Part shown: positions 1 through 64,000 of the stretch, piece after piece | Numbering within the stretch: the first letter of the stretch is position 1 | Layout of the letters: every line of letters begins with the position of its first letter | Origin: Escherichia phage vB_EcoM_Lutter | Strand: one strand, 5' to 3' | DNA: 64,000 nucleotides | Sequence record: NC_054924.1 | Translations under genes and position numbers: made by a program | Notes under the pieces: generated by a model | The model's input: the letters and a program-made list of their open reading frames with translations, nothing else | The model's database searches: none | What the model was told of the DNA's origin: nothing

Positions 1-1
1 G

Positions 2-3091
<3,090 letters not shown>

Positions 3092-3119
3092 TATTAAAGC
3101 ATATTAAAGAGGATTAAAA

Positions 3120-5099
3120 ATGACTTTATTATCTCCGGGCATTGAGCTCAAAGAAACTACGGTTCAAAGCACCGTGGTTAATAACTCTACTGGTACAGCA
3201 GCTCTGGCCGGTAAATTCCAGTGGGGTCCTGCTTTTCAAATTAAACAGGTTACAAATGAAGTAGATTTAGTTAATACTTTTGGTCAACCTACAGCTGAAA
3301 CTGCTGACTATTTTATGTCTGCAATGAATTTCTTACAATACGGAAATGATTTGCGAGTTGTGCGTGCTGTCGATAGAGATACCGCTAAAAACTCATCTCC
3401 GATTGCCGGTAATATTGAATACACTATTTCTACCCCAGGTAGTAACTACGCGGTTGGAGATAAAATCACGGTTAAGTATGTTTCAGAAGACATTGAAACA
3501 GAATGTAAAGTTACCGAAGTAGATGCTGATGGAAAAATTAAGAAAATTAATATTCCTACTGCAAAAATTATCGCTAAAGCGAAAGAAGTCGGTGAATATC
3601 CAACATTAGGTTCTAACTGGACCGCGGAAATTTCTTCGTCTTCCTCTGGTTTAGCTGCAGTAATAACTCTTGGAAAAATTATTACTGATTCTGGTATTTT
3701 ATTAGCTGAAATTGAAAATGCTGAAGCTGCCATGACAGCTGTTGACTTTCAAGCAAATCTCGAAAAATATGGAATTCCAGGAGTAGTAGCTCTTTATCCA
3801 GGCGAATTAGGCGATAAAATTGAAATTGAAATCGTATCTAAAGCTGACTACGCAAAAGGAGCTTCTGCATTACTCCCAATTTATCCAGGTGGTGGTACTC
3901 GTGCATCTACTGCTAAAGCAGTGTTTGGATATGGACCACAAACTGATTCACAGTATGCTATTATAGTTCGTCGTAATGATGCTATTGTTCAAAGCGTTGT
4001 TCTTTCAACGAAGCGTGGTGAAAAAGATATTTACGATAGTAACATCTATATTGATGACTTTTTCGCAAAAGGTGGTTCAGAATATATTTTCGCAACTGCA
4101 CAAAACTGGCCAGAAGGCTTCTCTGGAATTTTAACTCTGTCTGGTGGTTTATCATCAAATGCTGAAGTAACAGCAGGAGATTTGATGGAAGCTTGGGACT
4201 TCTTTGCTGACCGCGAATCTGTTGATGTTCAGTTGTTTATTGCGGGTTCTTGTGCCGGTGAATCTTTAGAAACAGCATCTACTGTCCAAAAACACGTCGT
4301 TTCAATTGGGGATGCTCGCCAGGATTGCTTAGTACTGTGCTCACCACCGCGTGAAACTGTAGTTGGAATTCCTGTAACTCGTGCAGTAGATAATTTAGTT
4401 AACTGGAGAACTGCGGCAGGTTCATACACTGATAATAACTTTAATATCAGTTCAACCTACGCAGCAATTGATGGTAACTACAAGTATCAGTATGACAAAT
4501 ATAATGATGTGAATCGTTGGGTTCCATTAGCAGCTGATATTGCTGGTTTATGCGCAAGAACCGATAACGTATCTCAGACTTGGATGTCTCCAGCTGGTTA
4601 TAATCGTGGCCAGATTCTTAACGTTATTAAACTGGCTATTGAAACTCGCCAGGCTCAGCGCGACCGTTTATACCAAGAAGCTATCAACCCGGTAACTGGT
4701 ACAGGTGGTGATGGTTACGTATTGTATGGTGATAAAACAGCTACTTCTGTTCCTTCTCCATTTGATCGTATTAACGTTCGTCGTCTGTTTAATATGTTGA
4801 AAACGAACATCGGACGTAGTTCAAAATATCGTTTGTTCGAATTAAACAACGCGTTTACTCGTTCATCATTCCGCACAGAAACTGCCCAGTACTTACAGGG
4901 AATTAAAGCTCTCGGTGGAATTTATGAATATCGTGTAGTTTGCGATACAACAAATAACACTCCGTCAGTAATTGATAGAAATGAGTTTGTTGCAACATTC
5001 TACATCCAACCGGCTAGAAGCATTAACTACATTACCTTAAACTTCGTAGCAACTGCTACTGGTGCAGATTTCGATGAGTTAACTGGTCTTGCAGGTTAA
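3120..5099 (+). CDS. 18: Tail sheath protein gp18
   Basis: 659 aa; sequence recognised as T4 gp18; SD GAGG upstream. Confidence 0.97.
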   Translation: MTLLSPGIELKETTVQSTVVNNSTGTAALAGKFQWGPAFQIKQVTNEVDLVNTFGQPTAETADYFMSAMNFLQYGNDLRVVRAVDRDTAKNSSPIAGNIEYTISTPGSNYAVGDKITVKYVSEDIETECKVTEVDADGKIKKINIPTAKIIAKAKEVGEYPTLGSNWTAEISSSSSGLAAVITLGKIITDSGILLAEIENAEAAMTAVDFQANLEKYGIPGVVALYPGELGDKIEIEIVSKADYAKGASALLPIYPGGGTRASTAKAVFGYGPQTDSQYAIIVRRNDAIVQSVVLSTKRGEKDIYDSNIYIDDFFAKGGSEYIFATAQNWPEGFSGILTLSGGLSSNAEVTAGDLMEAWDFFADRESVDVQLFIAGSCAGESLETASTVQKHVVSIGDARQDCLVLCSPPRETVVGIPVTRAVDNLVNWRTAAGSYTDNNFNISSTYAAIDGNYKYQYDKYNDVNRWVPLAADIAGLCARTDNVSQTWMSPAGYNRGQILNVIKLAIETRQAQRDRLYQEAINPVTGTGGDGYVLYGDKTATSVPSPFDRINVRRLFNMLKTNIGRSSKYRLFELNNAFTRSSFRTETAQYLQGIKALGGIYEYRVVCDTTNNTPSVIDRNEFVATFYIQPARSINYITLNFVATATGADFDELTGLAG

Positions 5100-5115
5100 T
5101 ACGGTGCATTCTAAA

Positions 5116-5133
5116 GGCCTGTTTCGGCAGGCC
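5116..5133 (+). terminator. GC hairpin downstream of gene 18 (possible attenuator)
   Basis: GGCCTG-tttcgg-CAGGCC inverted repeat directly after gene 18 stop; no clean U tract. Confidence 0.35.
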
Positions 5134-5134
5134 A

Positions 5135-5142
5135 TATAAATA
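5135..5142 (+). promoter_or_regulatory. Late promoter TATAAATA (gene 19, distal)
   Basis: Exact TATAAATA in the 18-19 intergenic region. Confidence 0.5.
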
Positions 5143-5193
5143 CACTATATCCTTAATTCTTTAATTCTATATGCCCTAGGTTAAACATAGGGA

Positions 5194-5201
5194 TATAAAT
5201 A
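5194..5201 (+). promoter_or_regulatory. Late promoter TATAAATA (gene 19, proximal)
   Basis: Exact TATAAATA 15 nt upstream of the gene 19 ATG. Confidence 0.55.
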
Positions 5202-5215
5202 CTACAGAGGCTAAT

Positions 5216-5707
5216 ATGTTTGTAGATGATGTAACACGAGCGTTTGAATCTGGTGATTTTGCTCGACCTAACTTATTCCAAGTAGAAATTTCTTATCTTG
5301 GACAAAATTTTACGTTCCAATGTAAAGCTACTGCTTTACCAGCTGGTATTGTAGAAAAAATTCCAGTCGGATTTATGAACCGTAAAATTAACGTAGCAGG
5401 CGATCGTACATTCGATGACTGGACTGTTACAGTAATGAACGATGAAGCTCATGATGCTCGCCAGAAGTTCGTTGATTGGCAAAGCATTGCTGCGGGACAA
5501 GGAAACGAAATTACTGGTGGAAAACCTGCAGAGTATAAAAAGAGCGCTATCGTTCGTCAATATGCTCGTGACGCTAAAACAGTAACAAAAGAAATTGAAA
5601 TTAAAGGTCTGTGGCCTACTAACGTGGGTGAACTTCAATTAGATTGGGATTCAAACAATGAAATCCAAACCTTTGAAGTAACTCTTGCTCTCGATTATTG
5701 GGAATAA
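5216..5707 (+). CDS. 19: Tail tube protein gp19
   Basis: 163 aa; position and sequence as T4 gp19. Confidence 0.95.
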   Translation: MFVDDVTRAFESGDFARPNLFQVEISYLGQNFTFQCKATALPAGIVEKIPVGFMNRKINVAGDRTFDDWTVTVMNDEAHDARQKFVDWQSIAAGQGNEITGGKPAEYKKSAIVRQYARDAKTVTKEIEIKGLWPTNVGELQLDWDSNNEIQTFEVTLALDYWE

Positions 5708-5739
5708 AATGAATGGGGAGAAATCCCCATCCTGCTTAA

Positions 5740-7364
<1,625 letters not shown>

Positions 7365-7365
<1 letters not shown>

Positions 7366-7622
7366 TGGAAGGTTTAATTGAAGCTATTAAATCAAACGAC
7401 CTCGTAGCCGCTCGTAAATTATTTGCTGAAGCCATGGCTGCAAGAACGATTGATTTAATTAAAGAAGAAAAAATTGCTATCGCTCGTAATTTCTTAATTG
7501 AAGGTGAAGAACCTGATGATGAGGATGATGACGAAGACGAGGATGATGAAGATAGCGATGATAAAGACGACAAAAAAGACAAAGATTCTGACGAAGATGA
7601 CGAAGACGAGGATGATGAATAA
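7365..7622 (+). CDS. 67: Prohead core protein gp67 with acidic D/E-rich C-terminal tail
   Basis: 85 aa, TAATG overlap with gene 20 stop; C-terminal 35 residues almost entirely D/E. Confidence 0.8.
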
Positions 7623-8047
7623 TGCTTCTGATCCCTGAAACTCATGAATTAGTTCTCGAGAATGTCGAAGCACTTATTCCTGAAGCACAGGGTCGCTTTG
7701 ACGAATTGTCTTCTGCTTTAAATAAAGACGATATAAATACAATTGTCGAGAATATGCTTGATGATGAAACTGATTTAGCGATTGCATTAGCTTCTATTAA
7801 TGAAGATATGCCGCTAAATGAATTCATCGTTAAACATGTTTCTGCTCGTGGTGAAATTACACGTACCAAAGACCGCAAGACGCGTGAACGTAATGCATTT
7901 CAAACCACCGGGCTGTCTAAAGCAAAACGTAGACAAATTGCTCGCAAAGCTACCAAAACGAAGATTGCCAATCCAGCAGGTCAATCTCGTGCTCAGCGTA
8001 AGCGTAAAAAAGCTCTTAAACGCCGTAAAGCATTAGGATTAAGCTAA
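7622..8047 (+). CDS. 68: Prohead core protein gp68
   Basis: 141 aa, basic C-terminus; position between 67 and 21 as in T4. Confidence 0.8.
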
Positions 8048-8685
8048 TGAATGAACCCCAATTACTAATTGAAACTTGGGGTCAACCTGGCGAAATTATT
8101 GATGGCGTACCAATGCTTGAATCCCACGATGGAAAAGACTTAGGTTTAAAACCTGGTTTATACATCGAAGGAATATTCATGCAAGCGGAAGTCGTCAATA
8201 GAAATAAACGTCTTTATCCAAAACGCATATTAGAAAAAGCGGTAAAAGACTATATCAATGAGCAAGTTTTAACTAAACAAGCTCTCGGAGAATTAAATCA
8301 TCCTCCACGCGCTAATGTTGACCCGATGCAAGCCGCTATCATTATAGAAGATATGTGGTGGAAAGGAAATGACGTATACGGACGAGCTCGTGTTATTGAA
8401 GGTGACCATGGTCCTGGAGATAAATTAGCAGCTAATATTCGTGCCGGATGGATTCCAGGAGTTTCTTCTCGTGGATTAGGTTCATTGACTGACACAAATA
8501 AAGGTTATCGTATCGTAAACGAAGGATTCAAATTAACTGTAGGTGTTGATGCAGTATGGGGTCCAAGTGCTCCAGATGCATGGGTAACTCCTAAGGAAAT
8601 TACCGAATCACAGACGGCGGAAGCCGATACAAGTGCCGATGACGCCTATATGGCTCTCGCAGAGGCCATGAAAAAAGCGTTATAA
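8047..8685 (+). CDS. 21: Prohead protease gp21
   Basis: 212 aa; sequence [23 protein letters not shown]... recognised as T4 gp21. Confidence 0.95.
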   Translation: MNEPQLLIETWGQPGEIIDGVPMLESHDGKDLGLKPGLYIEGIFMQAEVVNRNKRLYPKRILEKAVKDYINEQVLTKQALGELNHPPRANVDPMQAAIIIEDMWWKGNDVYGRARVIEGDHGPGDKLAANIRAGWIPGVSSRGLGSLTDTNKGYRIVNEGFKLTVGVDAVWGPSAPDAWVTPKEITESQTAEADTSADDAYMALAEAMKKAL

Positions 8686-8688
8686 ATA
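8681..8688 (+). promoter_or_regulatory. Late promoter TATAAATA upstream of gene 22
   Basis: Exact TATAAATA 28 nt upstream of the gene 22 ATG. Confidence 0.55.
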
Positions 8689-8715
8689 TTATTATCTAAA
8701 CAACAGGACTACAAA

Positions 8716-9525
8716 ATGCTTAAAGAACAACTGATTGCCGAAGCGCAGAAAATTGATGCTTCCGTTGCTCTTGATAGTATTTTCGAATCAGTTAATATTT
8801 CTCCGGAAGCAAAAGAAACTTTCGGCACTGTATTCGAAGCTACCGTCAAGCAGCACGCCGTTAAATTAGCTGAATCTCATATCGCTAAAATTGCTGAAAA
8901 AGCAGAAGAAGAAGTAGAAAAAAATAAAGAAGAAGCCGAAGAAAAAGCTGAGAAGAAAATCGCTGAGCAAGCTTCTAAATTCCTTGACCATCTTGCAAAA
9001 GAATGGCTCACTGAAAATAAATTAGCAGTAGATAAAGGTATCAAAGCCGAACTGTTTGAATCCATGCTTGGTGGATTGAAAGAGCTCTTTGTTGAACACA
9101 ACGTTGTTGTTCCAGAAGAATCAGTTGATGTTGTAGCTGAAATGGAAGAAGAGCTGCAAGAACATAAAGAAGAATCAGCTCGTCTGTTCGAAGAACTCAA
9201 TAAGCGTGACGCATATATCAATTATGTGCAGCGTGAAGTGGCATTGAGCGAAAGTACTAAAGATCTGACTGAGTCTCAAAAAGAAAAAGTCTCTGCTCTG
9301 GTCGAAGGTATGGATTATTCAGATGCATTCTCAAGTAAATTGAGTGCAATCGTAGAAATGGTGAAGAAATCTAATAAAGATGAAAGCACTATTACTGAGA
9401 GTATAAATACTCCTGATACTGAAGCAGCCGGACTGAATTTCGTCACTGAAGCTGTAGAAGATAAAGCTGCACAGGGTGCAGAAGATATTGTAAGTGTATA
9501 TGCGAAAGTCGCATCTCGTTTCTAA
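8716..9525 (+). CDS. 22: Prohead scaffolding core protein gp22
   Basis: 269 aa, E/K-rich coiled-coil-like scaffold; position as in T4. Confidence 0.9.
   Translation: MLKEQLIAEAQKIDASVALDSIFESVNISPEAKETFGTVFEATVKQHAVKLAESHIAKIAEKAEEEVEKNKEEAEEKAEKKIAEQASKFLDHLAKEWLTENKLAVDKGIKAELFESMLGGLKELFVEHNVVVPEESVDVVAEMEEELQEHKEESARLFEELNKRDAYINYVQREVALSESTKDLTESQKEKVSALVEGMDYSDAFSSKLSAIVEMVKKSNKDESTITESINTPDTEAAGLNFVTEAVEDKAAQGAEDIVSVYAKVASRF
9402..9409 (+). promoter_or_regulatory. Late promoter TATAAATA inside gene 22, upstream of gene 23
   Basis: Exact TATAAATA 135 nt upstream of the gene 23 ATG, inside the 3' end of gene 22. Confidence 0.55.
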
Positions 9526-9543
9526 TTTTAAAGGTTAACACAA

Positions 9544-11109
9544 ATGACTATCAAAACTAAAGCTGAACTTTTGAACAAATGGAAGCCATTACTGGAAGGT
9601 GAAGGTTTACCGGAAATTGCTAATAGCAAACAAGCGATTATCGCTAAAATCTTTGAAAACCAGGAAAAAGATTTCCAGACAGCTCCGGAATATAAAGACG
9701 AAAAAATTGCTCAGGCATTCGGTTCTTTCTTAACAGAAGCTGAAATCGGTGGTGACCACGGTTACAACGCTACTAACATCGCTGCTGGTCAGACTTCTGG
9801 CGCAGTAACCCAGATTGGCCCGGCTGTTATGGGTATGGTACGTCGTGCTATTCCTAACCTGATTGCTTTCGATATTTGTGGTGTTCAGCCGATGAACAGC
9901 CCAACCGGTCAGGTATTCGCACTCCGCGCGGTATATGGTAAAGATCCGATCGCTGCCGGTGCTAAAGAAGCATTCCACCCAATGTATGGTCCAGATGCAA
10001 TGTTCTCTGGTCAGGGTGCTGCTAAGAAATTCCCAGCTCTGGCTGCTAATACTACTACAGTTGTAGGTGACATCTATTCTCACTTCTTCCAGGAAACTGG
10101 TACTGTATATCTGCAAGCTTCTGCTATCGTAACACTTGATTCTGGCGCGACTGATGCAACTAAATTAGATGCCGAAGTTAAGAAACAAATGGAAGCTGGT
10201 GTACTGGTAGAAATCGCTGAAGGTATGGCTACTTCTATCGCTGAACTTCAGGAAGGTTTCAACGGTTCTACCGATAACCCATGGAATGAAATGGGCTTCC
10301 GTATCGATAAACAAGTTATCGAAGCTAAATCTCGTCAGCTGAAAGCTGCTTACTCCATCGAATTAGCACAAGACCTCCGCGCTGTTCACGGTATGGATGC
10401 TGATGCTGAACTGTCTGGTATTCTGGCTACCGAAATCATGCTGGAAATCAACCGTGAAGTTGTTGATTGGATTAACTACTCAGCTCAGGTTGGTAAATCT
10501 GGTATGACCCTGACTCCGGGTTCTAAAGCTGGTGTGTTTGACTTCCAGGATCCGATTGATATTCGTGGTGCTCGCTGGGCGGGTGAATCCTTTAAAGCTC
10601 TGTTGTTCCAGATTGACAAAGAAGCAGTTGAAATTGCTCGTCAGACCGGTCGTGGTGAAGGTAACTTCATTATCGCTTCCCGTAACGTAGTTAACGTTCT
10701 GGCTTCAGTTGATACTGGCATTTCTTATGCTGCACAGGGTCTGGCTACCGGCTTTAACACTGATACTACCAAGTCAGTATTTGCTGGTGTTCTGGGTGGT
10801 AAATACCGTGTATATATCGACCAGTATGCTAAACAGGATTATTTCACTGTAGGTTATAAAGGTCCGAACGAAATGGATGCTGGTATTTACTACGCTCCAT
10901 ATGTAGCTCTGACTCCGCTGCGTGGTTCCGATCCGAAGAACTTCCAACCAGTAATGGGATTCAAAACTCGTTACGGTATCGGTATCAACCCATTTGCAGA
11001 ATCCGCTGCTCAGGCTCCGGCTTCTCGCATCCAGAGCGGTATGCCTTCTATTCTGAATAGCCTTGGTAAAAACGCTTACTTCCGCCGTGTATATGTTAAA
11101 GGTATCTAA
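9544..11109 (+). CDS. 23: Major capsid protein gp23
   Basis: 521 aa; sequence recognised as T4 gp23; strongly biased codon usage. Confidence 0.98.
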   Translation: MTIKTKAELLNKWKPLLEGEGLPEIANSKQAIIAKIFENQEKDFQTAPEYKDEKIAQAFGSFLTEAEIGGDHGYNATNIAAGQTSGAVTQIGPAVMGMVRRAIPNLIAFDICGVQPMNSPTGQVFALRAVYGKDPIAAGAKEAFHPMYGPDAMFSGQGAAKKFPALAANTTTVVGDIYSHFFQETGTVYLQASAIVTLDSGATDATKLDAEVKKQMEAGVLVEIAEGMATSIAELQEGFNGSTDNPWNEMGFRIDKQVIEAKSRQLKAAYSIELAQDLRAVHGMDADAELSGILATEIMLEINREVVDWINYSAQVGKSGMTLTPGSKAGVFDFQDPIDIRGARWAGESFKALLFQIDKEAVEIARQTGRGEGNFIIASRNVVNVLASVDTGISYAAQGLATGFNTDTTKSVFAGVLGGKYRVYIDQYAKQDYFTVGYKGPNEMDAGIYYAPYVALTPLRGSDPKNFQPVMGFKTRYGIGINPFAESAAQAPASRIQSGMPSILNSLGKNAYFRRVYVKGI

Positions 11110-11124
11110 TCTTTGACGATTTAA

Positions 11125-11155
11125 GGGACCTTCGGGTCCCTTTAGTTGTTTTTAT
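11125..11155 (+). terminator. Rho-independent terminator after gene 23
   Basis: GGGACC-ttcg-GGTCCC hairpin followed by a T-rich tract. Confidence 0.75.
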
Positions 11156-11157
11156 GG

Positions 11158-11165
11158 TATAAATA
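11158..11165 (+). promoter_or_regulatory. Late promoter TATAAATA upstream of gene 24
   Basis: Exact TATAAATA 27 nt upstream of the gene 24 ATG. Confidence 0.55.
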
Positions 11166-11192
11166 AATCATATAAACCAAAAGGAAAGCGCA

Positions 11193-12476
11193 ATGGCTAA
11201 AATCAACGAACTTCTGCGCGAATCAACCACAACGAATAGCAACTCAATCGGTCGCCCAAATCTCGTTGCTTTGACTCGCGCTACCACTAAATTAATATAT
11301 TCTGACATTGTAGCAACGCAAAGAACTAATCAACCTGTTGCTGCTTTTTATGGTATCAAATACCTTAACCCTGATAACGAATTTACATTTAAAACTGGTG
11401 CTACTTACGCCGGCGAAGCTGGGTATGTAGACCGAGAACAAATCACAGAATTAACAGAAGAGTCTAAATTAACTCTCAATAAAGGCGATTTATTCAAATA
11501 TAATAATATCGTTTATAAAGTATTAGAAGATACACCATTTGCTGATATTGAAGAAAGCGATTTAGAATTAGCTCTTCAGATTGCAATCGTTCTTTTAAAG
11601 GTTCGTCTATTTTCTGATGCTGCAGTAACAAGCAAATTTGAAAGCTCTGATAGTGAAATTGCGGATGCTAGATTCCAGATTAATAAATGGCAAACCGCAG
11701 TTAAATCTCGTAAACTTAAAACTGGCATTACGGTTGAATTAGCACAAGATTTAGAAGCAAATGGATTCGATGCTCCTAATTTCTTGGAAGATTTGCTTGC
11801 AACTGAAATGGCGGATGAAATCAATAAAGATATTCTGCAGTCTTTGATTACAGTATCAAAACGCTATAAAGTCACAGGAATTACTGATACTGGATTCATT
11901 GATTTGAGTTATGCATCTGCACCTGAAGCTGGTCGTTCATTATACCGAATGGTGTGTGAAATGGTTTCGCATATCCAAAAAGAATCAACTTATACAGCAA
12001 CGTTCTGTGTTGCTTCTGCTCGTGCCGCCGCGATTCTTGCTGCATCAGGTTGGTTAAAACATAAACCAGAAGATGATAAATATCTTTCACAAAATGCCTA
12101 CGGGTTCTTAGCTAATGGTTTACCGCTTTATTGCGATACTAACAGCCCATTAGATTATGTAATCGTTGGTGTAGTAGAAAATATCGGTGAAAAAGAAATT
12201 GTTGGATCAATTTTCTATGCTCCGTATACAGAAGGTCTCGACTTAGATGACCCTGAACATGTAGGTGCATTTAAAGTTGTTGTTGACCCAGAAAGTTTGC
12301 AGCCATCTATCGGTTTATTAGTTAGATATGCTTTATCAGCAAATCCTTACACCGTAGCAAAAGATGAAAAAGAAGCAAGAGTAATTGATGGTGGAGACAT
12401 GGATAAAATGGCGGGTCGTTCAGATTTGTCTGTTTTATTAGGTGTTAAGCTACCAAAAATTATCATTGATGAATAA
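11193..12476 (+). CDS. 24: Capsid vertex protein gp24
   Basis: 427 aa; gp23-like fold signature; position as in T4. Confidence 0.95.
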   Translation: MAKINELLRESTTTNSNSIGRPNLVALTRATTKLIYSDIVATQRTNQPVAAFYGIKYLNPDNEFTFKTGATYAGEAGYVDREQITELTEESKLTLNKGDLFKYNNIVYKVLEDTPFADIEESDLELALQIAIVLLKVRLFSDAAVTSKFESSDSEIADARFQINKWQTAVKSRKLKTGITVELAQDLEANGFDAPNFLEDLLATEMADEINKDILQSLITVSKRYKVTGITDTGFIDLSYASAPEAGRSLYRMVCEMVSHIQKESTYTATFCVASARAAAILAASGWLKHKPEDDKYLSQNAYGFLANGLPLYCDTNSPLDYVIVGVVENIGEKEIVGSIFYAPYTEGLDLDDPEHVGAFKVVVDPESLQPSIGLLVRYALSANPYTVAKDEKEARVIDGGDMDKMAGRSDLSVLLGVKLPKIIIDE

Positions 12477-12480
12477 AACA

Positions 12481-12505
12481 AAGGGACCTTTCGGTCCCTT
12501 TTTAT
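12481..12505. terminator. Bidirectional terminator between convergent genes 24 and rnlB
   Basis: AGGGACC-tttc-GGTCCCT hairpin with A-rich 5' and T-rich 3' flanks. Confidence 0.7.
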
Positions 12506-13510
12506 TTAACTTACCAATTCAATCCAAGCCGGACGAAGTACATCTTGTACCATTTTAACTAATTCCTTTTTAATCAAAGAAGGATTATCCGCTTGAGTTA
12601 GAGTAATACCTTCACGAGAAGTTTCTTCCAAAATATCTTGAACAGTTAGTCCCATCACCTTTCCAAAATCTTTTGGACCAATTTCGCCAATTTTAGAAAT
12701 AACGTTATTTACTCGGTTTAGTGTAACGTAACAAGCTAAAATCCCCACCAATTTGTTATCAGCTTCTGACAGTTCAACTTTAGCTTTAATAGGCTTATCA
12801 GACTTTTTCTTTTCACTAAATTTAGAATTCTTGCATTTGATGGCTACACGATTGCGATTAGGCAGCCAAGAAGGATAACAAGGTTTCAATACATATCCTT
12901 CAGCGGTAAATACTTCGCCTTTGGCTTCAGCTTTCCAAACACATTTGTTAGCGTCAATTAAACCTGCATTATCTACGGTAAAATTATAAGACGGAACAAC
13001 AGAATCCAAATCATTTGGAAGTTTAATAAGATCTTCAAATTTACCACGACCCAAAAGTGGAGCGATTTTAAACCCAAATGAATTACAAAACGATTCCATC
13101 ATGTAATCATCAACATAAGTTACATCACCACTTTCGGTAGTGACAATAATGTCAAATACATAAAAATCTTTATCGCCATAATCAACATTCTTCTGAATGC
13201 CAGGTCCAGCGAATTCGCCAAAAACTTGATAAGTCACAACAGCTGAAGTTTCCATAATTTCTTGGACAGCTTTAATAGAATCTTCGTAATTCTTTAAAAT
13301 AATTTCATAACCGAAGAAATCTTCAGCAGGAAGAATTGGTCCAGTACGTTTAGCGCAAGTTACTTTATCACGCTCAATAATCAATGAGAAATTTGTGCCG
13401 TGAATCTTTTCACGAGCTACCCATTCGCCGCCAGTCAATCCCAAGCTATAAAGTTTTTCAATAAATTTAGAGTTGTAATGATTTTCAAGACTGCTATACT
13501 TTTTAAACAT
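12506..13510 (-). CDS. rnlB: RNA ligase 2 (Rnl2)
   Basis: 334 aa; nucleotidyltransferase lysine motif EKIHGTN; sequence recognised as T4 Rnl2. Confidence 0.9.
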
Positions 13511-13519
13511 AATTAATCC

Positions 13520-13798
13520 TCAAAATGTAATTTCTAACCAATCACCATCACGCTGATCACTATTGACTTTAAAGCTGAATCCCTCTTTTCTCAGCCAATC
13601 ACCAATTTCTTCAGTAATCAATTTATCGCGAGCAGTACAATAATAACTAAAATATGTTTTACCTTGTTCAGCTGCTTTATTAGCAAGTTCTGAAAAATCT
13701 TTAATAAAACACTCTAGCTTAAACTGTTTACTTTTTAATGCTTTTTCACGTAATTGATTAGCAAAAGATTCATTTTCATAAAGATCATACTGTTCCAT
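13520..13798 (-). CDS. Hypothetical protein (T4 24.2 position)
   Basis: 92 aa ORF with ATG start, tightly packed between rnlB and next ORF. Confidence 0.6.
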   Translation of the reverse strand: MEQYDLYENESFANQLREKALKSKQFKLECFIKDFSELANKAAEQGKTYFSYYCTARDKLITEEIGDWLRKEGFSFKVNSDQRDGDWLEITF

Positions 13799-14000
13799 TT
13801 TTCACCTTTTTATTGATATGTCTTTTTCTATAGACAACTTTTTCTCGAGTTTCAAATTTATTCTTAGCAGTCATAGCTCGAGCCCATAATACAGCCACTT
13901 CTTTCGCCTGTAAGTTTAATTCACGAGCAATTTCAATGAATGACTTTCCAGACTCATGAAGAGTAAACACCACAACCTCAGTTCTCATAATCAATCTCAT
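13785..14000 (-). CDS. Hypothetical small protein, possible helix-turn-helix (T4 24.3 position)
   Basis: 71 aa ORF, basic C-terminus; overlaps downstream ORF start. Confidence 0.55.
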   Translation of the reverse strand: MRLIMRTEVVVFTLHESGKSFIEIARELNLQAKEVAVLWARAMTAKNKFETREKVVYRKRHINKKVKNGTV

Positions 14001-14049
14001 GTTATCGAGTTGGTGCCATTATATACATCATTTTCTGATTGTGTTTTGT

Positions 14050-14085
14050 GTGCTTTCAAAATGAAGAAAGGGGCCGAAGCCCCTT
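14050..14085 (-). terminator. Terminator downstream of hoc
   Basis: AAGGGGC-cgaa-GCCCCTT hairpin just past hoc stop, T-rich on minus strand. Confidence 0.6.
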
Positions 14086-14089
14086 ATGA

Positions 14090-15220
14090 TTATGGATAGG
14101 TATAGATGATACCAGTTTCTAAAGCAGTTTTATGAATGATGTATCCATTACGTGATTCTTGAACATCAACTTCTGGATAGTCTTTCATCATCTTCTGAAG
14201 GGTGTAACGATGCAGGTAGTATTTACTATCTGGATCTTCAGTTTTCCAATCTTTACCTTCTTCGGTCATTTTTTGGATTTCATCCATAACCCACCAACCG
14301 CACCAGATGTAAGCTGAAGTACGATGTGGAAGAGGATGAACATAAGGTAATTCACCTTCTGGTTCCGGAGCAACTTTATCAGTTACCTGAACTTGACCTT
14401 CTGCTGTAATAGTTTTGCTATCGTAATCAGTTGCAGTAATAGTTGCAGTAACTTCAATAGTTTGACTTCCAATAGATGATGTATCAACAGTGTATACATT
14501 AGTTGACCCTTCTACTGGAGAAGAATCTTTCTTCCATGAATATTCGATTTGTGCTTCTTCTGGAGCATCCGTAACATTAGCAGTAAATGTAGCCGAAGCA
14601 TCTTGCTGAACGTTAATAGAAGGAGGAGTCAATGTAACCCGTGGATTCATTGTTTTCTTATTAACAGTCAATGATACTTCATTAGAAGTAACTTCCTTTT
14701 CATTGTAATTTTCTGCAGTTACTTGCGCTACACACTTAACTGTTTTAGCTCCAACTGTGGTAGGAGTATAGTTAAATGTAGTAGTAGTTTCTCCATCGAC
14801 CAGAGAACCGTCAACATACCACTGATACGTAGCAGATGCTCCTAGCGGCTGCGAAGCTAAGGCAGCAGTAAATTGAACTGGGGTTCCAATTACTCCTGCT
14901 GGAGGACTATCAGGAGTTACTGCCAACGTAGTTGACTGAGTTTTATTTTTAACCGTGATAGTCGTAGTAATTTCTGCTGTTTCGGGACTACTATCGGCAA
15001 CTTGATTTGTTGCAACAACTTTAATTGTTTTTGTTCCAGCAGGTCCTTTTAATACATAATTAAAAGTTGCTTCAGCTCCATCTTGTGGAACATCATCTAC
15101 GCTCCAAGCATATGTAATAGGTCCATCTCCAGTTTGACCACTGGGTGTAGCAGTAAACTGCTGAGTCTGATCTATAACTCCAGTAGGTGTTTTAGGAGTT
15201 ATATCAACTGTAAAAGTCAT
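14090..15220 (-). CDS. hoc: Hoc, highly immunogenic outer capsid protein with Ig-like domains
   Basis: 376 aa, T/S/V-rich repeated beta-type modules; position and length as T4 Hoc. Confidence 0.9.
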   Translation of the reverse strand: MTFTVDITPKTPTGVIDQTQQFTATPSGQTGDGPITYAWSVDDVPQDGAEATFNYVLKGPAGTKTIKVVATNQVADSSPETAEITTTITVKNKTQSTTLAVTPDSPPAGVIGTPVQFTAALASQPLGASATYQWYVDGSLVDGETTTTFNYTPTTVGAKTVKCVAQVTAENYNEKEVTSNEVSLTVNKKTMNPRVTLTPPSINVQQDASATFTANVTDAPEEAQIEYSWKKDSSPVEGSTNVYTVDTSSIGSQTIEVTATITATDYDSKTITAEGQVQVTDKVAPEPEGELPYVHPLPHRTSAYIWCGWWVMDEIQKMTEEGKDWKTEDPDSKYYLHRYTLQKMMKDYPEVDVQESRNGYIIHKTALETGIIYTYP

Positions 15221-15229
15221 AAGTTATCC

Positions 15230-15910
15230 TTATTTTAATGTTACGAAAGAAGAATTGCGTGTTTCACGAATTAAAACTGATCCGTCACGGTTAATGTAAT
15301 AAATTAAGCTAAATAAAGTTTGGTGTGCTGACGCATGCTCAAAACTTGTTGGGTGAGATTTCCAATCCGGAGTTTCAGCTATCCATTGATAAATCCACCA
15401 AGGAACAGTGCAGAATCCTGGATTTTTTCCAATCAGCTGAAGATTCGGACTAAAGTTTTCCGGAAGAGTAAATACAGACGGCTTTTCAGATTCAATAATC
15501 TCAGCTACAGCCTGCTCGAATTTTTCTTCAACAAAAGGAGTATCTTCAATCAAAACATCGGTATTTTCAGGAATTTTATCCGTTTCTACTACTTCAATTT
15601 TAATGTCAGATTTAACCGGAGAATCAATCAGAAGTGCTGCTTCTGGATTGACTTCTTCATCGTCATATTTTAACCCCTCTGCAGCATCAGCAGCATCAAT
15701 TAAGTCTTTAATAGATAACCCATCAGTCTCTGGCATAGGTTCACTAGCGAGCTTCTGGAGGGCTTCTTCAATATCAACAACGATATTATCAAAAGATTTA
15801 TTCTTTTTGACTTTTATACCAAACTGTTCAGCATATTCAGCTAATTTAGCTTTAGCTTCTTTATTATCATCAAGAGCCTTCAGCTCTGCAATATAATCTT
15901 TATCTATCAT
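15230..15910 (-). CDS. inh: Inh, inhibitor of prohead protease
   Basis: 226 aa ORF immediately upstream of hoc, as in T4. Confidence 0.8.
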   Translation of the reverse strand: MIDKDYIAELKALDDNKEAKAKLAEYAEQFGIKVKKNKSFDNIVVDIEEALQKLASEPMPETDGLSIKDLIDAADAAEGLKYDDEEVNPEAALLIDSPVKSDIKIEVVETDKIPENTDVLIEDTPFVEEKFEQAVAEIIESEKPSVFTLPENFSPNLQLIGKNPGFCTVPWWIYQWIAETPDWKSHPTSFEHASAHQTLFSLIYYINRDGSVLIRETRNSSFVTLK

Positions 15911-15923
15911 AATATTTCCTCAG

Positions 15924-15931
15924 TATAAATA
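15924..15931 (+). promoter_or_regulatory. Late promoter TATAAATA upstream of uvsW
   Basis: Exact TATAAATA 30 nt upstream of the uvsW ATG. Confidence 0.55.
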
Positions 15932-15960
15932 TAGATATATTTATTACATGGTATTTAGAC

Positions 15961-17472
15961 ATGACTGACATTAAAGTACATTTTTATGATTTTAGTCACG
16001 TGAGAATTGATTGTGAAGAAAGCACATTTCATGAACTCCGTGATTTCTTTAGCTTTGAAGCTGATGGGTATCGTTTTAATCCGAAGTACAAATATGGTCA
16101 CTGGGATGGACGAATCCGTCTTTTAGATTATAATCGTCTTCTTCCATTCGGTTTAGTCGGGCAAATTAAAAAGTTCTGTGATAACTTTGGCTATAAAGCC
16201 TGGATTGACCCACAGATTAACGAAAAAGAAGAATTATCAAGAAAAGATTTTGATGAATGGCTTTCTAAATTAGAAATCTATTCAGGAAATAAAAGAATTG
16301 AACCACACTGGTATCAAAAAGATGCAGTGTTCGAAGGATTAGTTAATCGTCGTAGAATTCTTAATCTTCCAACATCCGCTGGTAAATCGTTAATTCAAGC
16401 TCTGCTTGCTCGGTATTATTTGGAAAATTATGAAGGTAAAATTCTTATCATTGTTCCAACAACTGCTCTAACAACTCAGATGGCTGATGACTTCGTTGAC
16501 TATCGTTTATTCAGTCATGCAATGATAAAGAAAATTGGTGGCGGAGCATCAAAAGATGATAAATATAAAAATGATGCACCAGTCGTTGTTGGTACATGGC
16601 AAACTGTAGTAAAACAACCGAAAGAATGGTTCTCACAGTTTGGAATGATGATGAATGATGAATGCCATCTTGCTACAGGAAAAAGTATTTCATCTATCAT
16701 ATCAGGTTTAAATAACTGTATGTTTAAATTTGGTTTGTCTGGTTCATTACGTGACGGCAAAGCCAATATCATGCAGTATGTTGGAATGTTTGGTGAAATA
16801 TTTAAGCCAGTAACGACCTCTAAATTAATGGAAGATGGACAAGTAACTGAGTTAAAAATTAATAGTATTTTTCTTCGCTATCCCGATGAGTTCACTACTA
16901 AATTAAAGGGAAAAACTTACCAAGAAGAAATAAAAATTATTACTGGGCTCAGTAAAAGAAATAAATGGATCGCTAAATTAGCTATTAAGCTTGCACAAAA
17001 AGATGAAAACGCTTTTGTCATGTTTAAACATGTATCGCATGGTAAAGCTATTTTCGATTTAATTAAAAATGAATACGATAAAGTTTATTACGTATCAGGG
17101 GAAGTTGATACCGAAACCCGCAATATAATGAAAACCTTAGCTGAAAATGGTAAAGGAATAATTATAGTAGCTAGTTATGGTGTATTTTCTACTGGTATTT
17201 CAGTTAAAAATCTACATCACGTTGTTTTAGCGCACGGTGTTAAATCAAAAATCATTGTATTACAAACAATCGGTCGTGTATTACGTAAGCATGGTTCTAA
17301 GACAATAGCAACAGTCTGGGATCTTATAGATGACGCGGGCGTTAAGCCAAAATCTGCTAATACGAAAAAGAAATATGTTCATTTGAACTATCTTTTAAAA
17401 CACGGCATTGATCGTATTCAGCGCTACGCAGATGAAAAATTTAATTACGTAATGAAAACAGTTAATTTATAA
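15961..17472 (+). CDS. uvsW: UvsW DNA/RNA-DNA helicase (SF2)
   Basis: 503 aa; Walker A TSAGKS and DECH box; sequence recognised as T4 UvsW. Confidence 0.93.
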   Translation: MTDIKVHFYDFSHVRIDCEESTFHELRDFFSFEADGYRFNPKYKYGHWDGRIRLLDYNRLLPFGLVGQIKKFCDNFGYKAWIDPQINEKEELSRKDFDEWLSKLEIYSGNKRIEPHWYQKDAVFEGLVNRRRILNLPTSAGKSLIQALLARYYLENYEGKILIIVPTTALTTQMADDFVDYRLFSHAMIKKIGGGASKDDKYKNDAPVVVGTWQTVVKQPKEWFSQFGMMMNDECHLATGKSISSIISGLNNCMFKFGLSGSLRDGKANIMQYVGMFGEIFKPVTTSKLMEDGQVTELKINSIFLRYPDEFTTKLKGKTYQEEIKIITGLSKRNKWIAKLAIKLAQKDENAFVMFKHVSHGKAIFDLIKNEYDKVYYVSGEVDTETRNIMKTLAENGKGIIIVASYGVFSTGISVKNLHHVVLAHGVKSKIIVLQTIGRVLRKHGSKTIATVWDLIDDAGVKPKSANTKKKYVHLNYLLKHGIDRIQRYADEKFNYVMKTVNL

Positions 17473-17497
17473 GGGCTTCGGCCCTTTGGAGAAAAAG

Positions 17498-17728
17498 ATG
17501 TTACTAGGATTTAAACAATTTCTTTATGAAGCTTCTATTGATGAATTTATGGGTAAAATTGCCTCTTGTCAAACATTAGAAGGTTTAGAAGAACTTGAAG
17601 CTTATTATAAGAAAAGAGTCAAAGAAACTGAATTAAAAGATACTGATGACATCTCTGTAAGAGATGCTTTGGCAGGAAAAAGAGCTGAATTAGAAGATTC
17701 AGACGATGAAGTAGAAGAAAGCTTTTAA
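17498..17728 (+). CDS. uvsW.1: UvsW.1 small acidic protein
   Basis: ATG at 17498 (ORF-track start 17486 is TTG); 76 aa from this ATG. Confidence 0.7.
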   Translation: MLLGFKQFLYEASIDEFMGKIASCQTLEGLEELEAYYKKRVKETELKDTDDISVRDALAGKRAELEDSDDEVEESF

Positions 17729-17783
17729 ATTAAAAAAGGCCCAACCAAAAAGGAAGGGCCAAAACTATAGACTAAAGGTCACA

Positions 17784-17951
17784 CTATAGCAAAAGTTGTG
17801 TTTCATTTAATTGTTCTTCCGAACTTTCTGAAACTGGTAGTTCTTTAATGTAATTATAGCAAGGCCCAGGATGTACAGGACCTTTGTCTGTTTCAACAAC
17901 CAATGCAGAATCGATTGGAGTTTTACAGACAACACAAATCTTATCTGACAT
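17784..17951 (-). CDS. Small CxxC protein (55 aa, uvsY.-1-like position), below the ORF-track length cutoff
   Basis: ATG at 17951 preceded by GAGGAG; translation MSDKICVVCKTPIDS...PGPCYNY, stop TAG at 17784. Confidence 0.45.
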   Translation of the reverse strand: MSDKICVVCKTPIDSALVVETDKGPVHPGPCYNYIKELPVSESSEEQLNETQLLL

Positions 17952-17979
17952 GATTGTCTCCTCTGAATTATATATCTAT

Positions 17980-18204
17980 TTATACAACTCTCATATGCAT
18001 ATCAATGCCCATATCTTTAGAATAAAAATATTCATCAAGATATCCGGCAAATTTTCCTTTAATATAAAGGACATCTTCACCACACGGGTGGTCGGCCAGG
18101 ATACGAATATCCTGACGCTTAAGATTATGCTTTTTCATTAAGAATTGAATTTCCGTTTCAAATTCTTCTTCATAATTAAAAGCATCATCAATGCTATATC
18201 TCAT
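17980..18204 (-). CDS. Hypothetical protein (uvsY.-2 position)
   Basis: 74 aa ORF; ATG overlaps uvsY stop (TAATG). Confidence 0.6.
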   Translation of the reverse strand: MRYSIDDAFNYEEEFETEIQFLMKKHNLKRQDIRILADHPCGEDVLYIKGKFAGYLDEYFYSKDMGIDMHMRVV

Positions 18205-18617
18205 TATTTTCCAGCCTCAAATGCTCGCATGTCTTGAATATGCTTAATAGCAAATCCGCGTGATTTAATAGCATCAAGAGCTCCGCTACAGAAATCCAAT
18301 AAAATTCCCCAATATTGCAATGAAGTATCAACCTTTAAAACATCCTTATCAGCTGATAGAACTGTCTTCATTTCTGATTTCTCGTAACGATCCATACTAA
18401 ATTCATCACCATCTCCTCGTCCCGAGTAGTAGTCTAATCTAGCTTTAAGAGCAACTTTTTTCTGTGCGTCAATTCTAAGCATTTCCTTTTTAATACTTGA
18501 ATGCTTATTAAGCCATTTACTATATAACATCACATTATTAGCTGCTTCATACTGTAATTTAGTCGAATCTATAAACACATCTTTCTTCAATTCTTCTTGA
18601 AGATCTTCTAATCTCAT
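18204..18617 (-). CDS. uvsY: UvsY recombination mediator protein
   Basis: 137 aa; sequence recognised as T4 UvsY. Confidence 0.9.
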   Translation of the reverse strand: MRLEDLQEELKKDVFIDSTKLQYEAANNVMLYSKWLNKHSSIKKEMLRIDAQKKVALKARLDYYSGRGDGDEFSMDRYEKSEMKTVLSADKDVLKVDTSLQYWGILLDFCSGALDAIKSRGFAIKHIQDMRAFEAGK

Positions 18618-18657
18618 ATTGTTCTCTATTCAATTGTTATTGGATGGACTTAGATTC

Positions 18658-18685
18658 ATTATACCACGTTTTAACGTGAAGCATT
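18658..18685 (-). promoter_or_regulatory. MotA-dependent middle promoter upstream of uvsY (ori(uvsY)-type)
   Basis: Minus strand reads aaTGCTTCA (MotA box), 13 nt spacer, TATAAT; lies 40-70 nt upstream of the uvsY ATG and overlaps the 3' end of gene 25. Confidence 0.6.
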
Positions 18686-19082
18686 ATACCCTATTACTCG
18701 AAGCCAGTTGCAGTTTTATCTGCTCAATATCATCAGGGTTATCGATGACCGAAAAGCGTATTTCTACTATCAGAGTATAATCATCATAAACTGGTATCAC
18801 ATTAACTGATAATTTATCAATACGTGGCTCATAGTTTCTTACTGCGCTTTCAATATTGCGCTCAACTGTGTCAGCAGTAAGAGGAGTCATATTTTCAAAA
18901 AGCTGGTCTGATAAATCACATCCAAATTCAGGGTCAAACGGTCTTGAACCTTTTCTTGTTGTAATAATTCCCAAAAGACTGTTTTTAATTGACCTTAATC
19001 CAAGTGATCTGGAAACATCTTTGTTCCAATCCATTTTCATTTCCGGGTCAATATCAGAATAAAGCTTATTAATATTTGCCAT
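18684..19082 (-). CDS. 25: Baseplate wedge protein gp25
   Basis: 132 aa; sequence [19 protein letters not shown]... recognised as T4 gp25. Confidence 0.92.
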   Translation of the reverse strand: MANINKLYSDIDPEMKMDWNKDVSRSLGLRSIKNSLLGIITTRKGSRPFDPEFGCDLSDQLFENMTPLTADTVERNIESAVRNYEPRIDKLSVNVIPVYDDYTLIVEIRFSVIDNPDDIEQIKLQLASSNRV

Positions 19083-19708
19083 TATAGTAACTCAAAGAAC
19101 TCTTTGAGGCCTCTTATTACGTGAGCATGGGTTTTTCCACACTCTGGACACTTAATTGGAACAGCCAAATAAACGGTAGGTTTTAAAAGCATATCTTTTA
19201 TAGCTACAATATCTGACTCTGTGATGATAGAATATAAATCTTCTAGTTCCTTTTCATTTAAGTCTTCAACTGGAATGCTTTCCCCGTTAGCATGAATCGT
19301 TTCTATGCATGATACTATCATGTGGGCTATATTTTTATCATCAAAAATTTTAGGGTATCGGAATTTAATTTTAATGTCACCCAGTGTATACCAGAGGTCT
19401 TCTGATGCATCTATTTGTGTATGTAATAGATTTATATGGGTTGGTATTTCAGTTCCACAGGTGCACTTCCAGGAGTTTTCGTGATTAACTTCGCCGAGAG
19501 AATGTGCCCATAAATGAATCAGCAGTAGTTCTGATTCTTGGCGGTTTAAATCTTTTGCATTTGTGCAGTCTTTGATTAGCTTTTTAACAATTACTTCTAC
19601 GGAACCATTATTTTTGGCAGTAATAAGTTCTAGATATTCTTTAAGCGTGAATGCGCGACAATTGATTATTTTAGAACCAACTCTCACATCAAATTTGTAT
19701 TCATACAT
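19082..19708 (-). CDS. 26: Baseplate hub protein gp26
   Basis: 208 aa, position upstream of 25 as in T4. Confidence 0.85.
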
Positions 19709-19729
19709 ATTTAGCTCCTTTATTTATCA

Positions 19730-19737
19730 TATTTATA
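19730..19737 (-). promoter_or_regulatory. Late promoter TATAAATA (minus strand) for genes 26/25
   Basis: Plus strand TATTTATA is the reverse complement of TATAAATA; 22 nt upstream of the gene 26 ATG. Confidence 0.5.
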
Positions 19738-19741
19738 AATA
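19734..19741 (+). promoter_or_regulatory. Late promoter TATAAATA (plus strand) for gene 51
   Basis: Exact TATAAATA overlapping the divergent minus-strand late promoter by 4 nt. Confidence 0.5.
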
Positions 19742-19758
19742 GAATAAAAGGAGCATCT

Positions 19759-20508
19759 ATGGCAAACATTATTCGTTGTAAATTACCAGATGGTGTTCAT
19801 CGTTTTAAACCATTTACGGTAGAAGATTATCGAGATTTTTTGTTAGTTCGAAACGATATAGAACATCGGTCACCACAAGAACAAAAAGAAATAATTACTG
19901 ATTTAATTGATGATTATTTTGGAGACTATCCGAAGACTTGGCAACCATTTATATTTTTGCAGGTATTTGTAGGGTCAATAGGTAAAACAAAAGTACCAGT
20001 CACATTTGTATGTCCAAAATGTAAAAAAGAAAAGACAGTTCCATTTGAAATATATCAAAAAGAATTAAAGGAACCTGTTTTTGATGTAGCTAATGTTAAA
20101 ATTAAATTAAAGTTTCCTTCTGAGTTTTATGAAAATAAAGCAAAGATGATTACTGAAAATATTCATTCTGTTCAAGTAGATGAAATATGGTATGATTGGA
20201 AGGAAATTAGTGAATCAAGCCAAATAGAACTTGTTGACGCCATCGAGATAGAAACATTAGAAAAAATTCTCGATGCAATGAATCCTATTAATTTAACTCT
20301 ACATATGTCATGCTGTAATAAGTACATTAAAAAATACACTGATATAGTAGATGTGTTTAAGCTATTAGTTAACCCAGATGAAATATTTACTTTTTATCAA
20401 ATTAATCACACACTCGTAAAAAGTAATTATAGCTTAAATTCAATAATGAAAATGATTCCTGCCGAGCGCGGATTCGTATTAAAACTGATTGAGAAGGATA
20501 AACAATAA
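19759..20508 (+). CDS. 51: Baseplate hub assembly catalyst gp51
   Basis: 249 aa ORF with Cys-rich CPKCKK...CC motifs; position as in T4. Confidence 0.85.
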
Positions 20509-21683
20509 TGAGTATGTTGCAACGCCCCGGATATCCAAATCTCAGCGTTAAATTATTTGATAGCTACGACGCTTGGAGTAATAATAGATTTGTTGAATTA
20601 GCTGCTACTATTACCACATTAACTATGCGGGATTCTCTTTATGGCCGAAATGAAGGGATGCTGCAGTTTTATGATTCTAAAAATATCCATACAAAAATGG
20701 ATGGAAATGAAATAATTCAGATTTCTGTAGCTAATGCAAACGATATTAATAATGTTAAAACACGAATTTATGGATGTAAGCATTTTTCCGTGTCAGTAGA
20801 TTCAAAAGGTGATAACATCATTGCTATTGAATTGGGAACTATTCATTCTATAGAAAATCTTAAATTTGGTAGACCATTTTTCCCTGATGCAGGTGAATCT
20901 ATAAAAGAAATGCTTGGCGTCATTTATCAGGATCGCACATTATTAACTCCAGCAATAAATGCTATAAATGCTTATGTTCCTGATATTCCATGGACTAGCA
21001 CATTTGAAAACTATTTGTCATATGTAAGAGAAGTTGCTCTAGCTGTAGGAAGCGACAAATTTGTATTTGTGTGGCAAGACATCATGGGAGTTAACATGAT
21101 GGACTATGATATGATGATAAATCAAGAACCATATCCAATGATTGTCGGTGAGCCATCTTTAATAGGTCAATTCATCCAAGAATTAAAATATCCATTAGCA
21201 TATGATTTCGTTTGGTTGACTAAATCGAATCCTCACAAACGTGACCCAATGAAAAATGCTACTATCTATGCTCATTCATTTTTAGATTCTTCATTGCCAA
21301 TGATTACTACAGGAAAGGGTGAAAACTCTATTGTAGTGTCAAGGTCAGGTGCTTATTCTGAAATGACTTATAGGAATGGATATGAAGAAGCTATTCGTCT
21401 TCAAACTATGGCACAATATGACGGTTATGCTAAATGTTCTACTGTCGGTAATTTTAACTTGACTCCTGGTGTTAAAATTATTTTTAATGATAGTAAAAAT
21501 CAATTTAAAACCGAATTTTACGTTGATGAAGTTATCCACGAATTATCAAATAATAATTCCGTAACTCATCTATATATGTTCACTAATGCAACGAAACTGG
21601 AAACAATAGACCCAGTTAAGGTTAAAAATGAATTTAAATCTGATACTACCACTGAAGAAAGTAGTTCTTCCAATAAGCAATAA
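20508..21683 (+). CDS. 27: Baseplate hub subunit gp27
   Basis: 391 aa; ATG overlaps gene 51 stop; position as in T4. Confidence 0.92.
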
Positions 21684-22161
21684 AGAAGTTTCTATTCCTA
21701 AAATGGGTCTTAAACATTATAACATTTTAAAGGATGTTAAAGGTCCTGATGAAAATTTAAAACTTCTTATTGATTCTATTTGTCCGAATTTATCACCGGC
21801 AGAAGTTGATTTCGTTTCTATTCATTTATTGGAATTTAATGGAAAGATTAAATCTCGTAAAGAAATAGATGGCTATACTTATGACATTAATGATGTCTAT
21901 GTATGCCAAAGATTAGAATTTCAATACCAAGGAAATACATTTTATTTTAGACCTCCTGGAAAATTTGAACAATTTTTAACGGTGAGCGATATGTTATCTA
22001 AATGCTTGCTTAAGGTCAATGATGAAGTTAAAGAAATTAATTTTCTTGAGATGCCAGCATTCGTTTTAAAATGGGCAAATGATATTTTTACAACTTTAGC
22101 AATTCCTGGCCCTAATGGTCCAATAACTGGAATTGGCAATATTATTGGATTATTTGAATGA
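21628..22161 (+). CDS. 28: Baseplate hub distal subunit gp28
   Basis: 177 aa, overlaps 3' end of gene 27 in another frame, as in T4. Confidence 0.85.
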
Positions 22162-23930
22162 AAAAGCCACAAGAAATGCAAACGATGCGTAGAAAAGTTA
22201 TTTCAGATAATAAACCAACACAGGAAGCGGCTAAATCCGCTTCTAATACTTTATCTGGACTTAATGATATATCTACGAAATTGGATGATGCTCAAGCTGC
22301 CTCTGAATTAATAGCTCAAACTGTCGAAGAAAAATCGAATGAAATAATTGGAGCAATTGATAACGTAGAAAGCGCAGTGAGTGATACTACTGCTGGTTCT
22401 GAGTTAATTGCTGAAACTGTCGAAATTGGCAACAATATTAATAAAGAAATCGGTGAATCACTCGGAAGCAAATTAGATAAATTAACAAGTTTACTAGAGC
22501 AAAAAATTCAGACAGCTGGAATTCAACAGACGGGAACTAGTTTAGCCACGGTTGAAAGCGCTATTCCTGTTAAAGTCGTTGAGGATGATACTGCCGAATC
22601 TGTGGGTCCTTTATTACCAGCTCCCGAAGCAGTTAATAATGATCCTGACGCTGATTTTTTCCCTACCCCTCAACCAGTTGAACCCAAACAAGAATCACCA
22701 GAAGAAAAACAGAAAAAAGAAGCATTTAACTTAAAATTATCTCAAGCTTTAGATAAATTAACAAAGACAGTTGATTTTGGATTTAAGAAATCCATTTCAA
22801 TTACTGATAAAATATCAAGCATGCTATTTAAGTACACCGTCAGTGCTGCTATTGAAGCTGCTAAAATGACTGCAATGATATTGGCTGTTGTTGTTGGAAT
22901 AGACCTTTTGATGGTTCACTTTAAATATTGGTCAGATAAATTTTCGCAGGCTTGGGATTTGTTTAGTACAGACTTTACTAAATTCTCTAGCGAAACCGGA
23001 ACATGGGGTCCTTTATTACAGAGCATCTTTAGTTCTATTGATGAAATTAAAAAGTTCTGGGAAGCGGGAGATTGGGGTGGATTAACAGTAGCTATTGTTG
23101 AAGGGCTTGGAAAGGTTCTTTTTAATTTAGGTGAACTTATTCAGCTTGGAATGGCTAAATTATCTGCTGCAATTCTTCGAGTCATTCCTGGCATGAAGGA
23201 TACTGCTGATGAAGTAGAAGGAAGAGCACTAGAAAATTTCCAAAATTCTACTGGAGCATCTCTCAATAAAGAAGACCAGGAAAAAGTTGCAAATTATCAA
23301 GATAAACGAATGAATGGAGACCTTGGTCCGATAGCAAAAGGATTAGATAAAATTGCTAATTGGAAAACTCGTGCATCTAATTGGATTCGTGGGGTTGATA
23401 ATAAAGAAGCACTGACTACCGACGAAGAACGTGCAGCAGAAGAAGAAAAATTAAAGCAACTTTCGCCTGAAGAAAGAAAAAATGCTTTAATGAAGGCTAA
23501 TGAAGCCCGTGCCGCAATGATTCGCTTTGAAAAATATGCTGATTCAGCTGATATGAGTAAAGACTCAACGGTTAAATCAGTTGAATCTGCCTATGAAGAC
23601 CTTAAAAAACGGATGGATGACCCGGATTTAAACAATTCACCGGCAGTTAAAAAAGAACTTGCTGCTAGATTTTCTAAAATTGATGCTACTTATCAAGAGC
23701 TCAAGAAAAATCAGCCTAATGCCAAACCTGAAACTTCTGCTAAATCGCCAGAAGCGAAACAGGTCCAGGTTATTGAAAAGAACAAAGCACAGCAAGCTCC
23801 TGTTCAGCAAGCATCTCCTTCAATCAATAATACTAATAATGTTATTAAGAAAAATACTGTCGTTCATAATATGACACCCGTAACGAGCACGACTGCTCCT
23901 GGTGTATTTGATGCGACTGGAGTTAATTAA
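22158..23930 (+). CDS. 29: Baseplate hub / tail length determinator gp29
   Basis: 590 aa, extended helical A/E/K-rich regions with one hydrophobic segment. Confidence 0.9.
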   Translation: MKKPQEMQTMRRKVISDNKPTQEAAKSASNTLSGLNDISTKLDDAQAASELIAQTVEEKSNEIIGAIDNVESAVSDTTAGSELIAETVEIGNNINKEIGESLGSKLDKLTSLLEQKIQTAGIQQTGTSLATVESAIPVKVVEDDTAESVGPLLPAPEAVNNDPDADFFPTPQPVEPKQESPEEKQKKEAFNLKLSQALDKLTKTVDFGFKKSISITDKISSMLFKYTVSAAIEAAKMTAMILAVVVGIDLLMVHFKYWSDKFSQAWDLFSTDFTKFSSETGTWGPLLQSIFSSIDEIKKFWEAGDWGGLTVAIVEGLGKVLFNLGELIQLGMAKLSAAILRVIPGMKDTADEVEGRALENFQNSTGASLNKEDQEKVANYQDKRMNGDLGPIAKGLDKIANWKTRASNWIRGVDNKEALTTDEERAAEEEKLKQLSPEERKNALMKANEARAAMIRFEKYADSADMSKDSTVKSVESAYEDLKKRMDDPDLNNSPAVKKELAARFSKIDATYQELKKNQPNAKPETSAKSPEAKQVQVIEKNKAQQAPVQQASPSINNTNNVIKKNTVVHNMTPVTSTTAPGVFDATGVN

Positions 23931-23938
23931 GGAATAAT

Positions 23939-25033
23939 ATGGCAATTGTTAAAGAAATAACTACTGATTTAATTAAAAAGTCCGGTGAGAAAATTTCAGC
24001 CGGACAGAGCACTAAATCAGAAGTAGTAACTAAAACATACACTGCCCAGTTTCCAACTGGGCGTGCTAGTGGTAATGACACTACAGGGGACTTCCAGGTA
24101 ACAGATCTATATAAGAATGGATTATTATTTACTGCATACAATATGTCATCTAGGGATTCTGGAAGTCTTAGATCGATGAGATCTAACTACTCTTCTTCAT
24201 CTTCGAGTATTTTAAGTACAGCTAGAAACACTATTAGTAGTACAGTATCAAAACTATCAAATGGATTAATATCAAATAATAATTCAGGAACAATAAGTAA
24301 AGCTCCTGTCGCAAACATTCTTTTACCGAGATCTAAATCTGATGTTGACACATCATCACATAGATTTAATGATGTTCAAGAAAGCCTTATCAGTAGAGGC
24401 GGAGGTACTGCTACTGGTGTGCTAAGTAATGTTGCTTCAACTGCAGTATTTGGGGCACTGGAAAGTATAACACAAGGTATAATGGCTGATAATAATGAAC
24501 AGATTTATACGACAGCCAGAAGTATGTATGGTGGTGCTGAAAATAGAACTAAAGTGTTTACATGGGATTTGACTCCACGTTCAACAGAAGATTTAATGGC
24601 TATTATTAATATCTATCAATATTTTAACTATTTTTCTTATGGTGAAACAGGTAAATCTCAATACGCTGCTGAAATAAAGGGGTATTTAGATGATTGGTAT
24701 CGTTCTACGTTAATTGAACCTTTATCTCCGGAAGACGCAGCTAAAAATAAAACACTATTTGAGAAAATGACAGCAAGTTTAACGAACGTTCTTGTAGTTT
24801 CAAACCCGACAGTTTGGATGGTGAAAAACTTTGGTGCAACATCTAAGTTTGATGGAAAAACGGAAATATTTGGTCCATGCCAAATACAGAGCATTAGATT
24901 TGATAAAACACCTAATGGTAACTTTAACGGATTAGCTATTGCTCCAAACCTCCCTAGTACATTTACTCTCGAGATTACTATGAGAGAAATTATCACGTTA
25001 AACCGTGCTTCTTTATATGCGGGGGCTTTTTAA
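23939..25033 (+). CDS. 48: Baseplate-tail tube junction protein gp48
   Basis: 364 aa; position as in T4. Confidence 0.9.
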   Translation: MAIVKEITTDLIKKSGEKISAGQSTKSEVVTKTYTAQFPTGRASGNDTTGDFQVTDLYKNGLLFTAYNMSSRDSGSLRSMRSNYSSSSSSILSTARNTISSTVSKLSNGLISNNNSGTISKAPVANILLPRSKSDVDTSSHRFNDVQESLISRGGGTATGVLSNVASTAVFGALESITQGIMADNNEQIYTTARSMYGGAENRTKVFTWDLTPRSTEDLMAIINIYQYFNYFSYGETGKSQYAAEIKGYLDDWYRSTLIEPLSPEDAAKNKTLFEKMTASLTNVLVVSNPTVWMVKNFGATSKFDGKTEIFGPCQIQSIRFDKTPNGNFNGLAIAPNLPSTFTLEITMREIITLNRASLYAGAF

Positions 25034-25998
25034 TGTATTCTTTAGAGGAATTTAATAATCAAGCAATAAACGCAGATTTCCAACGTAATAATATGTTTAG
25101 CTGCGTTTTTGCAACAACTCCATCAACTAAAAGCTCTTCGTTGATAAGTTCAATTAGCAACTTTTCTTATAATAACTTGGGCCTAAATTCAAATTGGTTA
25201 GGATTAACTCAAGGTGATATTAATCAGGGAATTACCACGCTAATTACAGCTGGCACACAAAAACTAATAAGAAAATCAGGAGTCAGTAAATATCTTATTG
25301 GTGCCATGAGTCAACGTACTGTCCAGAGTTTATTAGGCTCATTTACAGTCGGTACATATTTAATCGATTTCTTTAATATGGCGTATAATTCATCTGGATT
25401 GATGATATATTCTGTAAAAATGCCAGAGAATAGATTATCTTATGAAACTGACTGGAACTATAATTCTCCTAATATTCGTATAACTGGGAGAGAATTAGAC
25501 CCTTTGGTTATTTCATTTAGAATGGATTCAGAAGCTTGTAACTATCGTGCAATGCAAGACTGGGTTAACTCTGTTCAAGACCCAGTAACTGGACTACGTG
25601 CTTTGCCGCAAGATGTCGAGGCAGATATTCAGGTTAATCTTCATTCTCGTAATGGATTGCCTCATACTGCGGTGATGTTCACCGGATGCATTCCAATATC
25701 AGTGAGCGCTCCTGAGTTATCATATGATGGAGATAACCAAATAACTACATTTGACGTTACTTTTGCGTATAGAGTGATGCAGGCTGGAGCAGTTGATAGG
25801 CAAGCTGCGCTTGAATGGCTTGAATCTGCTGCTATAAATGGTATTCAAAGCGTTCTCGGAAATAGTGGAGGTGTTACTGGACTATCTAATTCGCTTTCAC
25901 GACTCAGTAGATTAGGGGGAACTGCAGGAAGCATTTCAAACATTAATACTATGACAGGAATTGTCAATTCGCAAAGTAAAATATTAGGAGCAATATAA
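25033..25998 (+). CDS. 54: Baseplate tail-tube initiator gp54
   Basis: 321 aa; ATG overlaps gene 48 stop. Confidence 0.9.
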   Translation: MYSLEEFNNQAINADFQRNNMFSCVFATTPSTKSSSLISSISNFSYNNLGLNSNWLGLTQGDINQGITTLITAGTQKLIRKSGVSKYLIGAMSQRTVQSLLGSFTVGTYLIDFFNMAYNSSGLMIYSVKMPENRLSYETDWNYNSPNIRITGRELDPLVISFRMDSEACNYRAMQDWVNSVQDPVTGLRALPQDVEADIQVNLHSRNGLPHTAVMFTGCIPISVSAPELSYDGDNQITTFDVTFAYRVMQAGAVDRQAALEWLESAAINGIQSVLGNSGGVTGLSNSLSRLSRLGGTAGSISNINTMTGIVNSQSKILGAI

Positions 25999-26002
25999 CA
26001 AC

Positions 26003-26032
26003 GGGGACCTTTCGGTCCCCATATTTTTATTT
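26003..26032. terminator. Bidirectional terminator after gene 54 and after minus-strand ORF 26027..26317
   Basis: GGGGACC-tttc-GGTCCCC hairpin followed by ATATTTTTATTT. Confidence 0.7.
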
Positions 26033-26317
26033 GCGGAATGAAATGAAAGCAGAAACTGAAGCAACTAAACTGTCTTCAATATAAACTTCAATTTTTACCG
26101 GAGCTTCTGACTCAAATTTACCTGTTACTACACCCTGAAAAATACTTTCAGTCTGTTCTGGCTTTGAAAAATTTTCAGAAGGAAAAATTCCGAACTTTTT
26201 ATCTGTTCCGAAAATTTTGATAAATTCATCATAAACTGCTTCGTTAAAAGCATTATCAGCAGGAATAACGCCTTCAACTACAAGTTCTTGACCTAAAAAG
26301 CGTAAAGAAGATTTCAT
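26027..26317 (-). CDS. Hypothetical protein (alt.-x position)
   Basis: 96 aa ORF, ATG with GAGGA SD 7 nt upstream, driven by the early promoter at 26349..26378. Confidence 0.55.
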   Translation of the reverse strand: MKSSLRFLGQELVVEGVIPADNAFNEAVYDEFIKIFGTDKKFGIFPSENFSKPEQTESIFQGVVTGKFESEAPVKIEVYIEDSLVASVSAFISFRK

Positions 26318-26324
26318 TTTGTGT

Positions 26325-26378
26325 TCCTCATGTTATGTCAGTAAGACTACTATAACACAACACGAGGGACTTGTAAAC
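26325..26378 (-). repeat. 54-nt early-promoter cassette, copy 1 (identical to 40602..40655)
   Basis: Exact 54/54 identity including -35 GTTTAC, -10 TATAGT, 5' UTR and GAGGA SD. Confidence 0.8.
26349..26378 (-). promoter_or_regulatory. T4-type early (sigma70-like) promoter
   Basis: Minus strand GTTTAC, 18 nt spacer, TATAGT; upstream of ORF 26027..26317. Confidence 0.6.
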
Positions 26379-26735
26379 TACATTTTGAACTTTTTAGTAC
26401 GCGTAATAGGCATGCGTCAATTTTATACTGTTTCATTGTTTGAAGAGCAGTATCAAAAACAGCATTAATGACGCCAATTGGATTTCCACCCAAGTTTTTA
26501 AGTTTAACTAATGATAGTTTCTCATTAACACCTATCATTACGATATGCATCATTTTGTCGCCTGGTTTAACGTTTTATCTGTATCACCGCCAGAGGTGTA
26601 TGTACAAAATCTAAATCCAGGAAGCACGCTTTCTTCGCCGGCTTGAATAGCAAAAATTTGTGGTATTTTATGCTTAGGATTTAAGTTAACAACCGGCGCC
26701 GAAGCGCCGTCAAATAATTATGTAATAAGTTCCAT
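26350..26735 (-). pseudogene. Degenerate paralog of the Alt N-terminal region (about 128 codons)
   Basis: Translation MELIT*LFDGASAPVVNLNPKHKIPQIF...GFRFCTYTSGGDT then, after a frameshift, MMHIVMIGVN...QTMKQYKIDACLLRVLKS parallels Alt residues 2-130; in-frame TAA at codon 6; about 70 percent nt identity to 28450..28835. Confidence 0.55.
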
Positions 26736-26738
26736 GAT

Positions 26739-28835
26739 TTATCCTTGAACGAACTTGTAAGGCATGTTTGCAATATCTATGCAAGACGCAATAATTCCAA
26801 GAGATGATTCTACTTTCTGTTTAACATTTGATGAAACAAATGATGCAAAGTCAACTCTGTCTTCTATTTCAATATCACCTGTCATTGCAACCAATTCACC
26901 AGTTTCCATTAAATGGTCTCCATCATAGATTACCGATTCGGTGAGCTCTTCCGTGGTCATAACTTCAGCTTGAATGAGTTTTGTATTATTAGATGTTGTT
27001 CCGTCATTATTAGAAGCATCAGTTATTTTATTAACTTTGACCATCAATCCACGCGGTAGAATAACTTCAGCTTCTGTTGCTATTCCGAGACTTCCTGGAT
27101 ATACAACATTAACTTTATGAGCTCCATCAATTGCCCATCCTATTTGAACTTTAACGTATTCAGGATTTTCTTTATACGCTCTTATTTCGTTTGGATTAAT
27201 AGTTATTCCTTCTTCATTTTTATCAACTGTTAATTCATTGCGAGCTTCTGGTTCTAAAAGACCAATACCAGCATGTGTAATTCCAAAACGTCCAAAAATG
27301 ATAGGAGTTAAAGAAGTAGATACAAAATTTCTGAAATAGAATACTTTATTTTTAACTAGTGCTTCGTATATAGGAGCAGTCATACTTTGAGCACGATAAA
27401 CTGTAATGCCTTCTGGTATACGATCACCATTTTCAAAAGCAGAATCTAAATTAGTTATAGCAGCTTCAATTTCTTTTTCACTCATTACTTCATAACGTTC
27501 TGGATCATAACGACCCAAAAGAAGATTATTGATGTCAGTATATCCTGAACCGCAATACTCTCTAATGCCACGCTTTTGTGATGGAGTATATTTAGAACCA
27601 TCACGGGCAATAGTAATATCAATCATTGGACCTGCACCAATTCCAGAGAAACTATAAATCATTCTTTTGAGGAATTTAGTTTTTGTCGCGTTCCAGGAAT
27701 TTTTAGTTATTTCTTCCCAGACTTCATCTGGCTGTCCTTTACGGGTTTTATTATGTTTATCAAGCCAAGTATCTTTATATTCTTCAAATAATTGATTAAC
27801 AGCTGCTGCGTATTTCTCTAAACATTTTATTGAAGTAGTCGGTTCATTTTTAATCGCATTAAGAATTACATCTTTAATTTTTTCAGAAACTTCATTAACC
27901 TCACTTTTTGAAAAGAATTTATAGTCATAATGAAGTTCATCTGCAGTTCCTTCGGCAATGATTTTTGCTGCCTTAGTTTTAGAAGCTAATGAATTAATTC
28001 CAATTTTCATTTCTTCTGCTTCGGGAATTAAAGGTGCAGTAGCTGGTTTATTAAAATTAGCTGCTGTAGATTCATACTTCTGGAATAATTCACTTTCAAA
28101 TCTAGAAGACTCTAATGATTGACTTTGTGCAATTGCTCTACGGGAAATTTTAACTTTAACGATTACAGCTTGGTCAGAACGTTTATCATTTTCTTGTGCA
28201 ATAGATGCTGCAATTGCCTCATTTTTAGTTACTTGAGCTCCAGTATCTTTATTGATATAAACATCACCGACCTTCGATTCAACTTTAGTAAAGAGCTCAG
28301 TACTAATTTCCGGAACCCCTGGAATGTCTTCTAGTGATACATTTTTGCGATGTATAAGAATATATGCATACTTTTTATCATAATCCCAGAGTTCCTTAAG
28401 AAGGACGTATCTGCCACCTGAACGACTACGGATAAGTCTATCAGCAATAACTTGAATTTGTCGAGCTTGACCAGCAGTTTTAGACTTAAGAATACGGAGC
28501 ATACAGGCATCAATTTTATACTGACGCATTGTTTGCATTGCAACAGTAAAAACCGAATTGATATAATTAATTGGGCTTGGACCAAGACCTTTCAATTTAG
28601 CAATTGAACCTTTAGCGGTTAATGTAAAAGGAACAATATGCATCATTTTATCGCCCATCTTTAAATCGCGATTAGTATCACCTCCAGATGTATAGGTACA
28701 TAAACGAAAACCTGGTTGTTCAATTGCGTCATCAACATGAACTGAAAAAATTTGTGGTATTTTCTTCTTTGGATTTAAGTTTGTAATTGGAAGAGTAGTA
28801 TCTTCGTCAAATAATTCTGTAATTAGTTCCATCAT
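26739..28835 (-). CDS. alt: Alt, head-packaged mono-ADP-ribosyltransferase
   Basis: 698 aa; N-terminal region and ART-like C-terminal half as in T4 Alt; late promoter upstream. Confidence 0.9.
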   Translation of the reverse strand: MMELITELFDEDTTLPITNLNPKKKIPQIFSVHVDDAIEQPGFRLCTYTSGGDTNRDLKMGDKMMHIVPFTLTAKGSIAKLKGLGPSPINYINSVFTVAMQTMRQYKIDACMLRILKSKTAGQARQIQVIADRLIRSRSGGRYVLLKELWDYDKKYAYILIHRKNVSLEDIPGVPEISTELFTKVESKVGDVYINKDTGAQVTKNEAIAASIAQENDKRSDQAVIVKVKISRRAIAQSQSLESSRFESELFQKYESTAANFNKPATAPLIPEAEEMKIGINSLASKTKAAKIIAEGTADELHYDYKFFSKSEVNEVSEKIKDVILNAIKNEPTTSIKCLEKYAAAVNQLFEEYKDTWLDKHNKTRKGQPDEVWEEITKNSWNATKTKFLKRMIYSFSGIGAGPMIDITIARDGSKYTPSQKRGIREYCGSGYTDINNLLLGRYDPERYEVMSEKEIEAAITNLDSAFENGDRIPEGITVYRAQSMTAPIYEALVKNKVFYFRNFVSTSLTPIIFGRFGITHAGIGLLEPEARNELTVDKNEEGITINPNEIRAYKENPEYVKVQIGWAIDGAHKVNVVYPGSLGIATEAEVILPRGLMVKVNKITDASNNDGTTSNNTKLIQAEVMTTEELTESVIYDGDHLMETGELVAMTGDIEIEDRVDFASFVSSNVKQKVESSLGIIASCIDIANMPYKFVQG

Positions 28836-28855
28836 ATCCTCTCTAGTGTTTATTC

Positions 28856-28863
28856 TATTTATA
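28856..28863 (-). promoter_or_regulatory. Late promoter TATAAATA (minus strand) upstream of alt
   Basis: Reverse complement of TATAAATA 20 nt upstream of the alt ATG. Confidence 0.55.
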
Positions 28864-28869
28864 AAATTA

Positions 28870-28885
28870 AAGGCCCGAAGGCCTT
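28870..28885 (-). terminator. Hairpin terminator between ORF 28885..29073 and alt
   Basis: AAGGCC-cgaa-GGCCTT hairpin with T-rich minus-strand tail. Confidence 0.55.
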
Positions 28886-29073
28886 TAGTAATCTAGTGGT
28901 AAGAGAGTACGATATATTTCAAACTTTGGTCCTTTTTCATAGGCATCAAATGTTTCTGTAAATTTATTATAAGCGTATGCATCTACAAATTCGAGAATGA
29001 CTTGTGATACAGAAGTAGAAACATCTCCACCTTCTTTTTGAGCAATGACAATTGTTTCTAAGTAAGCTTTCAT
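28885..29073 (-). CDS. Hypothetical small protein
   Basis: 62 aa ORF, start overlaps ligase stop. Confidence 0.5.
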   Translation of the reverse strand: MKAYLETIVIAQKEGGDVSTSVSQVILEFVDAYAYNKFTETFDAYEKGPKFEIYRTLLPLDY

Positions 29074-30533
29074 AGACCAGTTACCTCATGAAAATCACCA
29101 AATACATCCTCGAATGTATTAGCTTTAGTTTTATCTTCACGTAAACGAATCGCAATCGGAAGAAATAATTTAACGTAATCAGTGCGGCCATCAGATTTTA
29201 ACCAACCGTTGCATTCGCACTCTAGAATTTTTCCAATATAATAATTTTGGTTTTCCATAATGCGAGTACGGTCAAGTTCATGTGATTTTACACCGGCTTT
29301 ATCTTTTAAGCCTGAACCAGCATTTACCTTAATTTTTCCACACTCTGACTCAAGAATAAATCCACCCGCTTTAGTAGGGTCTTTACGGTGAGGATAAATT
29401 CCTACAATTTTTAAATCAACATCAATTACTTCTTTAAATTTATAGAGATTTTTTGAACGAGCATTTTCCCATAATCCATCGATATTTTTGAGAATAATAC
29501 CTTCAAGACCTTGGTCAATATACTTTTTATAAATTACCTTAGCTTCATCTAGGTTATTTACTACCTGGTTTTCAATTAAAATTACTTTATCATAGCCTGA
29601 TGTCATTTGTTCTAGTTTAGAAAAACGTACATCATATTTTAAACGAAACGCCGGAAGACCGTATATTTCTACCAACGGGACATAATCCCAGACCTGAAAC
29701 TTCATGCATTGAGCTTCTTTTTCGGAAATGGTTCCCTTTAAAGATTTATTAGCGATTCCATTAGAAGTAGTACGTGATTCAGCTACTTCGGCGAATTCTT
29801 TGGCTTTACTAATTTCAGGATAAGCATCAAAAAGAAAATCTAGGCCTTCTGGCTCCTTTTTAACTTGCTCATGGTATACCAATTCGCCATCAATTAACAC
29901 GCCTTCTGGATGAATCTGGCGGGCTTCAGCGGTCATTTTGATTAATTCTTCCTTAAGAAGATCTAATCCTAGATATTCATTACCGGCTCGTGATAAAAGA
30001 CGAACATCATCTAATTCATCACCTCTGACTTCGGCAAAGCACCGAGCCCCATCAGCTTTTAACTGGGCAAAGGCTGGAAATTTGATATTCTTATTAATGC
30101 CTTTTTCATCATAAGAACTTGCCAGCATTTGAGGTTGTTCAGGAATTAAACCTGGCCAAACTTTGTTTGCAATAGATACTGAAGCACCACATTCAAGGTC
30201 TCGCATCATCACTCGACGCAAAACTTCAGCATCATCTTTTTTACCATCGGTGATATATCCAGTTAATTCCTCAATTGCTGCATTTCCAGTCAATTTCCGA
30301 GTAGCTAATGTGAATTCAATGAAGTCAAGCATATCGGTAAGAGTCAACATTCCAAAACCCTGGGTAGCAATACCAGGTTTAGGCCATTTCTTGATATAAT
30401 ACTGCAGCCCACGAGAATAAGTCAGACGATATACTCGTTTAAGCAATTCATTATCTTTATTCTTTTCAAGAATTGCTTGCTTCTGCTTAGTTGAACCAAT
30501 AGATGCTATTTCGTTCAGAATTTTAAGAATCAT
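29070..30533 (-). CDS. 30: ATP-dependent DNA ligase gp30
   Basis: 487 aa; sequence MILKILNEIASIGSTKQKQAILEKNK... recognised as T4 DNA ligase. Confidence 0.97.
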   Translation of the reverse strand: MILKILNEIASIGSTKQKQAILEKNKDNELLKRVYRLTYSRGLQYYIKKWPKPGIATQGFGMLTLTDMLDFIEFTLATRKLTGNAAIEELTGYITDGKKDDAEVLRRVMMRDLECGASVSIANKVWPGLIPEQPQMLASSYDEKGINKNIKFPAFAQLKADGARCFAEVRGDELDDVRLLSRAGNEYLGLDLLKEELIKMTAEARQIHPEGVLIDGELVYHEQVKKEPEGLDFLFDAYPEISKAKEFAEVAESRTTSNGIANKSLKGTISEKEAQCMKFQVWDYVPLVEIYGLPAFRLKYDVRFSKLEQMTSGYDKVILIENQVVNNLDEAKVIYKKYIDQGLEGIILKNIDGLWENARSKNLYKFKEVIDVDLKIVGIYPHRKDPTKAGGFILESECGKIKVNAGSGLKDKAGVKSHELDRTRIMENQNYYIGKILECECNGWLKSDGRTDYVKLFLPIAIRLREDKTKANTFEDVFGDFHEVTGL

Positions 30534-30799
30534 TGTTCATCCTTCAGAGTTTGATTTACAGCTCTATTATAAATCAATTCATCATTAAGCTCAGTTAAAG
30601 ACCTATGATATGTAGTTCTAACTTTATTTCCTTGCATCCAGTGCTTGATATAAATGAAACCTTGCTCTACACATTTTTTAAAAATTCGTTCGTCTTTTTG
30701 AGCTCGGAATTCTGGATTGCATCTAAAAAATTGATTTACGTGACCGTAATCACGTGTAGTATTACCTTCATTTTCATAAATAGTGTGAACAACAAACAT
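30530..30799 (-). CDS. Hypothetical protein (30.1 position)
   Basis: 89 aa ORF; ATGA-type overlap with neighbours. Confidence 0.6.
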   Translation of the reverse strand: MFVVHTIYENEGNTTRDYGHVNQFFRCNPEFRAQKDERIFKKCVEQGFIYIKHWMQGNKVRTTYHRSLTELNDELIYNRAVNQTLKDEQ

Positions 30800-31638
30800 T
30801 AGAATGCTCCTTGGAAAATATTATCACCACAAGTAGGTCTATTATACAAATACTCTATACCGCCGGGTTTAATATAGTTCCATGTCTGAAACGGATGTGT
30901 CTGATATGGATGATATAGATGATTATAAGGATTAAATCCAGGAGTTCTCCAGGTAGTGTTCCAACGAAAAGAATCGTTTTTAATCATCTTTTCAATTACA
31001 TCTTTTATAGCTTTTTCACTATCAAAACTTTCTTTATTTTCCTTTGGTGAAAAAAGCTTATTCTCTACATCGTTCCATGTATAAACTCGCTGAGCAGTTT
31101 TTGGAATACTGTCACGTTCCCCTCGAGCCATCCAATAAACAGGAACACTTAATATTTCACTCGCGTGATCGCAGTGGTGAGCGAGATCGTCAATATAACA
31201 AATTACGTTATATTTCTCTTTTGCCTTTTTGAACAACTCTTCTTTTGAAGAATCATGACCACACATCAGTACTTCTGAGAAGGCACCAGGAAAAAGAGCA
31301 TTCAAATTAAATTGACGATTCAGCAGAGCGTCAATAGAATCACCCAGCGCTGTAACAGCTACAAAATTATAATCTTCTTTTAATTTGTTAATTACACACA
31401 GAGCATCTTTATATGGAGACAAGTAACGAATAAAATCTGAACGATTGTATTTTTCAATTAACTTGACACCAAGTTCTTCATCACAATTAAAAAGTTTACC
31501 AGGAGAAATAAATTTTTCATCTTGGATCATTTTTAAAATATGTTCCAACGGAAGATTATATTTCTGAGCAAAATAAGGAAGGCCTGATTGCCAGCTTAAA
31601 CACACTCCATCAATATCAGTTAAAATAGTAGGCTTCAT
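30799..31638 (-). CDS. HAD-superfamily phosphatase/nucleotidase-like protein (30.2 position)
   Basis: 279 aa; N-terminal LTDIDGV matches the HAD DxDGT/V nucleophile motif. Confidence 0.7.
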   Translation of the reverse strand: MKPTILTDIDGVCLSWQSGLPYFAQKYNLPLEHILKMIQDEKFISPGKLFNCDEELGVKLIEKYNRSDFIRYLSPYKDALCVINKLKEDYNFVAVTALGDSIDALLNRQFNLNALFPGAFSEVLMCGHDSSKEELFKKAKEKYNVICYIDDLAHHCDHASEILSVPVYWMARGERDSIPKTAQRVYTWNDVENKLFSPKENKESFDSEKAIKDVIEKMIKNDSFRWNTTWRTPGFNPYNHLYHPYQTHPFQTWNYIKPGGIEYLYNRPTCGDNIFQGAF

Positions 31639-32093
31639 AGAGAGTCTCTTAATAGGTTTAACACATCAATAAATTCAGCTTCGGTTAGTATTGTATCATC
31701 TTTTGTTAGACCACTAGCCATGCTGTGCTTCAAAACTTTTCCTTTCGAGGCTTGTAATGCATCACGAAAGCCCTTGTTTTGGATCGCTGCTTCAAAATAT
31801 GCATTTGTGTATAATTCTTTCCACGCCGGGGAGTATCTTGAAAATGGAACTCCAAGCCAGAAGAGGGTTCCACGGTCCTGAGCTCTTGCATAAGACCTTC
31901 CAGCTTGTTGGGCGGCAAGCCCGGATAACCCAAATATACGACGTTGTTGTTCAACGTTTTTCACCTTGCATCCTTGGAGGAATCCTTCAAGACCTCCAAA
32001 TTGAATACCATCCATAACGAAAGGCCATTGGGCGAAATTACTTAATGCACATGATGGCCACCTAAAATTGCTTCTAATCTCTAACTCAGACAT
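31635..32093 (-). CDS. NADAR-domain (YbiA-like) protein (30.3 position)
   Basis: ATG at 32093 (ORF-track start 32099 is TTG); motif WPSCALSNFAQWPFVMDGIQF...E.F typical of NADAR/DUF1768. Confidence 0.7.
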   Translation of the reverse strand: MSELEIRSNFRWPSCALSNFAQWPFVMDGIQFGGLEGFLQGCKVKNVEQQRRIFGLSGLAAQQAGRSYARAQDRGTLFWLGVPFSRYSPAWKELYTNAYFEAAIQNKGFRDALQASKGKVLKHSMASGLTKDDTILTEAEFIDVLNLLRDSL

Positions 32094-32292
32094 TTTCAAT
32101 GCTTATAATTTCAACATCAGCCCAATGACCATAGCAAGGAAGACGAAATTCAACTGGCCAGTTAGGGTCCTTTTCTAATATAATAGACTCAACTCGTGGT
32201 TCTTCACGTTCATCAGTATATGGATTTTTATCTGTTACTTTATATGTGACCTTAATGTACTGAATTCCAAAAATCTTATTAATTATATTCAT
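32086..32292 (-). CDS. Hypothetical protein
   Basis: 68 aa ORF with ATG start in the tightly packed early cluster. Confidence 0.5.
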   Translation of the reverse strand: MNIINKIFGIQYIKVTYKVTDKNPYTDEREEPRVESIILEKDPNWPVEFRLPCYGHWADVEIISIENV

Positions 32293-32486
32293 ACTAATTC
32301 CTTTAATCCGTAGATAGGAGATAATTCATCACCCATACGAAGGTCTTCATTTCCATCTACCCAGGAAACAATATAAGCCTCTTTTATTTGAATACCACTC
32401 CATTTAAATGGAGGTAGAACCTTAGAAATTAATCCAGGTATACCAACTCCCTTTAATTCAACAGTTTGACCTAAAAAGAACTTCAT
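32289..32486 (-). CDS. Hypothetical protein
   Basis: 65 aa ORF with ATG start. Confidence 0.5.
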   Translation of the reverse strand: MKFFLGQTVELKGVGIPGLISKVLPPFKWSGIQIKEAYIVSWVDGNEDLRMGDELSPIYGLKELV

Positions 32487-32534
32487 TAGAACCTCATCTG
32501 AAAACCGTGCGATTTAACATTACCGCCGCCAATA

Positions 32535-32774
32535 TCAAGAGATATTAATTTCGCGCGCAATTGAAGGGTCAATGTCAATTTCGCGATTGAGTTTAGTGAT
32601 AGCTAAAGTATCACGCCCATTTACAGTACGGAACTCTAAAGGACAAACCACATCAACGTAGTTTTTAATCGATTCGCTAGTAGGCTGCAAATGAGCAGGA
32701 AGGTCTTTAGGCGCCTTTGAGAAAACCACTTCACAGAAATTTTTGCGGGTATCAAAATAAGTAGTCATAAACAT
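32535..32774 (-). CDS. Hypothetical protein
   Basis: 79 aa ORF, GAGGAAA SD; GC hairpin 32791..32806 just upstream. Confidence 0.55.
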   Translation of the reverse strand: MFMTTYFDTRKNFCEVVFSKAPKDLPAHLQPTSESIKNYVDVVCPLEFRTVNGRDTLAITKLNREIDIDPSIAREINIS

Positions 32775-32815
32775 AGTATTTTCCTCAGTAAGGGGCCGAA
32801 GCCCCTCATTTTATT

Positions 32816-33181
32816 TTAAATATCAAATTCGTTAAGAACTACATCAAAGATTGCTTCCAAGTGCTCAGGTTTAGCTTTGTTACTCAGAATATGACGAATC
32901 CAAGTTTTAACTAAGAGTTTACGATTAGCACCATTCCAGCAAGGATGAGTCCCTAAATCACGTTGACGGAAATCATCATCCAGAGCGATTTTAAAGTTGG
33001 AACCTTCCATCGTGATTGAAACCGTGATACCGTTTTCAAATCGCATATAAACGTAGTTAGGAGTCATATACTGTTCGATTTCGCATACTGATCCATTTTG
33101 ATGTTTCCAAAGGCAGATGGTATCAATAGAACCTGCAATACCATTAGAAACATATTTACGTTCAAAGTTAATGTAGTTCAT
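32816..33181 (-). CDS. Hypothetical protein
   Basis: ATG at 33181 with GGAG SD (ORF-track start 33193 is TTG); 121 aa. Confidence 0.6.
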   Translation of the reverse strand: MNYINFERKYVSNGIAGSIDTICLWKHQNGSVCEIEQYMTPNYVYMRFENGITVSITMEGSNFKIALDDDFRQRDLGTHPCWNGANRKLLVKTWIRHILSNKAKPEHLEAIFDVVLNEFDI

Positions 33182-33217
33182 TTTATTCTCCAAGATGTTT
33201 AATTGCGGTACAGGTAT

Positions 33218-33246
33218 ATAATATCATGTCCTGTACCAAAGTAAAC
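33218..33246 (-). promoter_or_regulatory. T4-type early promoter
   Basis: Minus strand GTTTAC, 17 nt spacer, TATTAT; upstream of ORF 32816..33181. Confidence 0.55.
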
Positions 33247-33248
33247 AA

Positions 33249-33581
33249 TTATTTTACTACTTTCCAATGCTGCATGTCAAGTTTACCAACTTTTTTCATC
33301 TTCTCAATTAAGCGTTCGGCACGTTGGCGAGCTGTAACATAATACCATTCACCTAATTCATTTTGTTCAATTTTTCCAACGATTACTGTATTCAATTCAT
33401 AAATCCAACCAGTAAAGAAATTATGAACTTGAATTGTAAAGGTGAAATCTGTTCCCATACCTTCTGTTGTTTCTACTTCAATGATATCACCTTCAACTGC
33501 CATTAAGAACCACATAGTTTCATCATATTTACCATTGAAGCATTTAGTTTTAACTGTAGCGTTCAGATTAATCGTTTTCAT
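33249..33581 (-). CDS. Hypothetical protein
   Basis: 110 aa ORF, AAAGGAGAA SD. Confidence 0.6.
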   Translation of the reverse strand: MKTINLNATVKTKCFNGKYDETMWFLMAVEGDIIEVETTEGMGTDFTFTIQVHNFFTGWIYELNTVIVGKIEQNELGEWYYVTARQRAERLIEKMKKVGKLDMQHWKVVK

Positions 33582-33608
33582 TTTATTCTCCTTTGTTTGT
33601 GTAAGATA

Positions 33609-33638
33609 ATACTATCACAAAGGAACCATACTGTAAAC
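33609..33638 (-). promoter_or_regulatory. T4-type early promoter
   Basis: Minus strand GTTTAC, 18 nt spacer, TAGTAT; upstream of ORF 33249..33581. Confidence 0.55.
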
Positions 33639-33654
33639 AACTTTATGCAATCTT

Positions 33655-33687
33655 TGGAAAATAAAAAAGGACTCCCGAAGGAGTCCT
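33655..33687 (-). terminator. Rho-independent terminator
   Basis: AGGACTCC-cgaa-GGAGTCCT hairpin followed by TTTTTTAT on the minus strand. Confidence 0.7.
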
Positions 33688-33691
33688 CAAC

Positions 33692-33910
33692 TTATGCTTT
33701 CTGCTTACCAAAACGAGAAGCATCATCTCGAAGAACCGCACGTGCTCGGCGCATGATCTTCTCAACAGTTTGATTGATACGAGAGTTCGACCCACGCTTG
33801 TAGCCAGCGCGTTTAGAATCACCAACTTTCTTTTCAACTGCTTTCTTTGCTTTAGCTTGTTTTGCCATTATAAATTCTCTTTTAAATGAAAATGCAGGAC
33901 TTATTGGCAT
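33692..33910 (-). CDS. Small highly basic protein (30.9-like position); start may be ATG 33910 or ATG 33868
   Basis: 72 aa ORF (58 aa from internal ATG); K/R-rich MAKQAKAKKAVEKKVGDSKRAGYKRG... Confidence 0.5.
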   Translation of the reverse strand: MPISPAFSFKREFIMAKQAKAKKAVEKKVGDSKRAGYKRGSNSRINQTVEKIMRRARAVLRDDASRFGKQKA

Positions 33911-34266
33911 TGCCTGCGCAAGCCCTCAAGGGGAACATAGGTTTTTGGATATTTAACGACCAGGATAACCATAAACCCGTCATCATACCTTATAGCTCTT
34001 ATCTGTTGCACACCGTTAGCTTAAAGGTTCCGGGTTCGATTTCTCGAGGATAAGATATATACTGATGGATATATAGGCCTTGAGGCGTACTCCCGATTGG
34101 CCATCACCTCGGGGTAGCATGCACTTGCCGCTATAAGAATAACATTCAAGAGGTACACCGTAAAACTGCCGGGGTCTTAAAACTATAATGATTCGCAAAT
34201 CATTAATCAGACAGTTCGACGGCTCCTCGATTTTAGCTCACACTAAGGCAGTGAATCTCCAGTAAA
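33911..34266. other. GC-rich noncoding island between rIII and the 30.x ORFs, function unassigned
   Basis: About 355 bp without a convincing ORF; locally GC-rich against an AT-rich genome; multiple inverted repeats. Confidence 0.3.
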
Positions 34267-34515
34267 TTACTTCAGTGTTACCACAAAGTGACGAACTGCT
34301 TTTCGTGCAGCAGAAGCCAAAGGCTTAGCATATTTAAGTTCATCTTTTTCCTGAAGCTCAGCAGCTAATGCAGTTTGAGCAGGATTCAGATGTTTGAAAT
34401 AACGCAGGATTTCAAGAGCTTCGGCTTCAACATCAATAGATGCGCCATAGTTTTCGTGACCATTATTCCATGCGTTTCGTTGCAGTTCAAGAGCGTGTTG
34501 TAATTGTTTAATCAT
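34267..34515 (-). CDS. rIII: rIII lysis-inhibition accessory protein
   Basis: 82 aa; sequence MIKQLQHALELQRNAWNNGHENYG... recognised as T4 RIII. Confidence 0.85.
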   Translation of the reverse strand: MIKQLQHALELQRNAWNNGHENYGASIDVEAEALEILRYFKHLNPAQTALAAELQEKDELKYAKPLASAARKAVRHFVVTLK

Positions 34516-34662
34516 TTAAAAATTCTCGTTAGAGATTAAAACTCGGTAGTCACGTTCTTCTGAATTTCATCTTCTTTCGACAGATCTCTCAGTTGTAGAC
34601 TACCACATAGAATTGTTCGGTTAACTTATTATTCCGACACCCAATTCATATTATTATTTATA

Positions 34663-34998
34663 TCACTTATAAAGACACGGAATAGCTTTATAGTGACAGG
34701 TAACAAATTTTTGTTTAATTTCTTTTGGCTGCTTAAGACCCAGAGCTACAAAAGGATGCGGAACATTTCGAATTTGACCAACTGGGAGAGAAGTCAAATC
34801 ACCAACTTCGCAGAAACCTTCAGGAACATCAGGACCGACAGAGTGAATTACACACAGTTCAGGAACTTCACCTTGAACACGTTTACCGATAATAAGTCCT
34901 GATTCTGTAACTTCTTCATCACCGGCTTGTGCAGGTTCAGAAACTAAAATAACATATTCACCGACAGCACGAATTGGTAGCTGTTGTACTTCAGACAT
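34663..34998 (-). CDS. 31: gp31 co-chaperonin (GroES analogue) for capsid folding
   Basis: 111 aa; sequence recognised as T4 gp31. Confidence 0.95.
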
Positions 34999-35054
34999 CG
35001 TTTTTCCTTTTTGTTAACAGATGAGTTAATAATAACAAATAATTCTTAAAGCAT

Positions 35055-35363
35055 TTATTTACCAATAAATTGAAGCAAATGCTCAACTTTCATACCATTA
35101 ACAGAAATCAATTTGTCAATAGAAAAACCTCGCCATGCACCGAGCTCAACATCAAATACTGGAATCATATCCGTAGATTCTTTCCGAGTAGATTCAGTCA
35201 ATTTACCGGTTTGCATGGTTGGCATAAAGTCTGCATCACGAGTACCTTTCATAGTACGAATAGTACCATCAGACTTTTCAAAAACTACGTTTGAAACACC
35301 CATGGACAATTTAGTTTTCAAAATTTCACGAATTGCTACTTTCTGCTCAGTTGTTAGTTTCAT
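35055..35363 (-). CDS. Hypothetical protein (31.1 position)
   Basis: 102 aa ORF. Confidence 0.6.
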   Translation of the reverse strand: MKLTTEQKVAIREILKTKLSMGVSNVVFEKSDGTIRTMKGTRDADFMPTMQTGKLTESTRKESTDMIPVFDVELGAWRGFSIDKLISVNGMKVEHLLQFIGK

Positions 35364-35600
35364 TTATTTACCTATCACAGTTTTAATATGAGTTGTTCCA
35401 CGTTCTTTAAGGGTGGAAAGTAATTTTTGGCATTTTTCTAAATCAGATTTCCAACTATATGGTCTATCAATACTAGTCCAATCAGTTTTATAATACTGTT
35501 TCCATTTAGAGAAAAAATATTTCTTATACTCTACAGCAAATGAGATGTTCTCGTTAGAATAAGAACTAATTGCTGTGAGCTTTACCAAACGAAATTTCAT
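35364..35600 (-). CDS. Hypothetical protein (31.2 position)
   Basis: 78 aa ORF; start overlaps cd stop. Confidence 0.55.
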   Translation of the reverse strand: MKFRLVKLTAISSYSNENISFAVEYKKYFFSKWKQYYKTDWTSIDRPYSWKSDLEKCQKLLSTLKERGTTHIKTVIGK

Positions 35601-36181
35601 TATTCACCGCAGAATTCGTTGATATTTTCCCAGTTTAACTTATTCAAGTTTTTCTTAGGAACATTAAACACTTCAATACCTGCATTTCGCAGAATATCAT
35701 CCCAACCAGGTTTATTTTTGTCGTATGTTTCACAATAAACCAGCTTTTTAATACCAGATTGAGCTATCGCTTTTGCGCAATCTGGGCAAGGAGAAAGTGT
35801 TACATACATAGTAGCACCTTCAATAGAAGAACCATTTCGTGCAGCAAACAAAATTGCATTTAGTTCAGCATGAATTTCATTTTTAGATGACCATTCCGAG
35901 TGAGCACTACGATGTTCTTTCGCCAAAACAAAACGATCAGTTGAACCAAATGATACGCATTCAGGCTTATGACCTTGAATGATAGTATGTTTAGGCTTAT
36001 TCAGCAACCAACCTTGCTCAGCAGCATAATCGCAGCAATTCACACCCCCGGCAGGTGAACCATTATATCCGGTAGAAATAATACGTCCATTCTTTTCAAT
36101 TACCGCTCCTACCTTCCAGGAGCAACATTTTGATTCTTGTGATACTAAATATGCAATTTGAAGTACTGTACTCGCTTTCAT
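35600..36181 (-). CDS. cd: dCMP deaminase
   Basis: 193 aa; zinc motifs HAELNA and PCPDCA typical of dCMP/cytidine deaminase; recognised as T4 Cd. Confidence 0.95.
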   Translation of the reverse strand: MKASTVLQIAYLVSQESKCCSWKVGAVIEKNGRIISTGYNGSPAGGVNCCDYAAEQGWLLNKPKHTIIQGHKPECVSFGSTDRFVLAKEHRSAHSEWSSKNEIHAELNAILFAARNGSSIEGATMYVTLSPCPDCAKAIAQSGIKKLVYCETYDKNKPGWDDILRNAGIEVFNVPKKNLNKLNWENINEFCGE

Positions 36182-36516
36182 TTCATAATCACCAGATAAG
36201 CAGATTTAGCAGTTTCAACACGATAAATTTCGTGACGAAGTTTAGTTATACTTTTAATAACAGAACTAATTATATTCTGCCCATCTTTAAAGCGGTTTTT
36301 CTTATCAATAAAAATTGCACCAACCATCTTTTTGTGAAGCTCAACTGGATACTTCGTCACAATAATAGCATCATATACAGAAGGATGAATACTATTTACT
36401 AGAGTGTCATTCATTAAAGTTATTCTAATGAACTGTGCTGTTTCAGAGTCAAGCGCTCTATGATCGCCAGTATCATTTTCAAGACAATTATCAATTATAT
36501 CAGTTAAATTCATCAT
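36178..36516 (-). CDS. Hypothetical protein (cd.1 position)
   Basis: 112 aa ORF with ATGA overlaps. Confidence 0.55.
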   Translation of the reverse strand: MMNLTDIIDNCLENDTGDHRALDSETAQFIRITLMNDTLVNSIHPSVYDAIIVTKYPVELHKKMVGAIFIDKKNRFKDGQNIISSVIKSITKLRHEIYRVETAKSAYLVIMK

Positions 36517-36749
36517 AGTACGCCATACACCCTTTGTGCTTCAACTAATCCATCAAAATCCAGTTTAAGATGCGATATTTGATCGCCATCGCCTGGATTC
36601 ACAATTACTAATACTGAACGAGGAGTTTCGGTAATAACACGAACCGATGTTTCAGGAAATCGTTCAGAAACCTTATTTACCAATTCCTGAGCAAATAGTT
36701 TAACTTTTTCTTGGAATTCTTTAACAGTAATTGGTTTTTCACTTAGCAT
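36513..36749 (-). CDS. Hypothetical protein (cd.2 position)
   Basis: 78 aa ORF. Confidence 0.55.
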   Translation of the reverse strand: MLSEKPITVKEFQEKVKLFAQELVNKVSERFPETSVRVITETPRSVLVIVNPGDGDQISHLKLDFDGLVEAQRVYGVL

Positions 36750-37270
36750 GTTGATCCCAGCTCCTTACTTTCAACGTTTTTAACTAATTTGACAGAAACT
36801 AATTCAGCATCTTGAGTAATCATTACCGGGCCTTCTTCATACTCTTCAAGATATTCTAGAGCTTTCTTTTTAGCTTCTTCCTTCGTATCAGTTTGAGCAT
36901 AGATATAAAACATACAACCAGTAATACCTACTACTTTCCACTTAATTTCTTTATCAGTTTTAATTTCAAATTTACTGACAGAATCATCTTTTTGAACTTC
37001 TTCGAAAAAAGAATATTCTAACATATAAGCAATTGAAAATAACGGGCTAACTTTATAAGATTCGCCCATTACATCAACAGCTTTATACCAACAATCATCA
37101 ATTTCGCGTTTAATGCTAATAACATTTTTCGCAGGATCTATTTTTACTTTAAATGAATTTTCCCCAATAAACTGGGCAATTCGTTTATTAGCCCCGCAAG
37201 TTTCATTAAAAATATCTTTATATCCAGCTTTAAAGCGATAAACCTTATCTTCTTCAAACCATTCGCTCAT
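36743..37270 (-). CDS. Hypothetical protein (cd.3 position)
   Basis: 175 aa ORF, GAGGAAA SD, early promoter upstream. Confidence 0.6.
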   Translation of the reverse strand: MSEWFEEDKVYRFKAGYKDIFNETCGANKRIAQFIGENSFKVKIDPAKNVISIKREIDDCWYKAVDVMGESYKVSPLFSIAYMLEYSFFEEVQKDDSVSKFEIKTDKEIKWKVVGITGCMFYIYAQTDTKEEAKKKALEYLEEYEEGPVMITQDAELVSVKLVKNVESKELGSTC

Positions 37271-37300
37271 TTCAATTTCCTCATTTGTTTTGGTAGAGCT

Positions 37301-37330
37301 ATAATATCACAACTCTACCGTAAAGTAAAC
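37301..37330 (-). promoter_or_regulatory. T4-type early promoter
   Basis: Minus strand GTTTAC, 18 nt spacer, TATTAT; upstream of ORF 36743..37270. Confidence 0.55.
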
Positions 37331-37332
37331 TA

Positions 37333-37608
37333 TTAAATTGCTTTGAATTCTGATGTCTGTGATTCAAAGCGAATATCGCCTTTGATGACTAGCTCAGCAT
37401 CAAGACCGAATACAACAATGATATGCGCTGAACCTGGATACAACGTGATGGCAACAGAATCCACCTGGTCTGGAAGCAAAGTATTCAATACATGAGTCAC
37501 TTGAGCGTGGATTCGAAGTTCAGCTGCATTATCAAGCTTTTCAAACATGTTATTAGCGATAATTTGGCTAAACACTACTTCTACGATTTTAGAGTAAGTC
37601 GGAAACAT
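37333..37608 (-). CDS. Hypothetical protein (cd.4 position)
   Basis: ATG at 37608 with GAGGT SD (ORF-track start 37638 is TTG); 91 aa. Confidence 0.55.
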   Translation of the reverse strand: MFPTYSKIVEVVFSQIIANNMFEKLDNAAELRIHAQVTHVLNTLLPDQVDSVAITLYPGSAHIIVVFGLDAELVIKGDIRFESQTSEFKAI

Positions 37609-37610
37609 AT

Positions 37611-37811
37611 TTACCTCACATAATTTTCTTCGAGCCAATCAATAACATCCAAAGCGTTATCAAAAGTTGAACCATCTACTTTGTCTTCTGTTTCATAATC
37701 AAGAACATCTAGGCCTACTCTTCCGTCAACAATAGGCCATAAACAAAATAGATATTTCTTTTCTTTTTCAATTTTATCACAAAGACGATAAATCTTTTCT
37801 ATATTATTCAT
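37611..37811 (-). CDS. Hypothetical protein (cd.5 position)
   Basis: 66 aa ORF. Confidence 0.5.
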   Translation of the reverse strand: MNNIEKIYRLCDKIEKEKKYLFCLWPIVDGRVGLDVLDYETEDKVDGSTFDNALDVIDWLEENYVR

Positions 37812-38000
37812 AAGTTTTCCATGGTAAAGGCAGTTTAGTTTTCTTTACTGTTAGTTCAATATCAGGATTCTTTTCTCTTAATTTAAGGCATTCCTCCCAA
37901 GCTCTGATTTCACTAGTGAATACACAAAATTGCCCATTACTAGTACCAACTAAACCACTATTTACAATAACAATAGACCAAGTTTCATGATGCCACGCCA

Positions 38001-38001
<1 letters not shown>
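37804..38001 (-). CDS. Hypothetical protein
   Basis: 65 aa ORF; start overlaps pseT stop. Confidence 0.5.
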
Positions 38002-39226
<1,225 letters not shown>

Positions 39227-39229
39227 TTA

Positions 39230-39460
39230 TTATTTCTCAACCAATGATTGAATATAATCATGCAGGTCTTTAGATGCTTTACCCCACTTATTTTGGTATT
39301 CATTTTTAAGATTAGCCCGAGATTGAGCTAATAAAACATCATTAGTTGGAGGTAAAGATTCTAACCGTTGAATCTGGCGTCCATAAATCATTGCAGCCAT
39401 CTCGGATTCATAAATCAATCCTTTGAGATGTTCAAATTGATGCCATGAAATCATTTGCAT
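39230..39460 (-). CDS. Hypothetical protein
   Basis: 76 aa ORF. Confidence 0.5.
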   Translation of the reverse strand: MQMISWHQFEHLKGLIYESEMAAMIYGRQIQRLESLPPTNDVLLAQSRANLKNEYQNKWGKASKDLHDYIQSLVEK

Positions 39461-39750
39461 TTATCCTCTTTTAGCTCTTGACGATAATAACATATCATAG
39501 TTTTTTGGTCATGTACATATCGTTTTACATCATTAAGCCAAATACGAAATTCCTGGGAATCTTCAAATGGCATACCGACCCAAGCTTTACCATCAATAAC
39601 TTTAACTTGCCAAGATAGTTTAGCTTCATCATATGACTTTATTTGTACAGGCCAATTAGGATGAACTGTTTCTTTCTTTACTTCTAGAGGCTTTGTCGAA
39701 CAACCAACTAGAAGACCAATAGATAATATTACTGCTGATAGTTTAATCAT
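39451..39750 (-). CDS. Outer-membrane lipoprotein, o-spanin candidate (pseT.2-like)
   Basis: Signal peptide MIKLSAVILSIGLLVGC with lipobox LVGC; 99 aa; adjacent to i-spanin candidate. Confidence 0.75.
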   Translation of the reverse strand: MIKLSAVILSIGLLVGCSTKPLEVKKETVHPNWPVQIKSYDEAKLSWQVKVIDGKAWVGMPFEDSQEFRIWLNDVKRYVHDQKTMICYYRQELKEDKCK

Positions 39751-40100
39751 TTAGAAAGGTCCTGGATGTCTTCTGCGAACTTGTTGAAGGAGTTGTTGAT
39801 TTGTTTTTCAACCAATCCTGGCTTATGAGCCACCACATCCGCCTTCTTTGCGTCTTTGCGCAGTTTTTCATTTTCACGCTCAATAGCAGCAATTGCCTCA
39901 CGATTTTTATTATTCATCGCATCAATATAATTATACTGAATTCGCAAATTGTTTAATGCTAAAGCGTTTTCATTGGCCGTTTTTGTAATTTCTACAACAG
40001 ACGTTTCTAATCTTTCAATTTTATTTTTTAAAATTAAAGAAGTTCCGCCCAATGCAATTACAATTAATAGCAAACCTGTTGTCGTATTACTTAATTGCAT
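39747..40100 (-). CDS. Inner-membrane coiled-coil protein, i-spanin candidate (pseT.3-like)
   Basis: N-terminal transmembrane helix followed by a coiled-coil-like periplasmic domain; 117 aa. Confidence 0.7.
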   Translation of the reverse strand: MQLSNTTTGLLLIVIALGGTSLILKNKIERLETSVVEITKTANENALALNNLRIQYNYIDAMNNKNREAIAAIERENEKLRKDAKKADVVAHKPGLVEKQINNSFNKFAEDIQDLSK

Positions 40101-40597
40101 AAAGTTTTAATAACCTCTATAATATCGTCTTGAGAAAGACCGTTAATTAAAATATGATGTTCCGCCGGAGATTTAGAAATTTTAAAGCATGCCGCAACAT
40201 CTTCTGCCATATCTGATGCACTACGATTTGGATTACTAATCCCAAGGCGGTGTTTTCCCGTTAAAGGATTAACGATGATATAGCATTTACAGTTGTTAAT
40301 ATGAACATTAGGTTGAGTCTGATTAATGAACACATCACAATCATATTTCGCAAGCTGATTTTCTAAAAAGACTTTCATCTCCTCAACCGCATCAGGAAGC
40401 ATATCACGGGCTTGCTCAAGACGACGATTTCGATATTCTTTAATGGTCGTTTTCCGCTTGACTTGCTTAGCTAAATCTTTCTTAAGATCGGTGATATATC
40501 CAACTCGACGATTTCCTTTGAATACAAAAATCCCATCTGTAGTATCACCGTATGCTTCAACGACCATTTCAGTAGTAATAAGTTGTAAATCCATCAT
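40091..40597 (-). CDS. alc: Alc, inhibitor of host transcription on cytosine DNA
   Basis: 168 aa ORF between pseT cluster and rnlA as in T4; identification by position and recalled sequence. Confidence 0.65.
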   Translation of the reverse strand: MMDLQLITTEMVVEAYGDTTDGIFVFKGNRRVGYITDLKKDLAKQVKRKTTIKEYRNRRLEQARDMLPDAVEEMKVFLENQLAKYDCDVFINQTQPNVHINNCKCYIIVNPLTGKHRLGISNPNRSASDMAEDVAACFKISKSPAEHHILINGLSQDDIIEVIKTLCN

Positions 40598-40601
40598 AAA
40601 G

Positions 40602-40655
40602 TCCTCATGTTATGTCAGTAAGACTACTATAACACAACACGAGGGACTTGTAAAC
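40602..40655 (-). repeat. 54-nt early-promoter cassette, copy 2 (identical to 26325..26378)
   Basis: Exact 54/54 identity with copy 1; drives alc. Confidence 0.8.
40626..40655 (-). promoter_or_regulatory. T4-type early promoter upstream of alc
   Basis: Minus strand GTTTAC, 18 nt spacer, TATAGT, then GAGGA SD and ATG. Confidence 0.6.
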
Positions 40656-40658
40656 AGC

Positions 40659-42246
<1,588 letters not shown>

Positions 42247-42254
42247 AATAAAAT

Positions 42255-42268
42255 GGGCCTTGCGGCCC
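42255..42268 (-). promoter_or_regulatory. Hairpin between SD and start codon of denA (structured RBS)
   Basis: GGGCC-gcaa-GGCCC on the minus strand lies between AAGGAG (42270..42275) and ATG (42244..42246). Confidence 0.4.
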
Positions 42269-42273
42269 ACTCC

Positions 42274-43443
42274 TTAAAAATATTTTTTAAAACTCATCAT
42301 AACTTTATCATCAACATCATTATCAATCTGTGCTACAAGGTAAGATGACAGTTCTACTTCTTGCGGCGCGGATTGAACATTATCAGAATTAAGGTATTCA
42401 CGAATCCAAGGATATGGATGTTTAACCGGAGCATCGGTAATTGGGCATGGAAGACCGCACTGTTTCATACGAGATACAGTTAAGTAATCAATAAAGCTCC
42501 ACATGCTATTTGTATTTAATCCAGGAACATCACCATCTTTAAATAAATGAACTGCCCAATCTTTTTCTTGGCGGTTAACTTCCATGAAAATATCAACTGC
42601 TTCTTGTTCACACTCTTGAGCAATTTTAACCCATTCATCGCCATCAGTGCCAAGTTGAAGTTGACGAATAATATATTGAGTGCCTTTAAGGTGAAGCTGC
42701 TCATCACGTGCAATGAACTTCATAATCTTGGCATTACCTTCCATGATTTCCATATTCTTGTGGAAGTTAAAGGTACATGCGAAAGATACATAAAAACGAA
42801 TAGCTTCTAAGGCATTAATAACGTGCAAACAGAGGTAAAGAGATTTCATTAGCTCTCGTTTGGCGTATTCAACGACTTTACCAAGTTCATCTTTGCGCCA
42901 ACCTTCAGACAAAATTCCTTCGTATTCTTCTTTAGCGTTTTCCCATTCACGGGTTTTAACCAAGACATCATCGTAATATCGCCCAATGGACTCAGCACGT
43001 TTCATAATAGCTTCATCTAATACAATCTCATCAAACACCTTCGATGGATCAGTATAAAGATTTCGCATGATATGTGTATATGAACGGCTGTGAATAGTTT
43101 CACTAAAAGTCCACGTAGCAACCCATGTATCAAGGCTTGGGTCTGAAATTAATGACATAAGTACAGCAGATGGCGCGCGACCCTGAATGCTATCCAAAAG
43201 TGATTGATACTTCAGGTTATTAGTAAAAATATTCTGTTGATACTGAGGAAGTTTATTAAATTGTGCAGCATCCATCATCAAGTTTACTTCTTCAGGACGC
43301 CAGAAAAATGATAAAGATTTCTCAATAAGTTCTTCAAATACTCTATGCCGTTGAATATCATATCGAGCTAAACCCAATCCAGAACCAAAAAACATCGGCT
43401 CAGTCAAAATATTAACAGGGGATGTATTAAAAACTGTACTCAT
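42274..43443 (-). CDS. nrdB: Ribonucleotide reductase small subunit, uninterrupted (no intron)
   Basis: 389 aa continuous ORF; diiron ligand motifs; recognised as T4 NrdB. Confidence 0.95.
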   Translation of the reverse strand: MSTVFNTSPVNILTEPMFFGSGLGLARYDIQRHRVFEELIEKSLSFFWRPEEVNLMMDAAQFNKLPQYQQNIFTNNLKYQSLLDSIQGRAPSAVLMSLISDPSLDTWVATWTFSETIHSRSYTHIMRNLYTDPSKVFDEIVLDEAIMKRAESIGRYYDDVLVKTREWENAKEEYEGILSEGWRKDELGKVVEYAKRELMKSLYLCLHVINALEAIRFYVSFACTFNFHKNMEIMEGNAKIMKFIARDEQLHLKGTQYIIRQLQLGTDGDEWVKIAQECEQEAVDIFMEVNRQEKDWAVHLFKDGDVPGLNTNSMWSFIDYLTVSRMKQCGLPCPITDAPVKHPYPWIREYLNSDNVQSAPQEVELSSYLVAQIDNDVDDKVMMSFKKYF

Positions 43444-44081
43444 TTAGAATCCTTAAATTTACATTTATCATAATGCCATCTTAGAGCATTGCCTTTATTA
43501 ACCTTCTTGCCACAATGCGGACAAGGCGGATACTCTATACTTTGCTTAGTTCTCAAAGAAATCAAATCACGAGTTTCTTTAGTATGAGGAACATCTCTTG
43601 TTGGAGAGATTGTACCATACATCGGATTAAGCACGCCGACTTTAGCAGCAGCTATATTCTTTTTAGCTTCTTCGGTTTTAGGTTTTCTCATGCGAGCTAA
43701 ATGCTCTTTGGTAAATTTCCTTCCTTTAAGAGCTCTACTTATCTTTTCCCTGGTTTCTATAGAAACTTCACGTCCTATAGCAGCTTCAGATAAACGTCGT
43801 CTACCTAATTCGTATAGTTGAGAAGAAATTTTATATGAGCGATTTTTACCAGTCAAGCACATTAAACCAAAAGCTTTCTTTAATCCTGGGGTGTCATATA
43901 TTTTGCATAAAAGCCAATGAGCTATAAAATGCTCTCTACCTGTTAATTCAACTAAATTTTCTTTATCATCAGAACCTCCCATACATCTAGGGATTATATG
44001 ATGAGTCTCTTTATATTCAGATAAAGGTTCCCGAGCCTGAGCTCGGGAAATTAGGTCATTATAGATTTTTTGATAATTCAT
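43440..44081 (-). CDS. mobE: HNH homing endonuclease (MobE-like)
   Basis: 213 aa; HNH motif HHIIPRCMGGSDDKENLVELTGREHFIAHW; C-terminal CPHCGKK zinc finger; sits between nrdA and nrdB. Confidence 0.8.
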   Translation of the reverse strand: MNYQKIYNDLISRAQAREPLSEYKETHHIIPRCMGGSDDKENLVELTGREHFIAHWLLCKIYDTPGLKKAFGLMCLTGKNRSYKISSQLYELGRRRLSEAAIGREVSIETREKISRALKGRKFTKEHLARMRKPKTEEAKKNIAAAKVGVLNPMYGTISPTRDVPHTKETRDLISLRTKQSIEYPPCPHCGKKVNKGNALRWHYDKCKFKDSK

Positions 44082-46345
44082 TACAATTTACACGCTGCGC
44101 AATCATCGGCTTTTGGAGTTTCTATTTCATAATCATCAGTACCAGAACCATCGCGGGTATTATGATAATAGAAATTTTTTCCGCCAAAATACCAAAAATA
44201 CAAAAGGTCATCAATCATTATTGACATTGGAACCTTTCCTTTTGGAAAAATCTGTGGGTCATAATATGTATTCGCCGAAGCTGATTGACAAACCCATTTC
44301 AGCATAATAGCTACCTGCGTAAGATAAGGTTTATTACCTTTCTTAGCTAATTTCCATGTATAATCATAGAGGTCTATGTTATGCTCAATATTGGGCACGA
44401 CTTGATTAAAGGAGCCCTCTTTTGATTCTTTAACAGAGACTGGTCCACGTGGAGGCTCGATACCGTTTGTACTGTTAGAAACTTGGGAAGATGACTCACA
44501 TGGCATAAGTGCTGATAATGTGCTATTACGGATGCCAAAGAGCTTAAGGTCTTCCCGCAGCGACGACCAGTCACAAACGTATTTTGGAGCTGCGATTTGG
44601 TCAATCTTTTTATTGTACCAGTCGATAGGTAATTCGCCTCGAGACCAACGAGTGTCTGAATAATATTCGCAAGGTCCTTTTTCTTTGGCGAGCTTAATGG
44701 ATGCTTTAATGAGTCCATACTGTAATCTCTCAAATAGTTCATGTGTTAAATCGTTAGCATCTTCATAAGAAGCAAAGTTACTTGCCAGCCAAGCTGCATA
44801 GTTAGTAACACCTACACCAAGGTTTCGACGCTTTTTAGCTTTTTCTGCTTCAGGAACTGGATATCCTTGGTAATCCAAAAGATTATCAAGAGCACGAACT
44901 TGAACTTCTGCCAATTCATTAATTTTATCTTGGTCTTGCCAGTCAAAATTATCCAGTACGAATGCAGAGAGAGTACACAATCCAATTTCAGCATCAGGAC
45001 TATTCACATCATTTGTTGGAATAGCAATTTCACAGCACAAGTTACTCTGACGAATAGGTGCCTTTTCACGAATAAACGGAGTATAGTTATTCGTATTATC
45101 AATGAACTGCACATAAATCCTTGCTGTTCCTGAACGTTCAGTCATGAGCAATTCAAATAGTTCACGGGCTTTAATACGCTTTTTACGAATATTAGGGTCT
45201 TTTTCTGCTGCTTCGTATAATTCACGGAAACGGTCTTGGTCTTTAAAATAAGAATAATAAAGCTCGCCACCCATTTCATGCGGACTGAACAAAGTAATGT
45301 AATCGTTCTTTCCGAATCGTTCCATCATCAAATCATTCAGCTGAACACCATAATCCATATGACGAATGCGGTTTTCTTCTACGCCTTTGTTATTTTTCAA
45401 AACGAGAAGATTTTCAACTTCCAAATGCCAAATAGGATAATAAGCAGTAGCAGCGCCGCCACGAATTCCACCCTGTGAACATGATTTAACTGCAGTCTGA
45501 AAATGTTTCCAAAAAGGAATAACACCAGTATGGCGTACTTCACCCATGCCAATCTTAGAACCTTCAGCACGAATCATACCTACGTTAATTCCAATTCCAG
45601 CGCGTTTAGAAATATATTCAACAATTGAAGCAGAAGCTTTATTAATTGACTTCAATGAATCACCAGCTTCAATAACAACGCATGAACTAAACTGTCGAGT
45701 CGGAGTACGGCAACCAGCCATAATAGGAGTTGGCAATGAAATCTGTCGAGTAGATACTGCTTCATAAAAACGAATAACATGTTTTAATCTATCAACAGGT
45801 TCATCTTGATGCAATGCCATTCCAATAGTCATAAATGCAAACTGTGGAGTTTCATAAATTTGACCAGTGGTTTTATCTTTAACTAGATATTTTTCTTTTA
45901 ATTGCATCGCCCCGGAATAAGTAAATTCCATATCCCGCTCGTGCTTAATTTTTGATTCTAAAAATGTAATTTCTTCTGCTGAATATTTTGACAATAATTC
46001 AGGGTCGTATTTACCTTCATTTACACAGTAAGAAATATGGTCAATAAATGAACGTGGTTCATACTGTCCATAAACATGCTTACGAAGAGCAAACATTAAA
46101 CAACGTGCAGCTACATATTGATAATCAGGCTCTTCAACCGAAATAGAATTCGCAGCAGCCTTAATGACAATAGTCTGAATATCATTAGTTGTCATTCCAT
46201 CACGGAGATAAGATTTAATATTTTCATATAATTCATAAGGATCTACTGATGTTCCTTCAGCTGCCCAAGATAAAACTTTAATAATTTTTTGTGGGTCAAA
46301 GCTCTGAGAAACACCACTACTTTTGATAACATTAATTAATTGCAT
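44081..46345 (-). CDS. nrdA: Ribonucleotide reductase large subunit
   Basis: 754 aa; N-terminal ATP-cone; class I RNR catalytic motifs; recognised as T4 NrdA. Confidence 0.97.
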   Translation of the reverse strand: MQLINVIKSSGVSQSFDPQKIIKVLSWAAEGTSVDPYELYENIKSYLRDGMTTNDIQTIVIKAAANSISVEEPDYQYVAARCLMFALRKHVYGQYEPRSFIDHISYCVNEGKYDPELLSKYSAEEITFLESKIKHERDMEFTYSGAMQLKEKYLVKDKTTGQIYETPQFAFMTIGMALHQDEPVDRLKHVIRFYEAVSTRQISLPTPIMAGCRTPTRQFSSCVVIEAGDSLKSINKASASIVEYISKRAGIGINVGMIRAEGSKIGMGEVRHTGVIPFWKHFQTAVKSCSQGGIRGGAATAYYPIWHLEVENLLVLKNNKGVEENRIRHMDYGVQLNDLMMERFGKNDYITLFSPHEMGGELYYSYFKDQDRFRELYEAAEKDPNIRKKRIKARELFELLMTERSGTARIYVQFIDNTNNYTPFIREKAPIRQSNLCCEIAIPTNDVNSPDAEIGLCTLSAFVLDNFDWQDQDKINELAEVQVRALDNLLDYQGYPVPEAEKAKKRRNLGVGVTNYAAWLASNFASYEDANDLTHELFERLQYGLIKASIKLAKEKGPCEYYSDTRWSRGELPIDWYNKKIDQIAAPKYVCDWSSLREDLKLFGIRNSTLSALMPCESSSQVSNSTNGIEPPRGPVSVKESKEGSFNQVVPNIEHNIDLYDYTWKLAKKGNKPYLTQVAIMLKWVCQSASANTYYDPQIFPKGKVPMSIMIDDLLYFWYFGGKNFYYHNTRDGSGTDDYEIETPKADDCAACKL

Positions 46346-46599
46346 AAGTCCTCAACTTGAAAATCGTCTTTAAACAATCGGTTAACTATATGAGCTATTA
46401 TATCACCATGACACGGCTTTGGTTTACATGTGCATCCTAGCCTCATTCCACGTAAAGGCTCTAAATGTGCTTTAGTTATTTCTCCGGATTTAATTCGACG
46501 TATAAAATCTTTTTTTGAATAATTCAATGGCAGCCTCCCGGCTGCCAGCATCTTTACCGACGTAATTTCCCCAAAATGTACCGCGGTGAATATTAACAT
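46336..46599 (-). CDS. Hypothetical protein (nrdA.1 position)
   Basis: ATG at 46599 (ORF-track start 46602 is TTG); contains CTCKPKPCHGD Cys/His cluster. Confidence 0.55.
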   Translation of the reverse strand: MLIFTAVHFGEITSVKMLAAGRLPLNYSKKDFIRRIKSGEITKAHLEPLRGMRLGCTCKPKPCHGDIIAHIVNRLFKDDFQVEDLCN

Positions 46600-46616
46600 C
46601 AAAGTCGGATTTGTAT

Positions 46617-46880
46617 TTATTCACTACCCGACATAGACGGCCCGCGCGGTGATAATTCGGCATATTGTTTTTCCGTTAATACAGTAATATCGTAGTAACA
46701 GTCAGAAGAAGTTTTAACTGTGGAAATTTTATTGTCAAAATATTCACGAGTCATTGTATGAGTATAGTATTTTTTACCATAAATGATAATAGGCTGTTCT
46801 GGTCCTGGAACTTCTAACTCGCTTGGGTTAGGAAGTGTAAAAAGAACAACGCCAGAAGTATCTTTAAATCGTAAAATCAT
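46617..46880 (-). CDS. Hypothetical protein (nrdA.2 position)
   Basis: 87 aa ORF. Confidence 0.5.
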
Positions 46881-47188
46881 ATTGCCATTTTCCCTTTAAT
46901 TGCTGGATGCGATTCATAATTTTCAAGGATAAAATCTTTCGGTTTCATGTATTCAGTTAACCAGTAAAGCTGTGTTTCGGTGTCACAATTTCCAAACTCT
47001 ATAGGCCAATCAATTTTAAGTTCACACAGTTCTTTAGGCTCACGACGTAAAATTTCTTTACATTGCTCAGTATGATTCATATAGATGTGAGTATTACCAC
47101 CAGAAAATATCAAATCTCCTGGGATAAGATTACACATCTTAGCCACAATATGTGTCAAGGCAGCGTACGAGGCAATGTTGAACGGTAG
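46877..47188 (-). CDS. td: Thymidylate synthase, exon 2
   Basis: Exon begins CTACCGTTC (LPFNIASY...) directly after intron 3' end CATAATG; with exon 1 gives 286 aa. Confidence 0.9.
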
Positions 47189-48204
47189 CATTATGTTCAG
47201 ATAAGGTCGTTAATCTTACCCCGGAATTATATCCAGCTACATGTCACCATGCAGAGCAGACTATATCTCCAACTTGTTAAAGCAAGTTGTCTATCGTTTC
47301 GAGTCACTTGACCCTACTCCCCAAAGGGATAGTCGTTAGGCATTTATGTAGAACCAATTCCATTTATCAGATTTTACACGATAAGTAACTAATCCAGACG
47401 AAATTTTAAAATGTCTAGCTGCATCTGCTGCACATTCAAAAATAACCCCATCACATGAAATCTTTTTAATATTACTAGGCTTTTTACCTTTCATCTTTTC
47501 TGATATTTTAGATTTAGTTATGTCTGAATGCTTATGATTAAAGAATGAATTATTTTCACCTGAACGATTTCTGCATTTACTACAAGTATAAGCAGAAGTT
47601 TGTATGCGAACACCGCACTTACAAAACTTATGGATTTCTGGATTCCAACGCCCATTTTTACTTCCGGGTTTACTGTAAAGAGCTTTCCGACCATCAGGTC
47701 CAAGTTTAAGCATCTTAGCTTTAACAGTTTCAGAACGTTTCTTAATAATTTCTTCTTTTAATGGATGCGTAGAACATGTATCACCAAACGTTGCATCAGC
47801 AATATTGTATCCATTAATTTTAGAATTAAGCTCTTTAATCCAAAAATTTTCTCGTTCAATAATCAAATCTTTCTCATATGGAATTTCTTCCAAAATAGAA
47901 CATTCAAACACATTACCATGTTTGTTAAAAGACCTCTGAAGTTTTATAGAAGAATGGCATCCTTTTTCTAAATCTTTAAAATGCCTCTTCCATCTCTTTT
48001 CAAAATCTTTAGCACTTCCTACATATACTTTATTGTTTAAAGTATTTTTAATCTGATAAATTCCGCTTTTCATAAATACCTCTTTGAATATAGAAGTATT
48101 TATTAAAGGGCAGTCCTACAATTTAGCACGGGATTGTCTACTAGAGAGTTTCCCCGTTTAGATAGATTACAAGTATAAGTCACCTTATACTCAGGCCTCA
48201 ATTA
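47189..48204 (-). mobile_element. Group I self-splicing intron in td (1016 nt) carrying I-TevI
   Basis: 5' end TAATTGAGGCCTGAGTATAAGGTGACTTATACTTG after exon GGGT; 3' end CATAATG; both ends as recalled for the T4 td intron. Confidence 0.92.
47336..48073 (-). CDS. I-TevI: I-TevI GIY-YIG homing endonuclease (intron-encoded)
   Basis: 245 aa; GIY-YIG motif GIYQIKNTLNNKVYVGSA; C-terminal zinc finger and DNA-binding domain; recognised as T4 I-TevI. Confidence 0.93.
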   Translation of the reverse strand: MKSGIYQIKNTLNNKVYVGSAKDFEKRWKRHFKDLEKGCHSSIKLQRSFNKHGNVFECSILEEIPYEKDLIIERENFWIKELNSKINGYNIADATFGDTCSTHPLKEEIIKKRSETVKAKMLKLGPDGRKALYSKPGSKNGRWNPEIHKFCKCGVRIQTSAYTCSKCRNRSGENNSFFNHKHSDITKSKISEKMKGKKPSNIKKISCDGVIFECAADAARHFKISSGLVTYRVKSDKWNWFYINA

Positions 48205-48753
48205 ACCCAAGAAAACATCTACCGAACGTTGATACCACTGCAAATCCAAATAACCATTACGCACATTAAACTGATAGAACATATGACAGGGCGGTAATGC
48301 CATTTGATTGATTTCAGCTGGATTCCATGCTGAAACGATTTGACGTCGATCAGTTGGTAATTTTTTAATACGATCAATAGTTTCAACTAATTGATCCACA
48401 CCACCGAAATCACGCCATTGTTTACCGTATATAGGACCAAGTTCACCACTATGATATCCTAGGTCTTTAGCTTGGTTTTCATAATTGTCATCCCAGATAG
48501 TTTTACCTTGAATAAGACTACCGTGAGTAAGAAGACGTAAATCATTAACATTGGTAGAACCGGAAATAAACCATAGAAGCTCAGCAATGCATGCATTCCA
48601 GGCGAGCTTCTTAGTTGTTACTGCAGGAAAACCTTTAGTTAAATCCCATCGTAATTTAGTACCGAACAAAGCAATTGTTCCTGTGCCCGTTCGGTCATCG
48701 GTTTCATAGCCATTTTCAAAAATGTCTTTAATTAAATCTTGGTATTGTTTCAT
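48205..48753 (-). CDS. td: Thymidylate synthase, exon 1
   Basis: 183 codons ending ...VDVFLG with terminal U before intron; TS active-site motif PPCH. Confidence 0.93.
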
Positions 48754-48798
48754 TTAGTACCTTATATAAATTATAATACATTTTATGAAGCTGAATAA

Positions 48799-49146
48799 TC
48801 AATACGGTTTAGCATCAAATTTTCTCTCAATTTCAGGTGTGAAATATAATTCTTTACCGCGTTTGGAAAAGCGACCAATAATATGATAATTATTCTCATC
48901 AAACGTGATATTACCAATATCCATAGCTTTCAACCAAATATCGATATTTCTATCCAGCTTTATGTCAAAATTCCAATACGGAGAACTATTACCGAAAATA
49001 CTACAAGCGGATTCAGTGAAACAGCTACTATAAATCTTGTCTTTAGGAACTACTAATTGATAGACACCTTTAATAAACTGAGGACCTTGCCATTTTGGCT
49101 GTTTCTCGTCTTTTTCTAATAGAATAGGGTAATAATTAAAATTCAT
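48799..49146 (-). CDS. Hypothetical protein inserted between frd and td
   Basis: 115 aa ORF with ATG start occupying a gap where frd and td overlap in T4. Confidence 0.6.
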   Translation of the reverse strand: MNFNYYPILLEKDEKQPKWQGPQFIKGVYQLVVPKDKIYSSCFTESACSIFGNSSPYWNFDIKLDRNIDIWLKAMDIGNITFDENNYHIIGRFSKRGKELYFTPEIERKFDAKPY

Positions 49147-49165
49147 ATTTCCGCCACGCGTTATT

Positions 49166-49986
<821 letters not shown>

Positions 49987-49995
49987 TATATTTCC

Positions 49996-50238
49996 TCAAA
50001 CAGACTTTTTCACAATTTTCCAATCAGCTTTAAACTGTTCAACGTCAGAATGGTAAATCCAGAATCCTGCGCTTTCTCCGTCTTCATAAAGCGGACACCC
50101 ATCACATTCATCTTCCCATCCCATATTACGCAAAAGATGTTCAGCTTTTTCAACAAGTTCAGAATCTTTACCGATGATATTAAAATACCATTTACCTTTA
50201 ACTTCCGAATCTTTGATGCTCTGACGTTGTAATCTCAT
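49996..50238 (-). CDS. Hypothetical protein (frd.2 position)
   Basis: 80 aa ORF with AAGGAGAA SD. Confidence 0.55.
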   Translation of the reverse strand: MRLQRQSIKDSEVKGKWYFNIIGKDSELVEKAEHLLRNMGWEDECDGCPLYEDGESAGFWIYHSDVEQFKADWKIVKKSV

Positions 50239-50248
50239 TTTATTCTCC

Positions 50249-50317
50249 TTAGCAAGCTTTAATCAAAAGATATAAACAGACCAACATAACTGCTGCCATA
50301 ATATAAGGTGCGAACAT
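50249..50317 (-). CDS. Candidate 22-aa hydrophobic micro-protein
   Basis: ATG with GGAG SD 8 nt upstream; translation MFAPYIMAAVMLVCLYLLIKAC; lies between an early promoter and the next ORF. Confidence 0.25.
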   Translation of the reverse strand: MFAPYIMAAVMLVCLYLLIKAC

Positions 50318-50347
50318 TTTCTTTTCTCCATTAGTTTTGATAGGGTA

Positions 50348-50377
50348 ATAGTATCACACTACTACCCTTCTGTAAAC
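50348..50377 (-). promoter_or_regulatory. T4-type early promoter
   Basis: Minus strand GTTTAC, 18 nt spacer, TACTAT. Confidence 0.45.
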
Positions 50378-50739
50378 TACTTTTTGAAAGTTTTTCGCAA
50401 AAGTTCAATGATTTCATCTACATTGTTTTCGTCTACAATGCAGTGAATTTTTGTTACGCCAGAAACCTTGTCTTCTATTTCATCTTCAGAAGTCGGTTCT
50501 TTATACTCACGAAAACAATGAAATTCATCTTCGCAGACGTTGAAGTAAAAATGCTTTCCATTGGCGCATTCTACGTGTTTTACTACTTTAAATCCATCAG
50601 CAAAGAAAACTTCTTTAACTTCAAACCATCCGCCATTTTCTTGAATAGCTTTAACTATTAATGAATTAGAACGCGGGCGATAATTAATAAATGTATCAAT
50701 AAGTCTTGGAACAAGTTCGTACTTTTTATCAATATACAT
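50377..50739 (-). CDS. Hypothetical protein (frd.3 position)
   Basis: 120 aa ORF, GAGGAAAA SD. Confidence 0.6.
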   Translation of the reverse strand: MYIDKKYELVPRLIDTFINYRPRSNSLIVKAIQENGGWFEVKEVFFADGFKVVKHVECANGKHFYFNVCEDEFHCFREYKEPTSEDEIEDKVSGVTKIHCIVDENNVDEIIELLRKTFKK

Positions 50740-50783
50740 TATGTTTTCCTCATTTTAATAGGGGCTTGATAGCCCCTCGATAA

Positions 50784-51014
50784 TTACTGTTCAATCAATC
50801 CCATGTAAAATTCTGCATCTTCAGCATCCATACCATCACAGTATTCATTAGCCATAAATCGTTCAAGAACTTCTAAAGGACCTTCAATAACAATAGAAAA
50901 ATTGCAATAATTGGGATCATCATGAATACTTGTGATACTAAGTTCAGGATAACGATTACGAATAATTTCTTCAATATATTCAAAATCAACGATGTCAATA
51001 TCAACTTTAGCCAT
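50784..51014 (-). CDS. Hypothetical acidic protein
   Basis: ATG at 51014 with AAGAGGAAAA SD (ORF-track start 51035 is an upstream ATG without SD); 76 aa. Confidence 0.55.
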
Positions 51015-51057
51015 ATTGTTTTCCTCTTTAATCATCAGCAGTATTGCCGATAGTTGT

Positions 51058-51087
51058 ATAGTACCATAAAGCTTTATGCTTGTAAAC
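51058..51087 (-). promoter_or_regulatory. T4-type early promoter
   Basis: Minus strand GTTTAC, 18 nt spacer, TACTAT; upstream of ORF 50784..51014. Confidence 0.45.
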
Positions 51088-51107
51088 CGTTTTGTGAAAA
51101 AATTTTT

Positions 51108-51137
51108 GAAATAAAAAAGGGGACCTCTAGGGTCCCC
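51108..51137 (-). terminator. Rho-independent terminator after gene 32
   Basis: GGGGACC-tcta-GGGTCCCC hairpin followed by TTTTTTAT on the minus strand. Confidence 0.75.
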
Positions 51138-51159
51138 AATTAATTAGTAATATAATCTA

Positions 51160-52068
51160 TTAAAGGTCATTCAAAAGGTCATCCAGGTCCGTGTCATCAG
51201 CACTAGATGAACTGCCAGAGCTTGAGCTCATAAAATCATCTTCAGTTTTTGTATTGAAGTCATCAACATTGAATGCATCCAAATCATCAGCAACTTTATC
51301 AGCTTTCTTAGCAGCAGTTGCTGCGGCACCACCCATAGCAGCAGTTCCCATAACTTGACTGAACTTAGTGCTCAGTTCTTCAAACGATTTGAATTTATCT
51401 TTAGAAGTCATTTCAGAAAGGTCAACCATTTGTTCGAACAGTTCTTTCTGGAAAGATTCATCATCAATGTTTGGAATCGCAGATTGATTCAGGAATTTAG
51501 ATTCGTCGTAGTTACTAAAACCAGAAACTTGTTTAACTTTCAGTACAAAGTTAGCACCTTCCCACGGACAAGTTACATCAACCGGAGTTTCACCCATTTC
51601 AACATCAACTGCAATCATTGCATTGATTTTATCCCAGATTTTCTTACCGAAGCGGTATTTAAATACTTTACCTTCATTTTCTGGAGCAGCTGGGTCTTTT
51701 ACAACAAGAATGTTAGCCCAGTAAGAAGTTTTGCGTTTAACAAGACTGTACTCTTTATTGTCAGTGTTGTACAAATCATTTTTACTGATGTACTGACATA
51801 CTGGACAAGAATCGTAATCACCGTGGGTAGATGAACACGTTTCAATATACCATTTGCCATTTTTCTTGAAACCGTGATTTACAAGAATTGCAAATGGTGC
51901 TTGTTCATCATTTTTAGACGGAAGAAAACGAATTACTGCTTGACCGTTACCCGCATTGTCGAGTTTCAGTTTCCACTCGCCTTTATCTTCAGAAGAAAAA
52001 CCACCTTTATTTCCAGCCAGTTTAGCCATTTGTGCAGCGAGTTCAGCAGTAGATTTACGTTTAAACAT
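51160..52068 (-). CDS. 32: Single-stranded DNA-binding protein gp32
   Basis: 302 aa; acidic C-terminal tail [22 protein letters not shown]; recognised as T4 gp32. Confidence 0.97.
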
Positions 52069-52140
52069 TTTTATTTCCTTTTTAATTTAATTAACAGTTG
52101 GTGCTATGACGATGTATGACCTCATAGCTGGTCAGTGAGA
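52069..52140 (-). promoter_or_regulatory. Gene 32 mRNA leader (site of the gp32 translational operator)
   Basis: About 70-nt AT-rich untranslated leader between promoters and the gene 32 ATG. Confidence 0.4.
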
Positions 52141-52142
52141 TA

Positions 52143-52167
52143 ATTATAATCTATTTATAATAAGCAA
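52143..52167 (-). promoter_or_regulatory. MotA-dependent middle promoter with overlapping late TATAAATA, upstream of gene 32
   Basis: Minus strand TTGCTTA (MotA box), 12 nt, TATAAT; the spacer itself contains TATAAATA (52152..52159). Confidence 0.55.
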
Positions 52168-52821
52168 TTAATACTTGCAAGATTTCACAGTTTCAATAAA
52201 AACATTTTTAGCTTTCTGTGAATCAATATTTAAAATTTTTCTATAAGCCTTTAACTTTATAGAATAATTATTCCAGACTAAATTATCAGTCTGTTCATCA
52301 TGTTTATCAATTATATTTAAAAACGAATCAAGCAAGATAAACGTTTCAAACGAAATTATATTCGACTGAAGCAGTTTAAAAATATAACTTGATTGAACCT
52401 TTGGATTATATTCAAAGATTTCTTTAAAAGCAGAAACTTCAACTTTTTTACTAAAATAATAAATGTTGCGAATATCTTCTTCAAACTTAAATTTAATTTG
52501 CTTTAAGCGTCCGATATATTCACGATAAAACACAAGTGCATCAGCGTCAGAGATGTCACCAATCCAAGCATCTTGGTTAGCAACAAGATTGCTTATAAAG
52601 ATTAAAGCAAGTTCCTTTAATTTATATTTTTCTGATAACTTCTGGAAAAAATACTTATCCCTTCGCTTTTGATAAGCGGCATCAGACACCCGCATGCACC
52701 AATTATACTTAATTACATCATACTTTCCATTCATATGTTGTTTTATCATTAAGTATAATTTATAAACTGATTTACCATCAATATATCTTTCACCACCAGC
52801 AGGCATGCGGAGTTTAATCAT
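52168..52821 (-). CDS. 59: Helicase loader gp59
   Basis: 217 aa; position between 33 and 32 as in T4. Confidence 0.93.
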   Translation of the reverse strand: MIKLRMPAGGERYIDGKSVYKLYLMIKQHMNGKYDVIKYNWCMRVSDAAYQKRRDKYFFQKLSEKYKLKELALIFISNLVANQDAWIGDISDADALVFYREYIGRLKQIKFKFEEDIRNIYYFSKKVEVSAFKEIFEYNPKVQSSYIFKLLQSNIISFETFILLDSFLNIIDKHDEQTDNLVWNNYSIKLKAYRKILNIDSQKAKNVFIETVKSCKY

Positions 52822-53156
52822 AATAGAAAATCTAATGTATTAGTTTTTTCACAACGAACAACAGAAGGACGTAAAAGATTTTCGTCAATAGCTTCTGACT
52901 GAATTTTTTCAATTATACCCGAAGGAATAAATTTAGCAAATTGAGTTTCAGGAATAGAATTTTCTTCCAAGAATGCTGTTGTAGCTTCAAGATAACTCAT
53001 TCCAAACTCTTCTACCATTTTTTCAATAATAAATCCATTTTCTTGGCGGTCAAGAAGCTTTGCAATTTCATCCTTTTCTTTCTTAATTGAGAGTTCTTTT
53101 TCTGAAAGACCGGTCTCATCGACCGGGCGAATATCATTTAGAGAAAACTGTGTCAT
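52818..53156 (-). CDS. 33: Late transcription co-activator gp33
   Basis: ATG at 53156 gives 112 aa (ORF-track start 53165 is TTG). Confidence 0.85.
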   Translation of the reverse strand: MTQFSLNDIRPVDETGLSEKELSIKKEKDEIAKLLDRQENGFIIEKMVEEFGMSYLEATTAFLEENSIPETQFAKFIPSGIIEKIQSEAIDENLLRPSVVRCEKTNTLDFLL

Positions 53157-53403
53157 AAAGTTCAACTACCTCTTCAGTTTCAGCTTCAAACACATCACGA
53201 TTATCTTTATGATACAAAGCTAATAGACGATTAAACATCTTACCATCAACGCCAAGTTCATCTTTGGCACGAATTCGAATATCTTTAATCAATTCATTAT
53301 AACCAGAAATTTTCAGTTTATGATCAGATGCTTCTTTAATAAATTTAGCCAAGTCTTCGCCGTGGATAGCTTCATCAAATTCAACCATTTCTTTTTTAGC
53401 CAT
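53134..53403 (-). CDS. dsbA: DsbA double-stranded DNA-binding protein
   Basis: 89 aa ORF overlapping the start of gene 33, as in T4. Confidence 0.8.
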   Translation of the reverse strand: MAKKEMVEFDEAIHGEDLAKFIKEASDHKLKISGYNELIKDIRIRAKDELGVDGKMFNRLLALYHKDNRDVFEAETEEVVELYDTVFSK

Positions 53404-53411
53404 TATTCACC

Positions 53412-54329
53412 TCAAAATTCATTAATGCTATTAGTTAATTTAGAAAGACCCGCTTTTACAAAATATGAATAAATTTTGCCACGCGGTGGTAATTTATATG
53501 AATTATAGTAATTCACAATGTTTGAAGCAATATTATCAGGAATATAATCAAAATCAATTAGAACTAAATTTTCTTTATAACGATTATATTCAGATTCTGT
53601 GAGAAGCACCTTAGCTTGCTCACGGTCATTAGCAATAGCTTCAACGATTGAAGTTTTCATTGAAGGAGTTCGTTCGCCTTCAACTCTAGTAAACCAAAAA
53701 TCAGACCGCACTTTAACTGAAGCAACGTTATCCTTTTTGTCGCCTTTAAGGATTTTAGTCATACAGTCAATTTCAGCAGAACCGCTTTTAATTTTAACCC
53801 ATTTCTTGTGCATCGGTGACCATTGCTTAACATTTGGATATTTGTGAAGTTGAGTAAAGTCACCATCCGATGAAATGATTAAAATCTTATGTCCTTCTAA
53901 AGAGAACTTTTTAACCAAAACAGCAATATGGTCATCTGCTTCATACTTATCAATATCCATAACGATGTATGGCATATAAGCTTTCAATTCATCTATAACT
54001 TTATGACTGGATTCAAAATAACCTTCCCAGTCCCAAGTAGATTCTTCTCGTGCTTTTCCACGGTTTTTCTTATAATAATAAGCAAAATCACGACGCCAAT
54101 ATCCAGATTTCGCGTTATCAATACACAATACAATTTTAGTGTATCCAAGAGCTTTTGCTTTTTTGACATTAAACTTAATTGAGTTCAATATCAAATGACG
54201 AACCATTGATAAATTAATTTTTTCTTTATCTGGGAAGTTTACCAAAGCAGTTGAAAGCGCAATTTGACTAAAGTCAATTAAGCAGATTCCTTCTTTGTAA
54301 TCTTCATCCAGCATCATTTCTAAATCCAT
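53412..54329 (-). CDS. rnh: RNase H (5'-3' exonuclease / flap endonuclease)
   Basis: ATG at 54329 with GAGG SD gives 305 aa (ORF-track start 54344 is TTG); recognised as T4 RNase H. Confidence 0.93.
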   Translation of the reverse strand: MDLEMMLDEDYKEGICLIDFSQIALSTALVNFPDKEKINLSMVRHLILNSIKFNVKKAKALGYTKIVLCIDNAKSGYWRRDFAYYYKKNRGKAREESTWDWEGYFESSHKVIDELKAYMPYIVMDIDKYEADDHIAVLVKKFSLEGHKILIISSDGDFTQLHKYPNVKQWSPMHKKWVKIKSGSAEIDCMTKILKGDKKDNVASVKVRSDFWFTRVEGERTPSMKTSIVEAIANDREQAKVLLTESEYNRYKENLVLIDFDYIPDNIASNIVNYYNSYKLPPRGKIYSYFVKAGLSKLTNSINEF

Positions 54330-54358
54330 ATGAACCTCGTTCAATTAGTGAGATTTCT

Positions 54359-54388
54359 ATTATATACCATCCGAATCTTAAAGTAAAC
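54359..54388 (-). promoter_or_regulatory. T4-type early promoter for rnh
   Basis: Minus strand GTTTAC, 18 nt spacer, TATAAT; the -35 abuts the plus-strand late promoter of gene 34. Confidence 0.55.
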
Positions 54389-54391
54389 AAG

Positions 54392-54399
54392 TATAAATA
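54392..54399 (+). promoter_or_regulatory. Late promoter TATAAATA upstream of gene 34
   Basis: Exact TATAAATA 35 nt upstream of the gene 34 ATG. Confidence 0.55.
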
Positions 54400-54433
54400 C
54401 TTATTATTGAAAACACAATAGGAGCCCGGGAGA

Positions 54434-57400
54434 ATGGCCGAGATTAAAAGAAAGTTCAGAGCAGAAGATGGTCTGGACGCAGGTGGTGATAAAATAATCA
54501 ACGTAGCTTTAGCTGATCGTACCGTAGGAACTGACGGCGTTAACGTTGATTACCTAATTCAAGAAAACACAGTTCAACAATACGATCCAACTCGTGGATA
54601 TTTAAAAGATTTTGTAATCATTTATGATAACCGCTTTTGGGCTGCTATAAATGATATTCCAAAACCGGCAGGAGCTTTTAATAGCGGGCGCTGGAGAGCA
54701 TTACGTACCGATGCTAACTGGATTACAGTCTCATCTGGTTCATATCAATTAAAATCAGGTGAAGCTATTTCGGTTAACACTGCAGCTGGTAATGATATTA
54801 CATTTACTTTACCATCTACTCCAATTGACGGTGATACTATCGTTCTCCAAGATATTGGAGGAAAACCTGGAGTTAACCAAGTTTTAATTGTAGCTCCAGT
54901 GCAAAGTATTGTAAACTTCAGAGGCGAGCAAGTACGTTCAGTACTAATGACTCATCCAAAGTCACAGCTAGTTTTAATTTTTAGTAATCGTCTGTGGCAA
55001 ATGTATGTTGCTGATTATAGTAGAGAAGCTATAGTTGTAACACCAGCGAATACTTATCAAGCGCAATCCAACGATTTTATCGTACGTAGATTTACTTCTG
55101 CTGCACCGATAAATATTAAACTTCCGAGATTTGCTAATCATGGCGATATTATTAATTTCGTTGATTTAGATAAACTGAATCCACTTTATCATACAATTGT
55201 TACTACATACGATGAAACGACTTCAGTACAAGAAGTTGGAACTCATTCCATTGAAGGCCGTACATCTATTGACGGTTTCTTGATGTATGACGATAATGAG
55301 AAATTATGGAGATTATTTGACGGGGACAGTAAAGCACGTTTACGTATCATAACAACTAATTCAAACATTCGTCCAAATGAAGAAGTTATGGTATTTGGTG
55401 CGAATAATGGAACAACTCAGACAATTGAGCTTAAGCTTCCAACTAATATTTCTGTTGGTGATACTGTTAAAATTTCCATGAATTACATGAGAAAAGGACA
55501 AACAGTTAAAATCAAAGCTGCTGATGAAGATAAAATTGCTTCTTCAGTTCAATTGCTGCAATTCCCAAAACGCTCAGAGTATCCACCTGAAGCTGAATGG
55601 GTGACTGTTCAAGAATTAGTTTTTAACGGTGAAACTAATTATGTTCCAGTTTTGGAGCTTGCTTACATAGAAGATTCTGATGGAAAATACTGGGTTGTAC
55701 AGCAAAATGCTCCAACTGTAGAAAGAGTTGATTCTTTAAACGATTCTACTAGAGCAAGATTAGGCGTGATTGCTTTAGCTACACAAGCTCAAGCTAATGC
55801 CGATTTAGAAAATTCTCCACAAAAAGAATTAGCAATTACTCCAGAAACATTAGCTAACCGTACTGCTACAGAAACTCGTAGAGGTATCGCAAGAATAGCA
55901 ACTACTGCTCAAGTAAACCAGGATACTACATTCTCTTTTGCTGACGATATTATCATCACTCCTAAAAAGCTGAATGAAAGAACTGCTACAGAAACTCGCA
56001 GAGGTGTCGCAGAAATTGCTACGCAGCAAGAAACTAATGCAGGTACTGATGATACAACCATCATTACTCCTAAAAAGCTTCAAGCTCGCCAAGGTTCTGA
56101 ATCATTATCTGGTATTGTAACTTTTGTATCTACTGCAGGTGCTACTCCAGCTTCTAGCCGTGAATTAAATGGTACAAACGTTTATAATAAAAACACTAAT
56201 AATTTAGTTGTTTCACCTAAAGCTTTAGACCAGTATAAAGCTACTCCAACACAGCAAGGTGCAGTAATTTTAGCAGTTGAAAGTGAAGTAATTGCTGGAC
56301 AAAGTCAGGAAGGATGGGCAAATGCTGTTGTAACGCCAGAAACGTTACATAAAAAGACATCAACTGATGGAAGAATTGGTTTAATTGAAATTGCTACACA
56401 AAGTGAAGTTAATACGGGAACTGATTATACTCGTGCAGTCACTCCTAAAACTTTAAATGACCGTAGAGCAACTGAAAGTTTAAGTGGTATAGCTGAAATT
56501 GCTACACAAGTTGAATTCGACGCAGGCGTCGACGATACTCGTATCTCTACACCATTAAAAATTAAAACCAGATTTAATAGTACTGATCGTACTTCTGTTG
56601 TTGCTCTATCTGGATTAGTTGAATCAGGAACTCTCTGGGACCATTATACCCTTAATATTCTTGAAGCAAATGAGACACAGCGTGGTACACTTCGTGTAGC
56701 TACACAGGTTGAAGCTGCTGCAGGAACATTAGATAATGTTTTAATAACTCCTAAAAAGCTTTTAGGTACTAAATCTACTGAAGCACAGGAAGGTGTTATT
56801 AAAGTTGCAACCCAGTCTGAAACTGTGGCTGGAACGTCAGCAAATACTGCTGTATCTCCAAAAAATTTAAAATGGATTGTGCAGAGTGAACCTACCTGGG
56901 CAGCTACTACTGCGATAAGAGGTTTTGTTAAAACTTCATCTGGTTCAATTACATTCGTTGGTAATGATACAGTCGGTTCTACCCAAGATTTAGAACTATA
57001 TGAGAAAAATAGCTATGCAGTATCACCATATGAATTAAACCGTGTATTAGCAAATTATTTGCCGTTAAAAGCAAAAGCTGCTGATACAAATTTATTGGAT
57101 GGTCTAGATTCATCTCAGTTCATTCGTAGGGATATTGCACAGACGGTTAATGGTTCACTAACCTTAACCCAGCAAACGAATCTGAGTGCCCCTCTTGTAT
57201 CATCTAGTACTGCTACGTTTGGTGGATCAGTTTCGGCAAATAGTACATTAACTATTTCTAATACTGGAACGGCAACTCGTCTGATTTTTGAGAAAGGACC
57301 TCAAACTGGAACTAACCCAGCACAGACGATGACTATCAGAGTTTGGGGAAATCAGTTTGGCGGCGGTTCAGATACAACACGTTCTACTGTATTTGAAGTT

Positions 57401-58303
57401 GGTGATGAAACATCTAATCACTTTTATTCTCAACGTAATAAAGCTGGGAATATAACGTTTAGTATTAATGGTACTGTGATGCCAATAAATGTTAACGCTT
57501 CCGGTTCATTGAATGCGAATGGCGTAGCAACATTTGGTAGTTCAGTTACTGCTAATGGTGAATTCATTAGCAAGTCTGCAAATGCTTTCAGAGCAATAAA
57601 CGGTGATTATGGATTCTTTATTCGCAATGATGCTGCTAATACCTATTTTATGCTCACTGCATCCGGTGATCAGACCGGTGGATTTAATGGATTACGTCCA
57701 TTATCAATTAATAATCAATCCGGTCAAGTCACAATTGGTGAAAGCTTAATCATTGCCAAAGGTGCTACTATAAATTCAGGTGGTTTGACTGTTAACTCGA
57801 GAATTCGTTCTCAGGGTACTAAAACATCTGATTTATATACCCGTGCGCCAACATCTGATACTGTAGGATTCTGGTCAATTGATATTAATGATTCAGCTAC
57901 TTATAACCAGTTCCCGGGTTATTTTAAAATGGTTGAAAAAACTAATGAAGTGACTGGGCTTCCATACTTAGAACGTGGCGAAGAAGTTAAATCTCCTGGT
58001 ACACTGACTCAGTTTGGTAACACACTTGATTCGCTTTACCAAGATTGGATTACTTATCCAACGACGCCAGACGCGCGTACCACTCGCTGGACACGTACAT
58101 GGCAGAAAACCAAAAACTCTTGGTCAAGTTTTGTTCAGGTATTTGATGGAGGTAACCCTCCTCAGCCGTCTGATATTGGTGCTTTACCATCTGATAATGC
58201 TACAATGGGGAATCTTACTATTCGTGATTTCTTGCGAATTGGTAATGTTCGCATTGTTCCTGACCCAGTGAATAAATCTGTTAAATTTGAATGGGTTGAA
58301 TAA
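54434..58303 (+). CDS. 34: Long tail fiber proximal subunit gp34
   Basis: 1289 aa; internal repeated TPKKL...ATE...IATQ motifs; same length as T4 gp34. Confidence 0.95.
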   Translation: MAEIKRKFRAEDGLDAGGDKIINVALADRTVGTDGVNVDYLIQENTVQQYDPTRGYLKDFVIIYDNRFWAAINDIPKPAGAFNSGRWRALRTDANWITVSSGSYQLKSGEAISVNTAAGNDITFTLPSTPIDGDTIVLQDIGGKPGVNQVLIVAPVQSIVNFRGEQVRSVLMTHPKSQLVLIFSNRLWQMYVADYSREAIVVTPANTYQAQSNDFIVRRFTSAAPINIKLPRFANHGDIINFVDLDKLNPLYHTIVTTYDETTSVQEVGTHSIEGRTSIDGFLMYDDNEKLWRLFDGDSKARLRIITTNSNIRPNEEVMVFGANNGTTQTIELKLPTNISVGDTVKISMNYMRKGQTVKIKAADEDKIASSVQLLQFPKRSEYPPEAEWVTVQELVFNGETNYVPVLELAYIEDSDGKYWVVQQNAPTVERVDSLNDSTRARLGVIALATQAQANADLENSPQKELAITPETLANRTATETRRGIARIATTAQVNQDTTFSFADDIIITPKKLNERTATETRRGVAEIATQQETNAGTDDTTIITPKKLQARQGSESLSGIVTFVSTAGATPASSRELNGTNVYNKNTNNLVVSPKALDQYKATPTQQGAVILAVESEVIAGQSQEGWANAVVTPETLHKKTSTDGRIGLIEIATQSEVNTGTDYTRAVTPKTLNDRRATESLSGIAEIATQVEFDAGVDDTRISTPLKIKTRFNSTDRTSVVALSGLVESGTLWDHYTLNILEANETQRGTLRVATQVEAAAGTLDNVLITPKKLLGTKSTEAQEGVIKVATQSETVAGTSANTAVSPKNLKWIVQSEPTWAATTAIRGFVKTSSGSITFVGNDTVGSTQDLELYEKNSYAVSPYELNRVLANYLPLKAKAADTNLLDGLDSSQFIRRDIAQTVNGSLTLTQQTNLSAPLVSSSTATFGGSVSANSTLTISNTGTATRLIFEKGPQTGTNPAQTMTIRVWGNQFGGGSDTTRSTVFEVGDETSNHFYSQRNKAGNITFSINGTVMPINVNASGSLNANGVATFGSSVTANGEFISKSANAFRAINGDYGFFIRNDAANTYFMLTASGDQTGGFNGLRPLSINNQSGQVTIGESLIIAKGATINSGGLTVNSRIRSQGTKTSDLYTRAPTSDTVGFWSIDINDSATYNQFPGYFKMVEKTNEVTGLPYLERGEEVKSPGTLTQFGNTLDSLYQDWITYPTTPDARTTRWTRTWQKTKNSWSSFVQVFDGGNPPQPSDIGALPSDNATMGNLTIRDFLRIGNVRIVPDPVNKSVKFEWVE
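55862..55891 (+). repeat. Intragenic repeat unit in gene 34 (copy 1)
   Basis: ACTGCTACAGAAACTCGTAGAGGTATCGCA, 28/30 identical to 55982..56011; encodes a repeated TATETRRG motif. Confidence 0.6.
55982..56011 (+). repeat. Intragenic repeat unit in gene 34 (copy 2)
   Basis: ACTGCTACAGAAACTCGCAGAGGTGTCGCA, 120 nt downstream of copy 1. Confidence 0.6.
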
Positions 58304-58311
58304 GAGGTATT

Positions 58312-59427
58312 ATGGAAAAATTTATGGCAGAGTTTGGACAAGGATATGTCCAAACGCCATTTTTATCGGAAAGTAATTCAGTAAGATATAAAATAAGTAT
58401 AGCGGGTTCTTGCCCGCTTTCTACAGCAGGACCATACGTTAAATTTCAGGATAATCCTGTAGGAAGTCAAACATTTAGCGCAGGACTTCATTTAAGAGTT
58501 TTTGACCCTTCCACCGGAGCATTAGTTGATAGTAAGTCATATTCTTTTTCGACTTCAAATGATACTACATCAGCTGCTTTTGTTAGTTTCATGAATTCTT
58601 TGGCGAATAACAGACTTGCTGCTATATTAACTAGCGGAAAGGTTAATTTTCCTCCTGAAGTAGTATCTTGGTTAAGAACCGCAGGAACGTCTGCTTTTCC
58701 ATCTGATTCTATATTGTCAAGATTCGACGTGTCATATGCTGCTTTTTATACTTCTTCTAAAAGAGCTATTGCATTAGAGCATGTTAAACTGAGTAATAGA
58801 AAAAGCACAGATGATTATCAAACTATTTTAGATGTTGTATTTGACAGTTTAGAAGATGTAGGAGCTACCGGGTTTCCAAGAAGAACGTATGAAAGCGTTG
58901 AGCAATTCATGTCGGCAGTTGGCGGAACTAATAACGAAATTGCGCGTCTACCAACTTCAGCTGCGATAAGTAAATTATCTGACTATAATTTAATCCCTGG
59001 TGATGTTCTTTATCTTAAAGCACAGTTATATGCCGACGCCGATTTACTTGCGCTTGGAACTACGAATATATCCATTCGATTTTATAATGCATCTAACGGA
59101 TATATTTCTTCAACACAGGCTGAATTTACCGGGCAAGCTGGTTCTTGGGAATTAAAAGAAGATTATGTGGTTGTTCCAGAAAACGCTGTCGGATTTACGA
59201 TATATGCACAGAGAACTGCGCAAGCTGGTCAAGGTGGCATGAGAAATTTAAGCTTTTCTGAAGTGTCAAGAAATGGAGGTATTTCGAAACCTGCTGAATT
59301 TGGCGTCAATGGTATTCGAGTTAATTATGTCTGTGAATCCGCTTCACCTCCGGATATAATGGTACTTCCTACACAAGCATCGTCTAAAACTGGTAAAGTG
59401 TTTGGACAAGAATTTAGAGAAGTATAA
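58312..59427 (+). CDS. 35: Long tail fiber hinge connector gp35
   Basis: 371 aa; position between 34 and 36. Confidence 0.9.
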   Translation: MEKFMAEFGQGYVQTPFLSESNSVRYKISIAGSCPLSTAGPYVKFQDNPVGSQTFSAGLHLRVFDPSTGALVDSKSYSFSTSNDTTSAAFVSFMNSLANNRLAAILTSGKVNFPPEVVSWLRTAGTSAFPSDSILSRFDVSYAAFYTSSKRAIALEHVKLSNRKSTDDYQTILDVVFDSLEDVGATGFPRRTYESVEQFMSAVGGTNNEIARLPTSAAISKLSDYNLIPGDVLYLKAQLYADADLLALGTTNISIRFYNASNGYISSTQAEFTGQAGSWELKEDYVVVPENAVGFTIYAQRTAQAGQGGMRNLSFSEVSRNGGISKPAEFGVNGIRVNYVCESASPPDIMVLPTQASSKTGKVFGQEFREV

Positions 59428-59432
59428 ATTGA

Positions 59433-59456
59433 GGGAGCCTTCGGGCTCCCTTTTTC
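59433..59456 (+). terminator. Rho-independent terminator after gene 35
   Basis: GGGAGCC-ttcg-GGCTCCC hairpin followed by TTTTT. Confidence 0.7.
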
Positions 59457-59458
59457 TT

Positions 59459-59466
59459 TATAAATA
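59459..59466 (+). promoter_or_regulatory. Late promoter TATAAATA upstream of gene 36
   Basis: Exact TATAAATA 24 nt upstream of the gene 36 ATG, immediately after the terminator. Confidence 0.55.
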
Positions 59467-59489
59467 CTATTAAAATAAAGGGGCATACA

Positions 59490-60155
59490 ATGGCTGATTT
59501 AAAAGTAGGTTCAACAACTGGAGGCTCTGTCATTTGGCATCAAGGAAATTTTCCATTGAATCCAGCCGGTGACGATGTACTCTATAAATCATTTAAAATA
59601 TATTCAGAATATAATAAACCACAGGCAACTGATAACGATTTCGTTTCTAAAGCTAATGGTGGTACTTATGCATCAAAGGTAACATTTAACGGTGGCGTAC
59701 AAGTTCCGTATGCTATAAACAACACAAACCAATGTGGTATTTATCCAGGTAACGGTGATAATGCTACTTTTGCTGTAGCAAATATTGATATTGTTTCGTG
59801 GAATGGTATTGGTTTTAAATCATCACAAGGTTCAGCAGACCGAACTGTTGTAATTAATGCACGTAATGGTGATATTAGTACAAAAGGCGTTGTGACAGCA
59901 GTAGGTCAAATAAGAAGTAATGCAGTTTCTCCTGTATCAGCAAATGACCTTACTAGAAAGGACTATGTTGATGGAGCAATAAATACTGTTACGGCAAATG
60001 CGAACTCTAGGGTGCTACGGTCTGGTGACACCATGACAGGTAATTTAACCGCACCAAACTTTTTCTCGCAGAATCCTGCGTCTCAACCTTCACACGTTCC
60101 ACGATTTGACCAAATCGTAATTAAGGATTCTGTTCAAGATTTCGGCTATTATTAA
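59490..60155 (+). CDS. 36: Long tail fiber distal connector gp36
   Basis: 221 aa; same length as T4 gp36. Confidence 0.9.
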   Translation: MADLKVGSTTGGSVIWHQGNFPLNPAGDDVLYKSFKIYSEYNKPQATDNDFVSKANGGTYASKVTFNGGVQVPYAINNTNQCGIYPGNGDNATFAVANIDIVSWNGIGFKSSQGSADRTVVINARNGDISTKGVVTAVGQIRSNAVSPVSANDLTRKDYVDGAINTVTANANSRVLRSGDTMTGNLTAPNFFSQNPASQPSHVPRFDQIVIKDSVQDFGYY

Positions 60156-60163
60156 GAGGACTT

Positions 60164-63100
60164 ATGGCTACTTTAAAACAAATACAATTTAAAAGAAGCA
60201 AAACCGCAGGTGCACGTCCTGCTGCTTCAGTATTAGCCGAAGGCGAATTGGCTATAAACTTAAAAGATAGAACAATTTTTACTAAAGATGATTCAGGAAA
60301 TATCATTGACTTAAGCATTTCCGCTGGCGGTAATATCAGTGGAAATATCACTCAAACTGGTGATTATACACAGACTGGAAAATTTAATTTAATTGGTCCA
60401 CAAATTGTAGCAAGTGGTGGATATATTGAGTTTAATTATCGTACTACTGGAAGTGGGGCTTGGTCCGGTCAACACACTGCAAAAGCTCCAATTTTTGTAG
60501 ATTTAAGCTCAGCTACTTCCACATCTGAATATAATCCTATAATTAAACAGCGCTTTAAAGATGGAACTTTTTCATTAGGTACTTTAGTTTCTGAAGGTTC
60601 GTTAAAGATTCATTATATTGATGAAACTGGTCAATCTAAATATTGGACATTTGCGCGCTCAGGTAATTTTCAAGTTGATTCTGGTAATTTATTAGTATCT
60701 GGTGGGTATTTAGTCGCTCAGAGTAATATTGAAACAAGAACAGGTTCTTTGATTGGTCCATCTGTTGTAACTAAAAATATTTCATTTGATACGAAAGCGT
60801 TTGGACAATATGATTCGCAGTCATTAGTTCAATATGTTTATCCTGGAACTGGTGAAACAAACGGAATTAATTACCTTCGTAAATTCCGTGCAAAATCCGG
60901 TGGTACGATTTATCATGAATTAGCTTCTGCACAAACCGGAAAAAGTGATGAACTGTCTTGGTGGACCGGTAATACAGCCGTTAATAAACAAATGGGCCTT
61001 CGCAATGATGGGTCTTTAGTATTGCGACGCTCACTCGCAATTGGTACAATTACAACAGATGAAAACATTAATAATTACGGCTCCACTGGAGCAATGGGTG
61101 AATGCTATATAGTCATTGGAGATGCCGCAACTGGTATATCATATAAAAGATCTGGTGTATATGATTTAGTTGCTAATGGTCTTTCTATCGCGTCTATTAC
61201 TCCTGACAGTTTCCGTAGTACTCGTAAAGCATTATTTGGACGCTCAGAAGATCAAGGTACAACATGGATTATGCCTGGAACGAATGCTGCATTTTTATCA
61301 GTTCAAACACAGGCTGATGAAAACGGTGCTGGAGACGGTCAGACACATATTGGCTATAATTCAGGCGGAAAAATGAACCACTATTTCCGCGGCAAAGGCA
61401 AAACTAATATTAATACTCAAGAAGGCATGGAAGTTAACCCGGGTATTCTTAAAATAGTAACCGGTGCAAATAATGTAATGTTTTATGCTGATGGCGGTAT
61501 TACATCCACTAAGCAGCTTTCAATATATAATGGTGTATATTTAGCAGCTAATAATTCTACTGCTGGGCTAACATTCGCTCCAACTACTACAGTTGATGGC
61601 ACTAAGCAAATTTTGTGGGAAGGTGGTAAGCGCGCTGGACAGAATAAAAGCTATGTAACTGTTAAAGCGTGGGGTAATTCATTTAACGCATCTGGCGATC
61701 GTAATCGTGAAACAGTTTTTGAAGTAGCTGACGGACAAGGTTATTATTTTTATGCGCAGCGTGTAGCTCCTGCATCAGGTTCAACAACTGGAGTAATTCA
61801 ATTTAGAATTGCTGGAGCATTATTAACCGGTGGGGGTATTACATCATCAGGTTCTATTGTTACTGAGTCAAGTTTAGTTGCAAATAATGGATTGTCTGTA
61901 AATGGACAAGCTAAATTTGGTGGAACAGCAGATGCATTAAGAATTTGGAATGCTGAATACGGTGCTATTTTCCGCCGTTCGGAAACTAACTTTTATATTA
62001 TTCCAACTTTACAAAATGCTGGAGAATCGGGCGGTATAAGTAATTTACGCCCATTTACCATCAATCTCGCAAATGGTAGTGTTATGATGGGCAATCATAC
62101 ACAAGCCGGAAAAAATTTGCTTACTATTGATAACGTATCAAAATTCGTTCAAACCGATGTTAGACTTCGAGTTAATATGGATTCTGACGCTATTGTGGTA
62201 AATGCTTCATCTCAAGCTGCATCTAACTTTATTCAAGGACGTAAGGCTGATGTTACAAAATGGTATTTAGGTATTGGCGATGGCGGAAACGTCGTTCGTA
62301 TGCATAATTACACCTACTCTCACGGTATTGCATTAAACTCTGATACTGTCGATATTACTAAGCCTCTTAAAATTAATGATATTCGAATTGGTACAGATGG
62401 TAACATCACAGGTGGTACTGGTAATTTTGCTAACTTAAATACAACGTTAAATCGTAAAACCAGCGTGGGCGGTTGGGCTGGTAGTTCTGTTGACGGATGG
62501 TATAAATTTGCTACGGTAACAATTCCTCAGGGTACTGGTACAGTGACTTTTAAGATTTCCGGCGGCGCTGGTTTTAATTTTAAAAGCTATAGCCAAGCTT
62601 CTGTTGCAGAAATAGTTCTTCGCACGGGTAATAATCCTAAAGGCATAAACGCTGTACTGTGGAATAGGTCAGACCTGAGTTTTAATCAGATAGCTACTAT
62701 GAATACATCTGGCGATACTTATGATGTATACGTGTTCTGTGCCGGTTATACAAATGCATTAGTGGTTGAATATTCCTGTAGTGAAAACTCTTCGGTAACC
62801 GTAGTCGGTCTTAACGGAGGCATTCAGCCAGTTGTTGATGCATTGCCTGAGGGACATGTTGTAGGTAAAACAGTTCGTCTGTTAAATAATATTGGCGGAA
62901 CTTTCGCAGCTGGAGAATCTAACATTGTTACTCGCGGTGAATACGTTACTGATAATCAAAAAGGCATGCGTATTAAATCTAACGGTAATAATATCGGTTC
63001 TAACGCAGCTTTAATTAGAAATGATGGCGGAAGTTTTTATATTTTAGCTACAGATAAAAATACGGAAGAAAAACCCGATGCAGCTAATGGTGATTGGAAT

Positions 63101-64000
63101 GGCTTAAGACCTTTCTCTATTAATATGACTGATGGCCGCGTTAGTATGAACCACGGGTTGAATATTACTGGCGGTGGATTAAACGTTACTGGTGGTAATA
63201 CTAGCTTAGGTAATATCTCGTCTCGTTTGGTTTCATACGCCCGCGCGCCATCTGGATGGGGAGATACCTCAGATGCCATGAAATCTAAAATCACCTTTAT
63301 GGCAGACCACGGGGATTTATCTAATTCAGACAGTTATTATCCTATTGTCGGTGCATACAGCAACTATGGTTCAGCGGGTTATCGTCAAACATTTGAATTT
63401 GGATGGGTCGGCTCTGGTACCACCGCTGGATGGCGAGAAGGTATTATTCGTATTCGCGGTGATAATGCTAATGGCCAGCAAGCAAGATGGCGATTTACAA
63501 TGGATGGTATTTTAGATTGCCCGGGTAAAGTACAGATGCCACAAACAAGCGCATTTGGCGTCAATACAACAAATGGATGGGGTGGTAACTCCATTGCAAT
63601 TGGTGATAGCAATACTGGTTTTAGACAAGTAGGCGATGGGCTTTTAGAAGCGTGGGCGAACAATGTTAAAGTTGTTAGATTCACCTCAGGTGAAGTTTAT
63701 TCCGAGAAAAACGTTAACGCTCCTAATGTTTACATTCGTTCTGATGTTCGCTTGAAATCTAATTTCAAACCTATTGAAAACGCGCTCGAAAGGGTTGAGC
63801 AACTTGATGGTTTAATCTATGATAAAGCTGAATATATAGGCGGTGAGCCTGTTCAAACTGAAGCGGGTATTATAGCTCAAACGTTGCAAGACGTTTTACC
63901 AGAAGCTGTCCATGAAACAGAAGACAGTAAGGGTAATAAAATACTCACTGTTTCTTCTCAAGCCCAGATTGCTCTTCTGGTTGAAGCTGTGAAAACACTT
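60164..64000 (+). CDS. 37: Long tail fiber distal subunit gp37 (3' end beyond window)
   Basis: ATG at 60164; open frame of 1279 codons to window end with no stop; N-terminus MATLKQIQFKRSK... as T4 gp37; SDVRLK motif near the window end. Confidence 0.9.
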   Translation, partial: MATLKQIQFKRSKTAGARPAASVLAEGELAINLKDRTIFTKDDSGNIIDLSISAGGNISGNITQTGDYTQTGKFNLIGPQIVASGGYIEFNYRTTGSGAWSGQHTAKAPIFVDLSSATSTSEYNPIIKQRFKDGTFSLGTLVSEGSLKIHYIDETGQSKYWTFARSGNFQVDSGNLLVSGGYLVAQSNIETRTGSLIGPSVVTKNISFDTKAFGQYDSQSLVQYVYPGTGETNGINYLRKFRAKSGGTIYHELASAQTGKSDELSWWTGNTAVNKQMGLRNDGSLVLRRSLAIGTITTDENINNYGSTGAMGECYIVIGDAATGISYKRSGVYDLVANGLSIASITPDSFRSTRKALFGRSEDQGTTWIMPGTNAAFLSVQTQADENGAGDGQTHIGYNSGGKMNHYFRGKGKTNINTQEGMEVNPGILKIVTGANNVMFYADGGITSTKQLSIYNGVYLAANNSTAGLTFAPTTTVDGTKQILWEGGKRAGQNKSYVTVKAWGNSFNASGDRNRETVFEVADGQGYYFYAQRVAPASGSTTGVIQFRIAGALLTGGGITSSGSIVTESSLVANNGLSVNGQAKFGGTADALRIWNAEYGAIFRRSETNFYIIPTLQNAGESGGISNLRPFTINLANGSVMMGNHTQAGKNLLTIDNVSKFVQTDVRLRVNMDSDAIVVNASSQAASNFIQGRKADVTKWYLGIGDGGNVVRMHNYTYSHGIALNSDTVDITKPLKINDIRIGTDGNITGGTGNFANLNTTLNRKTSVGGWAGSSVDGWYKFATVTIPQGTGTVTFKISGGAGFNFKSYSQASVAEIVLRTGNNPKGINAVLWNRSDLSFNQIATMNTSGDTYDVYVFCAGYTNALVVEYSCSENSSVTVVGLNGGIQPVVDALPEGHVVGKTVRLLNNIGGTFAAGESNIVTRGEYVTDNQKGMRIKSNGNNIGSNAALIRNDGGSFYILATDKNTEEKPDAANGDWNGLRPFSINMTDGRVSMNHGLNITGGGLNVTGGNTSLGNISSRLVSYARAPSGWGDTSDAMKSKITFMADHGDLSNSDSYYPIVGAYSNYGSAGYRQTFEFGWVGSGTTAGWREGIIRIRGDNANGQQARWRFTMDGILDCPGKVQMPQTSAFGVNTTNGWGGNSIAIGDSNTGFRQVGDGLLEAWANNVKVVRFTSGEVYSEKNVNAPNVYIRSDVRLKSNFKPIENALERVEQLDGLIYDKAEYIGGEPVQTEAGIIAQTLQDVLPEAVHETEDSKGNKILTVSSQAQIALLVEAVKTL

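Follow-up and report, generated by a model that had tools for sequence, protein, structure and literature searches.

The stretch of DNA analysed here (the window) comprises 64,000 nucleotides of Escherichia phage vB_EcoM_Lutter (NC_054924.1). Positions 46877-48753 of the window, on the minus strand, are almost certainly td, the gene for thymidylate synthase, of a T4-like phage (Tequatrovirus), split by the mobile, self-splicing intron (group IA) that also interrupts td in T4. The features of the locus are as follows, with spans given in window coordinates.

48205..48753, minus strand: td exon 1, 183 codons; Pfam PF00303 profile positions 1-175 (E=2e-63); 86% nucleotide identity to T4 exon 1
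47189..48204, minus strand: td intron, group I (subgroup IA), 1016 nt, starting UAAUUGAGGCCUGAG and ending CAUAAUG
46877..47188, minus strand: td exon 2, 103 codons plus stop; PF00303 profile positions 176-266; 73.5% nucleotide identity to T4 exon 2
48113..48204, minus strand: 5' part of the ribozyme core (intron nt 1-92), with the P1 3' strand, P2, the P3 5' strand, P4, P5 and the 5' strands of P6 and P6a
47189..47356, minus strand: 3' part of the ribozyme core (intron nt 849-1016), with the 3' strands of P6a and P6, P7, P7.1, P7.2, P3', P8, P7', P9, P9.1, P9.2 and the terminal G
47336..48073, minus strand: I-TevI homing endonuclease ORF of 245 aa, in the P6a loop, recognised by Pfam domains, PDB matches and identity to T4 at 243 of 245 residues
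48097..48104, minus strand: late-promoter-like motif AATAAATA (intron nt 101-108), matching TATAAATA at 7 of 8 positions, inside the segment GGACUGCCCUUUAAUAAAUAC
48070..48103, minus strand: predicted RBS hairpin, pairing the I-TevI Shine-Dalgarno GAGG (48079-48082) and the first start-codon bases with upstream sequence
48227..48231, minus strand: candidate I-TevI cleavage motif CAACG (5'-CNNNG-3'), exon 1 positions -27 to -23, within the CAA CGT (Gln-Arg) codons of YQRS

Boundaries and reading frames of td

On the sense strand the two boundaries read ...TTCTTGGGT / TAATTGAGGCCTGAG ... GAACATAATG / CTACCGTTC, so that the first base of the intron is 48204 and the last 47189, and the predicted ligated junction is ...GUUUUCUUGGGU joined to CUACCGUUCAAC (in RNA, ...UUGGGU/CUACCG). 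The coordinates and the length of 1016 nt given in the original prediction were confirmed to the base; its boundary strings were also right, but they had been given with no strand and are the reverse complement of the window. The ORF of exon 1 (48202..48753, 183 aa) ends at a UAA made up of intron bases 1-3, and that of exon 2 (46877..47191, 104 aa) begins at an AUG made up of the last three intron bases. The earlier warning that the gene is easy to misannotate thus holds, since the stop and start codons contributed by the intron ends split td in a mechanically generated ORF track. Most database phages carry two separate CDSs named 'thymidylate synthase', some of them with the remark 'unable to determine exon/intron boundaries'. 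The appropriate annotation of td is one joined CDS, complement(join(46877..47188, 48205..48753)), with I-TevI as a CDS of its own within the intron; the small ORFs of the intron should not be called.

Joining exons 1 and 2 at these boundaries gave, as had been predicted, a thymidylate synthase of 286 aa, which aligns over residues 1-286 with the T4 enzyme of PDB entry 1tis (E=3e-172), and the junction (...DVFLG/LPFNIASYA...) falls in a gap-free part of that alignment. The Pfam thymidylate synthase profile is covered from 1 to 266, with exon 1 accounting for positions 1-175 and exon 2 for positions 176-266; positions 175 and 176 adjoin at the junction, so the two halves abut exactly. The product is a full-length ThyA (PF00303) with the catalytic Cys (PPCH) and the dUMP-binding motifs rich in Arg, the segments ALPPCH, DRRQIVSAWN and WYQRS all being present. 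The joined exons are, moreover, colinear with the td of phage CHD94UKE2 (L010 502-1362, 861 nt), an allele that has no interruption; the two differ at 27 of 861 nucleotides, and 285 of 286 amino acids are identical.

Outside td, comparison with T4 showed that segD, segE, segG and the nrdB intron are absent from the window, which contains several small ORFs in addition to those of T4. One ORF in the window, encoding a 213-aa HNH endonuclease, spans both T4 mobE and T4 nrdB.1, and a poly-A run in nrdA.1 contains a +1 frameshift. A search of the window for tRNA genes gave no match.

The ribozyme core and the I-TevI gene

At the 5' splice site the internal guide sequence GCCUGAG (intron nt 9-15) pairs with the end of exon 1, CUUGGGU, to form a P1 of 7 bp that places U(-1).G9 at the splice site, and at the 3' end (...CAUAAUG/CUACCG) a terminal guanosine stands directly before the splice site. 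The wobble pair is invariant in seven td intron homologues, and the terminal G is conserved in all of the homologues. We could place helices P1, P2, P3, P4, P5, P6, P6a, P7 (as a pseudoknot), P7.1, P7.2, P8, P9, P9.1 and P9.2 on the intron of the window, in a model of 77 pairs in 14 helices in which every pair is a standard one. In an alignment of ORF-deleted versions of the seven homologues, 98.7% of the paired cells were able to pair, as compared to 31-43% when the partners were slid by one to three columns. Eight pairs, located in P7.2, P8 and P9.2, showed compensatory double changes (3 of the 5 pairs in the case of P7.2), and three pairs of P1 were altered on one side with pairing retained; the observed covariation score was reached by none of 500 shuffles. 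P7.1 is present as well, with changes in its loop only. Supplied with no structure, RNAalifold found all of the intron helices except the pseudoknotted P7. Because P3, P4, P6 and P7 are invariant in the alignment, covariation neither supports nor contradicts these four helices; their sequences are identical to those of T4.

The intron of the window thus has a P1 with the U.G pair, a P3-P9 core with the P3/P7 pseudoknot and P4-P6, P7.1 and P7.2, and a terminal G, and compensatory changes lend support to the group I structure as a whole, P7.1/P7.2 included. The presence of P7.1 and P7.2 between P7 and P3' is a hallmark of subgroup IA, and the T4 record itself notes the td intron as a 'group 1A intron'. 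The identification as the td group I intron is borne out both by this full P1-P9.2 core and by 99.3% identity to the T4 intron.

The agreement with Rfam, which had been put forward as a check, was mixed. A search of the whole window at the gathering threshold gave no Intron_gpI match, and one at E<=0.01 gave nothing; a local scan placed RF00028 in two pieces, one of 37.5 bits (E=1e-7, 47237-47467) and one of 13.9 bits (48078-48157), as against a gathering threshold of 50 bits. The shortfall arises because the ORF and its leader, with 756 nt between the P6a strands, fill the P6a loop. Natural copies of the td intron that have no ORF scored 70.3-75.7 bits with RF00028, and their cores align with both core parts of the window with only a handful of substitutions. 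The window itself therefore stayed below the gathering score, which the ORF-less copies of the intron exceeded (70-76 bits), and we dropped the possibility that the insert is not a group I intron, as these natural copies exceed the threshold. More generally, ORF-bearing group I introns escape Rfam scans at the gathering threshold.

The ORF in the P6a loop is an intact, full-length GIY-YIG endonuclease gene, as originally described, with 245 aa, no stop or frameshift, and all catalytic and zinc-binding residues kept. Pfam recognises GIY-YIG (PF01541, E=2e-18), I-TevI_ZnF (PF22635, E=1e-20) and I-TevI_DNA-bd (PF20987, E=2e-32), so that a zinc finger in the linker and a helix-turn-helix DNA-binding domain at the C-terminus are both present. 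The first 97 residues match PDB entry 1mk0 save for its engineered E75A, with 1ln0 matching over the same residues, and residues 130-245 match 1i3j with two substitutions. When checked singly, the catalytic residues Y6, Y17, R27, H31, H40, E75 and N90 were all present, and the zinc-finger cysteines C151, C153, C164 and C167 were intact. Only three changes in 738 nt separate the ORF from that of T4: one is silent, one (T147I) lies just N-terminal of the zinc finger, and one (D213E) lies within the DNA-binding domain. All four of the more distant I-TevI homologues have E at residue 213, and at residue 147 they show T, R, N or I, so both substitutions sit at naturally variable positions. The last 7 codons of the ORF, stop included, share their sequence with the P6a and P6 3' strands and with J6/7; in T4, the end of the I-TevI ORF likewise overlaps ribozyme 3' strands (PMC2988022).

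Upstream of the ORF, the segment GGACUGCCCUUUAAUAAAUAC equals the T4 segment minus one T, and its T4 counterpart holds a late promoter and the I-TevI operator (PMC2988022). Within the window, the best match between the segment and the homing site reached 12 of 20 identities, which 863 of 2000 shuffles also reached. As 12 of 20 is no better than shuffled sequence, the putative operator is assigned solely by its identity to T4, and the putative late promoter is likewise assigned by identity to T4; any likeness between operator and homing site is undetectable in the window because exon 2 of this phage differs from that of T4. The RBS hairpin has a minimum free energy of -16.6 kcal/mol (z=-4.29), none of 200 shuffles being as stable, and differs from the T4 hairpin only by C119, which lies in the loop. 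In T4, the hairpin blocks I-TevI translation on read-through transcripts (PMC2988022). A scan of the region for sigma-70 promoters and terminators, a scope that does not extend to T4 middle and late promoters, yielded no more than the shuffle expectation, and the lone terminator-like match on the plus strand is uninformative because it is helix P8 of the intron, read on the opposite strand.

Splicing, homing and the alternatives

Splicing, cleavage, homing and regulation we infer by analogy with T4. The td gene would be transcribed as one pre-mRNA, in which the intron RNA, judging from its near-identity to that of T4, would fold into the group I core. GCCUGAG and CUUGGGU would form P1, and free guanosine held in P7 would attack after the splice-site U; the terminal G would then take the same P7 site, and the exons would be ligated to give the mRNA for the 286-aa enzyme. 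Unspliced td RNA would give a truncated product only, because the intron opens with an in-frame UAA. The C-terminal domain of I-TevI would bind an intronless td around the insertion site, with the catalytic domain cutting at CAACG, 23/25 nt upstream, and in a mixed infection double-strand-break repair from the intron-bearing genome would transfer the intron, along with a short piece of the adjoining exon sequence, to the allele that had been cut. I-TevI itself would be restrained, again by identity to T4, through an internal late promoter under an I-TevI-bound operator and an RBS-hiding hairpin on read-through transcripts, which together would keep ribosomes off the ribozyme core until late infection.

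I-TevI cuts 23/25 nt upstream of the insertion site and prefers CNNNG (PMC2988022). CAACG is found at this location both in exon 1 of the window and in the intronless allele of CHD94UKE2, and intronless alleles of the RB14 type have CAAAG at the cleavage site, which is still CNNNG, its G being the second base of the Arg codon. Of the 27 exon differences between the window and the closest intronless allele, four lay at most 7 nt from the insertion site, and all four are synonymous. At the site itself the window has GGT/CTACCG, the intron-bearing type, versus GGC/TTGCCA in that allele. About 0.2 differences would be expected per 7 nt, and this cluster of donor-type bases at the td junction is thus consistent with, and probably due to, a short co-conversion tract. 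The donor-type bases are confined to -1 to +6. At -22 and -19, between the cut and insertion sites, the bases are neither those of T4 nor those of the nearest intronless allele, so that no phage can be named as donor of the intron. Three intronless Tequatrovirus alleles that we examined have GGN/TTGCC at the insertion site rather than GGT/CTACC. A general rule of such recoding in intronless alleles was nevertheless dropped, as IMG/VR has 40 contigs with an uninterrupted junction of the GGN/CTNCC type versus 4 of the TTG type, and we take the recoding as a signal of co-conversion only locally, in comparison with the closest allele. One could go further and propose that a td allele unlike that of T4 recently received the intron by homing, with a co-conversion tract of unusual shortness, or that T147I, next to the zinc-finger 'ruler', tunes I-TevI to this divergent target; we consider either improbable, and if true, it would add little to what is known of a well-studied system.

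Two amino acid differences from the characterised T4 enzyme could also mean that the intron splices but that T147I and D213E impair I-TevI, leaving this copy stranded, no longer mobile and heading for ORF decay. Decayed copies do exist, with I-TevI truncated in phage e11/2 and the ORF gone from the introns of phages C2-3, HP3 and CJY920, but the ORF of the window has neither stop nor frameshift, its catalytic residues and zinc ligands are intact, positions 147 and 213 vary naturally, and three nucleotide changes in 738 relative to T4 leave little time for decay. We thus hold impaired mobility to be more doubtful again. A defect in splicing, which would make td a pseudogene and the phage reliant on the host thymidylate synthase, might be read from the four nucleotide differences from T4 outside the ORF and from the missed Rfam threshold. 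However, all of the core helices pair in the window sequence, these differences fall at unpaired or variable positions or change G-C to G.U, and a pseudogene would not be expected to have profile-complete exons encoding a protein identical at 285 of 286 residues to that of an uninterrupted allele, which makes such a defect very unlikely.

The reading to which we give practically no credence is that there is no intron at all and that each half of td is translated on its own, the GIY-YIG endonuclease gene between the two being free-standing. The ORF track and most annotations do look like this, with a homing endonuclease gene between two CDSs for thymidylate synthase, and the ORF of exon 2 starts at an AUG of its own. 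That AUG and the UAA that closes exon 1 are, however, the terminal bases of the intron, and the insert folds as a complete group I core with covariation, has ORF-less versions that pass the Rfam model and is 99.3% identical to a T4 intron whose splicing is established (PMC2988022). A td gene interrupted by a self-splicing, I-TevI-encoding intron of the T4 kind remains by far our preferred reading.

Distribution and relation to known td introns

The full-length td intron was found in 196 records of the phage collection, and in 149 of these it was at least 99% identical, a number at which chance is not an issue; in 412 records the exon junction was uninterrupted or split by a short intron only. 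In each of five comparisons with other phages, the intron was closer to its counterpart than the exons were to theirs. Identities for intron, exon 1 and exon 2, respectively, were 99.3, 86.0 and 73.5% with T4; 93.1, 86.9 and 74.4% with Lv5cm; 90.3, 84.9 and 74.7% with Mosigvirus AV109; and 78.7, 71.9 and 68.0% with Gelderlandvirus Melville. This contrast between intron and exons, together with the patchy distribution, is a signature of horizontal spread by homing, and an intron at 99.3% identity between exons at 74-86% is a clean textbook case of it. The original description of the intron as mobile is thus supported indirectly, by an intron more conserved than its exons, its patchy distribution and CAACG 23-27 nt upstream of the insertion site, which together suggest mobility. 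Intron distribution is reportedly also the subject of Sandegren & Sjoberg 2004 and Quirk et al. 1989. An intron that is younger than the gene it sits in and is patchily distributed is what homing would be expected to leave behind, and this is already known in T-even phages (PMC2988022). Over 24 kb, the window proved to be a mosaic of Tequatrovirus sequence, with 97.5% identity to the best record of the collection and no record identical; the phage genome is therefore a new mosaic, whereas the intron element is not new.

The closest comparison is with the td intron of T4 (NC_000866; T4p237/T4p238), which shares with the window the gene, the insertion site (...UUGGGU/CUACCG) and the whole architecture. 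Alignment with the T4 intron, which had been suggested as a check, showed 1009 of 1016 positions to be identical, and the seven differences are A56, one T fewer, C119, three changes in the ORF and U966. A56 lies in the J4/5 region, where homologues carry C, A or U, and U966 changes a G-C pair of P9 to G.U. The RefSeq T4 intron is 1017 nt long, its extra T coming directly after the 5' strand of P6a, and other T4 records and all other homologues match the 1016-nt form. The four differences outside the ORF (A56, the missing T, C119 and U966) thus appear to be benign. The exons, in contrast, differ from T4 at 77 of 549 nucleotides in exon 1 and 95 of 312 in exon 2, and the td protein is identical to that of T4 at 239 of 286 residues, with a divergent segment near its C-terminus. 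I-TevI is identical at 243 of 245 residues, and the promoter/operator segment and the RBS hairpin are shared.

Other T-even-type td introns include those of vB_EcoM_G2133 (99.9%) and PTE-Eco15 (99.6%), and T4T, RB5, LZ2 and U5 carry such introns as well. PTE-Eco15 also has the same exon allele as the window, at 99.3% over a 2-kb query (46800-48800) that takes in td and short flanks. The td introns of phages C2-3, HP3 and CJY920 have no ORF and measure 254-320 nt, with core and insertion site as in the window, and in phage e11/2, where core and insertion site are again those of the window, I-TevI is truncated to an ORF remnant of 55 aa, whereas the copy in the window is intact. Mosigvirus AV109 (90%), Gelderlandvirus Melville (79%) and Pseudomonas phage PspYZU05 share the insertion site, the helices and a 245-aa I-TevI homologue; their introns are diverged and are the source of the pairing changes in P1, P7.2, P8 and P9.2. 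The window copy is thus the intact stage of the homing-endonuclease life cycle, and, as the td intron with I-TevI is already known, it is one of about 196 copies in sequenced phages.

Intron content and homing endonuclease genes

Relative to T4, the window differs at nrdB and nrdA.1, in its homing endonuclease genes and in several small ORFs; these features and nrdA are located as follows.

36743-37270, minus strand: ORF for a 175-aa protein between cd.2 and cd.3 (insertion 36749-37267; phrog_3710)
38906-39226, minus strand: ORF for a 106-aa protein between pseT and pseT.1 (insertion 38907-39219; phrog_2364)
42274-43443, minus strand: nrdB, an uninterrupted 389-aa ORF (breakpoint relative to T4 at 42776/42779)
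43440-44081, minus strand: HNH and NUMOD3 endonuclease, a single 213-aa ORF between nrdB and nrdA
44081-46345: nrdA, an intact single 754-aa ORF
46336-46663, minus strand: nrdA.1, with a frameshift run at 46510-46516
48799-49146, minus strand: 115-aa ORF between frd and td (insertion 48757-49160; phrog_1928)
49744-49986, minus strand: 80-aa ORF upstream of frd (insertion 49749-49990; phrog_4308)

Because the window nrdB lacks the group I intron that in T4 carries a defective I-TevIII (T4 138458-139057), the td intron is the only one found in the T4-shared part of the window. Also missing are segD, segE and segG, which in T4 are free-standing genes for GIY-YIG homing endonucleases; the breakpoints, at 11120-11181, 15947-15967 and 52131-52167, are each a short junction of 20-60 nt. 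The unbroken nrdA, in turn, contrasts with the nrdA of phage PTE-Eco15 (L002, 5455-8001), the nearest relative across the td region, where the gene is annotated as two pieces with a 236-aa homing endonuclease gene between them.

The HNH endonuclease ORF joins two stretches known from T4: its 119 N-terminal residues match MobE (77 of 119 identical), and its 83 C-terminal residues match the T4 "NrdB.1 hypothetical protein" (81 of 83 identical) with the frame unchanged. Since the two matches follow one another in a single frame, T4 nrdB.1 looks, from this comparison of sequences, like the detached C-terminal part of a longer MobE-type endonuclease, a part that is probably DNA-binding. PMC2790892, the paper on MobE, says nothing of nrdB.1.

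Frameshifted nrdA.1 and small additional ORFs

The 108-aa product of nrdA.1 is identical among T4, PTE-Eco15 and CHD94UKE2 (a phage with an intronless td), whereas in the window a +1 frameshift in a homopolymer (A7 vs A6 in T4) breaks the gene into overlapping ORFs of 57 aa and 88 aa. Either the extra base is an error of sequencing or assembly, or nrdA.1 is a fresh pseudogene here.

T4 lacks the 115-aa ORF, its frd and td genes overlapping each other directly, and the 80-aa ORF and the insertions at cd.2/cd.3 and pseT/pseT.1 are likewise absent from it; the 115-aa ORF does occur in PTE-Eco15 and in the intronless CHD94UKE2. All four products gave no Pfam match, and their PHROG families are of unknown function.

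The td gene and its intron compared with other phages

At codons ~236-262 of td (window ~46940-47020), exon 2 encodes a C-terminal segment of thymidylate synthase (TS) that is a different allele from that of T4: the T4 segment reads VISGLPYKFRYLSTKEQLKYVLKLR, and its 24-residue counterpart in the window differs from it and is shared with the intronless CHD94UKE2. This allelic difference accounts both for the exon 2 identity to T4 of 73.5% and for the breaking of T4-type megablast matches into two pieces.

Pseudomonas phage PspYZU05 (L007, 1494-2513), whose annotated host is Pseudomonas, has a diverged 1020-nt td intron with an I-TevI homologue, and its record lists the td exons as two separate genes. 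With the intron boundary placed by matching the pattern of the conserved ...CATAAATG end, the first codon of exon 2 is AAA (Lys), a position occupied by Leu in other TS genes, and helix P9.1 of this intron is one register off in the alignment.

The td intron of the RefSeq T4 record (NC_000866.4, 4549-5565) is 1017 nt long and has GGACTTGCCC at the position corresponding to window 48112. The 1016-nt form, in which this position holds just one T or a different base, is seen in the window, in further T4 records (T4T, OZ035787) and in all the remaining homologues. Judged from these alignments, the extra base may be a long-standing single-base discrepancy of the reference record.

Follow-up and report, generated by a model that had tools for sequence, protein, structure and literature searches.

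Most T-even phages have long tail fibers of the T2 type, with T4 representing the minority (PMC3157838, PMC6851490). For T2 and T6, PMC3157838, which cites Drexler et al. 1986, describes a C-terminal proteolytic cleavage of gp37 after which the fiber is capped by gp38. In T4, by contrast, the protein called gp38 is an unrelated chaperone that is absent from the virion. The sections of PMC7917993 and Dunne et al. [quoted passage not shown] IMC domains common to the S16 and T5 fibers and the K1F spike aid trimerization before autoproteolysis (PMC7289586), and in pb1 of T5 the nucleophile Ser1264 is activated by Lys1269, with a correctly formed trimer needed for cleavage (PMC4690869). In fibers of this kind, the IMC does for gp37 the job of the T4 gp38 chaperone (PMC7289586, PMC7917993, PMC3157838). 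The feature discussed below is therefore an already known one: its processing has been on record since 1986 and its structure since 2018, and its domains are in Pfam. We conclude with high confidence that gene 37 of Escherichia phage vB_EcoM_Lutter encodes such a T2-type distal long tail fiber subunit, carrying a self-cleaving IMC and capped by a gp38 adhesin.

The window, i.e., the whole stretch of 64,000 nucleotides analyzed, is a Tequatrovirus segment whose first 20 kb are 97 to 98% identical to many T4-like phages of E. coli, Shigella, and Yersinia; Rfam (at the gathering threshold) and a tRNA scan gave no matches anywhere in it. All features given below with window coordinates lie on the + strand. 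The tail fiber block 34-35-36-37 opens with gene 34 (54434..58303), the proximal half-fiber subunit of 1,289 amino acids (aa), which was taken from the open reading frame list, has its exact protein on the public contig L009 (see below), and matches Gp34_trimer and Gp34_2nd in Pfam. It is followed by gene 35 (58312..59427), the hinge connector of 371 aa, listed as an open reading frame and syntenic with the annotated gp35 of T2 and CrRp10, and by gene 36 (59490..60155), the distal connector of 221 aa, also from the list, for the identical product of which the Pfam family Phage_T4_gp36 is recorded. The ATG of gene 37 is found at position 60164, eight bases past the stop of gene 36, and its translation stays open through the last base of the window (60164..64000), amounting to 1,279 codons. 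This order is the one annotated in T4, T2, and CrRp10.

The end of the window removes the last 12 codons of gene 37 (SARVKELESKLM) and its stop. The downstream sequence was taken from L009, a contig of 27.7 kb in the Logan assembly of SRR12226697, which was found by looking up the exact gp34 and is 100.000% identical to window positions 44434 to 64000 (19,567 nt, no gaps). Its gp37 agrees with the window at all 1,279 positions and ends 12 residues later, so that the complete protein has 1,291 aa, and all the Tequatrovirus relatives compared likewise end 12 residues past the point at which the window stops. The exact gp37 sequence is, accordingly, already present in a public assembly. The same kind of look-up for gp35 returned no record, even though L009 encodes a gp35 of 371 aa, and we read this as a gap in the index.

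The original prediction had taken T4 as the point of reference, stating that gene 37 is still open beyond the length of T4 gp37 and that only its N-terminus is T4-like. The first statement holds (1,279 codons versus 1,026 aa). The second is too narrow, as the likeness spans roughly aa 1 to 650, the N-terminal half of the protein, and is essentially gone after about aa 750. BLASTP aligned the two proteins at 48% identity over 882 columns; by blocks of 50 aa, identity was 96% in aa 1 to 50, low in aa 51 to 200, and 46 to 86% in aa 201 to 650; beyond aa 750 it was no more than 0 to 28% per block, and beyond aa 1050 it was zero. Based on BLASTP, block identity, and Pfam, we assign the half in common with T4 gp37 (aa 1 to 650; 60164..62113), which occupies the same locus in both phages, to the gp36-binding end and the proximal shaft, with a Gp34_trimer-type domain in Pfam at aa 508 to 633. 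The next part (aa 651 to 1138; 62114..63577) is a distal shaft of the T2/CrRp10 type without counterpart in T4 gp37, as judged from Pfam, the T4 and T2 alignments, and block identity, and it contains a Pfam gp37_trimer match at aa 677 to 750 and a second Gp34_trimer-like repeat at about aa 949 to 995.

The T4-like N-terminal half and the locus order, the same as in T4, are what could be said for a T4-type route, in which a gp38 chaperone absent from the virion would fold gp37, and the receptor would be bound by the C-terminus of gp37 itself. However, the Collar and Phage_fiber matches that Pfam gives for T4 gp37 are both missing from the Lutter protein, nothing aligns to T4 gp37 past about aa 750, and the C-terminal collar, needle, and head receptor-binding domain of T4 have no equivalent here. 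Conversely, Pfam finds no Peptidase_S74 in T4 gp37.

The apt comparator is T2, not T4. Lutter gp37 aligns end to end with T2 gp37 (1,341 aa, i.e., 50 aa longer) at 76% identity and 83% positives over 1,331 columns, and the T2 protein has the same IMC, with Pfam Peptidase_S74 at T2 aa 1243 to 1300. Since T2 gp37 is itself long, IMC bearing, and 76% identical, the extra length over T4 is normal for a T2-type phage. Common to both is an IMC of 99 aa following ...NVYIR^SD(I/V)RLK, and within aa 1201 to 1291, almost the entire IMC, identity is 80 to 100% per 50-aa block. The two proteins differ in aa 651 to 750, which are only 22 to 44% identical and where Lutter has a segment of the CrRp10 type, and in the tip region (aa 1151 to 1200), at 68% identity. 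In its architecture, Lutter gp37 follows the common T2 type and represents no departure from known T-even biology.

Near the window end, the original prediction had pointed to an S-D-x-R-x-K autocleavage site followed by a Peptidase_S74 region. The peptide quoted there is found in the translation (...NVYIR-SDVRLKSNF...GLIYDKAEYIGGEPVQTEAGIIAQTLQDVLPEAV), and the Ser1193 codon begins exactly at position 63740, where the feature had been made to start. The motif S-D-V-R-L-K, read from the sequence, occupies 63740..63757, with the putative nucleophile Ser1193 at 63740-63742 and the putative general base Lys1198 at 63755-63757, and SDxRxK occurs only once in gp37. From Ser1193 on, the Pfam family PF13884 (Peptidase_S74, "Chaperone of endosialidase") matched over its full profile (positions 1 to 58 of 58) with an E value of 8.3e-14 and 52.1 bits, against a curated cutoff of 22 bits, delimiting the IMC core (aa 1193 to 1250; 63740..63913). 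With the C-terminal 167 aa alone the E value was 3.8e-15. A Pfam search of the C-terminus had been suggested as a check in the original prediction; the match is significant in the partial protein and unchanged in the complete one of 1,291 aa. A chance motif was considered and rejected, the PF13884 E values lying far beyond chance, and the Pfam match together with the single SDxRxK confirms the earlier observation. The remainder of the domain (aa 1251 to 1279, ...KILTVSSQAQIALLVEAVKTL; 63914..64000) was delimited by the alignments and L009, with 12 more residues past the window, and the IMC as a whole comprises the last 99 of the 1,291 residues, from Ser1193 to Met1291, directly after the beta-helix-homologous tip. 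This length of 99 aa is constant in all the Tequatrovirus relatives compared, and in an alignment of six gp37 proteins the S, D, R, and K columns of the motif are invariant.

The predicted scissile bond is Arg1192/Ser1193 (NVYIR^SDVRLK; 63737..63742), which aligns with the S16 site (DLNVS^SDRRIKK) and also fits the site of the fPS phages (DVYIR^SDGRLKI; PMC7917993). Lysine stands at +5 from the serine, the same spacing as in T5 pb1 (Ser1264/Lys1269) and at the K1F site. If cut there, gp37 would release a fragment of 99 aa with a computed mass of 10.9 kDa, and the 137.6-kDa precursor would be reduced to a mature protein of 126.8 kDa.

The IMC-like domain could instead be a relic that no longer cleaves, leaving gp37 at full length, with gp38 binding elsewhere or only helping it to fold. 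The tip before the site does differ from that of T2 (68% identity in aa 1151 to 1200). Nevertheless, we consider a relic very unlikely, because neither of the catalytic residues (Ser and Lys) nor any part of the Pfam profile is missing and because aa 1201 to 1291 are so similar (80 to 100% per block) to T2 gp37, which is experimentally processed (PMC3157838). Moreover, several phages that have been isolated and are viable combine this tip variant with the same IMC. We retain the reading of an active, self-cleaving IMC, in which cleavage of gp37, the chaperone action of the IMC, and the docking of gp38 would proceed as in the T2 and S16 experiments.

The end of the predicted mature protein is the fiber tip (aa 1139 to 1192; 63578..63739), defined by alignment, block identity, and a match to chain A of PDB 6F45, the S16 (gp37)3-gp38 complex, which covers the tip and the cleavage region from aa 1139 on with an E value of 4.2e-8. 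The homologous part of S16 gp37 is the distal beta-helix, which bears the gp38 docking surface. S16, a Gelderlandvirus, shares with Lutter the homologous tip beta-helix, the cleavage motif, the IMC, and a homologous gp38 adhesin with polyglycine motifs. Its gp37, on the other hand, is much shorter (749 aa), its IMC is longer (112 aa versus 99 aa), and 16 extra residues are inserted ahead of its cleavage site; over the last ca. 170 to 200 aa (tip plus IMC), the two proteins are 34% identical.

More distant are the K1F endosialidase and T5 pb1 (PDB 3GW6 and 4UW8), which belong to the same Pfam family, have the Ser and the Lys at +5, and follow the same logic of trimerizing, self-cleaving, and leaving. 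In these two, binding or degradation of the receptor falls to the mature C-terminus itself, while in Lutter this end would be a dock for a separate adhesin. Searches of PDB sequences with phmmer, using the tip plus IMC or the IMC alone, did not reach the K1F (3GW6) or T5 (4UW8) chaperones, so that it is the Pfam profile and the common motif that link Lutter gp37 to these IMCs. The IMC alone gave weak matches to the MYRF ICA domain 7DC3 (E value of 0.017) and to 6F45 (E value of 0.036).

Beyond the window, the gp37 stop on L009 is followed by a spacer of 30 nt (AAGAGGGCTTCGGCCCTCTAAGGATTTTTA) with a UUCG-loop hairpin and a Shine-Dalgarno sequence, then by a gene 38 of 268 aa and the holin gene t. 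The product of this gene 38 is an adhesin. Pfam assigned it to Gp38_N (E value of 8.5e-18) and GP38 (E value of 1.7e-66), and it is 41% identical to the S16 adhesin, for which the structure has been solved (E value of 2e-39), 99.6% identical to gp38 of vB_EcoM_FJ1, and 97% identical to that of vB_EcoM_G8. Similarity to the T4 gp38 chaperone was undetectable (E value of 11). With this identity of the downstream gene (Pfam adhesin, no similarity to T4 gp38), the T4-type chaperone route is rejected, provided that L009 represents the source genome, and we give it practically no chance of being correct.

The order gp37 (with IMC), gp38 (adhesin), and holin t is also annotated in T2, CrRp10, T-01, Phaginator, and S16, and for T2 the identity of gene order extends over 34-35-36-37-38-t. 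The gp37 alleles of CrRp10, SH-1, ESh26, T-01, and Phaginator all have an IMC and a gp38 adhesin downstream. Compared with its T2 counterpart, the Lutter-type gp38 on L009 has a single difference in the attachment domain (the first 44 residues), in which W9, W22, and W37 are all present; overall, the two are only about 60% identical, so the receptor-binding loops differ. As for the other partner, the 68% identity of the tip to T2 makes the docking surface of Lutter a variant. This tip variant (aa 1151 to 1200) is not that of T2 but that of vB_Eco_T-01 and Phaginator, at 98% identity, and these phages have the same type of gp38 N-terminus.

By analogy with the work on K1F, T5, and S16, assembly may be pictured as follows. 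Three IMC copies would associate and nucleate the process by which the beta-helical tip at the C-terminus trimerizes and folds. After this tip has reached its correct fold, Ser1193, with Lys1198 as its activator, would cut the Arg1192-Ser1193 bond, and the 10.9-kDa IMC would depart, leaving the 126.8-kDa mature gp37. The exposed tip would then bind one gp38 through the N-terminal three-tryptophan helical bundle of the adhesin, and the host receptor would be recognized by gp38, not by gp37.

From the C-terminal motif, the original prediction had gone on to suggest a fiber that trimerizes with its own chaperone rather than by the gp38/gp57A route of T4. Part of this stands, as the IMC is real and, by analogy, would replace a chaperone of the T4 gp38 type. 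Gene 38, though, is there, as an adhesin gene immediately downstream of gene 37. Of the combination named at the outset as speaking against the suggestion, a gene 38 immediately downstream of an uncleaved gp37, one half is found, namely the gene, in adhesin form; the gp37 proteins of T2 and S16 are cleaved. In its strongest form, the suggestion would be that, given the IMC, neither gp38 nor gp57A is needed to assemble a functional distal half-fiber. The fiber of T5 pb1, which has an IMC, does fold without separate chaperones (PMC4690869), and cell binding in the absence of accessory proteins was reported for the fiber of one S16-like phage (PMC10175313). Nonetheless, gene 38 is conserved immediately downstream, receptor binding by the T2 and S16 fibers needs coexpression of gp37 and gp38 (PMC10175313), and phages of the T2 type keep gene 57A, whose product is required in T4 for gp34 and gp12 as well (PMC7289586). 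We regard such complete independence as highly improbable and prefer the IMC-bearing, gp38-capped fiber of the T2 type.

Gene 37 of Lutter should be labeled as a T2-type long tail fiber distal subunit with a self-cleaving C-terminal intramolecular chaperone, and the receptor-binding protein should be sought in gp38 rather than in gp37. This bears on the prediction and engineering of host range, as specificity would reside in hypervariable loops of the downstream adhesin, and adhesin swaps would have to keep the gp37 tip paired with a matching gp38 N-terminal domain. Otherwise, its importance is small beyond correct annotation.

As to the origin of the allele, the nearest DNA relatives (ca. 92% identity) are the gene 37 sequences of Shigella phages SH-1, SH-2, and ESh26 and of Citrobacter phage CrRp10, the gp37 of which has 1,292 aa. 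The best gene 37 record reached 92% identity over 97% of the query, and no single record matches throughout. Along the protein, aa 1 to 150 are identical to T2, aa 251 to 1000 are 96 to 100% identical to CrRp10 (50-aa blocks), aa 1001 to 1150 are closest to T2 and to a metagenomic relative (contig L008), and aa 1151 to 1291 are 98 to 100% identical to vB_Eco_T-01 and Phaginator. With this mosaic, the allele is a new recombinant of known types, as expected for the tail fiber genes of T-even phages, and a further example of their well-known recombinational shuffling.

One extension of the preferred reading is that the IMC frees folding of the T2-type distal half-fiber from gp57A and that the recombinant confers a new host range; we think this improbable, if somewhat less so than the alternatives weighed above. 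T2 keeps gene 57A, and the 57A locus of Lutter lies outside the window. If true, gp57A independence and a new host range would extend an already well-described system only incrementally. The recombinant in question combines an N-terminus of the T2 type, a shaft of the CrRp10 type, a tip of the T-01 type, and an adhesin of the FJ1 type. The metagenomic contig L008 represents another relative, which shares the exact gp36 with Lutter, is ca. 92.5% identical in DNA, and encodes a gp37 of 1,332 aa.

Gene 37, which encodes the distal tail-fiber subunit gp37 and extends from position 60164 to the end of the window at 64000 (1,279 of its 1,291 codons), is a patchwork allele. The first 150 residues of the product are identical to those of T2, whereas residues 251 to 1000 match Citrobacter phage CrRp10 at about 96 to 100% identity and residues 1151 to 1291 match vB_Eco_T-01 and Phaginator at 98 to 100%. 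An end-to-end match to this allele was found in no single phage record, and within the phage GenBank collection no sequence matched gene 37 at >92% over its length.

Within gp37, a Gp34_trimer-type module appears in two copies, one at residues 508 to 633 (positions 61685 to 62062) and another at about residues 949 to 995 (positions 63008 to 63148). The core of one copy reads ...ALIRNDGGSFYILATD...LRPFSINMTDGRVSM and that of the other ...AIFRRSETNFYIIPT...LRPFTINLANGSVMM. The same Pfam family is also present in gp34, the proximal half-fiber subunit encoded upstream.

The whole locus was recovered in a public read-set assembly, the Logan contig SRR12226697_0 (L009), which is 100% identical to positions 44434 to 64000; therefore, the source phage or its clone was present in SRR12226697. 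Just past the end of the window, this contig (positions 19607 to 19636) carries the 30-nt spacer between gene 37 and the T2-type adhesin gene 38, AAGAGGGCTTCGGCCCTCTAAGGATTTTTA. The spacer contains a GC-rich hairpin with a perfect 7-bp stem and a UUCG loop, immediately followed by the Shine-Dalgarno sequence of gene 38. For the hinge connector gp35 (371 amino acids, positions 58312 to 59427), an exact-sequence look-up gave no record. The contig lists a 371-amino-acid product at the corresponding position, where it is 100% identical to the window, and the absent record is probably an index gap rather than biology.

Elsewhere in the window, on the minus strand, two ORFs of 183 (48202 to 48753) and 104 (46877 to 47191) amino acids make up a split thymidylate synthase gene (td, positions 46877 to 48753), and between these ORFs sits one for an I-TevI-like GIY-YIG homing endonuclease (245 amino acids, 47336 to 48073). 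A group I intron match at positions 47237 to 47467 scored 37.5 bits (E value of 2e-7, Rfam), short of the Rfam gathering score of 50, and for this reason a default Rfam scan does not report it. Together, the split td gene, the endonuclease ORF, and the putative group I intron look like the classical T4 td intron.
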